Shown: positions 1 to 44,147 of the stretch, piece after piece | Layout of the letters: each line of letters opens with the position of its first letter | Numbering within the stretch: the stretch's first letter is position 1 | Origin: Pseudomonadales bacterium | GTDB taxonomy: Bacteria; Pseudomonadota; Gammaproteobacteria; Pseudomonadales; Pseudohongiellaceae | Assembly: GCA_028279115.1 (NCBI GenBank) | Contig: JANQSV010000087.1 | Span: 1 to 44,147 of the forward strand | Reading direction: 5' to 3' | DNA length: 44,147 nt | Notes under the pieces: generated by a model | Seen by the model: the letters and a program-made list of their open reading frames with translations, nothing else | Databases searched by the model: none | Told to the model about the DNA's origin: nothing | Program-made: the position numbers and the translations under genes

Positions 1-132
1 GCCTCGCCCCTCAAAAAGCCTCGCTTTTTGTCGGCTGCGCCGACCGGGCCTCACCACCCATCCCTGGCGCGTCTCTTCTCTGTCATTCTGCGCGGAGCGA
101 AGCGCAGTCGCGGAATCTCCCGGGGGATTCTC
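1..132. repeat. Intergenic mosaic repeat: B-type unit (1-60) plus A-type half element (82-132)
   Basis: 1-60 is CCCTCAAAAAGCCTCGCTTTTTGTCGGCTGCGCCGACCGGGCCTCACC. It matches units at 19580-19629 and 20495-20541, and inverted units at 42006-42172. 82-132 is GTCATTCTGCGCGGAGCGAAGCGCAGTCGCGGAATCTC-ccggg-GGATTC, matching 2183-2229 and 20289-20339. Confidence 0.75.
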
Positions 133-1948
133 ACCACCCCACGGCCTGGCCATCCTTGCGGTGGTCCGACCCGGCACGGTATATGCCGTTTACAGGAAGG
201 TCTTCGTCGATGCTTTGCTGATTGAATAGCGGCGGCGTCATTTCCGGGTCGCGCGTGAACAGGATGCCCTGGTAGCCTCCCACCGCGCCGCCGTCGACAC
301 CGCGCACATTGTGCCCCCGCGCGCGCAACGCCGGACCGACCAGATCGAACAGATTGTGTTCCAGCGACAGCACGTTGCTGTTCTGGCTATGCGTGAAACG
401 CGCCGCGTCGGTAGTCATCTGCACGTTCATGCCATGGTCGATCACGTTCACCATGTGCTGGGCATGGGTTTCGGGCTGCACCGCGCCGCCCATGTTGCCG
501 AAAGTCATCAGCGGCTCGCCGTTGCGGGAGACGAAACCGGCGATGATCGAATGAAACGGCCGCTTTCTCGGCGCCACGACATTGGGATGATCCTCATCGA
601 GCGTAAAGCCCACGCCGCGGTTATGCAGGATCATGCCGTACGGCGGAATCGTGACGCCGCTGCCATAGACCGAAAAGATGCTGTGGATCAGGGAAACCAT
701 ATTGCCCCAGCGGTCTGCGGTAGTGAGATAGATCGTGCCGCCGTCGAGCCCGCCGGTAACCGAAGGCTCGGCGGCCTTGTTCATATCGATCCGGTCGCAG
801 AGCGAAAGCGCGTAGGTTTTCGACAGCAACTGATTGAGCGGGGGCGGATTGAACAGCGGGTCGGCGTTGTAGGCCTGCAAGTCGGAATAGGCCAGCTTCT
901 TGGCTTCCACCATGAAATGCCAGTAGTCGGGACTCGAGGGCCCCAGCGCGGAAAGATTGAGTCCGTGTACGGGAGCGCACATTTCCAGGATATTGAGCAT
1001 TTCCAGCGCCGCCCAGCCCTGGCCCGGGGGCGGAAGCTGGTGGACGTCATAGCCGTGATAACTGGTGGATATGGGCTCAACCCATTCGGGTTCGAACTCC
1101 GCCAGATCCTCATGCGTCATGACTCCGCCCAGCGACTGAACTTTCACCACCAGGGCATCGGCGATCGCGCCGCGGTAGAACGCGTCCTTGCCTTCTTCCT
1201 GCAAAATCCGCAGGGCGTCAGCCAGATCGGGATTGCGAATGATCGAATACAGCGCCGGCGCCTGGCGGCCATCGAGAAACACGCGGGCCGAATCCGGGTC
1301 TTCGAGCAACTTCTCAACCTGGCGAGTCAGATCCACGTGCCGCCGTTCCGATTGTCCCCAGCCCTCTTCGGCGATGCGCGCCGCGCGTTCCAGCGTCTGC
1401 CTGAAATCCATGGTGCCGAAGCGCTCGAGCAAGGCGTCGTAGCCGGCTACGGCGCCCGGCACCGTGGCCGAATTGACTCCGCGCCCAGGTATTCTTTCGA
1501 CTCCCAGTTGCTCCTTGAAGAACTCGGGCGTCCAGCCGGCCGGCGCCCAGCCGGCCGAGTTCAGCGCATACAGCCTGCGGTCGGCCGCGCTCCAGACCAA
1601 CGCGAAAAGATCCCCCGCCAGACCGGTATCGTTCTGCGAAGTAACGTCGAGCACCGCCGCGGCGGCCACGGCCGCATCGATCGCGTTGCCGCCCCGTTGC
1701 AGAATCTCAAGCCCGGCTTGCGCCGCAAGCGGGTCGCTGGTCGCGACAATGCCATGGCGGGCGATCACCTCGGACCGCCCCTGGCCGGCGAATCCCTGGG
1801 CGCGGCTGCCCGGCACGGCGACGATGCCCGCCGCCGGATTCGGCCGCTCCGCCGTGGGAATGCCGAAGGCGTTTGGAGACTGGGAAAGCGCGGGAACCGC
1901 CCAGGCGGCCAATATGCAGACAAACAGGGTTCGGAGAGTATCTTTCAT
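131..1948 (-). CDS. ggt: gamma-glutamyltransferase family protein, exported
   Basis: ORF 131..2257(-) trimmed to ATG 1948, where MKDTLRTLFVCILAAWAVPALSQ looks like a signal peptide. The body is GGT-like, including DGGTIYLTTADRWGNMVS around the autoprocessing Thr. The 103 upstream codons read through intergenic repeats (..IPREIPRLRCARNDN..) and are not credible coding. Confidence 0.9.
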   Translation of the reverse strand: MKDTLRTLFVCILAAWAVPALSQSPNAFGIPTAERPNPAAGIVAVPGSRAQGFAGQGRSEVIARHGIVATSDPLAAQAGLEILQRGGNAIDAAVAAAAVLDVTSQNDTGLAGDLFALVWSAADRRLYALNSAGWAPAGWTPEFFKEQLGVERIPGRGVNSATVPGAVAGYDALLERFGTMDFRQTLERAARIAEEGWGQSERRHVDLTRQVEKLLEDPDSARVFLDGRQAPALYSIIRNPDLADALRILQEEGKDAFYRGAIADALVVKVQSLGGVMTHEDLAEFEPEWVEPISTSYHGYDVHQLPPPGQGWAALEMLNILEMCAPVHGLNLSALGPSSPDYWHFMVEAKKLAYSDLQAYNADPLFNPPPLNQLLSKTYALSLCDRIDMNKAAEPSVTGGLDGGTIYLTTADRWGNMVSLIHSIFSVYGSGVTIPPYGMILHNRGVGFTLDEDHPNVVAPRKRPFHSIIAGFVSRNGEPLMTFGNMGGAVQPETHAQHMVNVIDHGMNVQMTTDAARFTHSQNSNVLSLEHNLFDLVGPALRARGHNVRGVDGGAVGGYQGILFTRDPEMTPPLFNQQSIDEDLPVNGIYRAGSDHRKDGQAVGW

Positions 1949-2182
1949 GATCAATGGGGTTGCGCCGCCGGATGCTGCGCGAGCAGGTCCTTGCCATAAT
2001 CGTTGCCGTTGGGTGTTCTCGCCCGGGAATACGCGACGGTTGCGGCCAATCCAGACAAGACGAGGGCGGGCGGCAACACGCCGACGGTTCTTTTCATCAC
2101 TGAACCTTGAATCTGGCGAAGTCGAGCGGTAGAGGCTACCTGTTGCCGCGCGAATCCACAAGTGGGGGCTGGCCACCCGATT

Positions 2183-2414
2183 GTCATTCCGCGCGCAGCG
2201 AAGCCGCGGAATCTCTCGAGGGATTCCGATAGTCCGCACTTGCCATTCCTGGCGCACCTCTGTCGGCTTCGACCAGCCCCGGTCTCGCCAGTCCAGCCGC
2301 CAAGCACGGCTTGGCGCCGTTCAGCCCGCGCGAAGCTGGGCTTCGCATACGCTTGCCTTCACCCACGGCAAACCGCTTGGACTTTCAGAAGCTTCGCTTC
2401 CGACCAGCTGCGCC
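2183..2414 (+). repeat. Composite A+B intergenic repeat, copy 1 (about 230 bp)
   Basis: Collinear, roughly 80% identical by eye to 20289-20541. Shared blocks are GTCATTCCGCGCGCAGCGAAGC, CCAGTCCAGCCGCCAAGCAC.GCTTGGCG, GCTTCGCATACGCTTG.CTTCACCCA.GGCAA and GCTGCGCC. Lies between the ggt start and the MATE stop. Confidence 0.85.
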
Positions 2415-2416
2415 AA

Positions 2417-3799
2417 TCAGTCCTCGCCCATAACCGCGGCGAGTTTTTCCTCGCTGCGCCAGCGGCCGCCCCGCAAGCGCGTCACATAAACGACAGCGAT
2501 GGCGAATACCAGCAGGGTGAATACGATCCAGGAGACTTGGGCGCTCAGTCGCAAGACGAGAATGATGAAGTATTGAATCACCAGCATGGACCAATACAGG
2601 GCGACCGACGCGATCATCAGCCAGCGCGTGTCGCCGGCGCCGCGCAGTACGCCGCCGGCGACCAGGCAGGTGGCGTCTGCCATGGTGTAGCAGGACAGCC
2701 CGACCATCATGAAGCCGGCGAGCGCGCGGATTTCTTCGAAGTCTCCGCCCGGCGGCGTGAAAATTTCGACCAGCGGGAAACGGAACACGATATACGTGAC
2801 GGCAAGCGCCGCCGAATAACACAGGCCGAGCGCGAATCCCGCGCGGATTACCTGGTTGGTCCTTTCCATGTCGCCGGCGCCGACGAAACGGCCGATCATG
2901 CTGATCACGGCAATGTTGAGGCCGATCATCGGCACGAAGGAAAGGATGTCCCAATTGAAGACGATCGCCGCCGAGGCGCCGGCGACGATGCCATAAGACT
3001 GGAACATGAGCAGAAACAGGTTGAAGGCGGCGACGTTGAGGAACAGTTCCACCGCCGAAGGCAGCCCCAGCCGCAGATAGCGGCGCGTGATCCCCGCGTC
3101 GAAATGAAAGGACTGCATGACCTTGAAACGGACGCGATGAAACGGACGCATGTAGAACCAGAGGAACAGTCCGAGCGAGAACAGCGTCGCGATATTGGTG
3201 CTGATGGCGGCGCCGGCGATGCCCATGGCCGGCAACCCGAGATGACCGAAGATCATGACGTAGGCGAGCGGCGCATTGAGCAGCAGCCCGCAGATATCGC
3301 AGATCATGACCACGCGGGTGCGGCCGATGCCGGCGAAATACGATGAGAAGCAGGTTTTCGCCAGCGGCAGCAGTACTCCCGCCATGAGGATCAGGAAATA
3401 GACGCGTTCGAGTTCGACCAGGCGCGGATCGTGGTCGAGCAGATTGAACAATTGCAGCACCCCGAGCGTGACCGCGGCGAGCGGAATCAGGCTCGCGACC
3501 GATATGATCAGACCCTGGGTGACGACCTTCGGGCACTTGTGGAATTCTTTCGCGCCGAAGTACTGGGCCGCCAGCGCGTTGCTGTAGGAAAACAGCCCGG
3601 TGAAGAAACAGAACGAGAAGAACGCCGCGACCCCGCCGCCAAGGGCGGCCGCCATGTGTGTCGGACTGATCTGGGACATGAAATAGCGGTCGGTAAAAAT
3701 CATGACCGCAAAAGTTCCCTGGGACACCACCATTGGCACGGCGATGCGCACCATTTCCCGGAATGTGCTCCGATCAAGCTGGAAAATAGCAATTTGCAT
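2417..3799 (-). CDS. MATE family efflux transporter
   Basis: 460-aa polytopic membrane protein. The N-terminus FREMVRIAVPMVVSQGTFAVMIFTDRYFMSQIS is typical of NorM/MATE proteins, with a 12-TM-like hydrophobic pattern. Confidence 0.88.
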   Translation of the reverse strand: MQIAIFQLDRSTFREMVRIAVPMVVSQGTFAVMIFTDRYFMSQISPTHMAAALGGGVAAFFSFCFFTGLFSYSNALAAQYFGAKEFHKCPKVVTQGLIISVASLIPLAAVTLGVLQLFNLLDHDPRLVELERVYFLILMAGVLLPLAKTCFSSYFAGIGRTRVVMICDICGLLLNAPLAYVMIFGHLGLPAMGIAGAAISTNIATLFSLGLFLWFYMRPFHRVRFKVMQSFHFDAGITRRYLRLGLPSAVELFLNVAAFNLFLLMFQSYGIVAGASAAIVFNWDILSFVPMIGLNIAVISMIGRFVGAGDMERTNQVIRAGFALGLCYSAALAVTYIVFRFPLVEIFTPPGGDFEEIRALAGFMMVGLSCYTMADATCLVAGGVLRGAGDTRWLMIASVALYWSMLVIQYFIILVLRLSAQVSWIVFTLLVFAIAVVYVTRLRGGRWRSEEKLAAVMGED

Positions 3800-4114
3800 A
3801 GCGATCTTTCACGAAGCTGTCAATTTGGCACACCGGCAAACCGGTCGGGGCGCATGAAGGCGACCCGGCAATTTCACGAAGTCTGAAGGAAACTTCGATT
3901 TATCGAAGCTTCCGCGCGGCACAGGGGTGCTCCGCCGGATTCGATGGGTGGAGGCAAGCGTTTTCGAAGCGCAGCTTCGAGCGCAGCCGTAACGGCACGG
4001 AGCTATGCTCCGTGGCCGGAGTATGCCATTGAATTCGGGAGCAAAACAAAACCACGCTTTTGTTTTGCGATGAATGAGCAATTCCAGGGATGGAATTGTT
4101 CAGAATTTCAAGCG

Positions 4115-5434
4115 TCAACTGCCGGCTTCGAGCATCGGCTGCCGGCGGCGATAGGTCAGACTCCGCCAGAGCCATTCGCAAGGTCCGAACCGGTAGCGTC
4201 GCAACCAGAGATGGCTGAAGACGAGCTGGAAAAGCCATACGCCCAGCACGAACAGATACATGCCCGAACGGTCCCATGCGGCGAACTGCCCAAGGCCGAC
4301 GCCGAGAAAAACCAGATTGCAGATTACCGTCTGCATCAGGTAATTCGTCAGCGCCATCCGACCGACATTGGCCAGGGCCGCTTGCGGCCGCGCCAGCAGG
4401 CCGGAACGGCAAATCGTCATCACCAGACCGATGTAGCCGAGGGCGAGAGCCAGCCGCCCGAGATCGTAAGTCGGCCGGTTGAACGACTGCCAGTACAACT
4501 GATAGCCGCTATCGACGAACGTCATTGTTTCCCAGGCGTTCAGCGGCAGGCCGACGCCGAATCCGGCGCACATCAGCAACAGGTGGAAACGCACGCCGCG
4601 CGTGGTGTCGAATACGCGCCATTTCATGAAGGCCATGCCGAGCAGCATCATGCCCAGCGCATCCCAAAGCCCGAATGCAAGCAGACCGACAGTCTGCATG
4701 ACAATCGTCAGGCTGGCGGCAAACACGAAGTTGTCGGCATAGCCTGATCGCCTTGCCTCGATTTCTTCGGCCTGCCCCGCCGCCGACAATCCCTGGTCCG
4801 CAAGCATGGTGTTCCATGTCTGCACCGCCTCCTGTTGCTGTTCGGTCATTTCGACTCCGGGCGCGAGCGCCTGGGCCTCCGCCACGACCTCCGCAAGTTG
4901 CCGCAAGGAAAAATGCAGACCCGTGTGAAGCACTGTGGTAAACAGCATTACGCCGACGGCCCAAATCAGCAACGCGCGCGCGCTCAGGTTCCGAAACAGG
5001 AACAGCAGCAACCCGGCCACGCCATAAATGAACAGGATGTCACCCACCCAAAGCAGCGCGTACGCATTGAACAAACCGAACAGGATCAGAAGGCCGGTGC
5101 GCCGGTAATACAACCCCCGCACCTCGCTCGCGTCCGCGCCGGGCTTGTTCATGAAAATCAGCAGGCCGGCGCCGAACAGCATGGAGAAGATCGCCCGCAT
5201 GCCGCCTTCAACGAATATCTCGGCGCCCGCGAACAAGGCGAAATTCGCCCCTTCCGCGGCGCCGTCGACCCGTGGGTCGAACAAGCTTCCGAACGGCTGG
5301 GCGAAAGCCAGAATATTGATGATCAGGATACCCAGCAACGCGACGCCGCGCAGGGTATCGATCGACCGGATTCTGACCTTGCCGCCGACCGGCGCCTGGA
5401 TTGTTGGACTGAGCTCCGACATGCCGCGCAGCAT
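4115..5434 (-). CDS. DUF418 (YeiB-like) membrane protein
   Basis: IRSIDTLRGVALLGILIINI near the N-terminus and a multi-TM body are typical of DUF418. Start chosen at ATG 5434 (GGAG 4 nt upstream). The ORF-track start at 5458 is TTG and remains possible. Confidence 0.8.
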   Translation of the reverse strand: MLRGMSELSPTIQAPVGGKVRIRSIDTLRGVALLGILIINILAFAQPFGSLFDPRVDGAAEGANFALFAGAEIFVEGGMRAIFSMLFGAGLLIFMNKPGADASEVRGLYYRRTGLLILFGLFNAYALLWVGDILFIYGVAGLLLFLFRNLSARALLIWAVGVMLFTTVLHTGLHFSLRQLAEVVAEAQALAPGVEMTEQQQEAVQTWNTMLADQGLSAAGQAEEIEARRSGYADNFVFAASLTIVMQTVGLLAFGLWDALGMMLLGMAFMKWRVFDTTRGVRFHLLLMCAGFGVGLPLNAWETMTFVDSGYQLYWQSFNRPTYDLGRLALALGYIGLVMTICRSGLLARPQAALANVGRMALTNYLMQTVICNLVFLGVGLGQFAAWDRSGMYLFVLGVWLFQLVFSHLWLRRYRFGPCEWLWRSLTYRRRQPMLEAGS

Positions 5435-5498
5435 AATGCTCCAATCCCGCTTTTTCAATCTTGGGATACATCAAATGTTTCAAGCGATGAATCTTGAC

Positions 5499-5518
5499 GG
5501 GCGAGGCATGCCTCGCCC
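5499..5518. repeat. Perfect 20-bp palindrome GGGCGAGGCATGCCTCGCCC
   Basis: Self-complementary as read. Its 17-mer GAGGCATGCCTCGCCCC (5503-5519) recurs identically at 21713-21729. A second perfect 16-bp palindrome, GCCGGGCATGCCCGGC, lies at 5585-5600. Confidence 0.8.
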
Positions 5519-5751
5519 CCACGAACATATTGCAAGGAACCGCAGGGGCCGCGGGAACCGCGCGGACCGCAAGGAACTGTAGGAGCCGGGCATGCCCGGC
5601 CCGTGACCGCGGCAATTGCCCAAGTATTGGCGACTTTCGCCAAGATCAGCTGGAATTTTGCGGCAATGACTTAAAAACAGTATTTATTTCAATAGCTTAC
5701 AAATTGGCATGAATACTGCTGGACTTACTCCAGGGAAATTTGGAGAACCTC

Positions 5752-5940
5752 ATGAGAAGAAGCATTCGAAGACTTAACCCCGGCGCCCTGATCGTCAAAT
5801 CGATCCTGCTCGTGGCCATTGCCGTCTGCGCGATCATCGGCCTCGCCGGCCTGTTGCTGCCGATCATTCCCGGCCTGCTCTTCCTGGCTCTTGCCGCGAT
5901 CCTGCTGCGCCAATTTCAGCGCCGCCAGTTCCGCTTGTAG
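5752..5940 (+). CDS. small hypothetical membrane protein (62 aa)
   Basis: ATG 5752 with GGAG 7 nt upstream. One or two hydrophobic helices (LLVAIAVCAIIGLAGLLLPIIPGLLFLALAAILL). Weak resemblance to the N-termini of DUF454/PGPGW-type small membrane proteins. Confidence 0.4.
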   Translation: MRRSIRRLNPGALIVKSILLVAIAVCAIIGLAGLLLPIIPGLLFLALAAILLRQFQRRQFRL

Positions 5941-5951
5941 CTCTCCCATCG

Positions 5952-6037
5952 CCATTCCGCGCGGAGCGAGACGGAGCCGCGGAATCTCTGGAGTTCGCGT
6001 CATCCCCGACGGGATTCCGCGACCGCGCGCGGAATGG
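5952..6037. repeat. A-type palindromic element with perfect 12-bp terminal inverted repeats (86 bp, MITE/REP-like)
   Basis: CCATTCCGCGCG (5952-5963) is the exact reverse complement of CGCGCGGAATGG (6026-6037). An inner inverted pair is GCGGAATCTC ... GGGATTCCGC. Same architecture as 13981-14068. Confidence 0.8.
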
Positions 6038-6107
6038 CGGCGCCACGTTGCCGCGCGGCCGCGCATTTGCTACCTTGCCGCCACACACGATCATTGGGGA
6101 TCCAATC

Positions 6108-6599
6108 ATGCGCATGCGAATTTCCCTGGCGATGATCTGCGCGATGGCGGCCGCCGTCACGATCCGGCCGCACATGCCTGCCGCCGAGGCGCAATCGATC
6201 GACGACATCACCTTGAACGTCTACAAGGAAACCACCTGCGCCTGCTGCGCGGGATGGATCGAGCACATGGACGAACACGGCTATCAGTCGACGATTTTCC
6301 ATCCGGCGAACATGAACCGCGTCAAGCTGGAGCTGGGATTGCGGCCGCAATATCACTCCTGCCATACCGCCGTGACAGCCTCGGGCTACATCTTCGAAGG
6401 CCACATCCCCGAGAAGTACATCGACATGTTCCTGGCCGACCCGCCGGAGAACGCCATCGGCCTGGCGGTGCCGGGAATGCCCATCGGCGGGCCTGGAATG
6501 GAAATCGGCGACCGGTTCACGCCTTACCGCATCCTGCTTCTGCGCAAGGACGGCAGCGCCGGAGTTTTCGCCGAGATCGACAGCAAGGCCGATCAATAA
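6108..6599 (+). CDS. DUF411 (CopG-like) periplasmic metal-binding protein
   Basis: Start ATG 6108 (signal-like MRMRISLAMICAMAAAV). Family hallmarks are TTCACCAGWIEHM, SCHTAV, GYIFEGHIP and GLAVPGMPIGGPGME. Confidence 0.88.
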   Translation: MRMRISLAMICAMAAAVTIRPHMPAAEAQSIDDITLNVYKETTCACCAGWIEHMDEHGYQSTIFHPANMNRVKLELGLRPQYHSCHTAVTASGYIFEGHIPEKYIDMFLADPPENAIGLAVPGMPIGGPGMEIGDRFTPYRILLLRKDGSAGVFAEIDSKADQ

Positions 6600-6936
6600 G
6601 ATCCGGTTTCGCCGCAACCGATGTCCGCCGCGGGCCGGGCAAACACTTCCATGCTCTCCGTCACCGAAACGGCAAAACATGAAGGCCGCGGCGACAAGCT
6701 TTTTCATTGCCGCCCGCCCCGCTGTGCGGCGGGATTTGACGATTGTCGTTTTTTCGCCGGAATTGCCTCGGGATCGCCCGTTCGAGTTGGACATGCTCCC
6801 GTAAAATGCTTATTCTTGGCGGGTCCTACGCGACCGGTGGCGGGGTCTGTCCGATTTCGTCGTTGCGCCGCATGTTCGAAACGACCGTAGCCGGCCAACG
6901 GAACGGTCAAATCCAAATACTGTTAGGGGAAAGATA

Positions 6937-9618
6937 ATGTTCAGACAAAACAAGGCGGCCAGGTTTCTATCGCCCGCGATAGCGCTGGCTCTCATGGCTC
7001 CCGCGGTTTACGCGCCGGCGGCGCTGGCGCAGGAAGACGCGGCCGATGATCTCGAAGAAATCATCGTGACCGGCGCGCGCGGCCGACCGCGAACCGTATC
7101 CGATTCGCCGGTGCCGGTCGACGTGTTCGGCGCCGACGATATCGAAGCGATATCGTATACCGACACCAACGACATCATCAAGACGCTGGTGCCCTCCTTC
7201 AACATTGCAAGGCAGCCGATTTCCGACGGCGCGACGTTCATCCGCCCGGCGCAATTGCGCGGCCTGCCCACCGACAAGACGCTGGTGCTCGTCAACTCCA
7301 AGCGGCGCCACCGGGCGGCGCTGGTGGCCATCGGCGGTTCGGGCACGCAAGGCCCCGACATGGCGACGATCCCCGCGGTGGCGGTCCGGAACATCGGGGT
7401 GCTGCGAGGCGGCGCGGCGGCGCAATACGGCTCCGACGCCATCGCCGGCGTGATCAACTTTCTGCTCAAGGACAACCGCGAAGGCGGCAGCGTCAGCATC
7501 GACACCGGCGGATACGGCGAAGGCGACGGCGCTTCGACCACGGTGCAGGGCAATATCGGTCTGCCCCTGGGCGACAACGGATTCCTCAGCATTTCGGGCG
7601 AGTTCCACGAAGCCGACCAGACCACCCGCGCGGAACAGTATTGCAACTCCTGGTTCTGTCTCGATCCGAGCAATCCCGTTTACAATGATTTCCTCAGCGC
7701 CGGGTCCTCAACAAGCAGAGGCGGCGAGTTGGGAACCCGATTGAGTTATGGAACCGGAGCGGACGACAGAGGGCAGGATTACCTTGCCAACATCAATCTG
7801 GCCAATATCGGCGACGGCAACGTAGTGCAGCCATGGGGACAGCCGGACGCGGAAGCCGCCCGGTTGTTCTTCAACGCCGGCATCAATCTCGACGGCAACA
7901 ATGAACTGTACGGCTTCGGCAACTATTCCGACAGCAGCAGCAACGGCAGTTTCTTCTATCGTTATCCGTACAACGGCACGATCGAGGAATTGCGCGAACC
8001 CGACGGTTCGATCTACTTCCCGCTCGAGATTCATCCCGGCGGCTTCACGCCGCGCTTCTTCGGCGACGTGCGCGACGTGTCGATCGTCGGCGGCGTCCGC
8101 GGCGAGATGGACAACGGTCTCGGCTACGATTTCAGCGTCCGCAACGGCGAAAGCGAAATTCAGTACACGCTGAGCAATACCATCAATCCTTCGATGGGAC
8201 CGGATTCTCCGACTTCTTTCCGCCCGGGCGACTTGATCAACAGCGAAACCCAGTTGCAGGCGGACTTCACCTACGAACTCGATAACGGCGCGCTGTTCGC
8301 TTTCGGCGCATCGTGGATGGACGAGTCCTATGAAGTGGTGCAAGGCGAGGAAGTTTCCTATCGCGCGGGGCCTTACTCACAGGAGGATCCGCATGGTTTT
8401 TGCAACGGCAAAGGCGAGGGGGCCACACCAACCGCCAGGGGCATGGAGGTGATCGCCGCCGGTTCGACTCTGGATTGCACCAACAGCGGTGATCCCGTGT
8501 TTCGCGTGGTTGGCGTGGGCTCCAACGGTTTCCCCGGCTATTCTCCCGAGTTCTCGGACGTCTATGAGCGTAACTCCTATGCGCTTTACGGCGATTTGAG
8601 CGGCGATGTCAGCGATCAACTGTTCCTGCAAGCCGCGGTGCGTTACGAAGACTACGACGACTTCGATGCGGAACTCGTATGGAAGCTGGCCGGCCAGCTC
8701 GACGTGACCGACACCTTCGGACTGCGCGCTTCGATCGGCACCGCTTTCCGCGCGCCGACGCCGGGCCAGCAAGGCACCACCAACGTGTCGACGCGCCTGC
8801 CGCAAGGCTTCCCCGTGGCGAGCGGACTGTTCCCGCCGGGCGGCCCGATCGCCCAGGCGCTTGGCGCGGTTCCGCTCAGGCCTGAGAAGTCAGACAATTA
8901 CACATTCGGATTCACCGCCCAAGTGATGGATACCATAGATCTGACGGTGGACTTCTACCGCATTGACGTGCAAGACCGCACCTATGCGATTTCATCCCGT
9001 GACGTGTCCACCGATCCGACTTCCGGTGAAGCGTATCAGAACTATCTCGCGCTTGAAGCTGCTGGCGTAGCCGGCGCCAATTCGATCGGCGCGGTGCAGT
9101 ATTTCACCAACGGCTTCAATACCAGCACTCAGGGTATGGACATCGTGGCGACTACGCCGATCGAATGGGGCGACATGGGCACAACCACCCTGACCGCTTC
9201 GTTCAATTTCACCGAGAGCAAGTTCAAAACCGACCCGAGCGCATACCTGAACGCCGAAAACCAATTCGACTTCGAGAACTTCGATCCGAACTGGCGCGGC
9301 GTGGTCACCGCCCGGCACGAGTTGAACCAGCTTACGCTGGTCGGGCGCGTAAGCTATTACGGCGAGTCCACCAACTCCAACACCGGCGGTAACCCGTTGC
9401 GGTTTCAGACCCTTGATCCCGTCTGGTACACCGACATCGAAGGACAATATCGCTTCAACGATACCTTCAGACTGTCGCTTGGCGCCAGGAACTTGTTCGA
9501 CGAATATCCCGCACAGGATACGATCGGCGACTACTGCTGTGGTCGCCTGTATTCTTCGGGAACCGGAATGGATTGGCAGGGAGCGTATTACTACGGTCGT
9601 CTGACTGTCGACTTCTGA
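6937..9618 (+). CDS. TonB-dependent receptor
   Basis: Signal peptide, then a plug region (EEIIVTGARGRPRTVSDSPVPVDVF), a long beta-barrel and a C-terminal aromatic residue (..YYYGRLTVDF). An AGGGGA RBS lies upstream. Confidence 0.93.
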   Translation: MFRQNKAARFLSPAIALALMAPAVYAPAALAQEDAADDLEEIIVTGARGRPRTVSDSPVPVDVFGADDIEAISYTDTNDIIKTLVPSFNIARQPISDGATFIRPAQLRGLPTDKTLVLVNSKRRHRAALVAIGGSGTQGPDMATIPAVAVRNIGVLRGGAAAQYGSDAIAGVINFLLKDNREGGSVSIDTGGYGEGDGASTTVQGNIGLPLGDNGFLSISGEFHEADQTTRAEQYCNSWFCLDPSNPVYNDFLSAGSSTSRGGELGTRLSYGTGADDRGQDYLANINLANIGDGNVVQPWGQPDAEAARLFFNAGINLDGNNELYGFGNYSDSSSNGSFFYRYPYNGTIEELREPDGSIYFPLEIHPGGFTPRFFGDVRDVSIVGGVRGEMDNGLGYDFSVRNGESEIQYTLSNTINPSMGPDSPTSFRPGDLINSETQLQADFTYELDNGALFAFGASWMDESYEVVQGEEVSYRAGPYSQEDPHGFCNGKGEGATPTARGMEVIAAGSTLDCTNSGDPVFRVVGVGSNGFPGYSPEFSDVYERNSYALYGDLSGDVSDQLFLQAAVRYEDYDDFDAELVWKLAGQLDVTDTFGLRASIGTAFRAPTPGQQGTTNVSTRLPQGFPVASGLFPPGGPIAQALGAVPLRPEKSDNYTFGFTAQVMDTIDLTVDFYRIDVQDRTYAISSRDVSTDPTSGEAYQNYLALEAAGVAGANSIGAVQYFTNGFNTSTQGMDIVATTPIEWGDMGTTTLTASFNFTESKFKTDPSAYLNAENQFDFENFDPNWRGVVTARHELNQLTLVGRVSYYGESTNSNTGGNPLRFQTLDPVWYTDIEGQYRFNDTFRLSLGARNLFDEYPAQDTIGDYCCGRLYSSGTGMDWQGAYYYGRLTVDF

Positions 9619-9642
9619 TTCCGCGCAGCCAGCGCAAGCAAA

Positions 9643-9673
9643 GGGGGCGGCCAACTGGCCGCCCCCTTTTTTT
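9643..9673 (+). terminator. Rho-independent terminator of the TonB-dependent receptor gene
   Basis: GGGGGCGGCC-aact-GGCCGCCCCC (perfect 10-bp GC stem) followed by TTTTTTT, 25 nt after the stop codon. Confidence 0.9.
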
Positions 9674-9755
9674 CGGCGAAATCATGCGTTTTCCGCAAAC
9701 GCTCCTAGACTTATCGACGAAGAATTTTTTCGTTTAGTTGGTAGGGAGCCGGATA

Positions 9756-10223
9756 ATGGAGCATACTTCGCACGACAGCTTGACCGTCGCCAGACGGATT
9801 GGGGAAGCGGGAATGGAGCAAACGCAGGCCGACGCCATAGCTTGGGCGATTCGTGACATCTTCAAGGAGGAGGCCGCGAAACTCGCCACCAAGGCTGACT
9901 TGGCTTTACTGAAAGGCGATATCGCCAAAGTCGAAGGCACGATCGCTGGCCTCGAAGGCAAGATCGCAGGAGTCGAAGGCAAGATCGCAGGAGTCGAAGG
10001 CACGATCGCAGGAGTCGAAGGCACGATCGCTGGCCTTGATGCCAAGATCGACACAGTCAAGTCAGAACTCAAGGACGAAATTTCTCACCTGCGCTCCGAT
10101 TTGTCGTGGATGCCGTTTCGTGTGTGCTGGTGGATGCTGCTGACGCTCGCCACCGCCGCCGGACTGCTGCTGACGGCGCAACAGTTATGGAATTCCGGTC
10201 TGGCGCAAAGCTTGTTCGGATGA
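9756..10223 (+). CDS. DUF1640-like coiled-coil protein with C-terminal TM helix and heptad tandem repeats
   Basis: ATG 9756 with GGGAG 7 nt upstream. The N-terminus ..LTVARRIGEAGMEQTQADAIAWAI.. and the following coiled-coil are DUF1640-like. The C-terminus has a hydrophobic helix (WWMLLTLATAAGLLL). Confidence 0.7.
   Translation: MEHTSHDSLTVARRIGEAGMEQTQADAIAWAIRDIFKEEAAKLATKADLALLKGDIAKVEGTIAGLEGKIAGVEGKIAGVEGTIAGVEGTIAGLDAKIDTVKSELKDEISHLRSDLSWMPFRVCWWMLLTLATAAGLLLTAQQLWNSGLAQSLFG
9930..10055 (+). repeat. In-frame 21-bp tandem repeat, about 6 units (VEGTIAG/LEGKIAG heptads)
   Basis: Units GTCGAAGGCA(C/A)GATCGC(A/T)GG(A/C) lie at 9930, 9951, 9972, 9993 and 10014, plus a degenerate unit at 10035. 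Confidence 0.9.
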
Positions 10224-10232
10224 GACAGCGAA

Positions 10233-11756
10233 ATGAGGCGAAGAGATTTTCTCAATGCAAGCATCGGGGCCGGAGTGGCCGTGCTGGCCGCCTCCGGCGC
10301 CGCCCGGCGCGCATTCGCCGCGGCTCTGCCGGCAAACATCACCGAGTTTTCCGCGCTCGATCTTTCCGCCGCCATCGCCGGGCGGGACGTAAGTTGTCTG
10401 GAAACGATGCAGGCCTACCTGGAACGTATCCACCGCTACAACCCCATATACAACGCCATCATCGGCATGTTGCCGGATGATGAATGCCTCGCCCTTGCCG
10501 AAACCGCGGATGCGGAACTCGCGCGCGGACAATACCGCGGCTGGATGCATGGCATGCCTCATGCGGTCAAGGACCTGACACCCGCCGCCGGGCTGCCTTA
10601 CACCAGCGGCTCGCCCCTGTTCGAGGACCGTATCGCCGAACAGGACGGCGCGGTTGCGGCAAGCATGCGCGCCGCGGGCGCGATCTTCATCGGCAAGACC
10701 AACGTTCCCGAATTCGGGCTCGGTTCACAATCCTACAATCCGGTCTGGGGCGCCACGGGCTGCGCCTACAACCCGGAACTGACCAGCGGCGGCAGCAGCG
10801 GCGGCGCGGCCTGCGGCATGGCCACGCAAATGCTGCCGATCGCGGACGGCAGCGACATGATGGGCTCGCTGCGCAATCCGGGCGCTTTCAATAACGTCAT
10901 CGGATTTCGCCCCAGCGCCGGCCTGGTCAGCGGCGACGATCCGTTCTCGCGCACCTTGTCGACTTCGGGCCCGATGGGAAGAAACACGGCGGACACCATC
11001 CGGCTGCTGCACACGTTGGCAATGGCGCCGGGGCCGGAGCAGCCGGCGGCATTGCGCCAGGCGCTGCCGGAGCCGGACGAGTATCGGCCGCTCGAACCGG
11101 CCGGACTGCGCATCGGCTGGCTCGGCGACTACGAAGGCTACCTGGCGATGGAACCCGGCATCATGGAATTGTGCGAAAGCAATCTGGCGACGCTGGAAGC
11201 CAATGGCGCCATCGTCGAGCCGGTAATGCCGCGCTTCGACATGGCGGAATTGTTCCAATGCTGGCTTGACCTGCGCAACCAGGGGCGTATCGGCATGCGG
11301 GAGTATTACGAGAATCCGGATCTGCGGCCGCTGCTCAAGCCGGAACTCGTCTGGGAAATCGAGATGGGCTACGAACTCGGCGCCGACGACATCTATCGGG
11401 CCAATGCAATCAGGCGGCGCTGGTACGCCGAAGTCAACCGGCTGTTCGAAAGCTGTGATTTCCTGATGCTGCCGACCACCCAGGTATTTCCGTTCCCGAA
11501 AACCACGCCCTGGCCTTCGGAGATCGATGGCCGCGCCATGGATACTTATCATCGCTGGATGGAAGTGGTCATCGGCGGCAGCCTCGCCGGCATTCCCGTG
11601 ATCAACATTCCGGCCGGCTTCGACGCCGGCGGACGCCCCATGGGCATGCAGGTCATGGGGTCCTTCGCCCGCGACCGCAGAGTGCTCGAATTCGCCCTGG
11701 GCTGGGATCGAATCACCGACCACCTCGCCCAAAGACCAGAACTCGTCTCGGCTTGA
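10233..11756 (+). CDS. amidase (amidase-signature family), Tat-exported
   Basis: Twin-arginine leader MRRRDFLNASIGAGVAVLAASGAARRAFA. AS-family motifs are GGSSGGAA and the Ser-rich GKTNVPEFG context. Confidence 0.9.
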   Translation: MRRRDFLNASIGAGVAVLAASGAARRAFAAALPANITEFSALDLSAAIAGRDVSCLETMQAYLERIHRYNPIYNAIIGMLPDDECLALAETADAELARGQYRGWMHGMPHAVKDLTPAAGLPYTSGSPLFEDRIAEQDGAVAASMRAAGAIFIGKTNVPEFGLGSQSYNPVWGATGCAYNPELTSGGSSGGAACGMATQMLPIADGSDMMGSLRNPGAFNNVIGFRPSAGLVSGDDPFSRTLSTSGPMGRNTADTIRLLHTLAMAPGPEQPAALRQALPEPDEYRPLEPAGLRIGWLGDYEGYLAMEPGIMELCESNLATLEANGAIVEPVMPRFDMAELFQCWLDLRNQGRIGMREYYENPDLRPLLKPELVWEIEMGYELGADDIYRANAIRRRWYAEVNRLFESCDFLMLPTTQVFPFPKTTPWPSEIDGRAMDTYHRWMEVVIGGSLAGIPVINIPAGFDAGGRPMGMQVMGSFARDRRVLEFALGWDRITDHLAQRPELVSA

Positions 11757-11774
11757 TCCCCCGGTCGGGATTTG

Positions 11775-11918
11775 CCCCCACCAAATGCGCTTCGCGCATT
11801 TGACTCCCCCTCAAGGGGGGGTGGCCGCCATTTCCTGGAATGGGAGCAAACCAGCCTCGAATGAACTTCCACTCCCCCTTTGGGGGGAGTCAAATCTGCA
11901 TGGCAGATTTGGTGGGGG
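11775..11918. repeat. C-type palindromic element (144 bp) with perfect 12-bp terminal inverted repeats
   Basis: Left arm: CCCCCACCAAAT-GCGCttcGCGC-ATTTGACTCCCCC. Right arm: GGGGGAGTCAAAT-CTGCatgGCAG-ATTTGGTGGGGG. Related units lie at 16537-16728 and 17761-17802. Confidence 0.85.
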
Positions 11919-12006
11919 AACCGCTATGGAAACCCCCATGGGGATCTACTTTAAACATCGTCGGTTGTCCGCCGAAATTCTGGTTAGCCGATTACGGAAA
12001 GAAACG

Positions 12007-13968
12007 ATGTATAAATGCCTGGCCTTGCTTGCCCTTTTTGCTTCGATTTTCGTCCCCGCCACATTCGCGGCTAAAGCCGAAAGCTGCGGCGCGGGTCAAT
12101 ATCGCACGCCGATCGGGGGCTGCTATCCCGTCTGGTACGGCCAGACCGAAAACGGCGGCTATTACACCATCGCCATTCCCGAAGGCTGGATGCCCGGCAA
12201 GGGACTGGCAATCTGGAATCACGGCCTGCAAACCTATCTCGGCGGAGATACGCTCGATGTGCTCGCCGCTGGTCTGCTTGGGGATGAGACCGCATCCGAC
12301 GTCAATGTCGATGGCGAAGTCGAGGTCGAGGTCGAGGTCGAGGTCGAGGTCGAACCCGGCCTCGGCCCAATTGCTAGCATCGTACTGTCCCGGGGCTACG
12401 CCATGGCCGCTTCGAGTTACCTGCAAACCGGCTGGGCGGTATTCGATTCGCACCTGGCGAACGGCGAGTTGTACGAGAAGTTTCTCGAAATCGCCGCCGA
12501 TTTCGGCCCCGGCCCTCCCGCTCCGCTCTACCTGCTCGGCGGCTCCCTGGGCGGCATCGTCAGCCTGCGCGACATCGAGGAGGATCTGATTCCCCAACCC
12601 GACGGCGCCCTGCTATTGTGCGGCGCCGTCGCGGGTTCGGAAAACTGGCGCAACGCCTACGACTTGCGCATGATCGCGGAGACTGTTTGCGCTGGCGATA
12701 GCCGAACCGCCTTTCCGACGCCCTGGTACGAGATTCCCGCCCTCGGCCGGGAGATCGACTGGATACGCGAACTCGACTCTTGCACCGCTTTATCGGGCCG
12801 CATTGCCGCGGACAACAGGCACGACGAACTGCAACGGGAAATCGACGACCTGCGGGCGCGAAAGGAAGTCGAGGACAATTTGCTCAGAGAGCTGGACCTG
12901 CAACAGCGAATCGGTCGGCGGGAAGCCGAACAACGTCTTGTAATCGAAACCTGGAAACATGTGTCCTCGAACCGGCAGGTGGACAACTACGAACGCATCC
13001 AGCGTCTCGCGCCGACGCGGTCCGCGGCGATGTTCACGGTCGGCATGTTTTACGGCACCTTCCTGTTGCCGCGGCTGATTCAGGAGCCCGGCAAGCTCGA
13101 TGGCCTGAATCCCTTTCATAATGTCGCCGTCGACTATGGCGACGAGCAAATCAATCGCGACATCACGCGCAGCATCGGCGTGCCCGCCGCGCGCCGGGTT
13201 CTGGCCCGGAATTACACTCCTTCCGGCGCCGTCGGCGACACCCGGATCGTCTCGATCCATACCTCGAAAGACGGCATCGTTTCGATGGAAAACCAGTCCA
13301 CATTGCAATCTCTGATAGCCCCAGAACAACTGAGCGTAGGAGTGATCGCCGAATCCGCGCCCTCCCATTGCGATTTTCGCGAGTCCGAAGTAATCGCGGC
13401 CTGGGATCTGTTGCAGGATTGGGTCGAGGGCGGCGGCCGGCCGGACATGGCGGACATGCAGGACGAATGCCGCGCGGTCGTCGCCCGCTCCGAGGCGGGT
13501 GAGTTTCCGAACGACTGGAACCGCGCTCCCGACAATGAGTTGCATCCCGGCAATCGCTGCCGCTACGCGCCGGATTTCGTCATCGGGCCGCAAGTGCAAT
13601 GGTATCCGCGGGAAGAAAAAGCCGGCAGCGCGGGCAGCAATATCTACGATGCCGCTACCGGAGTCATCTCGGTCGGCGAAGCCGAAGCGACGCTTGACGG
13701 CGGCAAGTCCATCCTGGCTTTCGAACTGGCGCCGTCGGACCCTGCCAAGCTGATTTTCGCGCCGCGGAACATCGAACAGGTCGGCGCCAAAAATGAATCC
13801 TGGCAGCATCGCGCCCTCGTCGACGGGCAGTTCCGCTTCTATCTGCCCGATCTGAGCGTGCGCAACGATCCGAATCTGGCGGATCGGCTGTTCAACGTCT
13901 ATATGCGCGTCAGCGACGATCTGCGGTTCGAATTCCTCGATTTCGAGGAAGCCGGTGCGGGACGCTAG
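12007..13968 (+). CDS. exported hypothetical protein, putative alpha/beta-hydrolase fold
   Basis: ORF 11785.. trimmed to ATG 12007 (MYKCLALLALFASIFVPATFAAKA signal peptide); the upstream part reads through the C-type repeat. A possible nucleophile elbow is LLGGSLGG. There is an internal charged coiled-coil segment (ELQREIDDLRARKEVEDNLLRELD). Function is not recognised. Confidence 0.7.
   Translation: MYKCLALLALFASIFVPATFAAKAESCGAGQYRTPIGGCYPVWYGQTENGGYYTIAIPEGWMPGKGLAIWNHGLQTYLGGDTLDVLAAGLLGDETASDVNVDGEVEVEVEVEVEVEPGLGPIASIVLSRGYAMAASSYLQTGWAVFDSHLANGELYEKFLEIAADFGPGPPAPLYLLGGSLGGIVSLRDIEEDLIPQPDGALLLCGAVAGSENWRNAYDLRMIAETVCAGDSRTAFPTPWYEIPALGREIDWIRELDSCTALSGRIAADNRHDELQREIDDLRARKEVEDNLLRELDLQQRIGRREAEQRLVIETWKHVSSNRQVDNYERIQRLAPTRSAAMFTVGMFYGTFLLPRLIQEPGKLDGLNPFHNVAVDYGDEQINRDITRSIGVPAARRVLARNYTPSGAVGDTRIVSIHTSKDGIVSMENQSTLQSLIAPEQLSVGVIAESAPSHCDFRESEVIAAWDLLQDWVEGGGRPDMADMQDECRAVVARSEAGEFPNDWNRAPDNELHPGNRCRYAPDFVIGPQVQWYPREEKAGSAGSNIYDAATGVISVGEAEATLDGGKSILAFELAPSDPAKLIFAPRNIEQVGAKNESWQHRALVDGQFRFYLPDLSVRNDPNLADRLFNVYMRVSDDLRFEFLDFEEAGAGR
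12316..12354 (+). repeat. Hexanucleotide microsatellite (GAGGTC)n encoding (Glu-Val)n
   Basis: GAAGTC followed by five perfect GAGGTC units and GAA, in frame, encoding EVEVEVEVEVEVE inside the 12007-13968 CDS. Confidence 0.9.
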
Positions 13969-13980
13969 TCGGCTCCCTCG

Positions 13981-14068
13981 TCATTCCGCGCGAAGTCGCG
14001 GAATCTCGTCCGGCTTTGCGCCATTCTCACCGAGATTCCGCGACTCCGCTTCGCTTCGCGCGGAATGA
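13981..14068. repeat. A-type palindromic element with perfect 15-bp terminal inverted repeats (88 bp)
   Basis: TCATTCCGCGCGAAG (13981-13995) is the exact reverse complement of CTTCGCGCGGAATGA (14054-14068). An inner pair is CGCGGAATCTCG ... CGAGATTCCGCG. Fills the gap between two convergent stop codons, so it may act as a bidirectional terminator. Confidence 0.85.
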
Positions 14069-14081
14069 CGGGGAAGCGGGG

Positions 14082-16430
14082 TCAGGGAAGTCGATAGGCG
14101 ATGATATAGCCGCCTTGCGGATCTTCTTCGTCGGCGGGCAGGGCGCGAAAACCGGATCCCGAGGTCGAATTGAAGACCGGAACGGTCACCACCACGGTCT
14201 GTTCGCCGGCAGGCGACAGATAGGTCATCGGCGTCGCATGCGCGGTGAAGGGCAGATCGGCGCGCCACAACTCCTCGCCGTTCATGATATGCGTCGCACG
14301 CACGGAATTGTCGAAAGCGCCCGATGAGAAGATCAGCCCGCCCGCGGTCGTGACCGTGCCGCCGCTTTGCGGTGTGCCGATGGTCAGCGGCACGCGGGTC
14401 GGAATGCCGAAGGGGCCGCTGTCCTTCGCCAGGCCGATCGGACGCTCCCAGAGCAGATCGCCGGTTTCGAGATCGACCGCGGCCATGATGCCGTAAGGCG
14501 GCTGGTTGCAGGGAATGCCGAGCGGCGACATGAAGCGCCGGGTATTGTGGGAATACGGTGTGCCCAACTGGTTGCCCTGGACGCCTTCCGGCAACTCGTC
14601 GCGGGGAATGAGAATCAGCCGGTTACCGACGATCATCGGGTTTACGACCATGATGTTGTTGACCTGATCGACACTGACGCTGCCCCAGTTGTGCCCGCCG
14701 GCATTGCCGGGAAACTGGAAGATCGGTTCGGTGCCGGGTACGGTGAAATGCCCGTCGTAGCGCATTTTCCTGTATTCGATCCGACACCAGAGTTGATCGA
14801 AAGGAGTAACGCCCCACATCATGTTCTCGGTGATGTCGTCGCGGAAGTGAGGCAGTTCGGTGGAAAAGGGCTGCGTCGGCGAAACGTAATCTTCGGGTAC
14901 GCCGCCTTCGGTGGGTACCGGCAATTCCTCCACCGCGAAGATCGGCTCGCCGGTTTCGCGATTCAACACGAAGACTTCGGAGCGCTTGGTCGGAACAAGC
15001 ACAGCCTTGACCATTTCGCCATTGTCTCCGGGCAGATCGATCAGCGTAGGTTGGGAAGGCACATCCCAATCCCAGATGTCATGGTGAACGGTCTGGAAAT
15101 GCCAGCGGGGGGCGCCGGTCTCGCCTTCGATGGCGACCACTGAACTCGCGAATTGATCGCTAACCTCCATGCGGTAGCCGCCGAAATAGTCGGGGGTCTC
15201 GTTGCCCGTGGGCGCGTAGATCAATCCGAGTTCTTCGTCGACGCTGAACAGGCTCCAGACGTTGGGAGTGCCTCGGGTGTAAACCTCTCCGGCCAGCGGT
15301 TCGGTATGGATGCCCGGCCGGCCCATGTCCCAGGCCCAGGCAAACTCGCCGGTGATCGCATTGAAGGCCCGCACCGCGCCCGAAGGTTCGCCCACCGACT
15401 GGTTGTCGAACACCCAGCCGCCGACCACCGCATTGCCGCGCACTATGCCCGGCGGGGATGTCTGGAAGTTGAAGATCAGCGGATCGTTGCCCATGTTGAT
15501 GGTCAGATCGACCTCGCCCTGGTCGCCGAATCCCAGGCAGCGCTCGCCGCTGAGCGCATCGAGCGCGATCAGGCGCGCATCGGTGGTGGCGGTAAGAATT
15601 CGTTCCCGGCAATCGCCCTGGTACTCGGGCGGCGCCGCGTAATATGAAACGCCGCGGCAGCCGGTAGTGAAATAACGCGCGGTTTCAAGATGCTCCGGAT
15701 CGATCAGCGGGTCGAACTGCCAGCGCAATTCGCCGCTGTCGGCATCGAGCGCGATGACCACGTTGCCGCCGGTGCAGACATAGAGCAAATCGCCGAGTTG
15801 CAGCGGTGTCGCCTTGAAGGAGCCGCCCTGCCCTGTGCGATAGGTCCATGCCACTTCGAGATCGGCGACGTTCCCGGCATTGATCTGATCCAGCGGCGAA
15901 TAGCGGCTGCCGCCGCGGTCGTTGCCATAGGCGGGCCAGTCGGTGTGCGTATTGACCGTATTGACGCCGCTGCGCGGCGCCGGGTCATTTACCTCGTAGC
16001 CGGCGTCCAGGAATACGACCAGCGCCGCGACCACCACGGTCGCCGGAACCGACCATCTGGCGATAGCTGATTGCAGCAGCGGCGGCGGCGAACCCTGGTG
16101 CAGCGAATTGCGGAACCAGGGCGTGACAAACCAGAGCCCGATCACGGCGAAGGGCGGAATACGCGGCGCCAGCGCCCATAGATCGGTACCCGCCTCCCAA
16201 AAGGACCAGACGATGGTCGCAACCAGCAAGCCGCCGTACAGCCACGCCCCGGACGGCTGGCGGCGCCAGATGCGATGCGCGCAGGAAAGCAATACCAGCC
16301 CCGCGAGAGCGTAATACAGCGAACCTCCCAGGAAAACGAGCTGCAGGCCGCCAATTACGAGCGGCGCGGCGATCAGAATGAGAATTGCGGGGAAAACGCG
16401 CGGCGGTTTGGAACTGGTCAGCGTATTCAT
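14082..16430 (-). CDS. gcd: membrane-bound PQQ-dependent dehydrogenase, glucose/quinate/shikimate family
   Basis: N-terminal multi-TM anchor (FPAILILIAAPLVIGGLQLVFLGGSLYYALAGLVLL) followed by a PQQ beta-propeller (RYSPLDQINAGNVADLEVAW, repeated W-motifs). 782 aa. Confidence 0.92.
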   Translation of the reverse strand: MNTLTSSKPPRVFPAILILIAAPLVIGGLQLVFLGGSLYYALAGLVLLSCAHRIWRRQPSGAWLYGGLLVATIVWSFWEAGTDLWALAPRIPPFAVIGLWFVTPWFRNSLHQGSPPPLLQSAIARWSVPATVVVAALVVFLDAGYEVNDPAPRSGVNTVNTHTDWPAYGNDRGGSRYSPLDQINAGNVADLEVAWTYRTGQGGSFKATPLQLGDLLYVCTGGNVVIALDADSGELRWQFDPLIDPEHLETARYFTTGCRGVSYYAAPPEYQGDCRERILTATTDARLIALDALSGERCLGFGDQGEVDLTINMGNDPLIFNFQTSPPGIVRGNAVVGGWVFDNQSVGEPSGAVRAFNAITGEFAWAWDMGRPGIHTEPLAGEVYTRGTPNVWSLFSVDEELGLIYAPTGNETPDYFGGYRMEVSDQFASSVVAIEGETGAPRWHFQTVHHDIWDWDVPSQPTLIDLPGDNGEMVKAVLVPTKRSEVFVLNRETGEPIFAVEELPVPTEGGVPEDYVSPTQPFSTELPHFRDDITENMMWGVTPFDQLWCRIEYRKMRYDGHFTVPGTEPIFQFPGNAGGHNWGSVSVDQVNNIMVVNPMIVGNRLILIPRDELPEGVQGNQLGTPYSHNTRRFMSPLGIPCNQPPYGIMAAVDLETGDLLWERPIGLAKDSGPFGIPTRVPLTIGTPQSGGTVTTAGGLIFSSGAFDNSVRATHIMNGEELWRADLPFTAHATPMTYLSPAGEQTVVVTVPVFNSTSGSGFRALPADEEDPQGGYIIAYRLP

Positions 16431-16536
16431 CGGCCAATCACCCGAGGCAGAGGTCTTGGCCGAATATACCCAAAATCACTTGTCCAATCGAGGTTGACCG
16501 GCAATTCTGATTTCGGCTGGATGTGGTTGCAAATTC

Positions 16537-16728
16537 GCCCCCACCAAAACCGCTGCGCGGTTTTGACTCCCCCAAGGGGGAGTATTCGGTTCCGCACAGG
16601 TGTTGAATACTCTCCCCTCTGGGGGAGTCGAATCTGCGGCGAAGTGCCGCAGCTGACGGTCTTTCCGAAATCGCGTTGAATACTCCCCCTCTGGGGGAGT
16701 CGAATCTGCGGAGCAGATTCGGAGGGGG
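16537..16728. repeat. C-type repeat cluster (three or more units) abutting the trhO stop codon
   Basis: CCCCCACCAAAAC-CGCtgcGCG-GTTTTGACTCCCCC, then two direct copies of GTTGAATACTC.CCCCTCTGGGGGAGTCGAATCTGCGG (16601-16640 and 16673-16711). Confidence 0.85.
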
Positions 16729-17751
16729 CTATTCCGCTGCGGGTTTTGACTTCCGCTGCTTTTCCTTGTGGCGCAGTTTTTCCTGTCGGCGTTCGCGCAT
16801 CAGGCCGGTCATGTCCTGACCGATGTGTTGTTCGCCTCTCGCGTGGGCGAGATCGACCTGGCGTTGGCGCTCGGCGAAACGCTTGGCTCGTTCTCCGGTC
16901 TGGCGTTCATGGCAATGAGGGCAACTGACACCCTTCTCGTAAAGCGGGCTTTCCTTGTCTTCGTCGGAAATGGGCATGCGGCAGGCGTGGCATTGGTCGT
17001 AGGAGCCCGGTTGCAGCCGGTGGTCCACGGTGACGCGGTTATCGAATACGAAACATTCGCCGCGCCAGCGTGAATCTTCCGGCGGCACGCTTTCCAGATA
17101 ACTCAGGATGCCGCCTTGCAGGTGATAGACCTCGTCGAATCCCTGCTGCTTGAGATACGCGGTGGATTTTTCGCAGCGGATGCCGCCGGTGCAGAACATC
17201 GCGATCTTGCGATGCTTCTCCGGATCGAGATTCTTGCCCACGTATTCAGGAAACTCGCGGAAGGAATCGGTTTCCGGGTTGACCGCGTTATCGAAACTGC
17301 CGATTTCCACCTCGTAGCGATTGCGGGTGTCGAGTACGAGCACTGCGGGATCGTCGATCAACTCGTTCCAACGTTCCGGAGCGACGTAGGCGCCGGCCAT
17401 GTGGCGCGGGTCGATGTCCGGCGCACCCATGGTGACGATTTCCCTTTTCAGTTTGACCCGGGTCCGATAGAAAGGATTTTCCTCGCTGCGGGACTCCCTC
17501 GCGCGCAGGTCGCGCAAGCGCGAATCGGCGCGAATTTTCGCGAGCACGGCGTCGATTCCCGCGTGGGAACCGGCGACAGTGCCGTTAATGCCTTCGGCGG
17601 CAAGCAGGACGGTGCCCCGCACATCGTGGCGCTGAAGTGCGTTCAGCAGCGGTTCTCTGAGGGATCGGAAATCGGGCAGCGCGGCGAACTTGTAGAACGT
17701 GCTGACCACTATTGCCGTTGAATCATTCATCGCTGACCATTTCGAAGCCAC
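16729..17751 (-). CDS. trhO: rhodanese-domain protein TrhO/YceA (UPF0176; tRNA U34 hydroxylase family)
   Basis: [15 protein letters not shown]-terminal domain, rhodanese active-site loop [10 protein letters not shown] and a C-terminal Cys cluster (CHAC...CPHC). The start is GTG 17751, and ATG 17730 is an alternative. Confidence 0.88.
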
Positions 17752-17760
17752 TACCCACTA

Positions 17761-17802
17761 CCCCTCCGGGGGAGTCAAATTCGCGAAGCGAATTTGGTGG
17801 GG
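17761..17802. repeat. C-type repeat unit
   Basis: CCCCTCCGGGGGAGTCAAAT-TCGCgaaGCGA-ATTTGGTGGGG, in the 59-bp gap between sseA and trhO. Confidence 0.8.
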
Positions 17803-17810
17803 CCGGGCTG

Positions 17811-18662
17811 CTAATCGGTTACAACCGGCAAATGTCCCGGCGTGCCCCATTCGACCCAGGAACCGTCGTAGACCGAGACATCGTCAAGGCCGGCCTCGTG
17901 GGCCGCCAGCGCGATCACACAGGCAGTGATGCCCGAGCCGCAACTGCTTATGAGGCCGCGCTCGGGAGCGCCGAACTCGGCGAATATCTCGCGCAATTCG
18001 TCCGCCGGTTTCATCACGCCGTTTTCCAGCAGCCTCACGAAAGGCAGATTTTCGGCATTCGGCATATGCCCGCCGCGCAGTCCCGGCCGCGGTTCGGGGT
18101 CGACGCCACGGAAGCGTCCCGGCGAACGGGCGTCGAGTACCCGGCGCGTGTCGTCTTCGAGCGCTTCCAGCACCGCCCGGTAATCGCTGACCAGGTGCGG
18201 TCTGAAGTCGGCAGCGAAATCGCCTTTCGATTCCGCTTCGGCCAGTGAATCGGCCAGCGGCTTGTCCGCCGCAACCCAGGCAGGCAGTCCGCCGCCCAGC
18301 ACCGCGACATTGTCGTGGCCCATGGCGCGAAACATCCACCAGGCCCGCGGACTCGCGTACATGCCGCAATCGTCGTAGACCACCAGGGCCGAAGCGGCGT
18401 TGACGCCGAGCGTACGCACTTTCCGCTCGAAGATTTCAGGGCCTGGCAACATGTGCGGCAGCGAAGTATCCGGCTTGCACACGTTCTTGTCGTAATCGAA
18501 GCGGCGGGCGCCGGGAATGGCCTTGAACTGTCCTTCTGCGTTAACCGAGTTCAGGCCCGGCACTACCGGGGGCATCGAGGCGTCGAGCACGATGAGATTC
18601 GGCGCCGCCAGGTTGGCGGCCAGCCACGCGACATCGACCACTGCTGCGGGTACGGAAATCAT
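17811..18662 (-). CDS. sseA: 3-mercaptopyruvate/thiosulfate sulfurtransferase (tandem rhodanese)
   Basis: 283 aa with two rhodanese domains. Active-site loop CGSGITACV, and RFRGVDPEPRPGLRGGHMPNA is typical of SseA/MST. Confidence 0.9.
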   Translation of the reverse strand: MISVPAAVVDVAWLAANLAAPNLIVLDASMPPVVPGLNSVNAEGQFKAIPGARRFDYDKNVCKPDTSLPHMLPGPEIFERKVRTLGVNAASALVVYDDCGMYASPRAWWMFRAMGHDNVAVLGGGLPAWVAADKPLADSLAEAESKGDFAADFRPHLVSDYRAVLEALEDDTRRVLDARSPGRFRGVDPEPRPGLRGGHMPNAENLPFVRLLENGVMKPADELREIFAEFGAPERGLISSCGSGITACVIALAAHEAGLDDVSVYDGSWVEWGTPGHLPVVTD

Positions 18663-18674
18663 GGTCGGGGAAAT

Positions 18675-19541
18675 CTACAGCAGAACGACGAATTCGGCCA
18701 GTTTCGCCATCAGGCGGGTACTGTTGCGCGGACCGATGCGGATCAACTGCTTGTGTACGGCGTCCGCGTTCTCGAGTTCCGAATCCGCGAACAGGTACAT
18801 CACCGATGGCTTCACCAACTGGAATGGCCCCTCGACGTCGGCGGCCTGCAGGACATTGTTGATCGCCAGGCGCAAGGCGTCGTCGAAATCGCGGCCGCGA
18901 TAGCCGATCTCGGCATAGGCCTGCTGGAACAGCGGCCGCAGCAGCCGGTACAGGGCATAGGCCTGTTCGGAATCCACCGCCACCATCGCGTCGATGAAAC
19001 CGTCGAAACGGGGAAAGGCGTCTTCCTCCATCAGGAACAGGTTCTGATCAAGTTCGCGCACGGGCATTTCGACGCCGACGGGGCGGAAGGGCAGATCGGT
19101 CTGGGGAAACTCGTGGCGACCGACATTCTCGACAAAAACGACGAACTTGCGGATCAACTGATCGTCGGATACCAGGCGCAGCACGGCGGCGCCGTTGCGC
19201 AACGCCTGCAGTCGCTCGCGCACGAAGCCGTCGCTGTCGTTGAGGCTGGGCAGGTCCACTTCCTTTTCCGGAGGTTCCGGTTCGACCGCAGGCTGCGCAG
19301 GGACCTCGACAACCGGTTCGGGCTCTTCGGTCGGTTCAACCGCCGTAACCGCGGGCTGTGCGGGGGGAGAAATCACGCCGGGAGTCGGGGCCGGTTCCGG
19401 CTCGGTCGCAACCGGCGCGGGAAGTTCGATTATCCGGCTGGTGACGCCGACCGGCTCATCGAAGCCGGCACTGAGCCAGATAAGAGCAGCCAGCGACACG
19501 ACCGCGACGCCGGCTATGATGAAAAAGCCAAAACGTTTCAT
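18675..19541 (-). CDS. DUF3014 domain-containing protein
   Basis: N-terminal TM anchor and Pro/Glu-rich linker. Then LPSLNDSDGFVRERL ... FVENV ... PLFQQAYAEIGYRGRDFDD ... VMYLFADSELE ... IRIGPRN, the pattern characteristic of DUF3014. The stop is 12 nt from the sseA start, so they are a likely operon. Confidence 0.8.
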   Translation of the reverse strand: MKRFGFFIIAGVAVVSLAALIWLSAGFDEPVGVTSRIIELPAPVATEPEPAPTPGVISPPAQPAVTAVEPTEEPEPVVEVPAQPAVEPEPPEKEVDLPSLNDSDGFVRERLQALRNGAAVLRLVSDDQLIRKFVVFVENVGRHEFPQTDLPFRPVGVEMPVRELDQNLFLMEEDAFPRFDGFIDAMVAVDSEQAYALYRLLRPLFQQAYAEIGYRGRDFDDALRLAINNVLQAADVEGPFQLVKPSVMYLFADSELENADAVHKQLIRIGPRNSTRLMAKLAEFVVLL

Positions 19542-19579
19542 GACTTATGCATTCCATGTGATCAAGGTCGAGCCGTTCA

Positions 19580-19629
19580 GACTTTCAAAAGCTTCGCTTT
19601 TGATCGGCTGCGCCGACCAGCCTTCACCC
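19580..19629. repeat. B-type repeat unit
   Basis: GACTTTCAAAAGCttcGCTTTTGATCGGCTGCGCCGACCAGCCTTCACCC, between the peroxiredoxin stop and the DUF3014 start. Confidence 0.75.
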
Positions 19630-19665
19630 GGGTTTTCTCAAATCAGCCCATTCATGCAACGATGA

Positions 19666-20199
19666 TCAGATCCGGGGGAAACCCAGCTCTCCCATGATTC
19701 TTGCCATATCCTCGCCGGCGGTTGCCGGGTCGGTTTCCTTGTCAATCTTCAGAATGACGCCATCGGCGCCAATATAGTAGGTCCAGCGATTGGCGAATCC
19801 GACCGGCATCAACGCGCCGTAAGCTTCCACCATATCCTTTTCAGGATTGGCCAGCACCGGAAAGCTGGCGTGATTCTCTTCGGCGAAGGCGGTATTGTCT
19901 TCCAGCGTATCCACGCTGACCATGAAATACGCCACGTCGTATTTCTGGATTTCCTCGGCACTGTCACGCAGCGCCTTGCATTGCATGGTTCAGCCGCCGG
20001 TAAAGGCTTTTGGGAAAAAAGCGATGACAACCGGTTTTTTCCCGGCGAACTGGGAAAGGCTGTACGTGTTGCCGTCAGAGCCCGGGAGAGAAAAGTCCGG
20101 CGCCCTGTCCCCTACTTCCAACGCGGCCGCTGAATGACCAATCAGCGCCGCCGCGAAAAGCGGCGGGAGCCAGGTCAGTCGGCTGGCAATTTTCAACAT
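19666..20199 (-). CDS. bcp: Bcp-type peroxiredoxin (AhpC/TSA family), probable selenoprotein with Sec (TGA 19990-19992) at the peroxidatic position; exported
   Basis: Two same-frame ORFs (19990..20223 and 19666..19986) are separated only by TGA. The joined product ..[44 protein letters not shown].. aligns with E. coli Bcp ..[20 protein letters not shown].. Start ATG 20199 has GGAGG 6 nt upstream, and the N-terminus looks like a signal peptide. Confidence 0.75.
19957..19975 (-). promoter_or_regulatory. SECIS-like hairpin downstream of the in-frame UGA
   Basis: The mRNA reads UGA-ACCAUGCAAUGCAA-GGCGCUG-CGUGA-CAGUGCC. The stem is 7 bp (one G-U pair), and the 5-nt apical loop contains GU. The loop begins 21 nt after the UGA, within the spacing described for bacterial SECIS elements. 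Confidence 0.55.
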
Positions 20200-20288
20200 G
20201 GGTTTCCTCCATTCAGATTTCATTCCGCAGACTGCGGTCGAACGTTGCTGTTTGTACTACGAAACGGGAAATTTGTCTATGCCGAGCT

Positions 20289-20541
20289 GTCATTCCGCGC
20301 GCAGCGAAGCGCAGTCGCAGAATCTTTTGGAGATTCTGCAAGGTTGTTCATGCCATCCATGGCGCGGCTCTGTTGGCTTCGACTATCCCCAGCCTTGCCA
20401 GTCCAGCCGCCAAGCACAGCTTGGCGTCGTTCAGCCTGCGCGCGAAGCTGCGCTTCGCATACGCTTGTCTTCACCCATGGCAAGTTGTTCGGCCCTCAAA
20501 GAGCGTTGCTCTTTGTCGGCTGCGCCGACCGGACCTCACCC
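20289..20541 (+). repeat. Composite A+B intergenic repeat, copy 2 (about 250 bp)
   Basis: Collinear with 2183-2414. Lies directly upstream of the peroxiredoxin start (20199) and downstream of the stop at 20595. Confidence 0.85.
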
Positions 20542-20594
20542 TCGCACGCCCACCGAACTCGCCCCAGCCCGACAGCGACTCGCGCCTCACGCGA

Positions 20595-21593
20595 TCAGAA
20601 CAGCGAGTCCCGGCGACCGCGGCGGAAGTATTGCCGGTTTTCCGCTTCGAGTTGCGCGATCCGGGCGTCTATTTGCGCCAGGGTCTCACTGGACAGTCCG
20701 TCCCCCCGGTCGCGAATCGCCGTCAATCTTTCGATGCCGCTGTTGATGGCGTTCGAATAGCGCGTCAGGGTCGTGAGCTTGTTTCTGCGCTGGGATTCGC
20801 GAAAGCGCGGATTCTCCACTTGCACGTTCACGCATTGCCGCACGGCCTGGCCATTTGGCGCCGGCGCCATGCGGCAGCGCATCTGGTTGACGTAGCGCGG
20901 CACGGTGGCCGGGAAATAGTTGTAAGGCGTATTGGCGACGACGCGCATCATGTAGATGTCGAGTTCGGCCTTGCCACGGACGAGGTTGGCCAGGTCGAGC
21001 GGTCGCGCTTCCGGTTCCTGATCGAGCGCCGTGATTGCGCGCCGGTAAACCGAACCCGCGTCGTCGATGGCCGCCTGCGCGCTCCAACTGCTGTCGCCAA
21101 GCAGATCGTCCCGGATCGCTCTCATTTTCCAGCCGCCCCAGGTTTCGATCGCCGCCAGGTGGCGGCGGTCGGTCAATTCCCAGAGACGGCTCGCCAGGTG
21201 GTAGCGGAAATGGTGGAGGTCGTCCACCGCCTCCCAGTCTGCGAGCCCCTCGTTGCCGGCGATCATGGCGTCGATGATGCGCAGTTGCGATTCGCTGTAG
21301 AGACCTTCGTTGATGCGCGCGATTTCGAGCGCGTCGTTATAGATGGAAACGGACTGTTCGTAATCTTCCAGTTCGAGATAGAAGCCGCCGAGTTCGCCAT
21401 AAGCTTCCTGCAAGGCGGGGTGATAGACGCCGAGTTCGCCGCGCAAATCCTCCACATGCCGTTCGTGCTGATCCAGTTCCCTCGCCAGCGCGAGGGATTC
21501 CTCTTCCGCCTCGGACTGCAATGCAAGCGCGGACTGCCCGGTCAACACCAGCAGCGCCATCGGCAAAACGGAAACGCGGAACGATCTCGTCAT
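20595..21593 (-). CDS. exported hypothetical protein, TPR-like helical repeats
   Basis: Trimmed to ATG 21593 (AGGGGA RBS; MTRSFRVSVLPMALLVLTGQSALA signal peptide). Helical-repeat-like segment YGELGGFYLELEDYEQSVSIYNDALEIARINEGLY. The upstream 81 codons read through repeats. Confidence 0.65.
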   Translation of the reverse strand: MTRSFRVSVLPMALLVLTGQSALALQSEAEEESLALARELDQHERHVEDLRGELGVYHPALQEAYGELGGFYLELEDYEQSVSIYNDALEIARINEGLYSESQLRIIDAMIAGNEGLADWEAVDDLHHFRYHLASRLWELTDRRHLAAIETWGGWKMRAIRDDLLGDSSWSAQAAIDDAGSVYRRAITALDQEPEARPLDLANLVRGKAELDIYMMRVVANTPYNYFPATVPRYVNQMRCRMAPAPNGQAVRQCVNVQVENPRFRESQRRNKLTTLTRYSNAINSGIERLTAIRDRGDGLSSETLAQIDARIAQLEAENRQYFRRGRRDSLF

Positions 21594-21782
21594 GGTCCCC
21601 TGCGGGCTTTCGATGAAATCCAACCGGTTGAATTTACCGCGAAACGGGCCCGGAATCACCCGGTTCCCGTTTTCAGAGTGAGAATACGCCGCATCGGATT
21701 CTGACAGCGGGGGAGGCATGCCTCGCCCCTGCGCGTCATCGGCGCGACAATATGCCACATCGGATTCCGACAGCGGGGAACC

Positions 21783-21788
21783 TATAAT
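21783..21788 (+). promoter_or_regulatory. Candidate -10 box (TATAAT) for the downstream TonB-dependent receptor
   Basis: Perfect TATAAT 34 nt upstream of GTG 21823. No convincing -35 (TCGGAT at 17-bp spacing). Confidence 0.3.
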
Positions 21789-21822
21789 TTCCCCGTTTTC
21801 CCAACGATGCCGGAGTCGCACC

Positions 21823-23991
21823 GTGCCCCTGAACAAATCTCTCCTCGCCGCGGCGGCCGCGCCTTTTTTGCTTGCCGCAGGCGAACCTCTTCTCGCCCAG
21901 GACGAGGAAGTCGAAGAAATTATCGTTATCGGTCGTCAGGAGTTCCTTGAAACCGAATTCGATGCGCGCCGGACCGATTCCGGCGCGGACGCCGCCTTGC
22001 TGATCAACCGTGTTCCCGGCGGCGGCGCCAACCACAACGGCCCTCTGACGGGGCAGATTCAATATCGCGGCATGTTCGGCCCCCGCATCAATGTGCGTAT
22101 CGACGGCATGCTGATTCACGGCGGCGGACCCAACTGGATGGCGCCGCCCTTGCACCATATTCCCGCCGCCTTGATGGAAGACCTTGTCGTGGAACAGGGC
22201 ATAGCTTCGATTTCCACCGGCGGCGGTATCGGGGGCGCCGCCACGGCGCATTGGAAACGTCCCCAATTCAATGACGGCGACGGCTGGGACTGGCATGGCG
22301 ACACCGAATTGTCGGCAGCTTCGGCCGCGGGCAGTACGAGCGGTTCGCTGATTCTCGGCGGCAGCAACGCCAATCACCGGCTTTACGGCATCGGCAATCT
22401 CGACCAGGGCGACAACTATGAATCCGCCAACGGCGAGGTGGCCGCAACGCAATACAGCCGCGCCATCTATGGCGTCGGCTACGGTTTCCAGAGCGGCTCC
22501 CACGAAGTGCTGTTCGACGCCCATCGCATCGAGACCGAGGACAGCGGCACGCCGACCCTGCCCATGGATATCGACTGGTTCGATACCGATACCTTCAATT
22601 TCAGATACAACGGGCAACTCGGGAACCTCGGCGTAGAGTTCGGCGTATACCGGTCGAACATCGAGCACGGCATGAGCAATTTCCTGCTGCGGCCGACTCC
22701 CGATTTCTCCCGCCTGCCGCTGCCTCCGTTCCTCGGCGACGACAAGCGCTTCGCATCCGCGGAAAGCGAAGAATCCGGCTTCCGGCTCGTCTTCGATCTT
22801 GAAGTCGGCCCGGGCGTGCTCGAAATCGGCGCCGAAGGCAAGGACGGCGAGCACGACGTGAGCGTGACCGACCCGGATTTCGCGCCCTTCTTCGTCGAGA
22901 ATTTCAATGACGTGAAAACCGACAGCAAGTCGGCCTTCATCCAATGGTCGGCGATTCTCGATGACGACTGGTATGTCGAGTTCGGCGGCAGGCTCGAACG
23001 CGTGGAAATGAGCGCCGGTGAAATCGATGCTTTCCCCGCCCGCCTGGTGGACATGAATCCCGCCAGGTGGGGCATGGGCACGCCGCCGCGGGCGGTCTGG
23101 ATGCTGCGCCAGGGTTTCAATTCGCGCGAGCGCGCGCAGAACGATGACAACAATGACCTGGTGGCCAAACTGCGTTACCAGTTGACGGCCAACCTGGTCG
23201 TGGAGGCCGGTTACGGCCGCAAGACGCGCTCGCCGCTGTACCAGGAGCGTTACCTCTGGATTCCGCTGGAAATCAACGCCGGACTCGGCGACGGCAACAA
23301 TTATGTCGGCAACCCGGACCTGGCGCCGGAAACATCCGACCAGTTCGAGCTCGGCTTCGACTGGAGCAACGGGTCGGCCTGGTTTTCCCCCCGCTTCTTC
23401 GTCCGGGATGTCGACGATTACATCCAGGGCGTACCTGCGACCCACATGGCGGTTGTCGGCGTCAGCCGCAACGCCAACGGAGACCCAACTCCGCTGATGT
23501 TCACCAATACCGAGGCGGAGTTCCGCGGCTTCGACCTGACCTTCGGCTTTCCCATCGACGATCGATGGCGGGTCGAAGGCATGGCTTCGCAGGTGAACGC
23601 CGAACGCGGCGATGTTTCGGACCACCTGTATCGGGTAAATCCGAACAACATCCGCGCATCGCTGCTATATGAGACAGGCAACTTCTCCGCCCGCATCGAA
23701 CAGGTCGTGGTGATGGAACAGGACAATATTTCCCACACCAACACCTACGATCCGATGAATCCGAACAACAGTTCCGATCCAACCGACGGCTACAACCTGA
23801 CCAACGTCTACCTGGACTGGCTGACCGGCCAGGGATTCACTTTCACCCTGGGCGCGGAAAACCTGTTCGATACCGACTACGTCGACCACCTGACCGGCTT
23901 CAATCGCGTCCTGAACAGCGTGGTGCCGCAAGGCAGCCGCATGTACGGTCGGGGCATCAACCTGTTCGGCCGCGTCCAGTACCAGTGGTAG
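21823..23991 (+). CDS. TonB-dependent receptor
   Basis: GTG 21823 with GGAG 7 nt upstream. Signal-like LLAAAAAPFLLAAGEPLLAQ, then EEIIVIGRQ, plug and barrel, and a C-terminal ..GRVQYQW. The GGGPNWMAPPLHHIP segment is reminiscent of copper-type (OprC/NosA-like) receptors, but that assignment is weak. Confidence 0.9.
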   Translation: MPLNKSLLAAAAAPFLLAAGEPLLAQDEEVEEIIVIGRQEFLETEFDARRTDSGADAALLINRVPGGGANHNGPLTGQIQYRGMFGPRINVRIDGMLIHGGGPNWMAPPLHHIPAALMEDLVVEQGIASISTGGGIGGAATAHWKRPQFNDGDGWDWHGDTELSAASAAGSTSGSLILGGSNANHRLYGIGNLDQGDNYESANGEVAATQYSRAIYGVGYGFQSGSHEVLFDAHRIETEDSGTPTLPMDIDWFDTDTFNFRYNGQLGNLGVEFGVYRSNIEHGMSNFLLRPTPDFSRLPLPPFLGDDKRFASAESEESGFRLVFDLEVGPGVLEIGAEGKDGEHDVSVTDPDFAPFFVENFNDVKTDSKSAFIQWSAILDDDWYVEFGGRLERVEMSAGEIDAFPARLVDMNPARWGMGTPPRAVWMLRQGFNSRERAQNDDNNDLVAKLRYQLTANLVVEAGYGRKTRSPLYQERYLWIPLEINAGLGDGNNYVGNPDLAPETSDQFELGFDWSNGSAWFSPRFFVRDVDDYIQGVPATHMAVVGVSRNANGDPTPLMFTNTEAEFRGFDLTFGFPIDDRWRVEGMASQVNAERGDVSDHLYRVNPNNIRASLLYETGNFSARIEQVVVMEQDNISHTNTYDPMNPNNSSDPTDGYNLTNVYLDWLTGQGFTFTLGAENLFDTDYVDHLTGFNRVLNSVVPQGSRMYGRGINLFGRVQYQW

Positions 23992-24963
23992 TCAGAACGT
24001 AGCGATCGGATTCAACGGCGAACCGGTGCCGCCGGAAACCCGCAACGGCGCGGTGGTGAAGAGAAACTCCGGTCGGCCGTGACGCTCGGCTTCGGCCGCG
24101 ACCGCTTCCAGATCCAGGTTGTCGAAGATGGGCATGCCCAGGGCGACCAGCACCAGTGCGTGCACCGGCGAGTTATAGCCCTCGACGCCCGAAGGCTTCA
24201 CGTCCAGCGCCGAATCGCTGCCGATCAGCGCCACATCGCGTTCCTTGAACCATTGCACGGTCGATGCGTGCAGGCCGGCGGAATCGTTGGCGAGATTCCA
24301 CGGCCCGAGCGCTTCCCGCCGCGGCCAGCGACCGGTCCGGATCAGCACGATGTCGCCGGCGCCGACGGTTACGCCATGCAATTCCTCCCATTCATCGAGC
24401 CATTCGGTGGTGATGGCGGCGCCGTTCTCAAGCCAGCCGACTCCGCGCATGGCGGGAAAATCCATGATGATCCCGCGGCCGAAAATGCCGGCGCCGAAGG
24501 ACGTGATTGCGAGCCTGGCGCAGCCTTCCTCGGTCACTTCGTCTTCGGGATAGCCGTTATACATCGTGCCGAACTGGAAGCGGTGGCAAAGCGCGTCAAG
24601 ATGCGAATGCGCATAGCCATGATAGGAGACGCCGACGAAATCTCCCGACCAGGGCCCGGGACTGCTGCCGACCGAAGTCATGCGATGCTCGAAGGGGCTG
24701 AAATTGTCCGCCGCTTCCTCCTCCAGCAATTCATGCGCCATCGAAACCGAAACCCCGGTTCGCACCAGCCGCGCCGCCGCGACTCGCGTCTCTTCGGTGA
24801 TCAGGTTGACCGTGCCCTTTTCATCGTCCGGCCCCCAGCGCCCCCAGTTGGAAAGCGCCTCGAACCATCCGTCCACCGTGGCCTGATCGAGTTGCTGGGC
24901 CTGAGCGGCGGGGAGGAAGGAAAACACGGCAATCAACACAGCCTGAGCGCGAATGTAAGACAT
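23992..24963 (-). CDS. cyclase family protein (kynurenine-formamidase-like fold), exported
   Basis: ATG 24963 with a GAGGAG RBS. Signal peptide MSYIRAQAVLIAVFSFLPAAQA. WGRWGPDDEKGTVNLIT and HSHLDALCH are typical of the putative-cyclase family. Confidence 0.8.
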   Translation of the reverse strand: MSYIRAQAVLIAVFSFLPAAQAQQLDQATVDGWFEALSNWGRWGPDDEKGTVNLITEETRVAAARLVRTGVSVSMAHELLEEEAADNFSPFEHRMTSVGSSPGPWSGDFVGVSYHGYAHSHLDALCHRFQFGTMYNGYPEDEVTEEGCARLAITSFGAGIFGRGIIMDFPAMRGVGWLENGAAITTEWLDEWEELHGVTVGAGDIVLIRTGRWPRREALGPWNLANDSAGLHASTVQWFKERDVALIGSDSALDVKPSGVEGYNSPVHALVLVALGMPIFDNLDLEAVAAEAERHGRPEFLFTTAPLRVSGGTGSPLNPIATF

Positions 24964-24985
24964 GACGAATCTCCTCTTTGGAGCC

Positions 24986-25014
24986 AGTATTCGCAAGACC
25001 GTTATTGCAGTCAA
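24986..25014 (-). promoter_or_regulatory. Candidate sigma70-type promoter of the cyclase gene
   Basis: Minus strand reads TTGACT (25014-25009), a 17-bp spacer, then AATACT (24991-24986). Confidence 0.35.
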
Positions 25015-25113
25015 TCTTCCTTGCCGGTTTCCGTCATTTCGCCGCCCGCATCAACGACGACCCATGGGCGACATAGCGGCGCTGTTATCCCAATAATGCC
25101 TGTCAGGTAATAC

Positions 25114-25142
25114 TTGACAAATTCTGGTTCTCCCTTCATCGT
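25114..25142 (+). promoter_or_regulatory. Candidate higB-1 promoter (near-leaderless geometry)
   Basis: TTGACA (25114-25119), a 17-bp spacer, CATCGT (25137-25142), then 6 nt to ATG 25149. The -10 is weak. Confidence 0.35.
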
Positions 25143-25148
25143 TGAGCG

Positions 25149-25427
25149 ATGATCGAAGGGATTCGACACAAGGCGCTCCGAATCTTCTGGACCACGGGAA
25201 ACTCCAGGGGACTCAACGCCGAATGGCTTCACAAACTACGACGGATCCTTTCGGCGATGGAGGCTGCGGAGAGCCCTGAAGATATGAACTATCCCGGTTC
25301 TTTCTTCCATCGCCTGAAGGGAGACCGGTCGAATCGATATTCAGTTCGCCTAACCGCGAACATGAGAGTGACGTTCGGCTGGCATGATCAAGGGGCGGTT
25401 GATGTGGATATAGAGGATTATCACTAA
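25149..25427 (+). CDS. higB: type II toxin HigB (RelE/ParE superfamily, killer protein)
   Basis: 92 aa with a C-terminal ..NRYSVRLTANMRVTFGWHDQGAVDVDIEDYH signature. Paralogous to 34617-34898 and 39900-40178. The stop overlaps the higA start (TAATG). Confidence 0.9.
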   Translation: MIEGIRHKALRIFWTTGNSRGLNAEWLHKLRRILSAMEAAESPEDMNYPGSFFHRLKGDRSNRYSVRLTANMRVTFGWHDQGAVDVDIEDYH

Positions 25428-25732
25428 TGGTCAAGCGGCATGCCTCCATAGTTCCCGCGCATCCGGGCGAAATTCTCCGAGAGGAAATTCTGCCGTCGAT
25501 AAGCATGAGCAAGTCGGCAGTGGCGACCACCCTCGGAATCTCTCGGCAGACGCTTTACGACATATTGAACGAGCGACAGCCGGTCACGGCCGAAATGGCT
25601 GTTCGATTCGGCAAACTCTTTGGCAATGGCGCCAACTTCTGGGTAAATCTGCAACGCAACCATGACCTTGCTGTGGCCGAACGCGCAGTTGACGTTACAG
25701 GCATCCCCACGCTCCGGGCCAGCGCTGGATAG
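25427..25732 (+). CDS. higA: HigA-family antitoxin (XRE HTH)
   Basis: HPGEILREEILPS..SKSAVATTLGISRQTLYDILNERQPVTAEMAVRFGKLFGNGANFW is the classic HigA antidote pattern. Confidence 0.9.
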   Translation: MVKRHASIVPAHPGEILREEILPSISMSKSAVATTLGISRQTLYDILNERQPVTAEMAVRFGKLFGNGANFWVNLQRNHDLAVAERAVDVTGIPTLRASAG

Positions 25733-25747
25733 CTAAACGCAATAGAG

Positions 25748-26422
25748 TTGTTCGTGGATCCTACTCTCATAACATTAATTGCTATCTTTGTAGCGTTGAC
25801 TTTGTTGTTCAACGCCTGGCTCAAGCCTAAATCATCTCGAAGGTACGCACGCGTACCGGCGGCAAGAGCCAGAGCTCACTTCCCCTTCGAGATTTTCGGT
25901 CGCGCCAGAGTTACCGATGCCGACGGCATCAACGTGAACGGCCGGGAAATCAGACTTGCCGGCCTCGATGCGCCCGAGTATGGCCAGCCCGCGGTAATCC
26001 ACGGTCGAACCGTCAATCACGGCGGAATCATAAAGCACAGGCTGATCAAGCTCATTGGTGGCAATAAAGTCCGCGCTGTGATAACCGACACCGACAAATA
26101 TCATCGCTTGATCGGAACCGTGTATCACGGCGAAACCGATATCAACGAATTCATGGTCGAGAGCGGCTGGGCTGTTGCCGCTTATGGAAACCAGTACAAT
26201 CGGCAACAGGCGTTTGCCCGCAAAAATCGCAAAGGCATGTGGAACTACGATAGTTTTCATGATCCCCGCACTTGGAAATCAATGGATGATCCGCCAAATG
26301 CGCCCAAAAATTACGGAAAACGCTTTCGCCCCAAACGCAGCCGTTCGGGCTCGGATTCCGTATCGCGATACATCACGCGAAAACTCGTGCCGTATCGCTA
26401 CCGCCGCCTTTTCAGACTCTGA
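25748..26422 (+). CDS. membrane-anchored thermonuclease (SNase-like) family protein with basic C-terminal tail
   Basis: TTG start. N-terminal TM helix ([15 protein letters not shown]). SNase motifs [36 protein letters not shown] and [10 protein letters not shown]-terminal K/R-rich tail. Confidence 0.8.
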
Positions 26423-26451
26423 TTCGAAGTATTGTTGACGATAGGGACCAA

Positions 26452-28008
26452 ATGCCAAAAAAGACCCTCAACAACGGCGCTAACCTCGGTTTCGAAGCCC
26501 AGCTATGGGCCGCAGCAGACAAGCTGCGCGGCAACATGGAGCCGTCCGACTACAAACATGTCGCCTTGGGCCTGATTTTCCTGAAATACATCTCGGATGC
26601 CTCCGAGGCCAAGCGAGCGGAATTGCTGAAAGACGATCTGGCCGATGCCGAGGATCCCGAGGAATACCTCGCCGAAAACGTCTTCTGGGTGCCGAGGGAG
26701 GCTCGCTGGTCGCATCTGCAAGCTGCGGCAAAGGAAGCGATGATCGGCAAGCACATCGACAACGCCATGCTTGCGATTGAGGCCAAAAATGCCTCACTTA
26801 AGGGCGTCCTGCCGAAAGAATACGCTCGCCCGGCACTCAACAAGGTCATGCTCGGCGAACTTATCGATCTTGTGAGCGGTATCGGCATGGCCGAGGAGTC
26901 TGATCGCTCCCGCGACATTCTCGGTCGGGTCTACGAATATTTCCTCGGCAGCTTCGCCGGTTCCGAGGGCAAACGCGGCGGCGAGTTTTACACGCCCCGC
27001 TCCGTTGTCCGGCTGCTCGTCGAGATGCTGGAACCCTACAAAGGCCGCGTCTACGACCCTTGCTGCGGCTCCGGCGGCATGTTCGTCCAGTCCGAGAAGT
27101 TCGTCGAAGAGCATGGCGAGCGCATCGGCGACATCGCCATCTACGGGCAGGAAAGCAATTACACGACCTGGCGGCTCGCGAAGATGAACCTGGCGGTGCG
27201 CGGCATCGACGCCGACATCCGTTGGAACAACGAAGGCAGTTTCCATAGAGACGAGTTGCCAGACCTGAAGGCCGACTTCATCCTCGCCAATCCACCCTTC
27301 AATATCTCCGATTGGGGCGGCGACCGATTGCGGGAAGACGCGCGCTGGAAGTTCGGCGTGCCGCCGAAGGGCAATGCCAATTATGCGTGGCTTCAGCATA
27401 TGCATCATCATCTCGCGCCGAACGGCACGGCGGGCGTGGTGCTCGCCAACGGCTCGATGTCGTCGGCGCAGTCCGGCGAAGGCGCAATCCGCCGCGCCAT
27501 GGTCGAGGCCGACGTTGTGGATTGCATGGTCGCCCTGCCCGGCCAGCTTTTCTATTCCACCCAGATTCCCGCCTGTCTCTGGTTTCTCGCCCGCAACAAG
27601 AATCCCGATAATGGCTGGCGCGACCGGCGCGGCGAAGTGCTATTCATCGACGCCCGCAAGCATGGGCGCATGGTTGACCGAACCCGCAGGGAGTTTACCG
27701 ACGAGGACATCGCCCAAATCGCCGACACATATCACGCCTGGCGCAGCACGCGGGGCACGGCCAGATACATGGACGAGCCGGGATTCTGCAAATCCGTGAC
27801 TTTGGAAGAGATCGGGCGGCACAATCATGTGCTGACACCGGGTCGCTATGTCGGCGCGGCGGCGGCTGAGGATGACGGCGAGCCGTTTGACGACAAGATG
27901 AAACGGTTGGTCGCCCAACTGCGCGGACAGCGGGCAGAAGGGGTGAAGCTGGACGCAGCGATTGCGGCGAATCTTAAATCGCTGGGCTATTGGGAGCATG
28001 GCGAATGA
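26452..28008 (+). CDS. hsdM: Type I restriction-modification system methyltransferase subunit HsdM
   Basis: N-terminal HsdM domain ([32 protein letters not shown]), AdoMet motif DPCCGSGGM and catalytic NPPFN. Confidence 0.95.
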
Positions 28009-28256
28009 GCATGAACGTTGTCGAACTGATTGAACTTTTGAGAGGCTATCCGCCCGAACTCCGTGTAGTCGTGGACGGATACGAAGAAGGTTATGACGAT
28101 CTGTCGCCGGATCAACTGTCGGTGGCAAGAATCAGCCTCGACACTGGCAAGTCATCTTGGCAGGGAAAACATGGGGAAGCGGTCGACTTGGCTGGGACGC
28201 CCTCTGATGCCGTCAAGGTTGTCAATGCCTTGGTCCTGCGCCGCACATCCCAGTGA
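28005..28256 (+). CDS. hypothetical protein (83 aa), translationally coupled to hsdM
   Basis: ATG 28005 overlaps the hsdM stop (ATGA). The product [32 protein letters not shown]... matches no family I recognise. Confidence 0.5.
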
Positions 28257-28272
28257 TGGAGGTCTATGGGAA

Positions 28273-28695
28273 ATGGACAAGATAGACTATTCAAAATTTC
28301 AATTATCCCTGAAACGTCTCGAAGAACAGTACGAGAATCACCGACACGCCGATACATCCCTCCCGGAAATTACCCGCGAAGGTATTGCGGAGTCTGTCAT
28401 TCAACGCTTCAAGACTTGTTACGATTGTCTTTGGAAAGTGCTGAAGCGGTATTTGATCGTGGAATTGGGAGTCGCGGACCCGCCCAACAGTCCCAAACCC
28501 GTGTTTCGTCTCGCACGTGAAAACCAAGTGCTTTCCAGCGCACTTGAGGAATGGTTCGGCTATGCGGAAGCCCGAACCAACACATCGCACGACTATGATG
28601 GTGAAAAAGCCAAAGCGTGTCTGGCTTTGACACCGAACTTCATCGCCGATGCAGTCGGACTTTACGAGACAATGACCGGCCAGTCGTGGCAATGA
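28273..28695 (+). CDS. HEPN-domain protein, HI0074-type nucleotidyltransferase substrate-binding family (putative RNase toxin)
   Basis: ATG 28273 with GGAGG 10 nt upstream. FQLSLKRLEE..., IQRFKTCYDCLWKVLKRYL and an intact Rx4H motif (RTNTSH, codons 28573-28590). Confidence 0.8.
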   Translation: MDKIDYSKFQLSLKRLEEQYENHRHADTSLPEITREGIAESVIQRFKTCYDCLWKVLKRYLIVELGVADPPNSPKPVFRLARENQVLSSALEEWFGYAEARTNTSHDYDGEKAKACLALTPNFIADAVGLYETMTGQSWQ

Positions 28696-30296
28696 CCCGA
28701 TCAATAGATCTTTCGGTTCGAGAACAGGAGATGGTTCGGAAATTGCTCGCGCGATTTCTCCCGAATACCGAAGCCTGGGTGTATGGCTCCCGCGTCCACT
28801 GGACCTCGCGCCCCGAATCGGATCTCGACATGGTTGTGTTCACAACGCCCGAGCAGGCTGGTGCGGTATCGAAACTTAGGGAGGCGTTCGACGAAAGCGA
28901 TCTGACGTTTCGTGTTGATCTTTTCGTTTGGGACAACGTGCCCCCAGAGTTTCGCCACGAAATCGAGCGGGAACATGTGGTGTTGGTTGAGTCGGCGACC
29001 TGCTCTAGAGGATGGAAGCAGCGCCAACAACTCGGCGACTGCATTTTAATGAACGAAGATACTTACTCGCCAAAGGAAAAATGGCCTTTCGTAAATTATC
29101 TTGAGACCGGAAACATCTCGGAAAACCGAATAGAGAAGATTTTGCACATTATCCCGGAGCGAGAAAAGCTGCCCAGTCGCGCCCGCCGCAAGGCCCGATC
29201 AGGAGGTGAAATAGTCTACTCAACAGTGCGCCCAAATCAGAGACACTTTGGCATATTGCGCGAAGTACCGGAGAACTTTCTTGCTTCTACAGAATTCGCC
29301 ATTTTTCGGGGTAAAGAGGCCATTGCGGACACTGGGTTTATCTACCGGTTTCTAATCCAGGACCATGTCGTTGAGCGACTTCATACTATCGCCGAGCACA
29401 GCACATCAGCCTACCCGTCAATCAGACCTGCGGATATCGAGCGTTTGGAGATTTCCCTACCGCCCGTCGCTGAACAACGCACCATCGCCAACATTCTCGG
29501 CAAACTTGATGACAAGATCGAGTTGAACCGCCAGATGAACGAAACGCTGGAGGCGATGGCACGAGCGATCTTCAAGGACTGGTTCGTCGATTTCGGTCCC
29601 ACCCGCGCCAAGTCCAAAGGTCTCGCTCCATACTTGACCCCCGAACTTTGGGACCTATTCCCCGACGCACTGGATGACGAAGATAAGCCGGTTGGATGGT
29701 CGTTAGCTGAGTTGACGGCAGTCGCCGACATCAATCCAGAATCTTGGTCCAGAATAAACTGCCCGGAAGAAGTTGAGTATGTGGACCTCGCGAACACAAA
29801 GTGGGGGACAATTGAGGCCACGCACCGATTCGATTGGCAACAAGCGCCAAGTCGGGCAAAACGCGTTCTTCGCCCCGGAGATACAATCGTAGGAATGGTT
29901 AGGCCCGGTAACGGGTCTTTTGCATTTATCGGCGTACCCGGCCTAACCGGAAGTACTGGATTTGCAGTTCTCAGACCGTTAGAAAATCGTCACAGTGAAG
30001 TGGTGTATCTCGCTGCGACTGATCCTGAAAACATCAAGCGCCTTGCTAATCTGGCTGATGGTGCGGCCTATCCGTCAGTTCGTCCTGAAGTCGTGGGAGC
30101 AACCGAGATCGCCGTGTCAGACGACGCGGTTATCGCCAGCTTTTCGGCACTTGTTTCGCCCTTGTTTGACCGTATGGAGACCAACAAAGTGGAGGAAAAC
30201 GCGCTTGTCCAGACCCGCGATTTCCTTCTGCCCAAACTAATTTCCGGTGAAATTCGCCTGAACCAAGCAAAGAAACTCGAGGAGCCAGCATCATGA
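28692..30296 (+). CDS. hsdS: In-frame fusion: MNT nucleotidyltransferase (HI0073-type, about 100 aa) plus full-length Type I specificity subunit HsdS
   Basis: ATG 28692 overlaps the HEPN stop (ATGA). The MNT motif is GSRVHWTSRPESDLDMVV (GSx10DxD) ... VDLFVWD. There is no stop before the HsdS-like GWKQRQQLGDCI. HsdS central conserved region AEQRTIANILGKLDDKIELNRQMNETLEAMARAIFKDWFVDF and distal region TRDFLLPKLISGEIRL are both present. I checked the frame codon by codon across 28920-29050. Confidence 0.8.
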   Translation: MTRSIDLSVREQEMVRKLLARFLPNTEAWVYGSRVHWTSRPESDLDMVVFTTPEQAGAVSKLREAFDESDLTFRVDLFVWDNVPPEFRHEIEREHVVLVESATCSRGWKQRQQLGDCILMNEDTYSPKEKWPFVNYLETGNISENRIEKILHIIPEREKLPSRARRKARSGGEIVYSTVRPNQRHFGILREVPENFLASTEFAIFRGKEAIADTGFIYRFLIQDHVVERLHTIAEHSTSAYPSIRPADIERLEISLPPVAEQRTIANILGKLDDKIELNRQMNETLEAMARAIFKDWFVDFGPTRAKSKGLAPYLTPELWDLFPDALDDEDKPVGWSLAELTAVADINPESWSRINCPEEVEYVDLANTKWGTIEATHRFDWQQAPSRAKRVLRPGDTIVGMVRPGNGSFAFIGVPGLTGSTGFAVLRPLENRHSEVVYLAATDPENIKRLANLADGAAYPSVRPEVVGATEIAVSDDAVIASFSALVSPLFDRMETNKVEENALVQTRDFLLPKLISGEIRLNQAKKLEEPAS

Positions 30297-31243
30297 GTGC
30301 ATTGCTCGGTAGAACCGTTCGACTGTTTCTCGCGGAAGGTAAAGCTTCGGGGCTTACCACCGCAGAGATAATGAACTGGACAGGACACGTTCTTGCCGGC
30401 TCCCGAAGCGGGTTGCCGGCCTTTTTGAAACGCCCCGAGTTTGAGCGCACCGGCATCTACTTTCTGATCGGACCTGATCCGAAAGATCCCGAAACACTCC
30501 AAATCTACATCGGCGAAAGCGATGTTGTCCGCAATCGACTCGTTCAACACGGCAAGGACGAGAGTAAAGAATTCTGGGACCGCGTCTGCGTTGTCACGAG
30601 TAAAGATCAGAACATCACGAAAGCGCACGCGCGCTATCTGGAAGCACGTCTGATTGCAATAGCGAATGCTTCCGGCAACGTCACCGTCGTGAACGGAACG
30701 GCACCACCGCCAATTTCACTGCCCGAGGCTGATGAATCCGACATGGAGTTTTTCATTGAACAGATCAAGCTGATCTTTCCCGTTCTCGGCTTCGATTTCC
30801 TACGACAATACAAGATTGAGGTCGAAACAGCTCGAGAATCTGCTAAACGCTTGGGAGACCGAAGCGACACCCCCATTTTCCGATTGATCAACCAAAAGCG
30901 CGGGATTGAGGCGCAGGCGCAGGAGTTGGGCGGGGAGTTTGTGGTGCTGCAAGGCTCAACAGCAGTCGCCGCTTGGTCAAGCAAAGCTGACCACAGCTAT
31001 GCCAAACTGCATCGGCGACTTGTAAATTCCGGCAAGCTTGCCCCAAGGGATGGCTCTATCCTACGATTTTCCGAAGATGTGGTTTTCTCGAGCCCAAGCG
31101 CGGCGGCTGCGGTCATTCTCGGACGTACTGACAATGGACGAAAATCTTGGAAGCTCAGCAAATCGGGTGTTTCTTATGCCGATTGGCAAGCGCAGCAGGT
31201 CGTCTCGGCGGCTTTGGCAAATCTCGCGGATGCCCCAGCATGA
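30293..31243 (+). CDS. GIY-YIG nuclease family protein with C-terminal DUF4357
   Basis: ATG overlaps the hsdS stop (ATGA). N-terminal RLFLAEGKASGLTTAEIMNWTG, GIY-YIG core GIYFLIG...IYIGESD..RL.QH, and NITKAHARYLEARLI. The C-terminus (FSSPSAAAAVILGRTDNGRKSWK) is typical of DUF4357. Confidence 0.8.
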   Translation: MSALLGRTVRLFLAEGKASGLTTAEIMNWTGHVLAGSRSGLPAFLKRPEFERTGIYFLIGPDPKDPETLQIYIGESDVVRNRLVQHGKDESKEFWDRVCVVTSKDQNITKAHARYLEARLIAIANASGNVTVVNGTAPPPISLPEADESDMEFFIEQIKLIFPVLGFDFLRQYKIEVETARESAKRLGDRSDTPIFRLINQKRGIEAQAQELGGEFVVLQGSTAVAAWSSKADHSYAKLHRRLVNSGKLAPRDGSILRFSEDVVFSSPSAAAAVILGRTDNGRKSWKLSKSGVSYADWQAQQVVSAALANLADAPA

Positions 31244-31503
31244 TTCGCGTTTCTGTAGTTCTGAAGCTTCTCCCCTCTGGGCACCTGAATACGTTGGCGT
31301 CCTTCAAAAATTCCGCGCCGATTTTAGTAAGCCTTTTAATTTCCGGCAAATTTCGCCTTCAGACTGCCGAAAAGGCAGTAGAAGCCATAGCGTGATTCGT
31401 ACGCCATCATTCCAAATTTCTCCAAAATCTCGTGTGCGAAGCCGTGGTGATGGGATAATCGCGCCATTACATTCGCATACGCAGTAACTGGAGCAGGCAA
31501 GCA

Positions 31504-32511
31504 ATGCGCACGAACGAAATCCCCACAGCCCCGGGCGGCGAGGTCGTCGTGTACGAATCCAAGGAGGGCCAAGTTCACTTGGATGTTCGCTTCGAGCGGG
31601 AATCGGTCTGGCTGACGCAACGGCAGATGTCGGAGGTTTTCAAGACTTCAACTGACAACGTCAGCTTGCACCTTAAGAACATTTACGAAACGGATGAACT
31701 GGAAGAAGCGGCAACTACCGAGGATTTCTTGGTAGTTCGATCTGAAGGCAACAGATCAGTCAAGCGGGAGATCAAGCATTACAATCTGGACGCGATCATT
31801 TCGGTCGGCTACCGGGTCAACTCCAAGCGGGCCGTGCTTTTTCGCCAGTGGGCTACCCGCACCTTGCGTGGGCATCTCGTTCGCGGCTACACGCTGAACG
31901 AGCGCAGGCTGGCCGAACGCGGCCTCGACGAGGCGAGGCAGACCTTGGAGTTGCTCGCCCGCACACTCAAGAACCAAGCACTCGTAGACGAAACCGGAAG
32001 CGCGGTGCTGCAAATCATAACCGGCTACGCTGACACTTGGCGCCTGCTGTTCGAATACGATGAGGACCGACTTGCGGCGCCTGCCGACGGAAAACCCGCC
32101 ACGAGCGCGCTTGATCTCGAAATCACCCTCGCCGCGATCGACGCTTTCAAACGCGACCTCTCCGCGAAAGGCGAAGCCTCGGCACTGTTCGGCAACCCGC
32201 GTGGCGATGGATTGGAGGCGATACTCGGCAACATCGAGCAAACGATGTTCGGCGAACCGCTCTATCGAAGTCGCGAGGAAAAGGCCGCCAATCTGCTCTA
32301 TTTCGTGGTCAAAGACCATCCCTTCACAGACGGCAACAAGCGCATCGGCACCCTGCTGTTCCTGCTCTATCTGACGCGGGAGAATATCTCGCACCGGCTC
32401 GACCCCAGGGGATTGACGGCGCTTACCCTGCTGATCGCGGAAAGCGAACCCGCGAACAAAGACCTGATGATCCGCCTCATCATGAATCTCATGAGCGATT
32501 TCGGAAGATGA
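31504..32511 (+). CDS. RhuM-family protein with C-terminal Fic/DOC domain
   Basis: The RhuM N-terminus reads VWLTQRQMSEVF...YNLDAIISVGYRVNSKRAVLFRQWATRTLR. An intact Fic motif, HPFTDGNKRIG, lies near the C-terminus. Confidence 0.88.
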   Translation: MRTNEIPTAPGGEVVVYESKEGQVHLDVRFERESVWLTQRQMSEVFKTSTDNVSLHLKNIYETDELEEAATTEDFLVVRSEGNRSVKREIKHYNLDAIISVGYRVNSKRAVLFRQWATRTLRGHLVRGYTLNERRLAERGLDEARQTLELLARTLKNQALVDETGSAVLQIITGYADTWRLLFEYDEDRLAAPADGKPATSALDLEITLAAIDAFKRDLSAKGEASALFGNPRGDGLEAILGNIEQTMFGEPLYRSREEKAANLLYFVVKDHPFTDGNKRIGTLLFLLYLTRENISHRLDPRGLTALTLLIAESEPANKDLMIRLIMNLMSDFGR

Positions 32512-32602
32512 GTAATCAACCGCCCCCAAATCACCGAGCGCCACGCGAACCGGCGAATGCGCCCGGTCTGGTGATTCCGAAACTTTTGGCGGGTGAACGT
32601 CC

Positions 32603-32803
32603 ATGATTCGAGTCTCCGTTAATCCAGAGTTACTGCGTTGGGCGCGTGAACGCGCCGATATTACACAGGAAGACTTGTTGCCGAAGTTCAAAAAACTGGC
32701 GGACTGGGAGAGTGGACAAGCGCAGCCTACACTCAAGCAACTGGAATCGTTCGCAAAATCTGTCCATGTGCCGTTCGGCTATTTGTTCCTTGCGGAGACA
32801 TAA
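32603..32803 (+). pseudogene. 5' remnant (66 codons) of an XRE-HTH/ImmA-IrrE-type gene
   Basis: [56 protein letters not shown] is the N-terminal HTH module of proteins that normally continue for about 300 more residues into a metallopeptidase domain. Here it stops at 32803, 8 nt before the hsdR remnant. Confidence 0.6.
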
Positions 32804-32811
32804 AGATTGTC

Positions 32812-34161
32812 ATGACTGGCGCCGCCTCGGACCCGAAAGAATGGCAGCAGCACATCGGCGGCAAAGCGCGCCGAGAGTTGCTTGCCAAGCGGGCCAAAGA
32901 TCCTGACGACCCGCTCAAGCTGGTAATCGTCCGAGACATGTGGCTGACGGGCTTTGACGTACCGAGCATGCACACTATGTACGTCGACAAGCCCATGCGA
33001 GGGCACGGGCTCATGCAGGCAATCGCGCGAGTGAACCGCGTGTTTCGCGACAAGCCTGCCGGACTGGTCGTGGACTACATCGGCATTGCCCAGAATCTGA
33101 AATCGGCGCTCAGCCAGTATTCGGGCGAGGATCGGCAATACGCCGGCATCGACGAATCCGAAGCTGTCGCCGTGATGATGGAAAAGTACGAGATCGTATG
33201 CGGCATGTTCCACGGTTTCGACTACCGGGCCGGGCTCATCGGCACTCCACAGGAGCGGCTTGTTGCTCTCGCCCATGCAATCGAGTGGGTGCTAGAAATG
33301 CAGCAACGCGAGGCAGCCAGGGAATCGACCGAAGAAGGCAAGAAACAAGCGCATCGCCGGTTCAACGATGCAGTACTCGCCCTAACCAAGGCGTTCGCTC
33401 TGGCGGCTGCGAGCGACGAGGCGCGCAGCATCCGCGATGAGGTCGGCTTCTTCCAGACGGTTCGGTCGGCGCTCGCCAAGAGCGCTCCCGGCTCGGGAAC
33501 CTCTTCCCCCCAGCGGGATCTTGCGGTGCAGCAGATCATCAGCCGCGCCGTCGTCTCGACCGATATCATCGATATTCTCGAAGCCGCTGGGTTGGAATCG
33601 CCGGACATCTCCATTCTCTCCGACGAGTTCCTCGAAGAGGTTCAGGGAATGGAAAAGAAGAACCTTGCCATGGAGGCACTTCGAAAACTCATCAACGGCG
33701 AGATTCGCTCGCAAAGCCGAGTAAACGTCGTGCAGACTCGAGCTTTTTCCGACCGGGTAGAGGAAGCAATCGCCCGCTACCATACCAACGCCATAACAAC
33801 CGCGGAGGTCATCCAGCGGCTGATCGAACTTGCCAAGGACATCCGCGCCGCGCACAAACGCAGCGAGGAGGAAGGGCTTACACAGGAGGAAATCGCCTTC
33901 TACGATGCATTGGCTCAGAACGAAAGCGCTGTCGAGGTCATGAGTAATCAGCACCTTCGCGTAATTGCTCATGAGCTATTGAGCAGCCTGAAGAACAAAG
34001 CCTCCGTCGATTGGCAGCACCGCGAATCGGCGCGGGCGCGAATGCGTGTTCTCGTCAAACGCATACTCCGCAAGCACGGCTATCCGCCCGACCTCCAGGA
34101 CGCCGCCGTACAGACCGTCTTGCAACAGGCCGAGGTTCTCTCGGCGAAATGGGCCGCATGA
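32812..34161 (+). pseudogene. hsdR: hsdR remnant: C-terminal ~45% of a Type I restriction subunit
   Basis: Begins in the late helicase region ([42 protein letters not shown]). Runs through the C-terminal helical domain ([19 protein letters not shown]...[18 protein letters not shown]). The nuclease domain and helicase motifs I-IV are missing, and only about 300 bp separate it from the previous gene. Confidence 0.85.
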
Positions 34162-34317
34162 CGAACAGGACGTTGCATGCAAGCAAATGATGAAAGTTTG
34201 GTAGATTTTTCTTGGACTCGCCTAGGCCGAAACAATTGGATAAGTGGAAAATACCTAGATAGTGTCCTAGTGTCGTATCGTGTGCGCTACGCGAACAACC
34301 CGTACGCTGAACGAACC

Positions 34318-34605
34318 CTATACGGCAACAATGCGTTCGACATTAATCTTTTGTTCCAGATCGCGCGACTGGGCAAGATCGAAAGCCAACTGCATACCTA
34401 GCCAAGTCTCGGGCGTAGAACCGAAAGCTTTCGACAGCCGGTAAGCCATTTCGATGGAAACGGACGCCTTTTCGTTGACCAGATGGGAAAGCGTTTGACG
34501 TCCGACGCCAAGCCGTCTGGCGCCTTCCGATACCGACAGGGCTAACGGCTTCAAACAATCTTCTCGCACGATGGCGCCAGGGTGCACCGGGTTCTTCATT
34601 GCCAT
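34318..34605 (-). CDS. higA: HigA-family antitoxin (XRE HTH)
   Basis: NPVHPGAIVREDCLKPLALSVSEGARRLGVGRQTLSHLVNEKASVSIEMAYRLSKAFGSTPETWL. A GGAGG RBS overlaps the higB stop. Confidence 0.9.
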   Translation of the reverse strand: MAMKNPVHPGAIVREDCLKPLALSVSEGARRLGVGRQTLSHLVNEKASVSIEMAYRLSKAFGSTPETWLGMQLAFDLAQSRDLEQKINVERIVAV

Positions 34606-34616
34606 TTCAGGACCTC

Positions 34617-34898
34617 CTAATAATGGTAATCCAGATAGTCCACATCTACCGCGTGGCCGTCCTCAAACCGAAAGGTCACCCGCCAGTTGGCTGAGACGGA
34701 AACGGCATATCGCCCCTTCATGGGACCTTTGAGTGGATGAAGCCTGAAGCCGGGAATATCCATTCCACTTGGGTTGCTGCTCCAGTCCAGCGCGGTCAGG
34801 ATTCGCAACAATTTCGGAACATGACCCTGCACCACCCGTGCCGAGCGTCCTTTCTCGTAAATTTCTTTCAGGCCGCTGTGCCGGAACGATTTGATCAC
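34617..34898 (-). CDS. higB: type II toxin HigB (RelE/ParE superfamily)
   Basis: GTG start. MIKSFRHSGLKEIYEKG...GRYAVSVSANWRVTFRFEDGHAVDVDYLDYHY. Confidence 0.9.
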   Translation of the reverse strand: MIKSFRHSGLKEIYEKGRSARVVQGHVPKLLRILTALDWSSNPSGMDIPGFRLHPLKGPMKGRYAVSVSANWRVTFRFEDGHAVDVDYLDYHY

Positions 34899-34904
34899 AA
34901 ACGA

Positions 34905-34933
34905 AGTGTATGGTGCCTATCGACAGCAGTCAA
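34905..34933 (-). promoter_or_regulatory. Candidate higB-2 promoter (near-leaderless geometry)
   Basis: Minus strand reads TTGACT (34933-34928), a 17-bp spacer, TACACT (34910-34905), then 6 nt to GTG 34898. Confidence 0.45.
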
Positions 34934-35036
34934 TCACAACCGGAATGGAACACTAACTCTTATCCGAGGATGACATTACCCCTTCACATAGCCCCGCCCG
35001 TCTGTTTAGATTGAATCCCCCCACAGGAGGATCGAA

Positions 35037-36380
35037 ATGAAAATTCGCAGTATTGCCATTGCCGGCTTGTTGCCGGTGTTGTTCCAGGCGACGCCGGCCG
35101 TTGCGGCCGAGCGGGACTTTCACGATATCGTGGCGGCGGTTTCCGCCGAACGTATCGAGCGGGACATTCGGACGCTGGTCGGTTTCGGCACGCGCCATAC
35201 CCTGTCGGAGACCGGCTCCGACACCCGCGGCATCGGCGCGGCGCGCCGATGGGTCGAGGCCGAGTTCAATCGGATTTCAGACGCCTGCGGCGGCTGTCTG
35301 GAAGTGTTTACCGTCAGCGGCGTCGTTTCCGGCGAGAACCGCATTCCCGACCCCGTGGAAGTGGTCAATGTCATTGCCATGTTGCGGGGCGAGAGCGAGC
35401 CGAACCGGATAGTGATGATGTCTGCCCATCTGGATTCCAGGGTCAGTGACCCGATGAATTTCGAGTCCGACTCTCCGGGCGCGAACGACGACGCCTCGGG
35501 CGTGGCCGGCGTCATCGAGGCGGCGCGGGTGCTGAGCCAGTATCGATTCCCGGCCACTATCGCCCTGACTGGTCTTTCCGGCGAGGAACAGGGCTTGCAC
35601 GGCGCCCGGATTCTCTCGCAATACGCCATTGACAACGGCTGGAATCTCGACGCCGTGCTCAACAACGACATGATCGGCAATATCACTGGCATCAATGGCG
35701 TCATCGACAACACCACCGCCCGGGTTTTTTCCGAAGGCACGCGCTATCTGGAAACCGAAGGGGAAGCAAACCAGCGTCGCGCGCAAGGCGGCGAGGTCGA
35801 TTCGCCTTCACGCAACGTCGCCCGCTACGTCGACGAAATGGCGGATCGCTATATCCCCAATCTCGACACGATGATGATCTACCGGATTGACCGCTTTGGC
35901 CGCGGCGGCGATCACCGGCGCTTCAACGAGGCAGGTTTCCCCGCAGTGCGAATAATGGAGACCAACGAAAACTACAACTACCAGCATCAGGACATTCGCG
36001 TCGAAGACGGCATCGCCTATGGCGACGTGATCGAGCATGTGAACTTCGAATACGCCGCCAAGCTCACGGGGCTGAACGCGGTCACGCTCGCCGCCATGGC
36101 CTGGGCGCCCGCGCCGCCGGCCAATGTCGTCATCGAAGGAGCGGTGCGGCCGAGCACCACCTTGAACTGGGAACGGGTGCCCGGGGCCGCCGGCTACCGG
36201 GTGCACTGGCGGCTGACGACTTCGCCGACCTGGGATTTTCAGCGGGACGTCGGCGATGTGGACAGTTTCACGCTGGAGAACGTCGTTATCGACAACTACT
36301 TCTTCGGCGTCTCGAGTCTGTCCGCCGACGGCATCCAGAGTCCGGTGGTTTTTCCCGGCCCGGCGGGCTCATTCGACTGA
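35037..36380 (+). CDS. M28 family metallopeptidase, exported
   Basis: Signal peptide MKIRSIAIAGLLPVLFQATPAVAA. M28 motifs VVNVIAMLRGE, MMSAHLDSRV, PGANDDASGVAGVIEAARVL and GEEQGLHGA. The C-terminal ~90 aa look like a beta-sandwich (FN3-like) domain. Confidence 0.88.
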   Translation: MKIRSIAIAGLLPVLFQATPAVAAERDFHDIVAAVSAERIERDIRTLVGFGTRHTLSETGSDTRGIGAARRWVEAEFNRISDACGGCLEVFTVSGVVSGENRIPDPVEVVNVIAMLRGESEPNRIVMMSAHLDSRVSDPMNFESDSPGANDDASGVAGVIEAARVLSQYRFPATIALTGLSGEEQGLHGARILSQYAIDNGWNLDAVLNNDMIGNITGINGVIDNTTARVFSEGTRYLETEGEANQRRAQGGEVDSPSRNVARYVDEMADRYIPNLDTMMIYRIDRFGRGGDHRRFNEAGFPAVRIMETNENYNYQHQDIRVEDGIAYGDVIEHVNFEYAAKLTGLNAVTLAAMAWAPAPPANVVIEGAVRPSTTLNWERVPGAAGYRVHWRLTTSPTWDFQRDVGDVDSFTLENVVIDNYFFGVSSLSADGIQSPVVFPGPAGSFD

Positions 36381-36382
36381 TT

Positions 36383-37891
36383 ACCCGCTCGACCACGGCC
36401 GACCAGATCACGCCCGAGAACTTCGGCGATCTCGAAGTCGCCTGGGTCTGGGACGGCGCCAGCTTCGAGGCGCAAAGCGGACGCTCGACGCCGAGCCTGA
36501 TCAATGGCCGACTGTATACTGTCGCCGGCGCGCGCCGCCACGACGGCGCCATCGATCCTTCGACCGGCGGGCGCCACCTTGTGGTCCCACCGCGAGCCCG
36601 ACACGAGGCGCTGGCCCTATTCCATGCGCGCCGACTACGGCAAGGGCGTGGGTTACGCCAATATCGATGGCCGTGACGTCGTCCATATCATCTCGCCGGG
36701 ATTCTTCCTGACGGCGCTGGATGCGGCGACCGGCCAACCCCTGGAAGGCTTCGGCGGCCCGGTGCCGATCGAAGGCTTTCCGGACACCGGCGTGGTCGAT
36801 CTGCTGGCCGATCTCGGGCATCCGTACGACCCTTATGAGGGCATTCCGCTCGAACGCGGCTATATCACTTCTTCTTCGCCGCCTATCGTCGTGAACGACG
36901 TGGTCGTCGTCGGCAGCTCGGCGGAGCAAGGTTATAACCAGTCGCGCATCGAGAACGTGCCCGGCGACATTCTCGGCTACGACGCCCGCACCGGCGAGTT
37001 TCTGTGGAAGTTCAACGTCATCCCGCAGCCCGGCGAGTACGGTCACGAGACCTGGGAAAACGACGCCTGGCAATACACCGGTGACATCTGCCAATCTCCA
37101 ATACACCGGGGACATCTACCAATCTCGGCCGACCCGGAGCTCGACATGGTCTACATCCCCACCAATGGCGTAACCATCGACTACTACGGCGACCACCATC
37201 CCGGGGATAACCTCTATGACGCCAGCCTGATCGCGCTCAACGCCGCGACCGGCGAGCGCGCCTGGCACTTCCAGATGGTGCGCCACGACATCTGGAACCA
37301 CGACACGCCGACCGCCCCTATCCTGCTCGATGTGACGAAGGATTCCGGGCCGATGCCGGTAGTAGCCCAGGCGACCAAGCAGAGCTACGTCTATATCTTC
37401 AACCGGGAAACCGGAGAAGCGGTCTGGCCGATCGAGGAAGTGCCCATGCCGGCCTCAACTGGTCCCGGTGAGCAACTTGCCGAAACGCAGCCGATCCCGA
37501 CCCGGACAGCGACGTAATGCACATCATCTCCCGTTATAGCTGCGGCGCACGCCCCCTGGTCAGCGGCGAGCATCTCTGGATGATTCCCGCCGGCTATACG
37601 CCGGACCGCATCCGAGATCTGCCGGCCCTGGCCGGAGTGGATATCGGCAACACCGGTTCCGGCGCCGTCGGCCCCATGGTGGTCACCGGCAACATGCTGA
37701 TCTATGGAAACGTCACCGGAGACGGCGCACCGCATCTGTTCGCGCTGGACAAGATGACCGGCGAGGAACTCGCCCGGGTCGAGGCGCCGGCAATCAGCCG
37801 CTATGACATGAGTTCATGGGTTTTTGAAGGAAGGCAGTATGTTATCCTGCAAACTGGCAGTTCACTGACGGCCATGGCGTTGCCGGAGTAG
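36383..37891 (+). pseudogene. Disrupted PQQ-dependent dehydrogenase (soluble beta-propeller type)
   Basis: Homology starts with no start codon or signal right after the M28 stop (..ADQITPENFGDLEVAWVWD..). The frame shifts near 36568-36574 (..IDPSTGG | [19 protein letters not shown]..). An imperfect 28-bp tandem duplication lies at 37071-37126. A stop at 37515-37517 is followed by a C-terminal fragment in another frame (37517-37891), with a large internal segment missing. Confidence 0.8.
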
Positions 37892-38521
37892 ATGATCAAG
37901 CTCTACGGCTTTCAACAGTCGCGCTCCTTCCGCGCCTTGTGGGCGCTGGAGGAGAGCGGCCTCGAATACGAGTACGTCCAGGTCAAACTGCGCACTGACG
38001 CGGAAGTTCCGGACAGCGCGAAAAATCCGAGATATCTCGCGGTGAACGCGCAAGGCAAGGTGCCGACGCTCGTCGACGGCGACCTGACGCTGACCGAGTC
38101 CGTAGCCATCCTGTACTACATCGCGCGTTCGGCGCCGGAGTCGGGCCTGCTGCCCAATGCGAGCATGGACGTTTACGCGCGCATCGACGAACTCGCCTGC
38201 TTCGTGCTTGCCGAACTCGAACAGCCGCTATGGAGCAAGGGCAAACACATGTTCGCCCTGCCCGGGGAACATCGCATTCCGCGAATGCTCGAAACCGCGA
38301 ATTTCGAGTTCGACAAAGCGCTGGGGGCGCTCGAACACCTGCTCGATGACGGGGAATACGCCATCGGCGACTCGTTTTCCCTGGTGGACATACTGCTTGC
38401 CCAGACCTTCAATTGGGCGATTCGATTCGAGTTCGACTTGCCGCGGAAATACGCCGACTTTCGCAATCGGCTTTACAGCCGACCCGCATGCCGGCGGGCC
38501 CTGGAGGTAATGCGGCAGTAA
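37892..38521 (+). CDS. glutathione S-transferase family protein
   Basis: MIKLYGFQQSRSFRALWALEESGLEYEYV..GKVPTLVDGDLTLTESVAILYYI is a thioredoxin-like GST N-domain, followed by a helical C-domain. Confidence 0.88.
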   Translation: MIKLYGFQQSRSFRALWALEESGLEYEYVQVKLRTDAEVPDSAKNPRYLAVNAQGKVPTLVDGDLTLTESVAILYYIARSAPESGLLPNASMDVYARIDELACFVLAELEQPLWSKGKHMFALPGEHRIPRMLETANFEFDKALGALEHLLDDGEYAIGDSFSLVDILLAQTFNWAIRFEFDLPRKYADFRNRLYSRPACRRALEVMRQ

Positions 38522-38529
38522 TCGTTCTC

Positions 38530-38572
38530 GTCATTCTGCGCGAAGCGCAGTGATTCGGGGCATCCATGCCCC
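38530..38572. repeat. A-type half element
   Basis: GTCATTCTGCGCGAAGCGCAGTGATTC followed by GGGGCATccATGCCCC, immediately after the GST stop. Confidence 0.7.
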
Positions 38573-38658
38573 TCACCCTTTGGGCGGTGCTGCGCACCGT
38601 CCAAAATGACAATCCTGCCATTTTGTCGCAGAATCTGTGACCAACATGAAATTCGCCA

Positions 38659-39450
38659 GTGTTTGACAATCTCGCCGCCTATCTCCAGGCCGCGCTGACC
38701 AGCCGCCGCTCGGACCGGCAACAGCGCCTGAACCATATCGGCATTGCGGTAGTCGAAATCGAAGACCGCCGTCTCGTCTCGGCGGTACTCGACAACTCTC
38801 CCGCGTTCGAGGCGGGCTTGCGGCGCGGAGACCGCATCGTTTCCGTCAATGGCGAGCCTTTCCATCCGGTTTACTCGTTCAACCCCCAACCACCGGCGGT
38901 ACCGGAACCCGACCGCCAGGTCTTCCGCCTGGTCTTCTCCCGCAATGGCGCGGAACAGGAAGTGGCTGTCACGCCGATTTTCAACAATCTGTTCGACAGC
39001 TATCGCAGCGCGGTCGAGGCCAGTGCGCAACAGTTCAACGTGGGCAACAAGGTGATCGGCTACGTGCGGCTGTGGGGCATCAGCCGCAACGCCAACGACC
39101 TGGTGGTTCTGCAGCGCATCATGGCGGATCTCGGGACCACGAGCAGCCTGATCGTGGATCTGCGCAACGCCGCCGGCTATCTCGACCGGGAGCATCTGGC
39201 CCTGTTCCTGCCGGGCGATTTCGGCGACTACTATTCCAGCCCGCTGGCATTGATAATCGACCGATTCACCTCCGGCCCCGCCGAGGCTTTCGTCAGGGAA
39301 CTCTCGCGGCTCGAGCGCGTCACGAGCGTCGGCTCCGCAACCGCCGGCGGCCTGCAACCCGAACTGCCCGCCGACTGGCCGCTCGACTCGACCTCCGCAA
39401 ACGACCCCCAGTTCGAAGCCGCCCTCGGTTTTTTGGCGGGATTGTTCTGA
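38659..39450 (+). CDS. PDZ-domain, S41-peptidase-like protein, probably degenerate or truncated
   Basis: GTG start with no signal peptide. PDZ-like LDNSPAFEAGLRRGDRIVSVNG. S41-like IGYVRLWGIS...LIVDLRNAAGY and LALIIDRFTSGPAEAF. Where S41 enzymes have T.GKG, this protein has TAGG, so the catalytic Lys appears to be missing. It is also about 130 aa shorter than typical family members. Confidence 0.45.
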   Translation: MFDNLAAYLQAALTSRRSDRQQRLNHIGIAVVEIEDRRLVSAVLDNSPAFEAGLRRGDRIVSVNGEPFHPVYSFNPQPPAVPEPDRQVFRLVFSRNGAEQEVAVTPIFNNLFDSYRSAVEASAQQFNVGNKVIGYVRLWGISRNANDLVVLQRIMADLGTTSSLIVDLRNAAGYLDREHLALFLPGDFGDYYSSPLALIIDRFTSGPAEAFVRELSRLERVTSVGSATAGGLQPELPADWPLDSTSANDPQFEAALGFLAGLF

Positions 39451-39509
39451 TCTTACGTTTCGTCCAGAAATTTGATATGTAATCAAGTCGCACCAGCAGC
39501 GATGCCCGA

Positions 39510-39761
39510 ATGGCATCCATGTTGCTGGCGCGGTCGAGGGCGATTGCTGCCTGGTTTCTCACCGATGCTGCCTTCATCAACATCAATGAGTATTTCTATC
39601 GAGATGAATTTGAGGCTGAACTGCGGGCTTTGGTCGACGAAGACAGGACCAAAATAGAACAGCGAATCACTGAGACGTTGAGGCAAAAGGGTCAGCAACT
39701 GGACGAGGAAATTGCTGAAGACTTCCGCTTGAGCGGGTTGGCTGACGACCGCGAGGAATAG
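39510..39761 (+). CDS. hypothetical protein (83 aa), low confidence
   Basis: Open frame in a less GC-rich islet with an acidic helical C-terminus (EFEAELRALVDEDRTKIEQRITETLRQKG). No recognisable family and no clear RBS. Confidence 0.25.
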   Translation: MASMLLARSRAIAAWFLTDAAFININEYFYRDEFEAELRALVDEDRTKIEQRITETLRQKGQQLDEEIAEDFRLSGLADDREE

Positions 39762-39865
39762 AAGCCACCCCGGCCTGCCTCCAAGTCAAACTCAATTCCA
39801 AAATCCCTGCAAGAAAATCCGGAAAGCAACGGTCTCGTATTTTCGCAGTCGAGTACTTTATCAGA

Positions 39866-39894
39866 TTGACACCTGTAATATGACGCATTACGCT
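39866..39894 (+). promoter_or_regulatory. Candidate higB-3 promoter (near-leaderless geometry) with an operator-like inverted repeat
   Basis: TTGACA (39866-39871), a 17-bp spacer, TACGCT (39889-39894), then 5 nt to ATG 39900. The spacer contains GTAAT-atgacgc-ATTAC. Confidence 0.45.
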
Positions 39895-39899
39895 AATCA

Positions 39900-40178
39900 A
39901 TGATAATTGGCTTCAAGAGCAAATCGCTGAAGCGATTTATGGAGCGTGGAGATGAGAGCCGCATTAATGCGGAGCATCGCGAGACTGTGCGGGATATACT
40001 CGCCCGACTCAATGCTTCGGCTGTACCAGAGGATATGGACCTGCCCGGATTCGCTTTGCATCCACTCAAGCAGGATCTCGCCGGCTACTGGGCTGTCACG
40101 GTCCGCGCCAATTGGCGCATCATTTTCCGGTTTGAAAGTGGACATGCGTTTGATGTGGATTATCTTGATTATCACTAG
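39900..40178 (+). CDS. higB: type II toxin HigB (RelE/ParE superfamily)
   Basis: MIIGFKSKSLKRFMERGD...GYWAVTVRANWRIIFRFESGHAFDVDYLDYH. Confidence 0.9.
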   Translation: MIIGFKSKSLKRFMERGDESRINAEHRETVRDILARLNASAVPEDMDLPGFALHPLKQDLAGYWAVTVRANWRIIFRFESGHAFDVDYLDYH

Positions 40179-40190
40179 AGGGGATTTGTG

Positions 40191-40481
40191 ATGTTGATGC
40201 ACGATCCACCTCATCCGGGCACGGTGATCAAGCGGCAATGCCTGCAGCCATTGGGTCTGACTGTAACCGAGGCGGCCCAAGGACTTGCGGTATCGCGCAA
40301 TACCTTATCGATGCTGTTGAACGGCCGCATCGGGGTTTCGCCCGAAATGGCGATTCGGCTTTCCGAGGCATTCGGCGGCAGCGCGGAAAGCTGGTTGCGG
40401 CAGCAAATGCAGTATGACCTCTGGCATGCGTTGCAAAAACGGGAAAAGGTCAGAATCCAGAGGTTTGCCGAGGCTTCCTGA
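40191..40481 (+). CDS. higA: HigA-family antitoxin (XRE HTH)
   Basis: ATG 40191 (GAGGGG 7 nt upstream); the ORF-track start at 40188 is [65 protein letters not shown]. Confidence 0.9.
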
Positions 40482-40583
40482 GGGACTGCATTGACGAGAT
40501 ACTCTCGGTATACTGCCCACCTCGTCGGGGCGTGCCCGGTAGGCGCGCCGATTCGGAATTCAGCTACTGGTGGGAGTTGCGCA

Positions 40584-42020
40584 ATGCTCAAGGCTTACAA
40601 CAATTTTTACATCAACGGATCATGGCGGGAACCCGCGGGGCGGGAACTGCTCGAAGTCATCAATCCGGCAACCGAAAAGGCATTCGCAACCATCAGTCTG
40701 GGCACGGCGGAAGACGTCGACCAGGCGGCCAGGGCAGCGCGGGCGGCTTTCGACGCGTGGTCCCGATCGAGCGTGGAAGAGCGAATCGAAGTAATCCGGA
40801 ACATCATTGCGGGAATCAAGACTCGCGCCGGCGAGTTGGCAACCGCGATCTCCGACGAAATGGGCGCGCCGATGCGGCTGTCCAGCACCGCGCAGGTCGG
40901 CAGTGGTATCGGACACTTTCAGAGCATCATTCCCATTCTCGAGAATTATCAGTTCGAAGAAGACCGCGGCGCTTCGCTCGTCGTCAAGGAGCCGGCCGGC
41001 GTCTGCGGCTTCATTACTCCCTGGAACTGGCCGCTGAATCAGATCGCCTGCAAGGTCGCGCCGGCCCTCGCAGCGGGTTGCACCATGGTGCTCAAGCCGA
41101 GCGAAATCGCGCCGGTCAGCGCCTACCTGCTGGCCGAAGTTATCGCCGAATCCGGTTTGCCCGCAGGCGTTTTCAATCTCGTCAACGGCGACGGCCCCAC
41201 CGTGGGGGCGGCGATTTCCTCGCATCCCGAGATCGATGTGGTTTCCTTCACGGGTTCGACCCGCGCCGGGCGCGAAGTCGCCCGCAACGCCGCCGATGGC
41301 ATCAAGCGCGTCACCCAAGAACTCGGCGGCAAGTCGGCGAATATCATTCTTGACGACGCGCCCGATTTCGCCAAAGCGGTCAGCGGCGGCGTGATTGGCT
41401 GTTTCGGCAATAGCGGCCAGTCCTGCAATGCGCCCACGCGCATGCTCGTGCCTGCATCGCGCATGGCCGAAGCGGCGGAAATCGCCCGCGCGGCGGCAGC
41501 CAAAGCTGTTGTCGGCGACCCGAAAGCCGAAGGCACCCGACTCGGCCCCGTCGTCAGTGAATTGCAGTTCGGCAAGATCCAGAGTCTGATCGAAAAAGGT
41601 ATCGAGGAAGGCGCGGAACTTGTCGCAGGCGGAACCGGCAGACCTGACGGACTTGCGTCAGGTTACTATGTGAAGCCCACGGTGTTCGCGAACGTGTCCA
41701 ACGACATGACCATCGCCCGGGAGGAAATTTTCGGGCCGGTGCTTTGCATCATTGGCTACAAGGACGATGAGGACGCGGTGGCGATCGCCAACGACACCGA
41801 ATACGGTCTGTCGGGATACGTTTCGGGCGAGCCGTCACACGCCGGCGATATTGCGCGCCGGCTCCGCACAGGCAATGTGCATATCAACGGCGCCGGCCCG
41901 GATTTCGCCGCGCCATTCGGCGGCTACAAGAAATCCGGCAACGGCCGCGAATGGGGCGTAGAAGGCTTTGAGGAATTCCTTGAGACCAAAGCGATTATGA
42001 GTGAGGCCCGGTCGGCGTAG
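40584..42020 (+). CDS. NAD(P)-dependent aldehyde dehydrogenase family protein
   Basis: Trimmed to ATG 40584 (MLKAYNNFYINGSW). ALDH motifs FITPWNWPL, VSFTGSTRAG, ELGGKSANII and the catalytic Cys context GQSCNAPTR. Confidence 0.92.
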   Translation: MLKAYNNFYINGSWREPAGRELLEVINPATEKAFATISLGTAEDVDQAARAARAAFDAWSRSSVEERIEVIRNIIAGIKTRAGELATAISDEMGAPMRLSSTAQVGSGIGHFQSIIPILENYQFEEDRGASLVVKEPAGVCGFITPWNWPLNQIACKVAPALAAGCTMVLKPSEIAPVSAYLLAEVIAESGLPAGVFNLVNGDGPTVGAAISSHPEIDVVSFTGSTRAGREVARNAADGIKRVTQELGGKSANIILDDAPDFAKAVSGGVIGCFGNSGQSCNAPTRMLVPASRMAEAAEIARAAAAKAVVGDPKAEGTRLGPVVSELQFGKIQSLIEKGIEEGAELVAGGTGRPDGLASGYYVKPTVFANVSNDMTIAREEIFGPVLCIIGYKDDEDAVAIANDTEYGLSGYVSGEPSHAGDIARRLRTGNVHINGAGPDFAAPFGGYKKSGNGREWGVEGFEEFLETKAIMSEARSA

Positions 42021-42172
42021 CCGACGAAAAGCGCAGCTTTTCGAGGGCCGAACGACTTGCCATGGATGGCAAGGCCAGGGGTTGGAGAAACCAAAGAAGT
42101 CACGCCATGGACGGCATGCAGTGACAAACAGAATGCAGTTGTCCCGGTCGGCGTAGCCGACGAAAAGCGCTC
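42006..42172. repeat. Inverted B-type repeat cluster containing an exact 28-bp direct repeat
   Basis: CCCGGTCGGCGTAGCCGACGAAAAGCGC occurs identically at 42007-42034 and 42143-42170. The reverse complement matches B units (GGCCCTC.AAAGC...GCTTTTCGTCGGCT.CGCCGACCGG). The first copy supplies the last codons and the TAG stop of the aldehyde dehydrogenase. Confidence 0.85.
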
Positions 42173-42180
42173 TCCCCCCC

Positions 42181-42215
42181 AAAAAAAGCAGTGACCGGAC
42201 GAGGCCGGTCACTGC
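42181..42215 (-). terminator. Rho-independent terminator of the partial TonB-dependent receptor gene
   Basis: Minus strand reads GCAGTGACCGG-cctcgt-CCGGTCACTGC (perfect 11-bp stem) followed by TTTTTTT, 44 nt after the stop at 42259. Confidence 0.88.
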
Positions 42216-42258
42216 TCTGATTGGCAAAAGAAGCTTTCTTGTTCTTTCGCGCCCTTTC

Positions 42259-44147
42259 CTACCCGTCTCCGAGCGACAGGGTCACACTGCCGTAAAAGAA
42301 GCGCCCGACATTGTCGAAAATGCCGCTGCCCGCACCTGCGCCGGTAAGGCCGAATGGCAGGTCTTGGTCGAAGAGGTTGTCGACGCCGACGGCGACTCGA
42401 ACGTTGTCGGTCAAGTCGTAGCGGAAATTGAGGTCGGCATACCAGGTATTGTCGGTGAACAATGGATCCTGGGCATCCGGGTTGACCGCCAGATCTTCCA
42501 GGTCGATACGGGCCATCGATTCGATGTAGCGCGTGGACCAGTTGACGCTGAGCGGACCGCGATAGTAGGAGATGTCGACCTGACCGGAGAATTCCGGATC
42601 ACCGAGCCCGCCGGCGTCTTCTTCCTTCAAATCGGGGTCGGACTGGAACGGGAAACTGGTGAGGTTTTCCAGATAGGTCGCGATCATGCGCAGGCGCAGG
42701 TCGCCGCCGCGGAAGTCAAACGAGTAGCTGCCTTCCACGTCGACACCGGAAGCCTCGAGCGCGGCAATGTTCTGCTGCGTCGAGACGATCAGGCTGATGT
42801 TATTGGTTGCATCGCGCGTGATGAGCCGGCAAAACTCGTTGTCGATGCCGGACGGCGCATCAACGCAGCGATTCAGGATGTCCTGGGCGGCGGGCACGCC
42901 GATGGCGTCGGTGATGGTGATATCCCAGTAATCGATCGCGATACCGAGGTTCTCGATCGGCTCAAGCACCGCGCCGAGGGTGAAGGACTCGCTTTTCTCT
43001 TCGGCGAGATTCGGATTGCCGCCGGAAAGCCCTTCGCGGGTCACCTGATCCATTGCGTCAAAGCCGACCGGAATGCCGAGCGCGCGGCAGTTCATTTCAC
43101 GCACGTCGCGGCCGTTGCGGCCAAGGTCGAGGCGATCGTCGCTGCATGGGTCCAGCACGCCGAAGAAGTTCTGGTTCTGAGGCCCGAAGAGTTCGCCGAT
43201 GTTCGGCGCCCGCACGGCTTCGGAATAGGTGCCCCTGAAACGAATCTGGTCGATCGGCGTCCATTCCAGGCCCGCCTTCCAGGTCAAGGTCGAACCGATT
43301 ACCGAATAATCCGACCAGCGGCCCGCGACATCGATAGCCAGTTCCCGCGCCAGCGGCGCGTCGCTCAACAGCGGCAGGCGGAACTCGGTGAAGAGTTCAT
43401 TCACATCGTATTCGCCGGATTCCGGCAAAAGCACATTGAGGAAGGTCAGGCCCAGACCGTCGACCGGATCGGGGTTGTCCTGGCTCGTTTCCCTGCGGTA
43501 CTCGAAACCGGCGGCAAAGCCGAGAGGCCCCGCCGGCAGATCGAACAGCGAACCCGAAACCACCGCGTTGGCGACCGTTTGATCGATTTTCGCGGTGCGC
43601 ACCGAGGTGACCGTATAGTAGTCGATGGCTTGCTGGCTTACCGCGCCTTCGCCAAACAGGTTCATTGGGACGCAACCGCCGCCAACGAGTTCACCGTTGA
43701 GCGGGCGGCCGAGGCTGGTGTTTTCCGCTGATGGATCGAGCGTGTAGCGGCAGACGGCCTGACCCGTCGCGGGATCGATGACAGCGTCCGCCGCCGCGAA
43801 GAAACGCTCGTTGACGCGGTTGGCGAGATCGAATTGTTCCGAGGTGCTGCGACCGTAAATCAGGTTCGCCTCGTAGTTTATCCGCTCGTTCACGGGGCCG
43901 GATATGCCGGCCACAATCCGTCCCGTCTGGCGTTCGTTGTGCTGGCCGCGCAAGCCGGCATCGACGTTGAAACGGCGCAATCCAAACGAATCCACGCCGG
44001 CCTCCTGCATCAGCGCGAGCAGGTCGCCGCCCGCGAGGCCCGGAATATAGGCGTTGTCGGAGGCAATCGACAGGTTGCCGTTGTTGAAGTGCGGCTGACC
44101 GGTGCCGCTGGCCTGGGAGTTCACATACTTGCCCTCGAGATGCAGCT
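42259..44147 (-). CDS. TonB-dependent receptor, C-terminal part (5' end lies beyond the window)
   Basis: The frame is open to the window edge; the ORF-track M at 44124 is an internal GTG. Beta-barrel repeats typical of TBDRs (..RFRGTYSEAVRAPNIGELF.., ..NLFDQD..). Confidence 0.88.
   Translation of the reverse strand, partial: LHLEGKYVNSQASGTGQPHFNNGNLSIASDNAYIPGLAGGDLLALMQEAGVDSFGLRRFNVDAGLRGQHNERQTGRIVAGISGPVNERINYEANLIYGRSTSEQFDLANRVNERFFAAADAVIDPATGQAVCRYTLDPSAENTSLGRPLNGELVGGGCVPMNLFGEGAVSQQAIDYYTVTSVRTAKIDQTVANAVVSGSLFDLPAGPLGFAAGFEYRRETSQDNPDPVDGLGLTFLNVLLPESGEYDVNELFTEFRLPLLSDAPLARELAIDVAGRWSDYSVIGSTLTWKAGLEWTPIDQIRFRGTYSEAVRAPNIGELFGPQNQNFFGVLDPCSDDRLDLGRNGRDVREMNCRALGIPVGFDAMDQVTREGLSGGNPNLAEEKSESFTLGAVLEPIENLGIAIDYWDITITDAIGVPAAQDILNRCVDAPSGIDNEFCRLITRDATNNISLIVSTQQNIAALEASGVDVEGSYSFDFRGGDLRLRMIATYLENLTSFPFQSDPDLKEEDAGGLGDPEFSGQVDISYYRGPLSVNWSTRYIESMARIDLEDLAVNPDAQDPLFTDNTWYADLNFRYDLTDNVRVAVGVDNLFDQDLPFGLTGAGAGSGIFDNVGRFFYGSVTLSLGDG

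What the first reader, a model, noticed from the sequence alone, without database searches (positions are those of the whole stretch)
19666..20223. TGA at the peroxidatic-Cys codon of a Bcp-type peroxiredoxin plus a SECIS-like hairpin: a probable selenoprotein split into two ORFs
The ORF track shows two same-strand, same-frame ORFs (20223..19990 and 19986..19666) separated only by TGA (19990-19992) and one ACC codon. Read through, they give one full-length AhpC/TSA (Bcp-type) peroxiredoxin. Its ..[13 protein letters not shown]-[TGA]-TMQCKALRD.. lines up with E. coli Bcp ..[23 protein letters not shown].. The TGA therefore sits exactly on the peroxidatic Cys. The resolving Cys five residues later is retained, and similarity continues to the C-terminus, including the conserved Arg in [10 protein letters not shown]. 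Neither half could be a functional thioredoxin-fold protein alone. Fourteen nt after the UGA the mRNA can fold GGCGCUG-CGUGA-CAGUGCC (19975..19957). That is a 7-bp stem with GU in the apical loop, and the loop starts 21 nt after UGA, which fits bacterial SECIS geometry. GGAGG sits 6 nt before ATG 20199, and the N-terminus looks like a signal peptide, so an exported, expressed protein is plausible. Sec-containing Prx and Prx-like proteins are known from marine selenoproteome surveys, but gene callers routinely miss them.
Basis: partly seen in the sequence, partly recalled or inferred. Interest (0 to 1): 0.85.

Follow-up and report, generated by a model that had tools for sequence, protein, structure and literature searches.

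The report
Selenocysteine peroxiredoxin gene split by annotation
The two adjacent ORFs are one gene for a probably exported peroxiredoxin whose catalytic residue is selenocysteine encoded by UGA; the call is correct, but this marine selenoprotein type was already catalogued in 2005-2008 and gene callers routinely cut it in two.

Summary
On the minus strand, ORFs 20223..19990 and 19986..19666 share a frame and are separated by TGA (19992..19990) plus ACC. Read through from ATG 20199 they give a 177-aa AhpC/TSA peroxiredoxin. The TGA falls on the peroxidatic Cys of solved BCP/AhpE structures.

The same TGA occurs in 88 of 100 related loci (55-91% identity), including 48 species-representative genomes, mostly uncultured Pseudohongiella and other Pseudomonadales. 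Other homologues carry TGC or TGT. Both halves are under strong purifying selection (dN/dS 0.06-0.16).

The hairpin 19975..19957 meets every criterion of the published bacterial SECIS model and shows compensatory changes. Its core codons are frozen in TGA forms. Syntenic Cys forms encode the same peptide with other codons and have no hairpin.

Corrections: the second Cys is 4 residues after Sec (UxxxC), not 5. The window's hairpin alone is not statistically unusual (z = -1.0).

I could not test for selA/B/C/D, because the rest of the genome cannot be read with these tools.

Sequences with this exact motif and hairpin are already listed as Sec-peroxiredoxins in the Sargasso Sea (2005) and GOS (2008) supplements.

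The parts
19666..20199 (-). Complete selenoprotein CDS: 177 codons (Sec at codon 70) plus stop TGA 19668..19666. An AhpC/TSA (BCP/PrxQ-like) peroxiredoxin.
   Evidence: Relatives have the upstream half called as 68-69 aa, which fits a start at ATG 20199 rather than 20223.
20206..20210 (-). Shine-Dalgarno-like GGAGG, 6 nt upstream of ATG 20199.
   Evidence: Read directly from the sequence.
20122..20199 (-). Predicted signal peptide (residues 1-26, [26 protein letters not shown]), with an A-x-A site before the conserved mature start LEVGD.
   Evidence: Homologues have N-termini that vary in sequence but are always basic then hydrophobic and end in AxA just before LEVGD. Solved Prx structures and the Pfam domain start at residues 27-29. 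No signal-peptide predictor was available, so this is an inference.
19999..20013 (-). Codons P63-K-A-F-T67 of the universal Prx active-site motif PxxxTxxC/U.
   Evidence: The motif is as described in PMC13188914.
19990..19992 (-). In-frame TGA, proposed Sec70, at the peroxidatic (CP) position.
   Evidence: It aligns to CP of 2ywn and AhpE. It is TGA in 88 of 100 related loci and TGC/TGT in the other 12.
19978..19980 (-). TGC, Cys74, the candidate resolving Cys four residues after Sec (U-x-x-x-C).
   Evidence: Cys is present at +4 in all 106 full-length hits among the 120 best database hits and in all loci examined.
19957..19975 (-). SECIS-type hairpin: 7-bp stem (19975..19969 with 19963..19957) and 5-nt apical loop CGUGA (19968..19964). 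The loop starts 21 nt after UGA.
   Evidence: RNAalifold predicts the same helix. It is 96% paired in 39 distinct sequences. Three of 7 pairs show double-sided changes, and 0 of 500 shuffles reach the covariation score. Codons +6..+10 are invariant at the nucleotide level. All bSECIS model criteria are met.
19786..19788 (-). CGC, Arg138, the conserved active-site Arg of peroxiredoxins (NRWTYYIG).
   Evidence: It aligns to the Arg of 'ARITFVID' in 3drn and 'NRGTFVV' in AhpE.

Best explanation
One gene (20199..19666, minus strand) encodes a 177-residue peroxiredoxin of the BCP/PrxQ-like branch of the AhpC/TSA family, and its peroxidatic residue is selenocysteine. During translation the UGA at codon 70 is recoded. 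The mRNA hairpin 17-35 nt downstream (7-bp stem, loop CGUGA) acts as a bacterial SECIS. It recruits SelB-GTP-Sec-tRNASec to the ribosome, so Sec is inserted instead of termination. An N-terminal signal peptide probably directs the protein to the cell envelope. There Sec70 reduces peroxides to form a selenenic acid. Cys74 then resolves this as a selenenylsulfide, which a thiol-disulfide reductant recycles. What is shown here: the gene's integrity, the Sec/Cys alternation, selection on both halves, and the conserved, covarying SECIS-type hairpin. What is inferred: actual Sec insertion, export, the U70-C74 redox couple, and the identity of the reductant.
For: (1) Pfam AhpC-TSA 4e-31. The best solved relatives are BCP/PrxQ and AhpE, with the TGA aligned on CP and the motif PxxxTxxU and the Arg conserved. 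(2) The TGA sits at the same codon in 40 of 48 loci and 48 of 52 species-representative genomes, at 55-91% amino-acid identity to the window. The other 12 loci have TGC or TGT. Of the 120 best database proteins, 98 have Cys there, 14 are the C-terminal fragment, and 8 carry Trp from a code-4 mistranslation of TGA (L103 confirms TGA). (3) All 27 distinct CDS have exactly one in-frame stop. dN/dS is 0.06-0.16 in both the N- and C-terminal halves, with dS from 0.4 to saturation. (4) The hairpin is at a fixed offset in every TGA form and RNAalifold recovers it. In 39 distinct sequences it is 96.0% paired. Pair 18-36 is GC:20/AU:10/CG:2, pair 19-35 is GC:30/UA:3/UG:2, and pair 24-30 is GC:37/CG:2. 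The covariation score is 0.216 against 0.079 +/- 0.013 for shuffles (0 of 500 reach it), and slid controls collapse. Loop positions 1-4 (CGUG) are invariant. (5) Codons +6..+10 (Ala, Leu, Arg, Asp, Ser; 2- to 6-fold degenerate) use a single codon in all 27 distinct CDS (26 for Ser). Only 2% of other conserved degenerate codons do so, and their mean synonymous entropy is 1.11 bits. (6) Natural controls: the syntenic Cys-form orthologues L104 (KALRDS encoded by GCC TTG CGA GAC AGC), L105 and L084 lack the hairpin. (7) All four criteria of the published bSECIS model are met: loop 3-9 nt, stem 4-16 bp, G in the first two loop positions, 16-37 nt spacing, and MFE <= -7.5 (criteria; values). (8) TGA is also the commonest ordinary stop in the window (22 of 34 ORFs), so this is not a TGA-reassigned genome. 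(9) Sequences with the same motif and the same hairpin DNA were published as Sec-peroxiredoxins.
Against: No selA, selB, selD or tRNA-Sec was seen in the window or in the 1.23 Mb of related loci held. That is only a 44-kb window plus syntenic flanks, so it says little about the genome. The window's hairpin alone is not unusual (z = -1.0). The outermost pair is unpaired in 7 of 39 sequences. One Cys form (P0048, L101/L102) keeps an intact hairpin, so the hairpin is not strictly exclusive to TGA forms. I read that one as a fossil SECIS from a recent Sec-to-Cys change. There is no experimental evidence of Se incorporation for this subfamily.
Confidence: 0.92

Rival explanations
1. Nonsense pseudogene: a former Cys-peroxiredoxin gene inactivated by a TGC-to-TGA mutation and now decaying.
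For: Annotation pipelines call two fragments. No Sec machinery was found in the sequence available.
Against: The same TGA persists in 88 of 100 loci, down to 55% identity. There is no second stop or frameshift in 27 distinct CDS, and dN/dS is 0.06-0.16 both upstream and downstream of the TGA at saturating dS. A decaying pseudogene would show dN/dS near 1 and further lesions.
Confidence: 0.01
2. Sec-independent read-through: the UGA is suppressed by a near-cognate tRNA (Trp, Cys or Gly), or TGA is reassigned in this organism, giving a non-seleno protein.
For: Some gene callers did translate it as Trp (8 of 120 database entries). Sec machinery is not demonstrated here.
Against: TGA is the main ordinary stop codon in the window (22 of 34). 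The Trp entries are code-4 calls on short contigs, e.g. the 1.26-kb contig behind P0001. Trp or Gly at the peroxidatic position would kill catalysis, yet the gene is under purifying selection. A covarying hairpin that fits the SelB-dependent SECIS model has no role in near-cognate suppression. The alternation is specifically with Cys.
Confidence: 0.04
3. A genuinely split protein: a 69-aa N-terminal and a 106-aa C-terminal polypeptide are made separately (restart at ATG 19986) and reassemble.
For: An ATG follows the TGA after one codon in the window.
Against: That Met is not conserved. TGA-form relatives have Leu, Gln, Arg, Ile or Ala there (TLQC, TQQC, TRQC, TIEC, TAEC), so there is no restart codon. 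The split would also remove the catalytic residue itself, and no RBS precedes 19986.
Confidence: 0.01
4. Sequencing or assembly error that created a spurious TGA in this contig.
For: None specific.
Against: The identical codon is found in dozens of independent assemblies from different projects and technologies, including closed long-read chromosomes, and in 2005-2008 Sanger reads.
Confidence: 0.005

Closest known systems
Marine 'Prx' selenoprotein family (TxxU motif, pfam00578/COG1225) of Zhang & Gladyshev: Sargasso Sea 2005 (PMC1088965) and GOS 2008 (PMC2398784)
   Same: Same domain, same TxxU redox motif and Sec at the peroxidatic position. The supplements contain near-identical sequences (e.g. 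AACY01800057...[29 protein letters not shown]) with the same downstream DNA, TGA ACTATGCAATGTAAAGCGCTGCGTGACAGTGC. 'KAFTGGU' occurs 21 times in the GOS file.
   Different: Nothing essential. Those were anonymous reads. Here the gene sits in a genomic context (TPR, Prx, DUF3014, two rhodanese-domain genes) and in a named lineage (Pseudohongiella/Pseudohongiellaceae MAGs).
BCP/PrxQ peroxiredoxins (E. coli Bcp; Sulfolobus Bcp1 3drn; 2ywn) and M. tuberculosis AhpE
   Same: They are the best solved-structure matches (E 1e-16 to 1e-13). They share the PxxxTxxC active site, the conserved Arg and the monomer-sized single domain.
   Different: Sec replaces CP. The second Cys is at CP+4, not CP+5 as in 2ywn and, from my own knowledge, in E. 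coli Bcp. There is an N-terminal signal-peptide-like extension. The score is below the NCBIfam cutoff for the Bcp equivalog (80.6 against 140).
PrxU, the experimentally shown Sec-peroxiredoxin of Eubacterium acidaminophilum (NCBIfam NF040737 peroxi_PrxU)
   Same: A bacterial peroxiredoxin with Sec at the peroxidatic position, decoded through a downstream SECIS.
   Different: A different Prx subfamily: the score against the PrxU model is 39.6 against a cutoff of 270. From my own knowledge, PrxU is an AhpC/Prx1-type cytoplasmic enzyme of an anaerobic Firmicute.
Bacterial SECIS consensus model (bSECISearch; summarised in PMC13188914), prototype E. coli fdhF
   Same: A stem-loop immediately downstream of UGA inside the ORF. 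Loop 5 nt, stem 7 bp, G then U at loop positions 2-3, 21 nt spacing, MFE about -12 kcal/mol.
   Different: It is a short, simple hairpin. No conserved lower stem or bulged U was detected in the alignment. SelB binding is not tested.

Membership tests
Bacterial selenoprotein gene (SelB/SECIS-dependent UGA recoding) | In-frame UGA aligned with a catalytic Cys in homologues | tested here: met
   TGA in 88 of 100 loci and TGC/TGT in 12 at the same codon. 98 Cys forms among the 120 best database hits. The codon aligns to CP of solved Prx structures.
Bacterial selenoprotein gene (SelB/SECIS-dependent UGA recoding) | Coding conservation continues on both sides of the UGA | tested here: met
   dN/dS is 0.06-0.16 in both halves, and there is a single in-frame stop in each of 27 distinct CDS.
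Bacterial selenoprotein gene (SelB/SECIS-dependent UGA recoding) | SECIS stem-loop downstream of UGA that fits the bSECIS model (loop 3-9 nt, stem 4-16 bp, G in the first two loop positions, 16-37 nt spacing, MFE <= -7.5) | tested here: met
   Loop CGUGA, 7 bp, 21 nt, -11.7 to -12 kcal/mol. The criteria are quoted from PMC13188914.
Bacterial selenoprotein gene (SelB/SECIS-dependent UGA recoding) | The structure, not just the sequence, of the SECIS is conserved (covariation; absent from Cys orthologues) | tested here: met
   Three of 7 pairs have double-sided changes, and 0 of 500 shuffles reach the covariation score. Core codons are frozen. The hairpin is absent from Cys forms L104, L105 and L084. 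One exception, L101/L102, keeps it.
Bacterial selenoprotein gene (SelB/SECIS-dependent UGA recoding) | selA, selB, selC (tRNA-Sec) and selD present in the same genome | not testable with these tools
   None in the 44-kb window or in 1.23 Mb of related loci.
Bacterial selenoprotein gene (SelB/SECIS-dependent UGA recoding) | Selenium demonstrably incorporated at the UGA position | not testable with these tools
   This needs 75Se labelling or mass spectrometry.
Peroxiredoxin (AhpC/TSA, PF00578) | Domain match above the Pfam gathering score | tested here: met
   108 bits against a cutoff of 26, covering profile positions 1-122 of 124.
Peroxiredoxin (AhpC/TSA, PF00578) | Active-site PxxxTxxC(U) motif and the conserved Arg | tested here: met
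   P63-K-A-F-T67-G-G-U70 and R138 align to the corresponding residues of 3drn, 2ywn and AhpE.
BCP/PrxQ subfamily | Closest relatives are BCP/PrxQ; the equivalog-level model is reached | tested here: inconclusive
   The best PDB hits are BCPs, but NCBIfam PRK09437 scores 80.6 against a cutoff of 140, and PrxQ (Deinococcus) 52.9 against 260.
BCP/PrxQ subfamily | Resolving Cys five residues after CP (CxxxxC) in helix alpha2, as in the atypical 2-Cys BCPs | tested here: not met
   The spacing here is U-x-x-x-C (70, 74) in all forms. The CR of 2ywn aligns to K75.
PrxU (NF040737) | Score above the curated cutoff | tested here: not met
   39.6 against 270.
Published marine Sec-'Prx' (TxxU) family | Same motif and Sec position as the listed member sequences | tested here: met
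   Exact strings KAFTGGU and GGUTMQC occur in the Sargasso Sea and GOS supplementary sequence files, under the 'Peroxiredoxin' header in the Sargasso Sea file.

The most novel reading that the evidence does not exclude
The most novel reading still open concerns biology that the old read-level catalogues could not see. This would be a cell-envelope (signal-peptide-bearing) selenoperoxiredoxin using an unusual U-x3-C selenenylsulfide couple, conserved across Pseudohongiellaceae next to DUF3014 and two rhodanese-domain genes. The family has switched between Sec and Cys at least six times and left at least one fossil SECIS. That makes it a natural system for studying why Sec is kept or lost at a peroxidatic site.
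Probability: 0.45. Interest if true: 0.35.

Novelty: already known. Interest (0 to 1): 0.2.

Why it matters
The value is mainly in annotation. In 48 species-representative genomes the gene is not readable as one ORF under the standard code. In the loci whose gene calls I saw it is called as two fragments, and in public protein sets it appears as a 106-aa fragment or with Trp at the active site. No NCBIfam model reaches its cutoff for it. Recognising it adds a selenoprotein, and by implication the Sec-decoding trait, to uncultured Pseudohongiella-like marine and sponge-associated Gammaproteobacteria. The interleaved Sec and Cys orthologues, with and without the hairpin, are a ready-made comparative set for SECIS evolution. 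It does not reveal a new mechanism or a new family.

Tried and rejected
(1) Sec machinery. ARAGORN and Rfam on the window found nothing. Pfam on 30 window ORFs found no SelA, SelB or SelD. ARAGORN on the first 48 fetched loci found no tRNA. I rejected this because only the 120 best hits are listed, so a distant bait would almost certainly not reach this lineage.
(2) A scan for other conserved in-frame TGAs in the window and all loci recovered only the Prx (groups of 79 and 9 loci). The other groups were Arg/Pro/Ala-rich wrong-frame artefacts.
(3) A look-up of the window's own contig record failed.
(4) A literature search for Pseudohongiella plus selenocysteine gave 0 papers, and no BSepDB supplement is held.
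(5) My first assumption, that all full-length database hits were Cys forms, was wrong. Eight are TGA forms translated as Trp, and I recounted.
(6) I considered structure prediction and skipped it, because sequence-level matches to solved BCP structures already fix the fold and the tool returns no coordinates for measuring the U70-C74 distance.
Caveat: the related-locus scans are seeded with exact peptide words from the query and so favour close relatives. The 88 of 100 figure is therefore not an unbiased Sec:Cys frequency, and a few loci are the same contig held in two collections.

Full report
OBSERVATION. On the minus strand the window reads ...GCC TTT ACC GGC GGC TGA ACC ATG CAA TGC AAG GCG CTG CGT GAC AGT GCC.... 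ORFs 20223..19990 and 19986..19666 are in the same frame and are separated only by TGA (19992..19990) and ACC. GGAGG (20210..20206) lies 6 nt before ATG 20199. Relatives have the upstream piece called as 68-69 aa, which fits that start. Read through from 20199, the product is 177 aa and matches AhpC-TSA (4e-31, profile 1-122 of 124) and Redoxin (5e-23).

Two details need correction. First, the second Cys is four, not five, residues after the TGA (U70-T-M-Q-C74). In the HMMER alignment to 2ywn (C-T-K-E-M-C), that protein's resolving Cys falls on our K75. Second, the window's hairpin by itself is not beyond chance in this 60% GC sequence: MFE -12 kcal/mol, z = -1.0, and 30 of 200 shuffles fold as well.

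WHAT THE PROTEIN IS. The closest solved structures are BCP/PrxQ peroxiredoxins (3drn 1.4e-16, 2ywn 1.2e-15) and M. tuberculosis AhpE. The TGA aligns on their peroxidatic Cys. The motif P63-x-x-x-T67-x-x-U70 and Arg138 (NRWTYY) are in place. No NCBIfam model reaches its cutoff: Bcp equivalog 80.6 against 140, and the known selenoprotein model PrxU 39.6 against 270.

The first 26 residues ([26 protein letters not shown]) precede the part that aligns to structures. In homologues this segment varies in sequence but is always basic then hydrophobic, and it ends in A-x-A just before an invariant LEVGD. That is the signature of a cleaved signal peptide. This is an inference, because no predictor was available.

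IS THE TGA CONSERVED? The database search was the first clue. The closest relatives (83-93% identical) were all 106-aa proteins covering only the C-terminal 60% of the query, several of them on 3.4-3.5 Mb contigs. Their DNA shows the same split: 68-69 aa, then TGA, one codon, then 106 aa. The synteny is also the same: TPR, Prx, DUF3014, rhodanese, UPF0176/rhodanese (window genes).

Across the first 48 fetched loci (43 of them from the metagenome scan) the codon at this position is TGA in 40 and TGC in 8. Across 52 species-representative genomes it is TGA in 48 and TGT or TGC in 4. TGA forms range from 91% down to 55% amino-acid identity to the window. Most TGA-form genomes are MAGs labelled uncultured Pseudohongiella, Pseudohongiellaceae, Pseudomonadales or Gammaproteobacteria, including closed chromosomes. 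One is a Vicinamibacterales MAG.

Of the 120 best database proteins, 98 are full-length with Cys at this position and 14 are the C-terminal fragment. Eight are full-length with Trp. For P0001 the DNA (L103) has TGA, so these are code-4 mistranslations on short contigs. On a rough NJ tree the Sec and Cys forms are interleaved, with at least 6 switches. The locus scans are seeded with exact words from the query and so favour close relatives. The 88 of 100 figure is therefore not a population frequency.

IS IT A LIVE GENE? All 27 distinct, ungapped CDS have exactly one in-frame stop, the TGA. Pairwise against the window, dN/dS is 0.06-0.09 in the 44 codons upstream and 0.06-0.16 in the 104 codons downstream, with dS from 0.4 to saturation. 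This excludes a pseudogene. TGA is also the commonest ordinary stop in the window (22 of 34 ORFs), so the genome does not reassign TGA. The Met after TGA-ACC is replaced by Leu, Gln, Arg, Ile or Ala in other TGA forms. The downstream half therefore has no conserved restart codon, which excludes a split protein.

THE HAIRPIN. Every TGA form can fold a hairpin at the same offset, 17-35 nt after the first base of TGA. RNAalifold predicts the same 7-bp helix from the alignment. In 39 distinct sequences, 96.0% of cells are paired. Pair 18-36 is GC:20, AU:10, CG:2. Pair 19-35 is GC:30, UA:3, UG:2. Pair 24-30 is GC:37, CG:2. The covariation score is 0.216 against 0.079 +/- 0.013 for shuffles (0 of 500 reach it), and sliding the 3' arm by 1-3 nt destroys pairing. 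Several of these paired changes also alter the protein (Ala to Ser with Ala to Asp; ALRDSA to SLRASG), so the structure is kept at the cost of amino-acid change. Loop positions 1-4 (CGUG) are invariant.

Codons +6 to +10 (GCG CTG CGT GAC AGT; 2- to 6-fold degenerate) use one codon in all 27 distinct CDS (26 for Ser). Only 2% of the other 101 conserved degenerate codons are invariant, and their mean synonymous entropy is 1.11 bits.

The natural controls are decisive against 'codon conservation'. L104 is a syntenic TGT (Cys) orthologue that encodes the same K-A-L-R-D-S with AAA GCC TTG CGA GAC AGC and has no hairpin. L105 (the gene for P0024, named Pseudohongiella spirulinae) and L084 also lack it. 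One Cys form, P0048 (L101/L102), nests among the Sec forms on the tree and keeps an intact hairpin. I read it as a fossil SECIS after a recent TGA-to-TGC change.

The element meets all criteria of the published bacterial SECIS model quoted in PMC13188914. Those are loop 3-9 nt (here 5), stem 4-16 bp (7), G within the first two loop positions and usually followed by G or U (C-G-U), 16-37 nt between UGA and the loop (21), and MFE <= -7.5 (about -12).

MECHANISM. The best-supported reading has four steps. SelB bound to Sec-tRNASec is recruited by this hairpin and inserts Sec at codon 70. The full-length protein is exported. Sec70 attacks peroxide. Cys74, conserved at +4 in every Sec and Cys form seen, resolves the selenenic acid as a selenenylsulfide, which a thiol reductant recycles. 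What is shown here: gene integrity, Sec/Cys alternation, and the conserved, covarying SECIS-type hairpin. What is inferred: Sec insertion itself, export, the U70-C74 couple, and the reductant.

WHAT COULD NOT BE TESTED. The window has no tRNA, no Rfam hit and no sel gene. The first 48 fetched loci hold no tRNA. The 1.23 Mb of related loci hold no SelA/B/D homologue. No other conserved TGA-containing gene lies in these neighbourhoods. All of this sequence is the same syntenic region, so the negative result carries little weight. The tools cannot read the rest of those chromosomes.

COMPARISON WITH WHAT IS KNOWN. [quoted passage not shown] They were among the top families in GOS (253 genes). The supplementary sequence files of both papers contain this very subfamily. 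One example is AACY01800057, [71 protein letters not shown], with the DNA TGA ACTATGCAATGTAAAGCGCTGCGTGACAGTGC. 'KAFTGGU' occurs 21 times in the GOS file. The kind, the subfamily and even the hairpin sequence are therefore already on record as a predicted selenoprotein. It is not PrxU. It also departs from textbook BCP in its UxxxC spacing and its signal peptide.

VERDICT. Novelty is low because the family is already known. The practical point is that this gene is mis-annotated in public data for dozens of genomes, as two fragments or with Trp at the active site, and lacks a dedicated annotation model. Interest 0.2.

Noticed in passing
L101:921-1462 (also L102), the gene for P0048: This Cys-form (TGC) homologue nests among the Sec forms and still has an intact SECIS-like hairpin (GCA CTG CGT GAC AGT GCT, with the G-U pair improved to A-U). 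Its signal-peptide-like leader is interrupted by an in-frame TAA three codons before a new start (MGLEVG...). Its neighbours are different too (UbiB upstream, peptidase M1 downstream). It looks like a recent Sec-to-Cys conversion with a fossil SECIS and possibly loss of export.
   Followed up: partly
Database proteins P0001-P0004, P0006, P0016, P0069, P0093; DNA checked in L103:553-1107: Eight of the 120 best public hits are full-length proteins with Trp at the active site (GGWTMQC). For P0001 the DNA (L103) has TGA. A gene caller evidently applied genetic code 4 to short metagenome contigs, so these public entries carry a wrong residue at the catalytic position.
   Followed up: yes
window 16729-21836 (minus strand): The gene order is conserved in both Sec- and Cys-form genomes: TPR protein (21836..20595), Prx, DUF3014 (19541..18675), a two-domain rhodanese (18662..17811), and a UPF0176_N + rhodanese (TrhO-like) protein (17751..16729). 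Whether DUF3014 or the sulfurtransferases work with the peroxiredoxin is unknown.
   Followed up: partly
window 25748-34161 (plus strand): A type I restriction-modification locus that looks rearranged. It holds hsdM (26452..28008) and an ORF combining nucleotidyltransferase (Polbeta) and HsdS specificity domains (28617..30296), preceded by an NTase-substrate-binding (HEPN-like) gene (28093..28695). A DUF4357 gene and a RhuM/Fic gene follow. The HsdR ORF (32812..34161) has only the C-terminal domains, so hsdR appears truncated.
   Followed up: no
window 36504-37891 (plus strand): Two abutting ORFs match separate parts of the PQQ-dehydrogenase profile (positions 76-363 and 504-595 of 595). This is probably a degraded paralogue of the intact 782-aa PQQ dehydrogenase at 16430..14082. 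The first ORF ends in TAA, not TGA, so this is not a second selenoprotein candidate.
   Followed up: no
L093 (CBDCVL010000006.1, labelled Vicinamibacterales MAG); compare L039: A TGA form with the divergent, fully compensated hairpin variant (CUCGCUC-CGUGA-GAGCGGG) sits on a 489-kb contig assigned to Acidobacteriota. Either the Sec-Prx subfamily extends beyond Gammaproteobacteria, by horizontal transfer or ancient origin, or the bin label is wrong.
   Followed up: no
L041:2600-2650 (Cys form, TGC): A distant Cys-form homologue from a GC-rich metagenome contig can also fold a 7-bp hairpin at the same offset, but with an 8-nt loop lacking the CGUG motif (GGCGCUG-AAGGAAAG-CGGCGCC). Its near-identical relative L042 does not. 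This is probably chance in GC-rich sequence, and it shows why a hairpin in one sequence proves little.
   Followed up: no

Follow-up and report, generated by a model that had tools for sequence, protein, structure and literature searches.

Background

Few toxin-antitoxin families are as abundant as the HEPN/MNT pairs, and few defence systems are as abundant as Type I restriction-modification (R-M). Ideas about how they work together are still mostly conjectural. Type I operons are not addictive by themselves.

In the type VII (HepT/MntA-class) toxin-antitoxin pairs, the antitoxin MntA polyAMPylates the Tyr of the Rx4HxY motif of the HEPN toxin through its own GSx10DxD motif [PMC7641770; PMC11586414]; the role of Rx4HxY in HEPN toxins was taken from the first of these studies. 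Two other systems are precedents for a toxin that is silenced by Hsd proteins and released by anti-restriction: PrrC with EcoprrI [PMC3710099] and Ronin [bioRxiv 10.1101/2023.04.06.535777]. A PrrC-like role for HEPN genes located in R-M operons was already proposed in 2013 [PMC3710099].

In the present study, we analysed a stretch of DNA of 44,147 nucleotides (hereafter, the window), for which an earlier note had proposed PrrC-like retaliation by a HEPN/MNT pair. We found that the putative antitoxin of this pair is fused to the N-terminus of a complete HsdS protein and that the same fusion is common among the closest relatives of the locus. All of the features described below are on the + strand, and their coordinates are those of the window.

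A toxin gene and an antitoxin domain fused to HsdS

The toxin gene (28273..28695) encodes a 140-aa HepT-like HEPN protein of the HI0074 family. The protein consists of a single PF08780 domain (E 1.4e-20, above the cutoff), without an N-terminal ABC-ATPase, and its closest match in the PDB is HI0074 (1jog, E 3e-7). The intact Rx4H motif (RTNTSH) reported in the earlier note is present at 28573-28590, and the sequence reads on to give the Rx4HxY motif RTNTSHDY (residues 101-108, 28573..28596). There are 1961 homologues; among the 120 matches listed, most are 138 aa in length, with identities of 68-80%. Of 80 related loci, 79 have retained the motif; in the alignment, every sequence has Y108, and R101 and H106 are each conserved in at least 90% of the sequences. 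The protein is a predicted RNase, with R101 and H106 as the putative catalytic residues and Y108 as the predicted AMPylation site. A relative of the HEPN protein was also sought in IMG/VR contigs, and none was found.

The next gene begins with an ATG at 28692, which overlaps the stop codon of the HEPN gene in the 4-nt ATGA that had been noted before. Its product is a protein of 534 aa. Residues 1-99 (28692..28988) form an MntA/HI0073-type minimal nucleotidyltransferase (MNT) domain (Polbeta, PF18765, E 7.6e-9); residues 100-107 (28989..29012) form a short linker, predicted from the AF2 pLDDT values to be disordered; and residues 108-534 (29013..30296) form the HsdS body, which is composed of TRD1, a central conserved helix, TRD2, and a C-terminal helix (Pfam Methylase_S; PADLOC Specificity_I, E 1.8e-70). 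The AF2 model of the whole protein (pLDDT 90.6) and the HsdS structures found with Foldseek (3okg, 5ybb, 1yf2, and 2y7c, E 1e-13 to 1e-17) agree on a body in which two TRDs are combined with two conserved helical regions. Thus, MNT is physically fused to HsdS, as the earlier note had stated; the fusion is in frame, and the HsdS is complete with its two TRDs.

The closest PDB match of the MNT domain is HI0073 (1no5, E 4e-15). In the Foldseek comparison, the domain matched 1no5 (TMt 0.88-0.91, rmsd 1.4-1.6 A) and 8xeo (TMt 0.82), and its fold agrees with those of HI0073, MntA, and the Legionella MNT. The GSx10DxD motif is kept as GSRVHWTSRPESDLD (residues 32-46, 28785-28829); it is also retained in 77 of 80 locus proteins and in 145 of 149 cluster representatives. 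The domain is a predicted antitoxin that would AMPylate the HEPN protein. With Rx4HxY and GSx10DxD both intact, the two partners look catalytically competent, in agreement with the earlier note, and the PF08780, 1jog, and 1no5 matches support its assignment of the pair to the HI0074/HI0073 toxin-antitoxin family. With the curated NCBIfam models, the scores fall below the cutoffs: the HEPN protein scores 45.6 bits against TIGR01987 (HI0074 family; E 6.5e-12, cutoff 55.8), and the MNT domain scores 33.3 bits against NF047752 (MntA_antitoxin; E 3.5e-8, cutoff 60). Judged by these profile scores, the two are relatives of the curated families and, by threshold, not members.

The linker is poorly conserved. 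Its pLDDT falls below 50 at residues 103-105, its length varies among relatives, and its mean column identity is 0.32 versus 0.70 for the MNT domain. No internal start codon that would give a free HsdS is conserved in the linker alignment, although this is weak evidence.

An artefact or a frameshift as the source of the fusion was ruled out, both by two independent metagenome runs, which are identical over 27900-34300, and by the wide recurrence of the architecture. In the full-text literature, with most subscription journals and REBASE outside the scope of the search, we found no published description of an MNT-HsdS fusion, nor did targeted reading reveal one in PMC3710099, PMC3632139, PMC2701414, PMC12839542, PMC13000451, or PMC8649781. 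In annotation pipelines, these proteins receive no label beyond 'restriction endonuclease subunit S', and the MNT domain is already part of one of the PADLOC profiles for specificity subunits; for these two reasons, the toxin-antitoxin content of such loci is being overlooked.

A Type I operon that has lost half of hsdR

The pair lies within a Type I R-M operon, as had been claimed: hsdM is directly upstream, hsdS is fused to MNT, and hsdR is a remnant. The hsdM gene (26452..28008) encodes an N6-adenine DNA methyltransferase subunit of 518 aa (N6_Mtase, E 2.3e-109, with HsdM_N; PADLOC MTase_I, E 4e-216), which is apparently intact, with the NPPF and DPCCGSGG motifs present in the translation.

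Between hsdM and the HEPN gene is a small open reading frame, orf83 (28005..28256), whose ATG overlaps the stop codon of hsdM (ATGA). It encodes a conserved small protein with 152 homologues of about 81 aa, in which a pattern ...HG...LVLRR is invariant. The profile search against Pfam, NCBIfam, PADLOC, and PDB gave no match to orf83, and a Foldseek search with its AF2 model (pLDDT 64.7) gave nothing below E 1. Homologues of orf83 are located immediately upstream of the HEPN gene in 36 of 79 loci, and their identity tracks that of HEPN (r=0.81); by these comparisons, orf83 travels with the HEPN-MNT segment.

Downstream of hsdS, a gene for a 316-aa DUF4357 protein (30293..31243; PF14267, E 4.8e-16), a PADLOC candidate PDC-S14 gene (E 4e-121), starts in an ATGA overlap with the hsdS stop codon. 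The same gene is found at the same place in a related locus, L024. It is followed by a gene for a RhuM-Fic/DOC fusion protein of 335 aa (31504..32511; PF13310, E 2e-24; PF02661, E 2.5e-10), which is the PADLOC candidate PDC-S23 (E 7e-121). These two genes are cargo of the variable gap between hsdS and hsdR; RhuM/DOC genes are known from R-M and HEPN neighbourhoods [PMC3710099].

The end of the operon is damaged. A 5' remnant of an XRE-HTH gene (32603..32803, HTH_3) retains 66 codons and is 69% identical to residues 1-65 of a 383-aa protein at another related locus (L023); intact homologues are about 383 aa. At about codon 65, near 32791-32799, it is joined to a 3' remnant of hsdR (32791..34161), and this junction is identical in the contigs of the two runs. 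In a tblastn search with the L024 HsdR (1079 aa), the remnant corresponded to residues 624-1079, with 93% identity from query residue 624, and there was no other piece of hsdR in the 44-kb window. It covers positions 591-1024 of the 1029 positions of the PADLOC REase_I profile. The first 623 or so codons are gone, which removes the nuclease domain and the greater part of the motor domains. Because only this 3' remnant of hsdR is left, the R-M system in the window cannot restrict. The locus is now a methyltransferase with a toxin-antitoxin pair, and, as half of hsdR is deleted, its R-M part is already decaying.

In searches for the boundaries of the island, we found no tRNA genes, nor were there any convincing repeats on the flanks. 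The scan for promoters and terminators yielded no more than was obtained in shuffles.

Fused, unfused, and standalone antitoxins among relatives

The locus survey comprised the 80 best of 308 genome hits, 79 of which were classifiable. Among these closest loci, the full MNT::HsdS fusion is present in 52 and a truncated fusion in 5, so that MNT is fused to HsdS in 57 of 79; the adjacency of HEPN, MNT, and hsdS that the earlier note had suggested looking for is thus common. Among the nearest MNT cluster representatives, the full fusion is found in 119 of 149, a number that over-counts fused forms because the TRDs are variable. Nearly all of the full fusions (51 of 52) are accompanied by an intact hsdM, and 31 of the 52 keep a full hsdR.

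A standalone MNT of about 100 aa is found in the other 22 loci, with HEPN identities of 65-71%; 12 of these have no R-M gene within 10 kb, and in 8, relics or fragments of hsdM lie beside the HEPN-MNT pair. The nearest neighbours of the truncated fusions are full fusions (76-95% identity). As hsdM fragments occur beside standalone pairs and truncated fusions are close to full ones, the R-M part decays while the toxin-antitoxin pair persists. In the clade of closest relatives surveyed, the pair is not found equally often outside R-M loci, and the survey of these sequences points to a link to Type I R-M that is specific rather than occasional. One fused gene (L001) has neither HEPN nor hsdM nearby.

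Beyond this clade, the fusion is also present in plasmid pZMOB01 of Zymomonas mobilis ATCC 10988, with an MNT-domain identity of about 35%. In Acetobacter plasmids the order is hsdM-HEPN-MNT-hsdS with the genes unfused, and the stop codon of MNT overlaps the start codon of hsdS; this arrangement is the probable precursor type of the fusion. Standalone forms occur in Legionella adelaidensis and Gemmobacter. Fused MNT subfamilies are diverse and include a GSRVNGRAHDGSDLD type, a GSRATETF...SDVD type, and tandem-MNT forms; at one locus (L065), a second module is also fused and has a HEPN identity of 25%. The hsdRMSp operon on pZM32 of Z. mobilis ZM4 was considered as an experimental test and rejected: its order is hsdR-hsdM-hsdS, with an HsdS of 420 aa and no HEPN or MNT. 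Deletion of hsdS from pZM32 is viable (Lal et al. 2021, PMC8432527).

The HEPN gene is first in all 80 loci and in the RefSeq plasmids examined. The order given in the earlier note (HEPN first, MNT second) is therefore that of the window and of every relative examined, and it is opposite only to that of the characterised Shewanella-type HepT/MntA pairs, in which MNT is upstream [PMC7641770].

The correlation of sequence identities is 0.93 between HsdM and HsdR and 0.31 between HEPN and HsdM. By these values, the toxin-antitoxin segment recombines and evolves independently of hsdM and hsdR.

What the fusion may do

We consider it probable (about 60%) that a type VII toxin-antitoxin pair was inserted into a Type I operon, that its MNT domain is sufficient for neutralisation, and that the result is a selfish, horizontally spread cassette whose R-M part is decaying in the window. 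The pair would have entered between hsdM and hsdS, and the antitoxin gene would have lost its stop codon, its product becoming the N-terminal part of a protein with a complete HsdS. The fusion would derive from overlapping open reading frames, as seen in Acetobacter plasmids today. By homology with the characterised pairs, the MNT domain of about 100 aa would use ATP to (oligo)AMPylate Tyr108 of the HEPN protein, beside the R101/H106 RNase site, and this modification would keep the RNase off. The comparative data suggest that the MNT domain is enough and that HsdS and HsdM are dispensable; as relatives have a standalone or unfused MNT, neutralisation presumably proceeds independently of both. 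The cassette, hsdM-[orf83]-HEPN-MNT::hsdS-...-hsdR, would have spread by horizontal transfer. Its main effect would be selfish: a Type I operon, which is not addictive in itself, would be tied to an addictive module, and the 5' part of hsdS could not be lost while HEPN is active. A generic growth arrest in the style of toxin-antitoxin systems, when expression of the operon stops, may be an additional effect.

Two observations are left unexplained by the selfish reading: the dominance of fused over unfused forms in the clade (52 full fusions versus 22 standalone) and the insertion site, which is always between hsdM and hsdS. The constant site could reflect functional coupling, or one origin followed by spread.

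Functional coupling is the core of a second explanation, which we regard as unlikely, in which the HEPN RNase guards the methyltransferase complex. The antitoxin would be a subunit of M2S1 (or R2M2S1), and its activity or stability would follow the state of the complex. Phage anti-restriction proteins, such as DNA mimics of the Ocr or ArdA type or Stp-like peptides, would disable the tethered MNT, as would the loss of HsdM; with HsdS unseated or depleted, AMPylation would stop, and new or de-AMPylated HEPN would degrade RNA and abort the infection. The specific and conserved association with Type I R-M, the physical fusion of the antitoxin to HsdS, and the predominance of the fused form are all in its favour, as are the precedents of PrrC and Ronin, the layout of the latter being resembled by the M, S, and toxin genes of the window without a functional R. 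However, the standalone or unfused MNT of close relatives implies neutralisation without HsdS or HsdM, and the short, variable, and disordered linker offers no conserved docking surface that we could detect. Inhibition in the HEPN/MNT family is covalent, so that release needs de-AMPylation or new synthesis, and no de-AMPylation activity is evidently encoded; a third component might be supplied by orf83, which could act, for instance, as a trigger adaptor or a de-AMPylase. The toxin-antitoxin segment also recombines independently of hsdM and hsdR. Finally, the R-less state reflects decay and not design, because hsdR was lost from the window by simple deletion and is still full-length in 31 of 52 fused loci. 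The PrrC-like retaliation of the earlier note is thus weakened, by the intact HEPN and standalone MNT found without R-M genes, by the independent recombination, and by the loss of hsdR.

It is also rather improbable that the fusion is a neutral accident, in which overlapping reading frames were joined by stop loss or a frameshift without selective value and became prevalent only by the horizontal spread of one cassette among sponge and coral symbionts. A change of frame by one base would fuse the Acetobacter genes, the linker is unconserved, and the HEPN identities of 65-77% in the clade, whose members belong to many phyla and come mostly from sponge and coral MAGs, fit the spread of a single cassette. 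On the other hand, fusions in several divergent MNT subfamilies suggest repeated fusion, or an ancient fusion that was retained, and the catalytic motifs are intact in the fused forms.

It is very improbable that the pair is not a toxin and an antitoxin and is instead a two-subunit nucleotidyltransferase modifying DNA, HsdR, or a phage component: PF08780 is still named 'nucleotidyltransferase substrate binding protein' in Pfam and a tether to the DNA-recognition subunit would put such an enzyme on DNA, but the intact Rx4HxY motif, with its RNase and acceptor-Tyr residues, marks HEPN proteins of the toxin type, experiments have demonstrated toxicity and AMPylation for the class [PMC7641770; PMC11586414], and such proteins were already reassigned as toxins in a 2013 analysis.

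A conserved covalent fusion of an antitoxin to HsdS gives a concrete handle on the cooperation between HEPN/MNT and R-M, in three directly comparable forms: fused (the window and pZMOB01), naturally unfused (Acetobacter), and standalone (L. adelaidensis and Gemmobacter). If, as in the preferred selfish reading, the fusion does no more than anchor an addictive module, it would explain the stabilisation of Type I operons on mobile islands and the HEPN-MNT pairs left behind after R-M decay. If instead the fusion makes the release of the toxin depend on the state of the methyltransferase, it would represent a new mechanism of anti-anti-restriction; such a guard would be the enzyme-based counterpart of PrrC and Ronin, and it would occur widely in symbionts of sponges and corals and also in Z. 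mobilis.

Relation to described systems

The locus shares with the HepT/MntA type VII systems both folds, Rx4HxY in HEPN, GSx10DxD in MNT, and adjacent, translationally coupled genes; like HI0073 and the Legionella MNT, its MNT is about 100 aa and has no long C-terminal helix. It differs in that the antitoxin, instead of being a free protein of less than 150 aa, makes up the N-terminal domain of a 534-aa HsdS protein, in that the toxin gene precedes the MNT gene (the opposite of the order in the characterised Shewanella-type pairs), and in that the pair lies within an hsd operon and scores under the cutoffs of the NCBIfam equivalog and subfamily models.

PrrC of EcoprrI (Type Ic R-M) is likewise an RNase of the HEPN superfamily encoded inside a Type I hsd operon. 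However, PrrC is an ABC-ATPase-HEPN fusion without an antitoxin gene, located between hsdS and hsdR, whereas the HEPN protein of the window is a bare 140 aa with a dedicated enzymatic antitoxin, located between hsdM and hsdS. Ronin of E. coli ECOR55 (hsdS, hsdM, and ronA, without hsdR) also links a toxin to an Hsd core that has no working HsdR. Its toxin, RonA, is a membrane protein of 61 aa that HsdMS silences without an enzyme, whereas the toxin here is a predicted soluble RNase with an AMPylating antitoxin; moreover, hsdR is absent from Ronin by design and from the window by deletion, and most relatives of the cassette keep a full hsdR. In FhepTA, a fused MNT-HEPN protein [PMC13000451], an MNT antitoxin domain with oligoAMPylation chemistry is likewise joined to a partner through a linker. 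The MNT of FhepTA is fused to its own toxin, whereas the fusion partner of the MNT in the window is an unrelated DNA-specificity subunit, and the toxin is a separate protein.

The fusion protein and its predicted partner toxin

The predicted toxin of the module, a HEPN protein of the HI0074 family, is encoded at positions 28273-28695 of the window and is followed by a 534-aa ORF (28692-30296) that encodes a minimal nucleotidyltransferase (MNT) domain joined to a Type I specificity subunit (MNT::HsdS). The RTNTSH motif that the earlier note had described as intact in the HEPN protein is present and runs on as RTNTSHDY, the Rx4HxY form (R101, H106, and Y108), which in HepT toxins supplies the catalytic Arg and His and the AMPylated Tyr (PMC7641770). 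The protein matches PF08780 (E 1.4e-20); among solved structures, HI0074 (1jog) is the best relative. The GSx10DxD motif of the MNT domain, GSRVHWTSRPESDLD, was likewise found within the first ~100 residues of the 534-aa protein, a part that matches HI0073 (1no5; E 4e-15), and the sequence contains the 4-nt ATGA overlap noted between the HEPN stop and the MNT start. Homology and motif conservation show the pair to be a predicted HepT-type RNase and a predicted MntA-type adenylyltransferase.

In an AlphaFold2 model of the fusion protein (79 homologues; pLDDT 90.6, from output without inter-domain error estimates), the MNT domain occupies residues 8-99, a low-confidence linker spans about residues 100-107, and the rest forms a complete HsdS (TRD1, central helix, TRD2, C-terminal helix). 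The linker is probably a short, unconserved, disordered tether. Foldseek matched the N-terminal domain to HI0073 (TM 0.88-0.91, rmsd 1.4-1.6 A), a Legionella MNT, and Shewanella MntA, and the HsdS body to the HsdS structures 3okg, 5ybb, 1yf2, and EcoKI 2y7c. As two independent coral-metagenome runs gave contigs that agree with the window at every base over 27900-34300, the fusion is real, and an assembly or frameshift artefact was ruled out as its source. The claim that MNT is fused to HsdS is thereby borne out by the model, the structural matches, and the contigs together. The window sequence is complete in two coral-metagenome runs and partial in many sponge-metagenome runs.

The operon and the deletion in hsdR

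The genes between 26452 and 34161 are co-directional and tightly packed, according to the ORF list and scans with Pfam, NCBIfam, and PADLOC. After hsdM (26452-28008) comes an unannotated ORF, orf83 (28005-28256), whose ATG overlaps the hsdM stop as ATGA, and then the HEPN gene and the 534-aa ORF. These are followed by a DUF4357/PDC-S14 gene (30293-31243, 316 aa), a gene for a RhuM-Fic/DOC fusion (PDC-S23; 31504-32511, 335 aa), an HTH fragment of 66 codons (32603-32803), and an hsdR-derived ORF (32812-34161) that corresponds to the final 449 aa of HsdR. The gap between hsdS and hsdR (30293-32511) is thus the slot for two PADLOC candidate defence genes; in related loci, the same slot holds other cargo, including an HTH-peptidase gene, SLFN/AlbA_2, and DUF4411.

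The G+C content is 52-58% in the 25-35 kb block versus 60-66% in its flanks. Two oppositely oriented HigB/HigA pairs, whose HigB copies are 42% identical, flank this low-GC island (on the 25149-26422 side and at 34318-34898), and a staphylococcal-nuclease homologue (25748-26422) lies within it, just 5' of hsdM. A search of the island (about 25-35 kb) turned up neither tRNA genes nor att-like repeats.

The full-length HsdR (1079 aa) of a related locus, L024, is 93% identical to the window product only from residue 624, starting at base 32791, and the match to a 383-aa homologue (XRE-HTH) of the HTH gene stops at residue 65, at base 32797. These two ends show that one deletion joined HTH codon ~65 to hsdR codon ~624 at a junction around 32791-32799, a junction seen in the contigs of both independent runs. 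The nuclease domain and most of the motor are gone, which leaves the Type I R-M system of the window broken. A search across the window revealed no other pieces of hsdR; hsdM and the hsdS part look intact.

Distribution of the fusion

With the fusion protein as the query, some 100 of the top 120 HsdS homologues proved to have an N-terminal MNT with intact GSx10DxD. With the MNT domain alone as the query against 1.84 billion cluster representatives, 2507 matches were obtained; among the best 149, which we examined, the motif is kept in 145, 92 combine an HsdS body with a length of at least 450 aa, another 27 fall short of that length but still contain HsdS sequence, and just 9 do not exceed 150 aa, counts that represent an upper view of the fused share, as TRDs are variable and cluster representatives are therefore biased toward the fused proteins.

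A HEPN alignment was also used to search a set of genomes with one per species; of the 308 relatives obtained, we analysed the best 80 (65-96% identity) with 10-kb flanks, so that an hsdR farther away would go unseen. All 80 have an MNT reading frame 3' of HEPN, starting at or just past the HEPN stop except in L034, where the MNT match lies ~1.5 kb upstream. The HEPN-first order, which had been called the reverse of the HI0073/HI0074 prototype, is, among the pairs compared, the reverse of the characterised Shewanella-type pairs only and is otherwise normal for relatives of the window pair. The adjacency of HEPN, MNT, and hsdS that the earlier note had proposed to survey is frequent: 52 of 79 classifiable loci carry a full MNT::HsdS, five a truncated fusion whose nearest relatives are full fusions (76-95% identity), and 22 a free MNT of about 100-137 aa. 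hsdM is full in 51 of the 52 full-fusion loci, and a full hsdR lies within 10 kb in 31. Of the 22 standalone-MNT loci, 12 lack hsdM, eight retain just fragments of it directly upstream, and 20 have no hsdR in the 10-kb flanks.

In four divergent fused variants (P0011, P0027, P0050, and P0065), the gene immediately before the fusion encodes a PF08780 protein, and hsdM also lies upstream in each. Other forms carry a C-terminal DUF559/Vsr-like endonuclease domain (752-841 aa; P0050, P0079, P0101, and P0114; L091 7001-9526) or, at 624-639 aa, a variant motif (GSRATETF...SDVD; P0027, P0044, P0066, P0082, P0097, and P0111); P0027, the one inspected, has two NTP_transf_2 matches ahead of HsdS. An orphan MNT::HsdS with an intact motif (L001/P0006, 9875-11617), with HEPN and hsdM absent within 10 kb, adjoins an AAA-ATPase/PD-(D/E)xK gene and two ORFs without a family match. 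In some genomes, several HEPN-MNT pairs are stacked around one hsd operon (L092 3217-13903; L065 10001-14114; L069 5560-6292): in L092, two free pairs come before hsdM, which is followed by HEPN-MNT::hsdS-SLFN-hsdR, and L065 has a free pair, then a second, highly divergent HEPN (25% identity) with an MNT::HsdS fusion.

The cassette is concentrated in sponge- and coral-associated MAGs from a very broad range of bacterial lineages (loci L002-L081; metagenome runs X1-X14). Its hosts, many of them such MAGs, belong to Alpha- and Gammaproteobacteria, Acidobacteriota, Nitrospira, Rhodothermales, Opitutales, Latescibacterota, Caldilineaceae, Spirochaetia, Acidimicrobiales, Binatia, and Tectimicrobiota. 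Between these groups, HEPN proteins are still 65-77% identical, which points to horizontal spread.

Probable capture and decay of the toxin-antitoxin pair

The Zymomonas mobilis ATCC 10988 plasmid pZMOB01 carries hsdM, HEPN (RNLTSHTY), MNT::hsdS (528 aa; GSRARWTAKDYSDLD; ATGA overlap), and hsdR. Acetobacter plasmids carry hsdM, HEPN, a free 101-aa MNT, hsdS, and hsdR; one plasmid has an hsdS start that overlaps the MNT stop in a different frame, and another has two bases between the genes. Plasmids of Legionella adelaidensis and Gemmobacter fulvus have plain HEPN-then-MNT pairs, with R-M genes absent. Across these layouts, the pair thus occurs in three states: on its own, inserted between hsdM and hsdS, or fused. 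The unfused Acetobacter arrangement appears to be the evolutionary intermediate.

Identity to the window across loci correlates at 0.93 between HsdM and HsdR and at 0.81 between HEPN and orf83, but only at 0.31 between HEPN and HsdM, which suggests that the orf83-HEPN-MNT segment has a history separate from hsdM/hsdR. orf83, a conserved ~81-aa protein with invariant residues including ...HG...LVLRR, immediately precedes HEPN in 36 of 79 related loci, and its divergence follows that of HEPN and not that of HsdM. Comparisons with known families, folds, and PDB entries returned nothing for orf83, which may belong to the toxin-antitoxin segment as a third component.

From family biochemistry, the MNT domain would AMPylate Tyr108 of HEPN and so block the RNase site (PMC7641770; PMC11586414). 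As close relatives pair free MNTs with motif-intact HEPN genes, the MNT domain alone probably suffices for neutralisation. The earlier note had proposed, with PrrC as the precedent, that disruption or titration of the M/S complex could unleash the HEPN RNase. The fusion would be an attractive physical basis for such coupling, but the data lend it no support: neutralisation appears not to depend on HsdS, there is no sign of a conserved docking surface, toxins of this kind are inhibited by covalent chemistry, and the R-less state of the window reflects deletion, not design. We consider this proposal unlikely. Most likely, a toxin-antitoxin pair was captured in, and then welded to, a Type I operon, where it would stabilise the cassette, possibly with a generic toxin-antitoxin style growth arrest at expression shut-off. 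The loci form a decay series, from the full system through loss of hsdR (the window), truncation of hsdS after the MNT, and hsdM fragments to the bare pair, and this pattern, expected of an addictive module outliving its host operon, favours a captured and welded pair. The motif Arg of HEPN is His in L004, which has a truncated fusion, and HEPN has in-frame stop codons in L071 and L078. Such occasional HEPN inactivation in loci with a truncated fusion or standalone MNT suggests the last steps of decay.

Comparison with known systems

Earlier work has already described HEPN/MNT toxin-antitoxin pairs, the presence of HEPN genes in R-M operons, and RhuM/DOC genes as cargo of such operons. In a 2013 survey (PMC3710099), HEPN RNases silenced by R-M proteins and released when phages disable restriction were proposed by analogy with PrrC, and R-M-associated HEPN domains were reported fused to nucleases, helicases, and ATPases; the survey does not mention the MNT-HsdS case, and the searchable literature yielded no account of an MNT antitoxin joined to HsdS. 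Public databases label the fusion proteins 'restriction endonuclease subunit S' or 'hypothetical protein', and in PADLOC the MNT domain is already part of one Specificity_I profile (PDLC03138). The parts and the general idea are known, while the conserved fusion of antitoxin and HsdS and its breadth appear unreported and make the question of toxin/R-M coupling directly testable. In the experimentally studied Ronin system, the HsdMS core cages a toxin and frees it on binding ArdA, Aop1, or Ocr (bioRxiv 10.1101/2023.04.06.535777).
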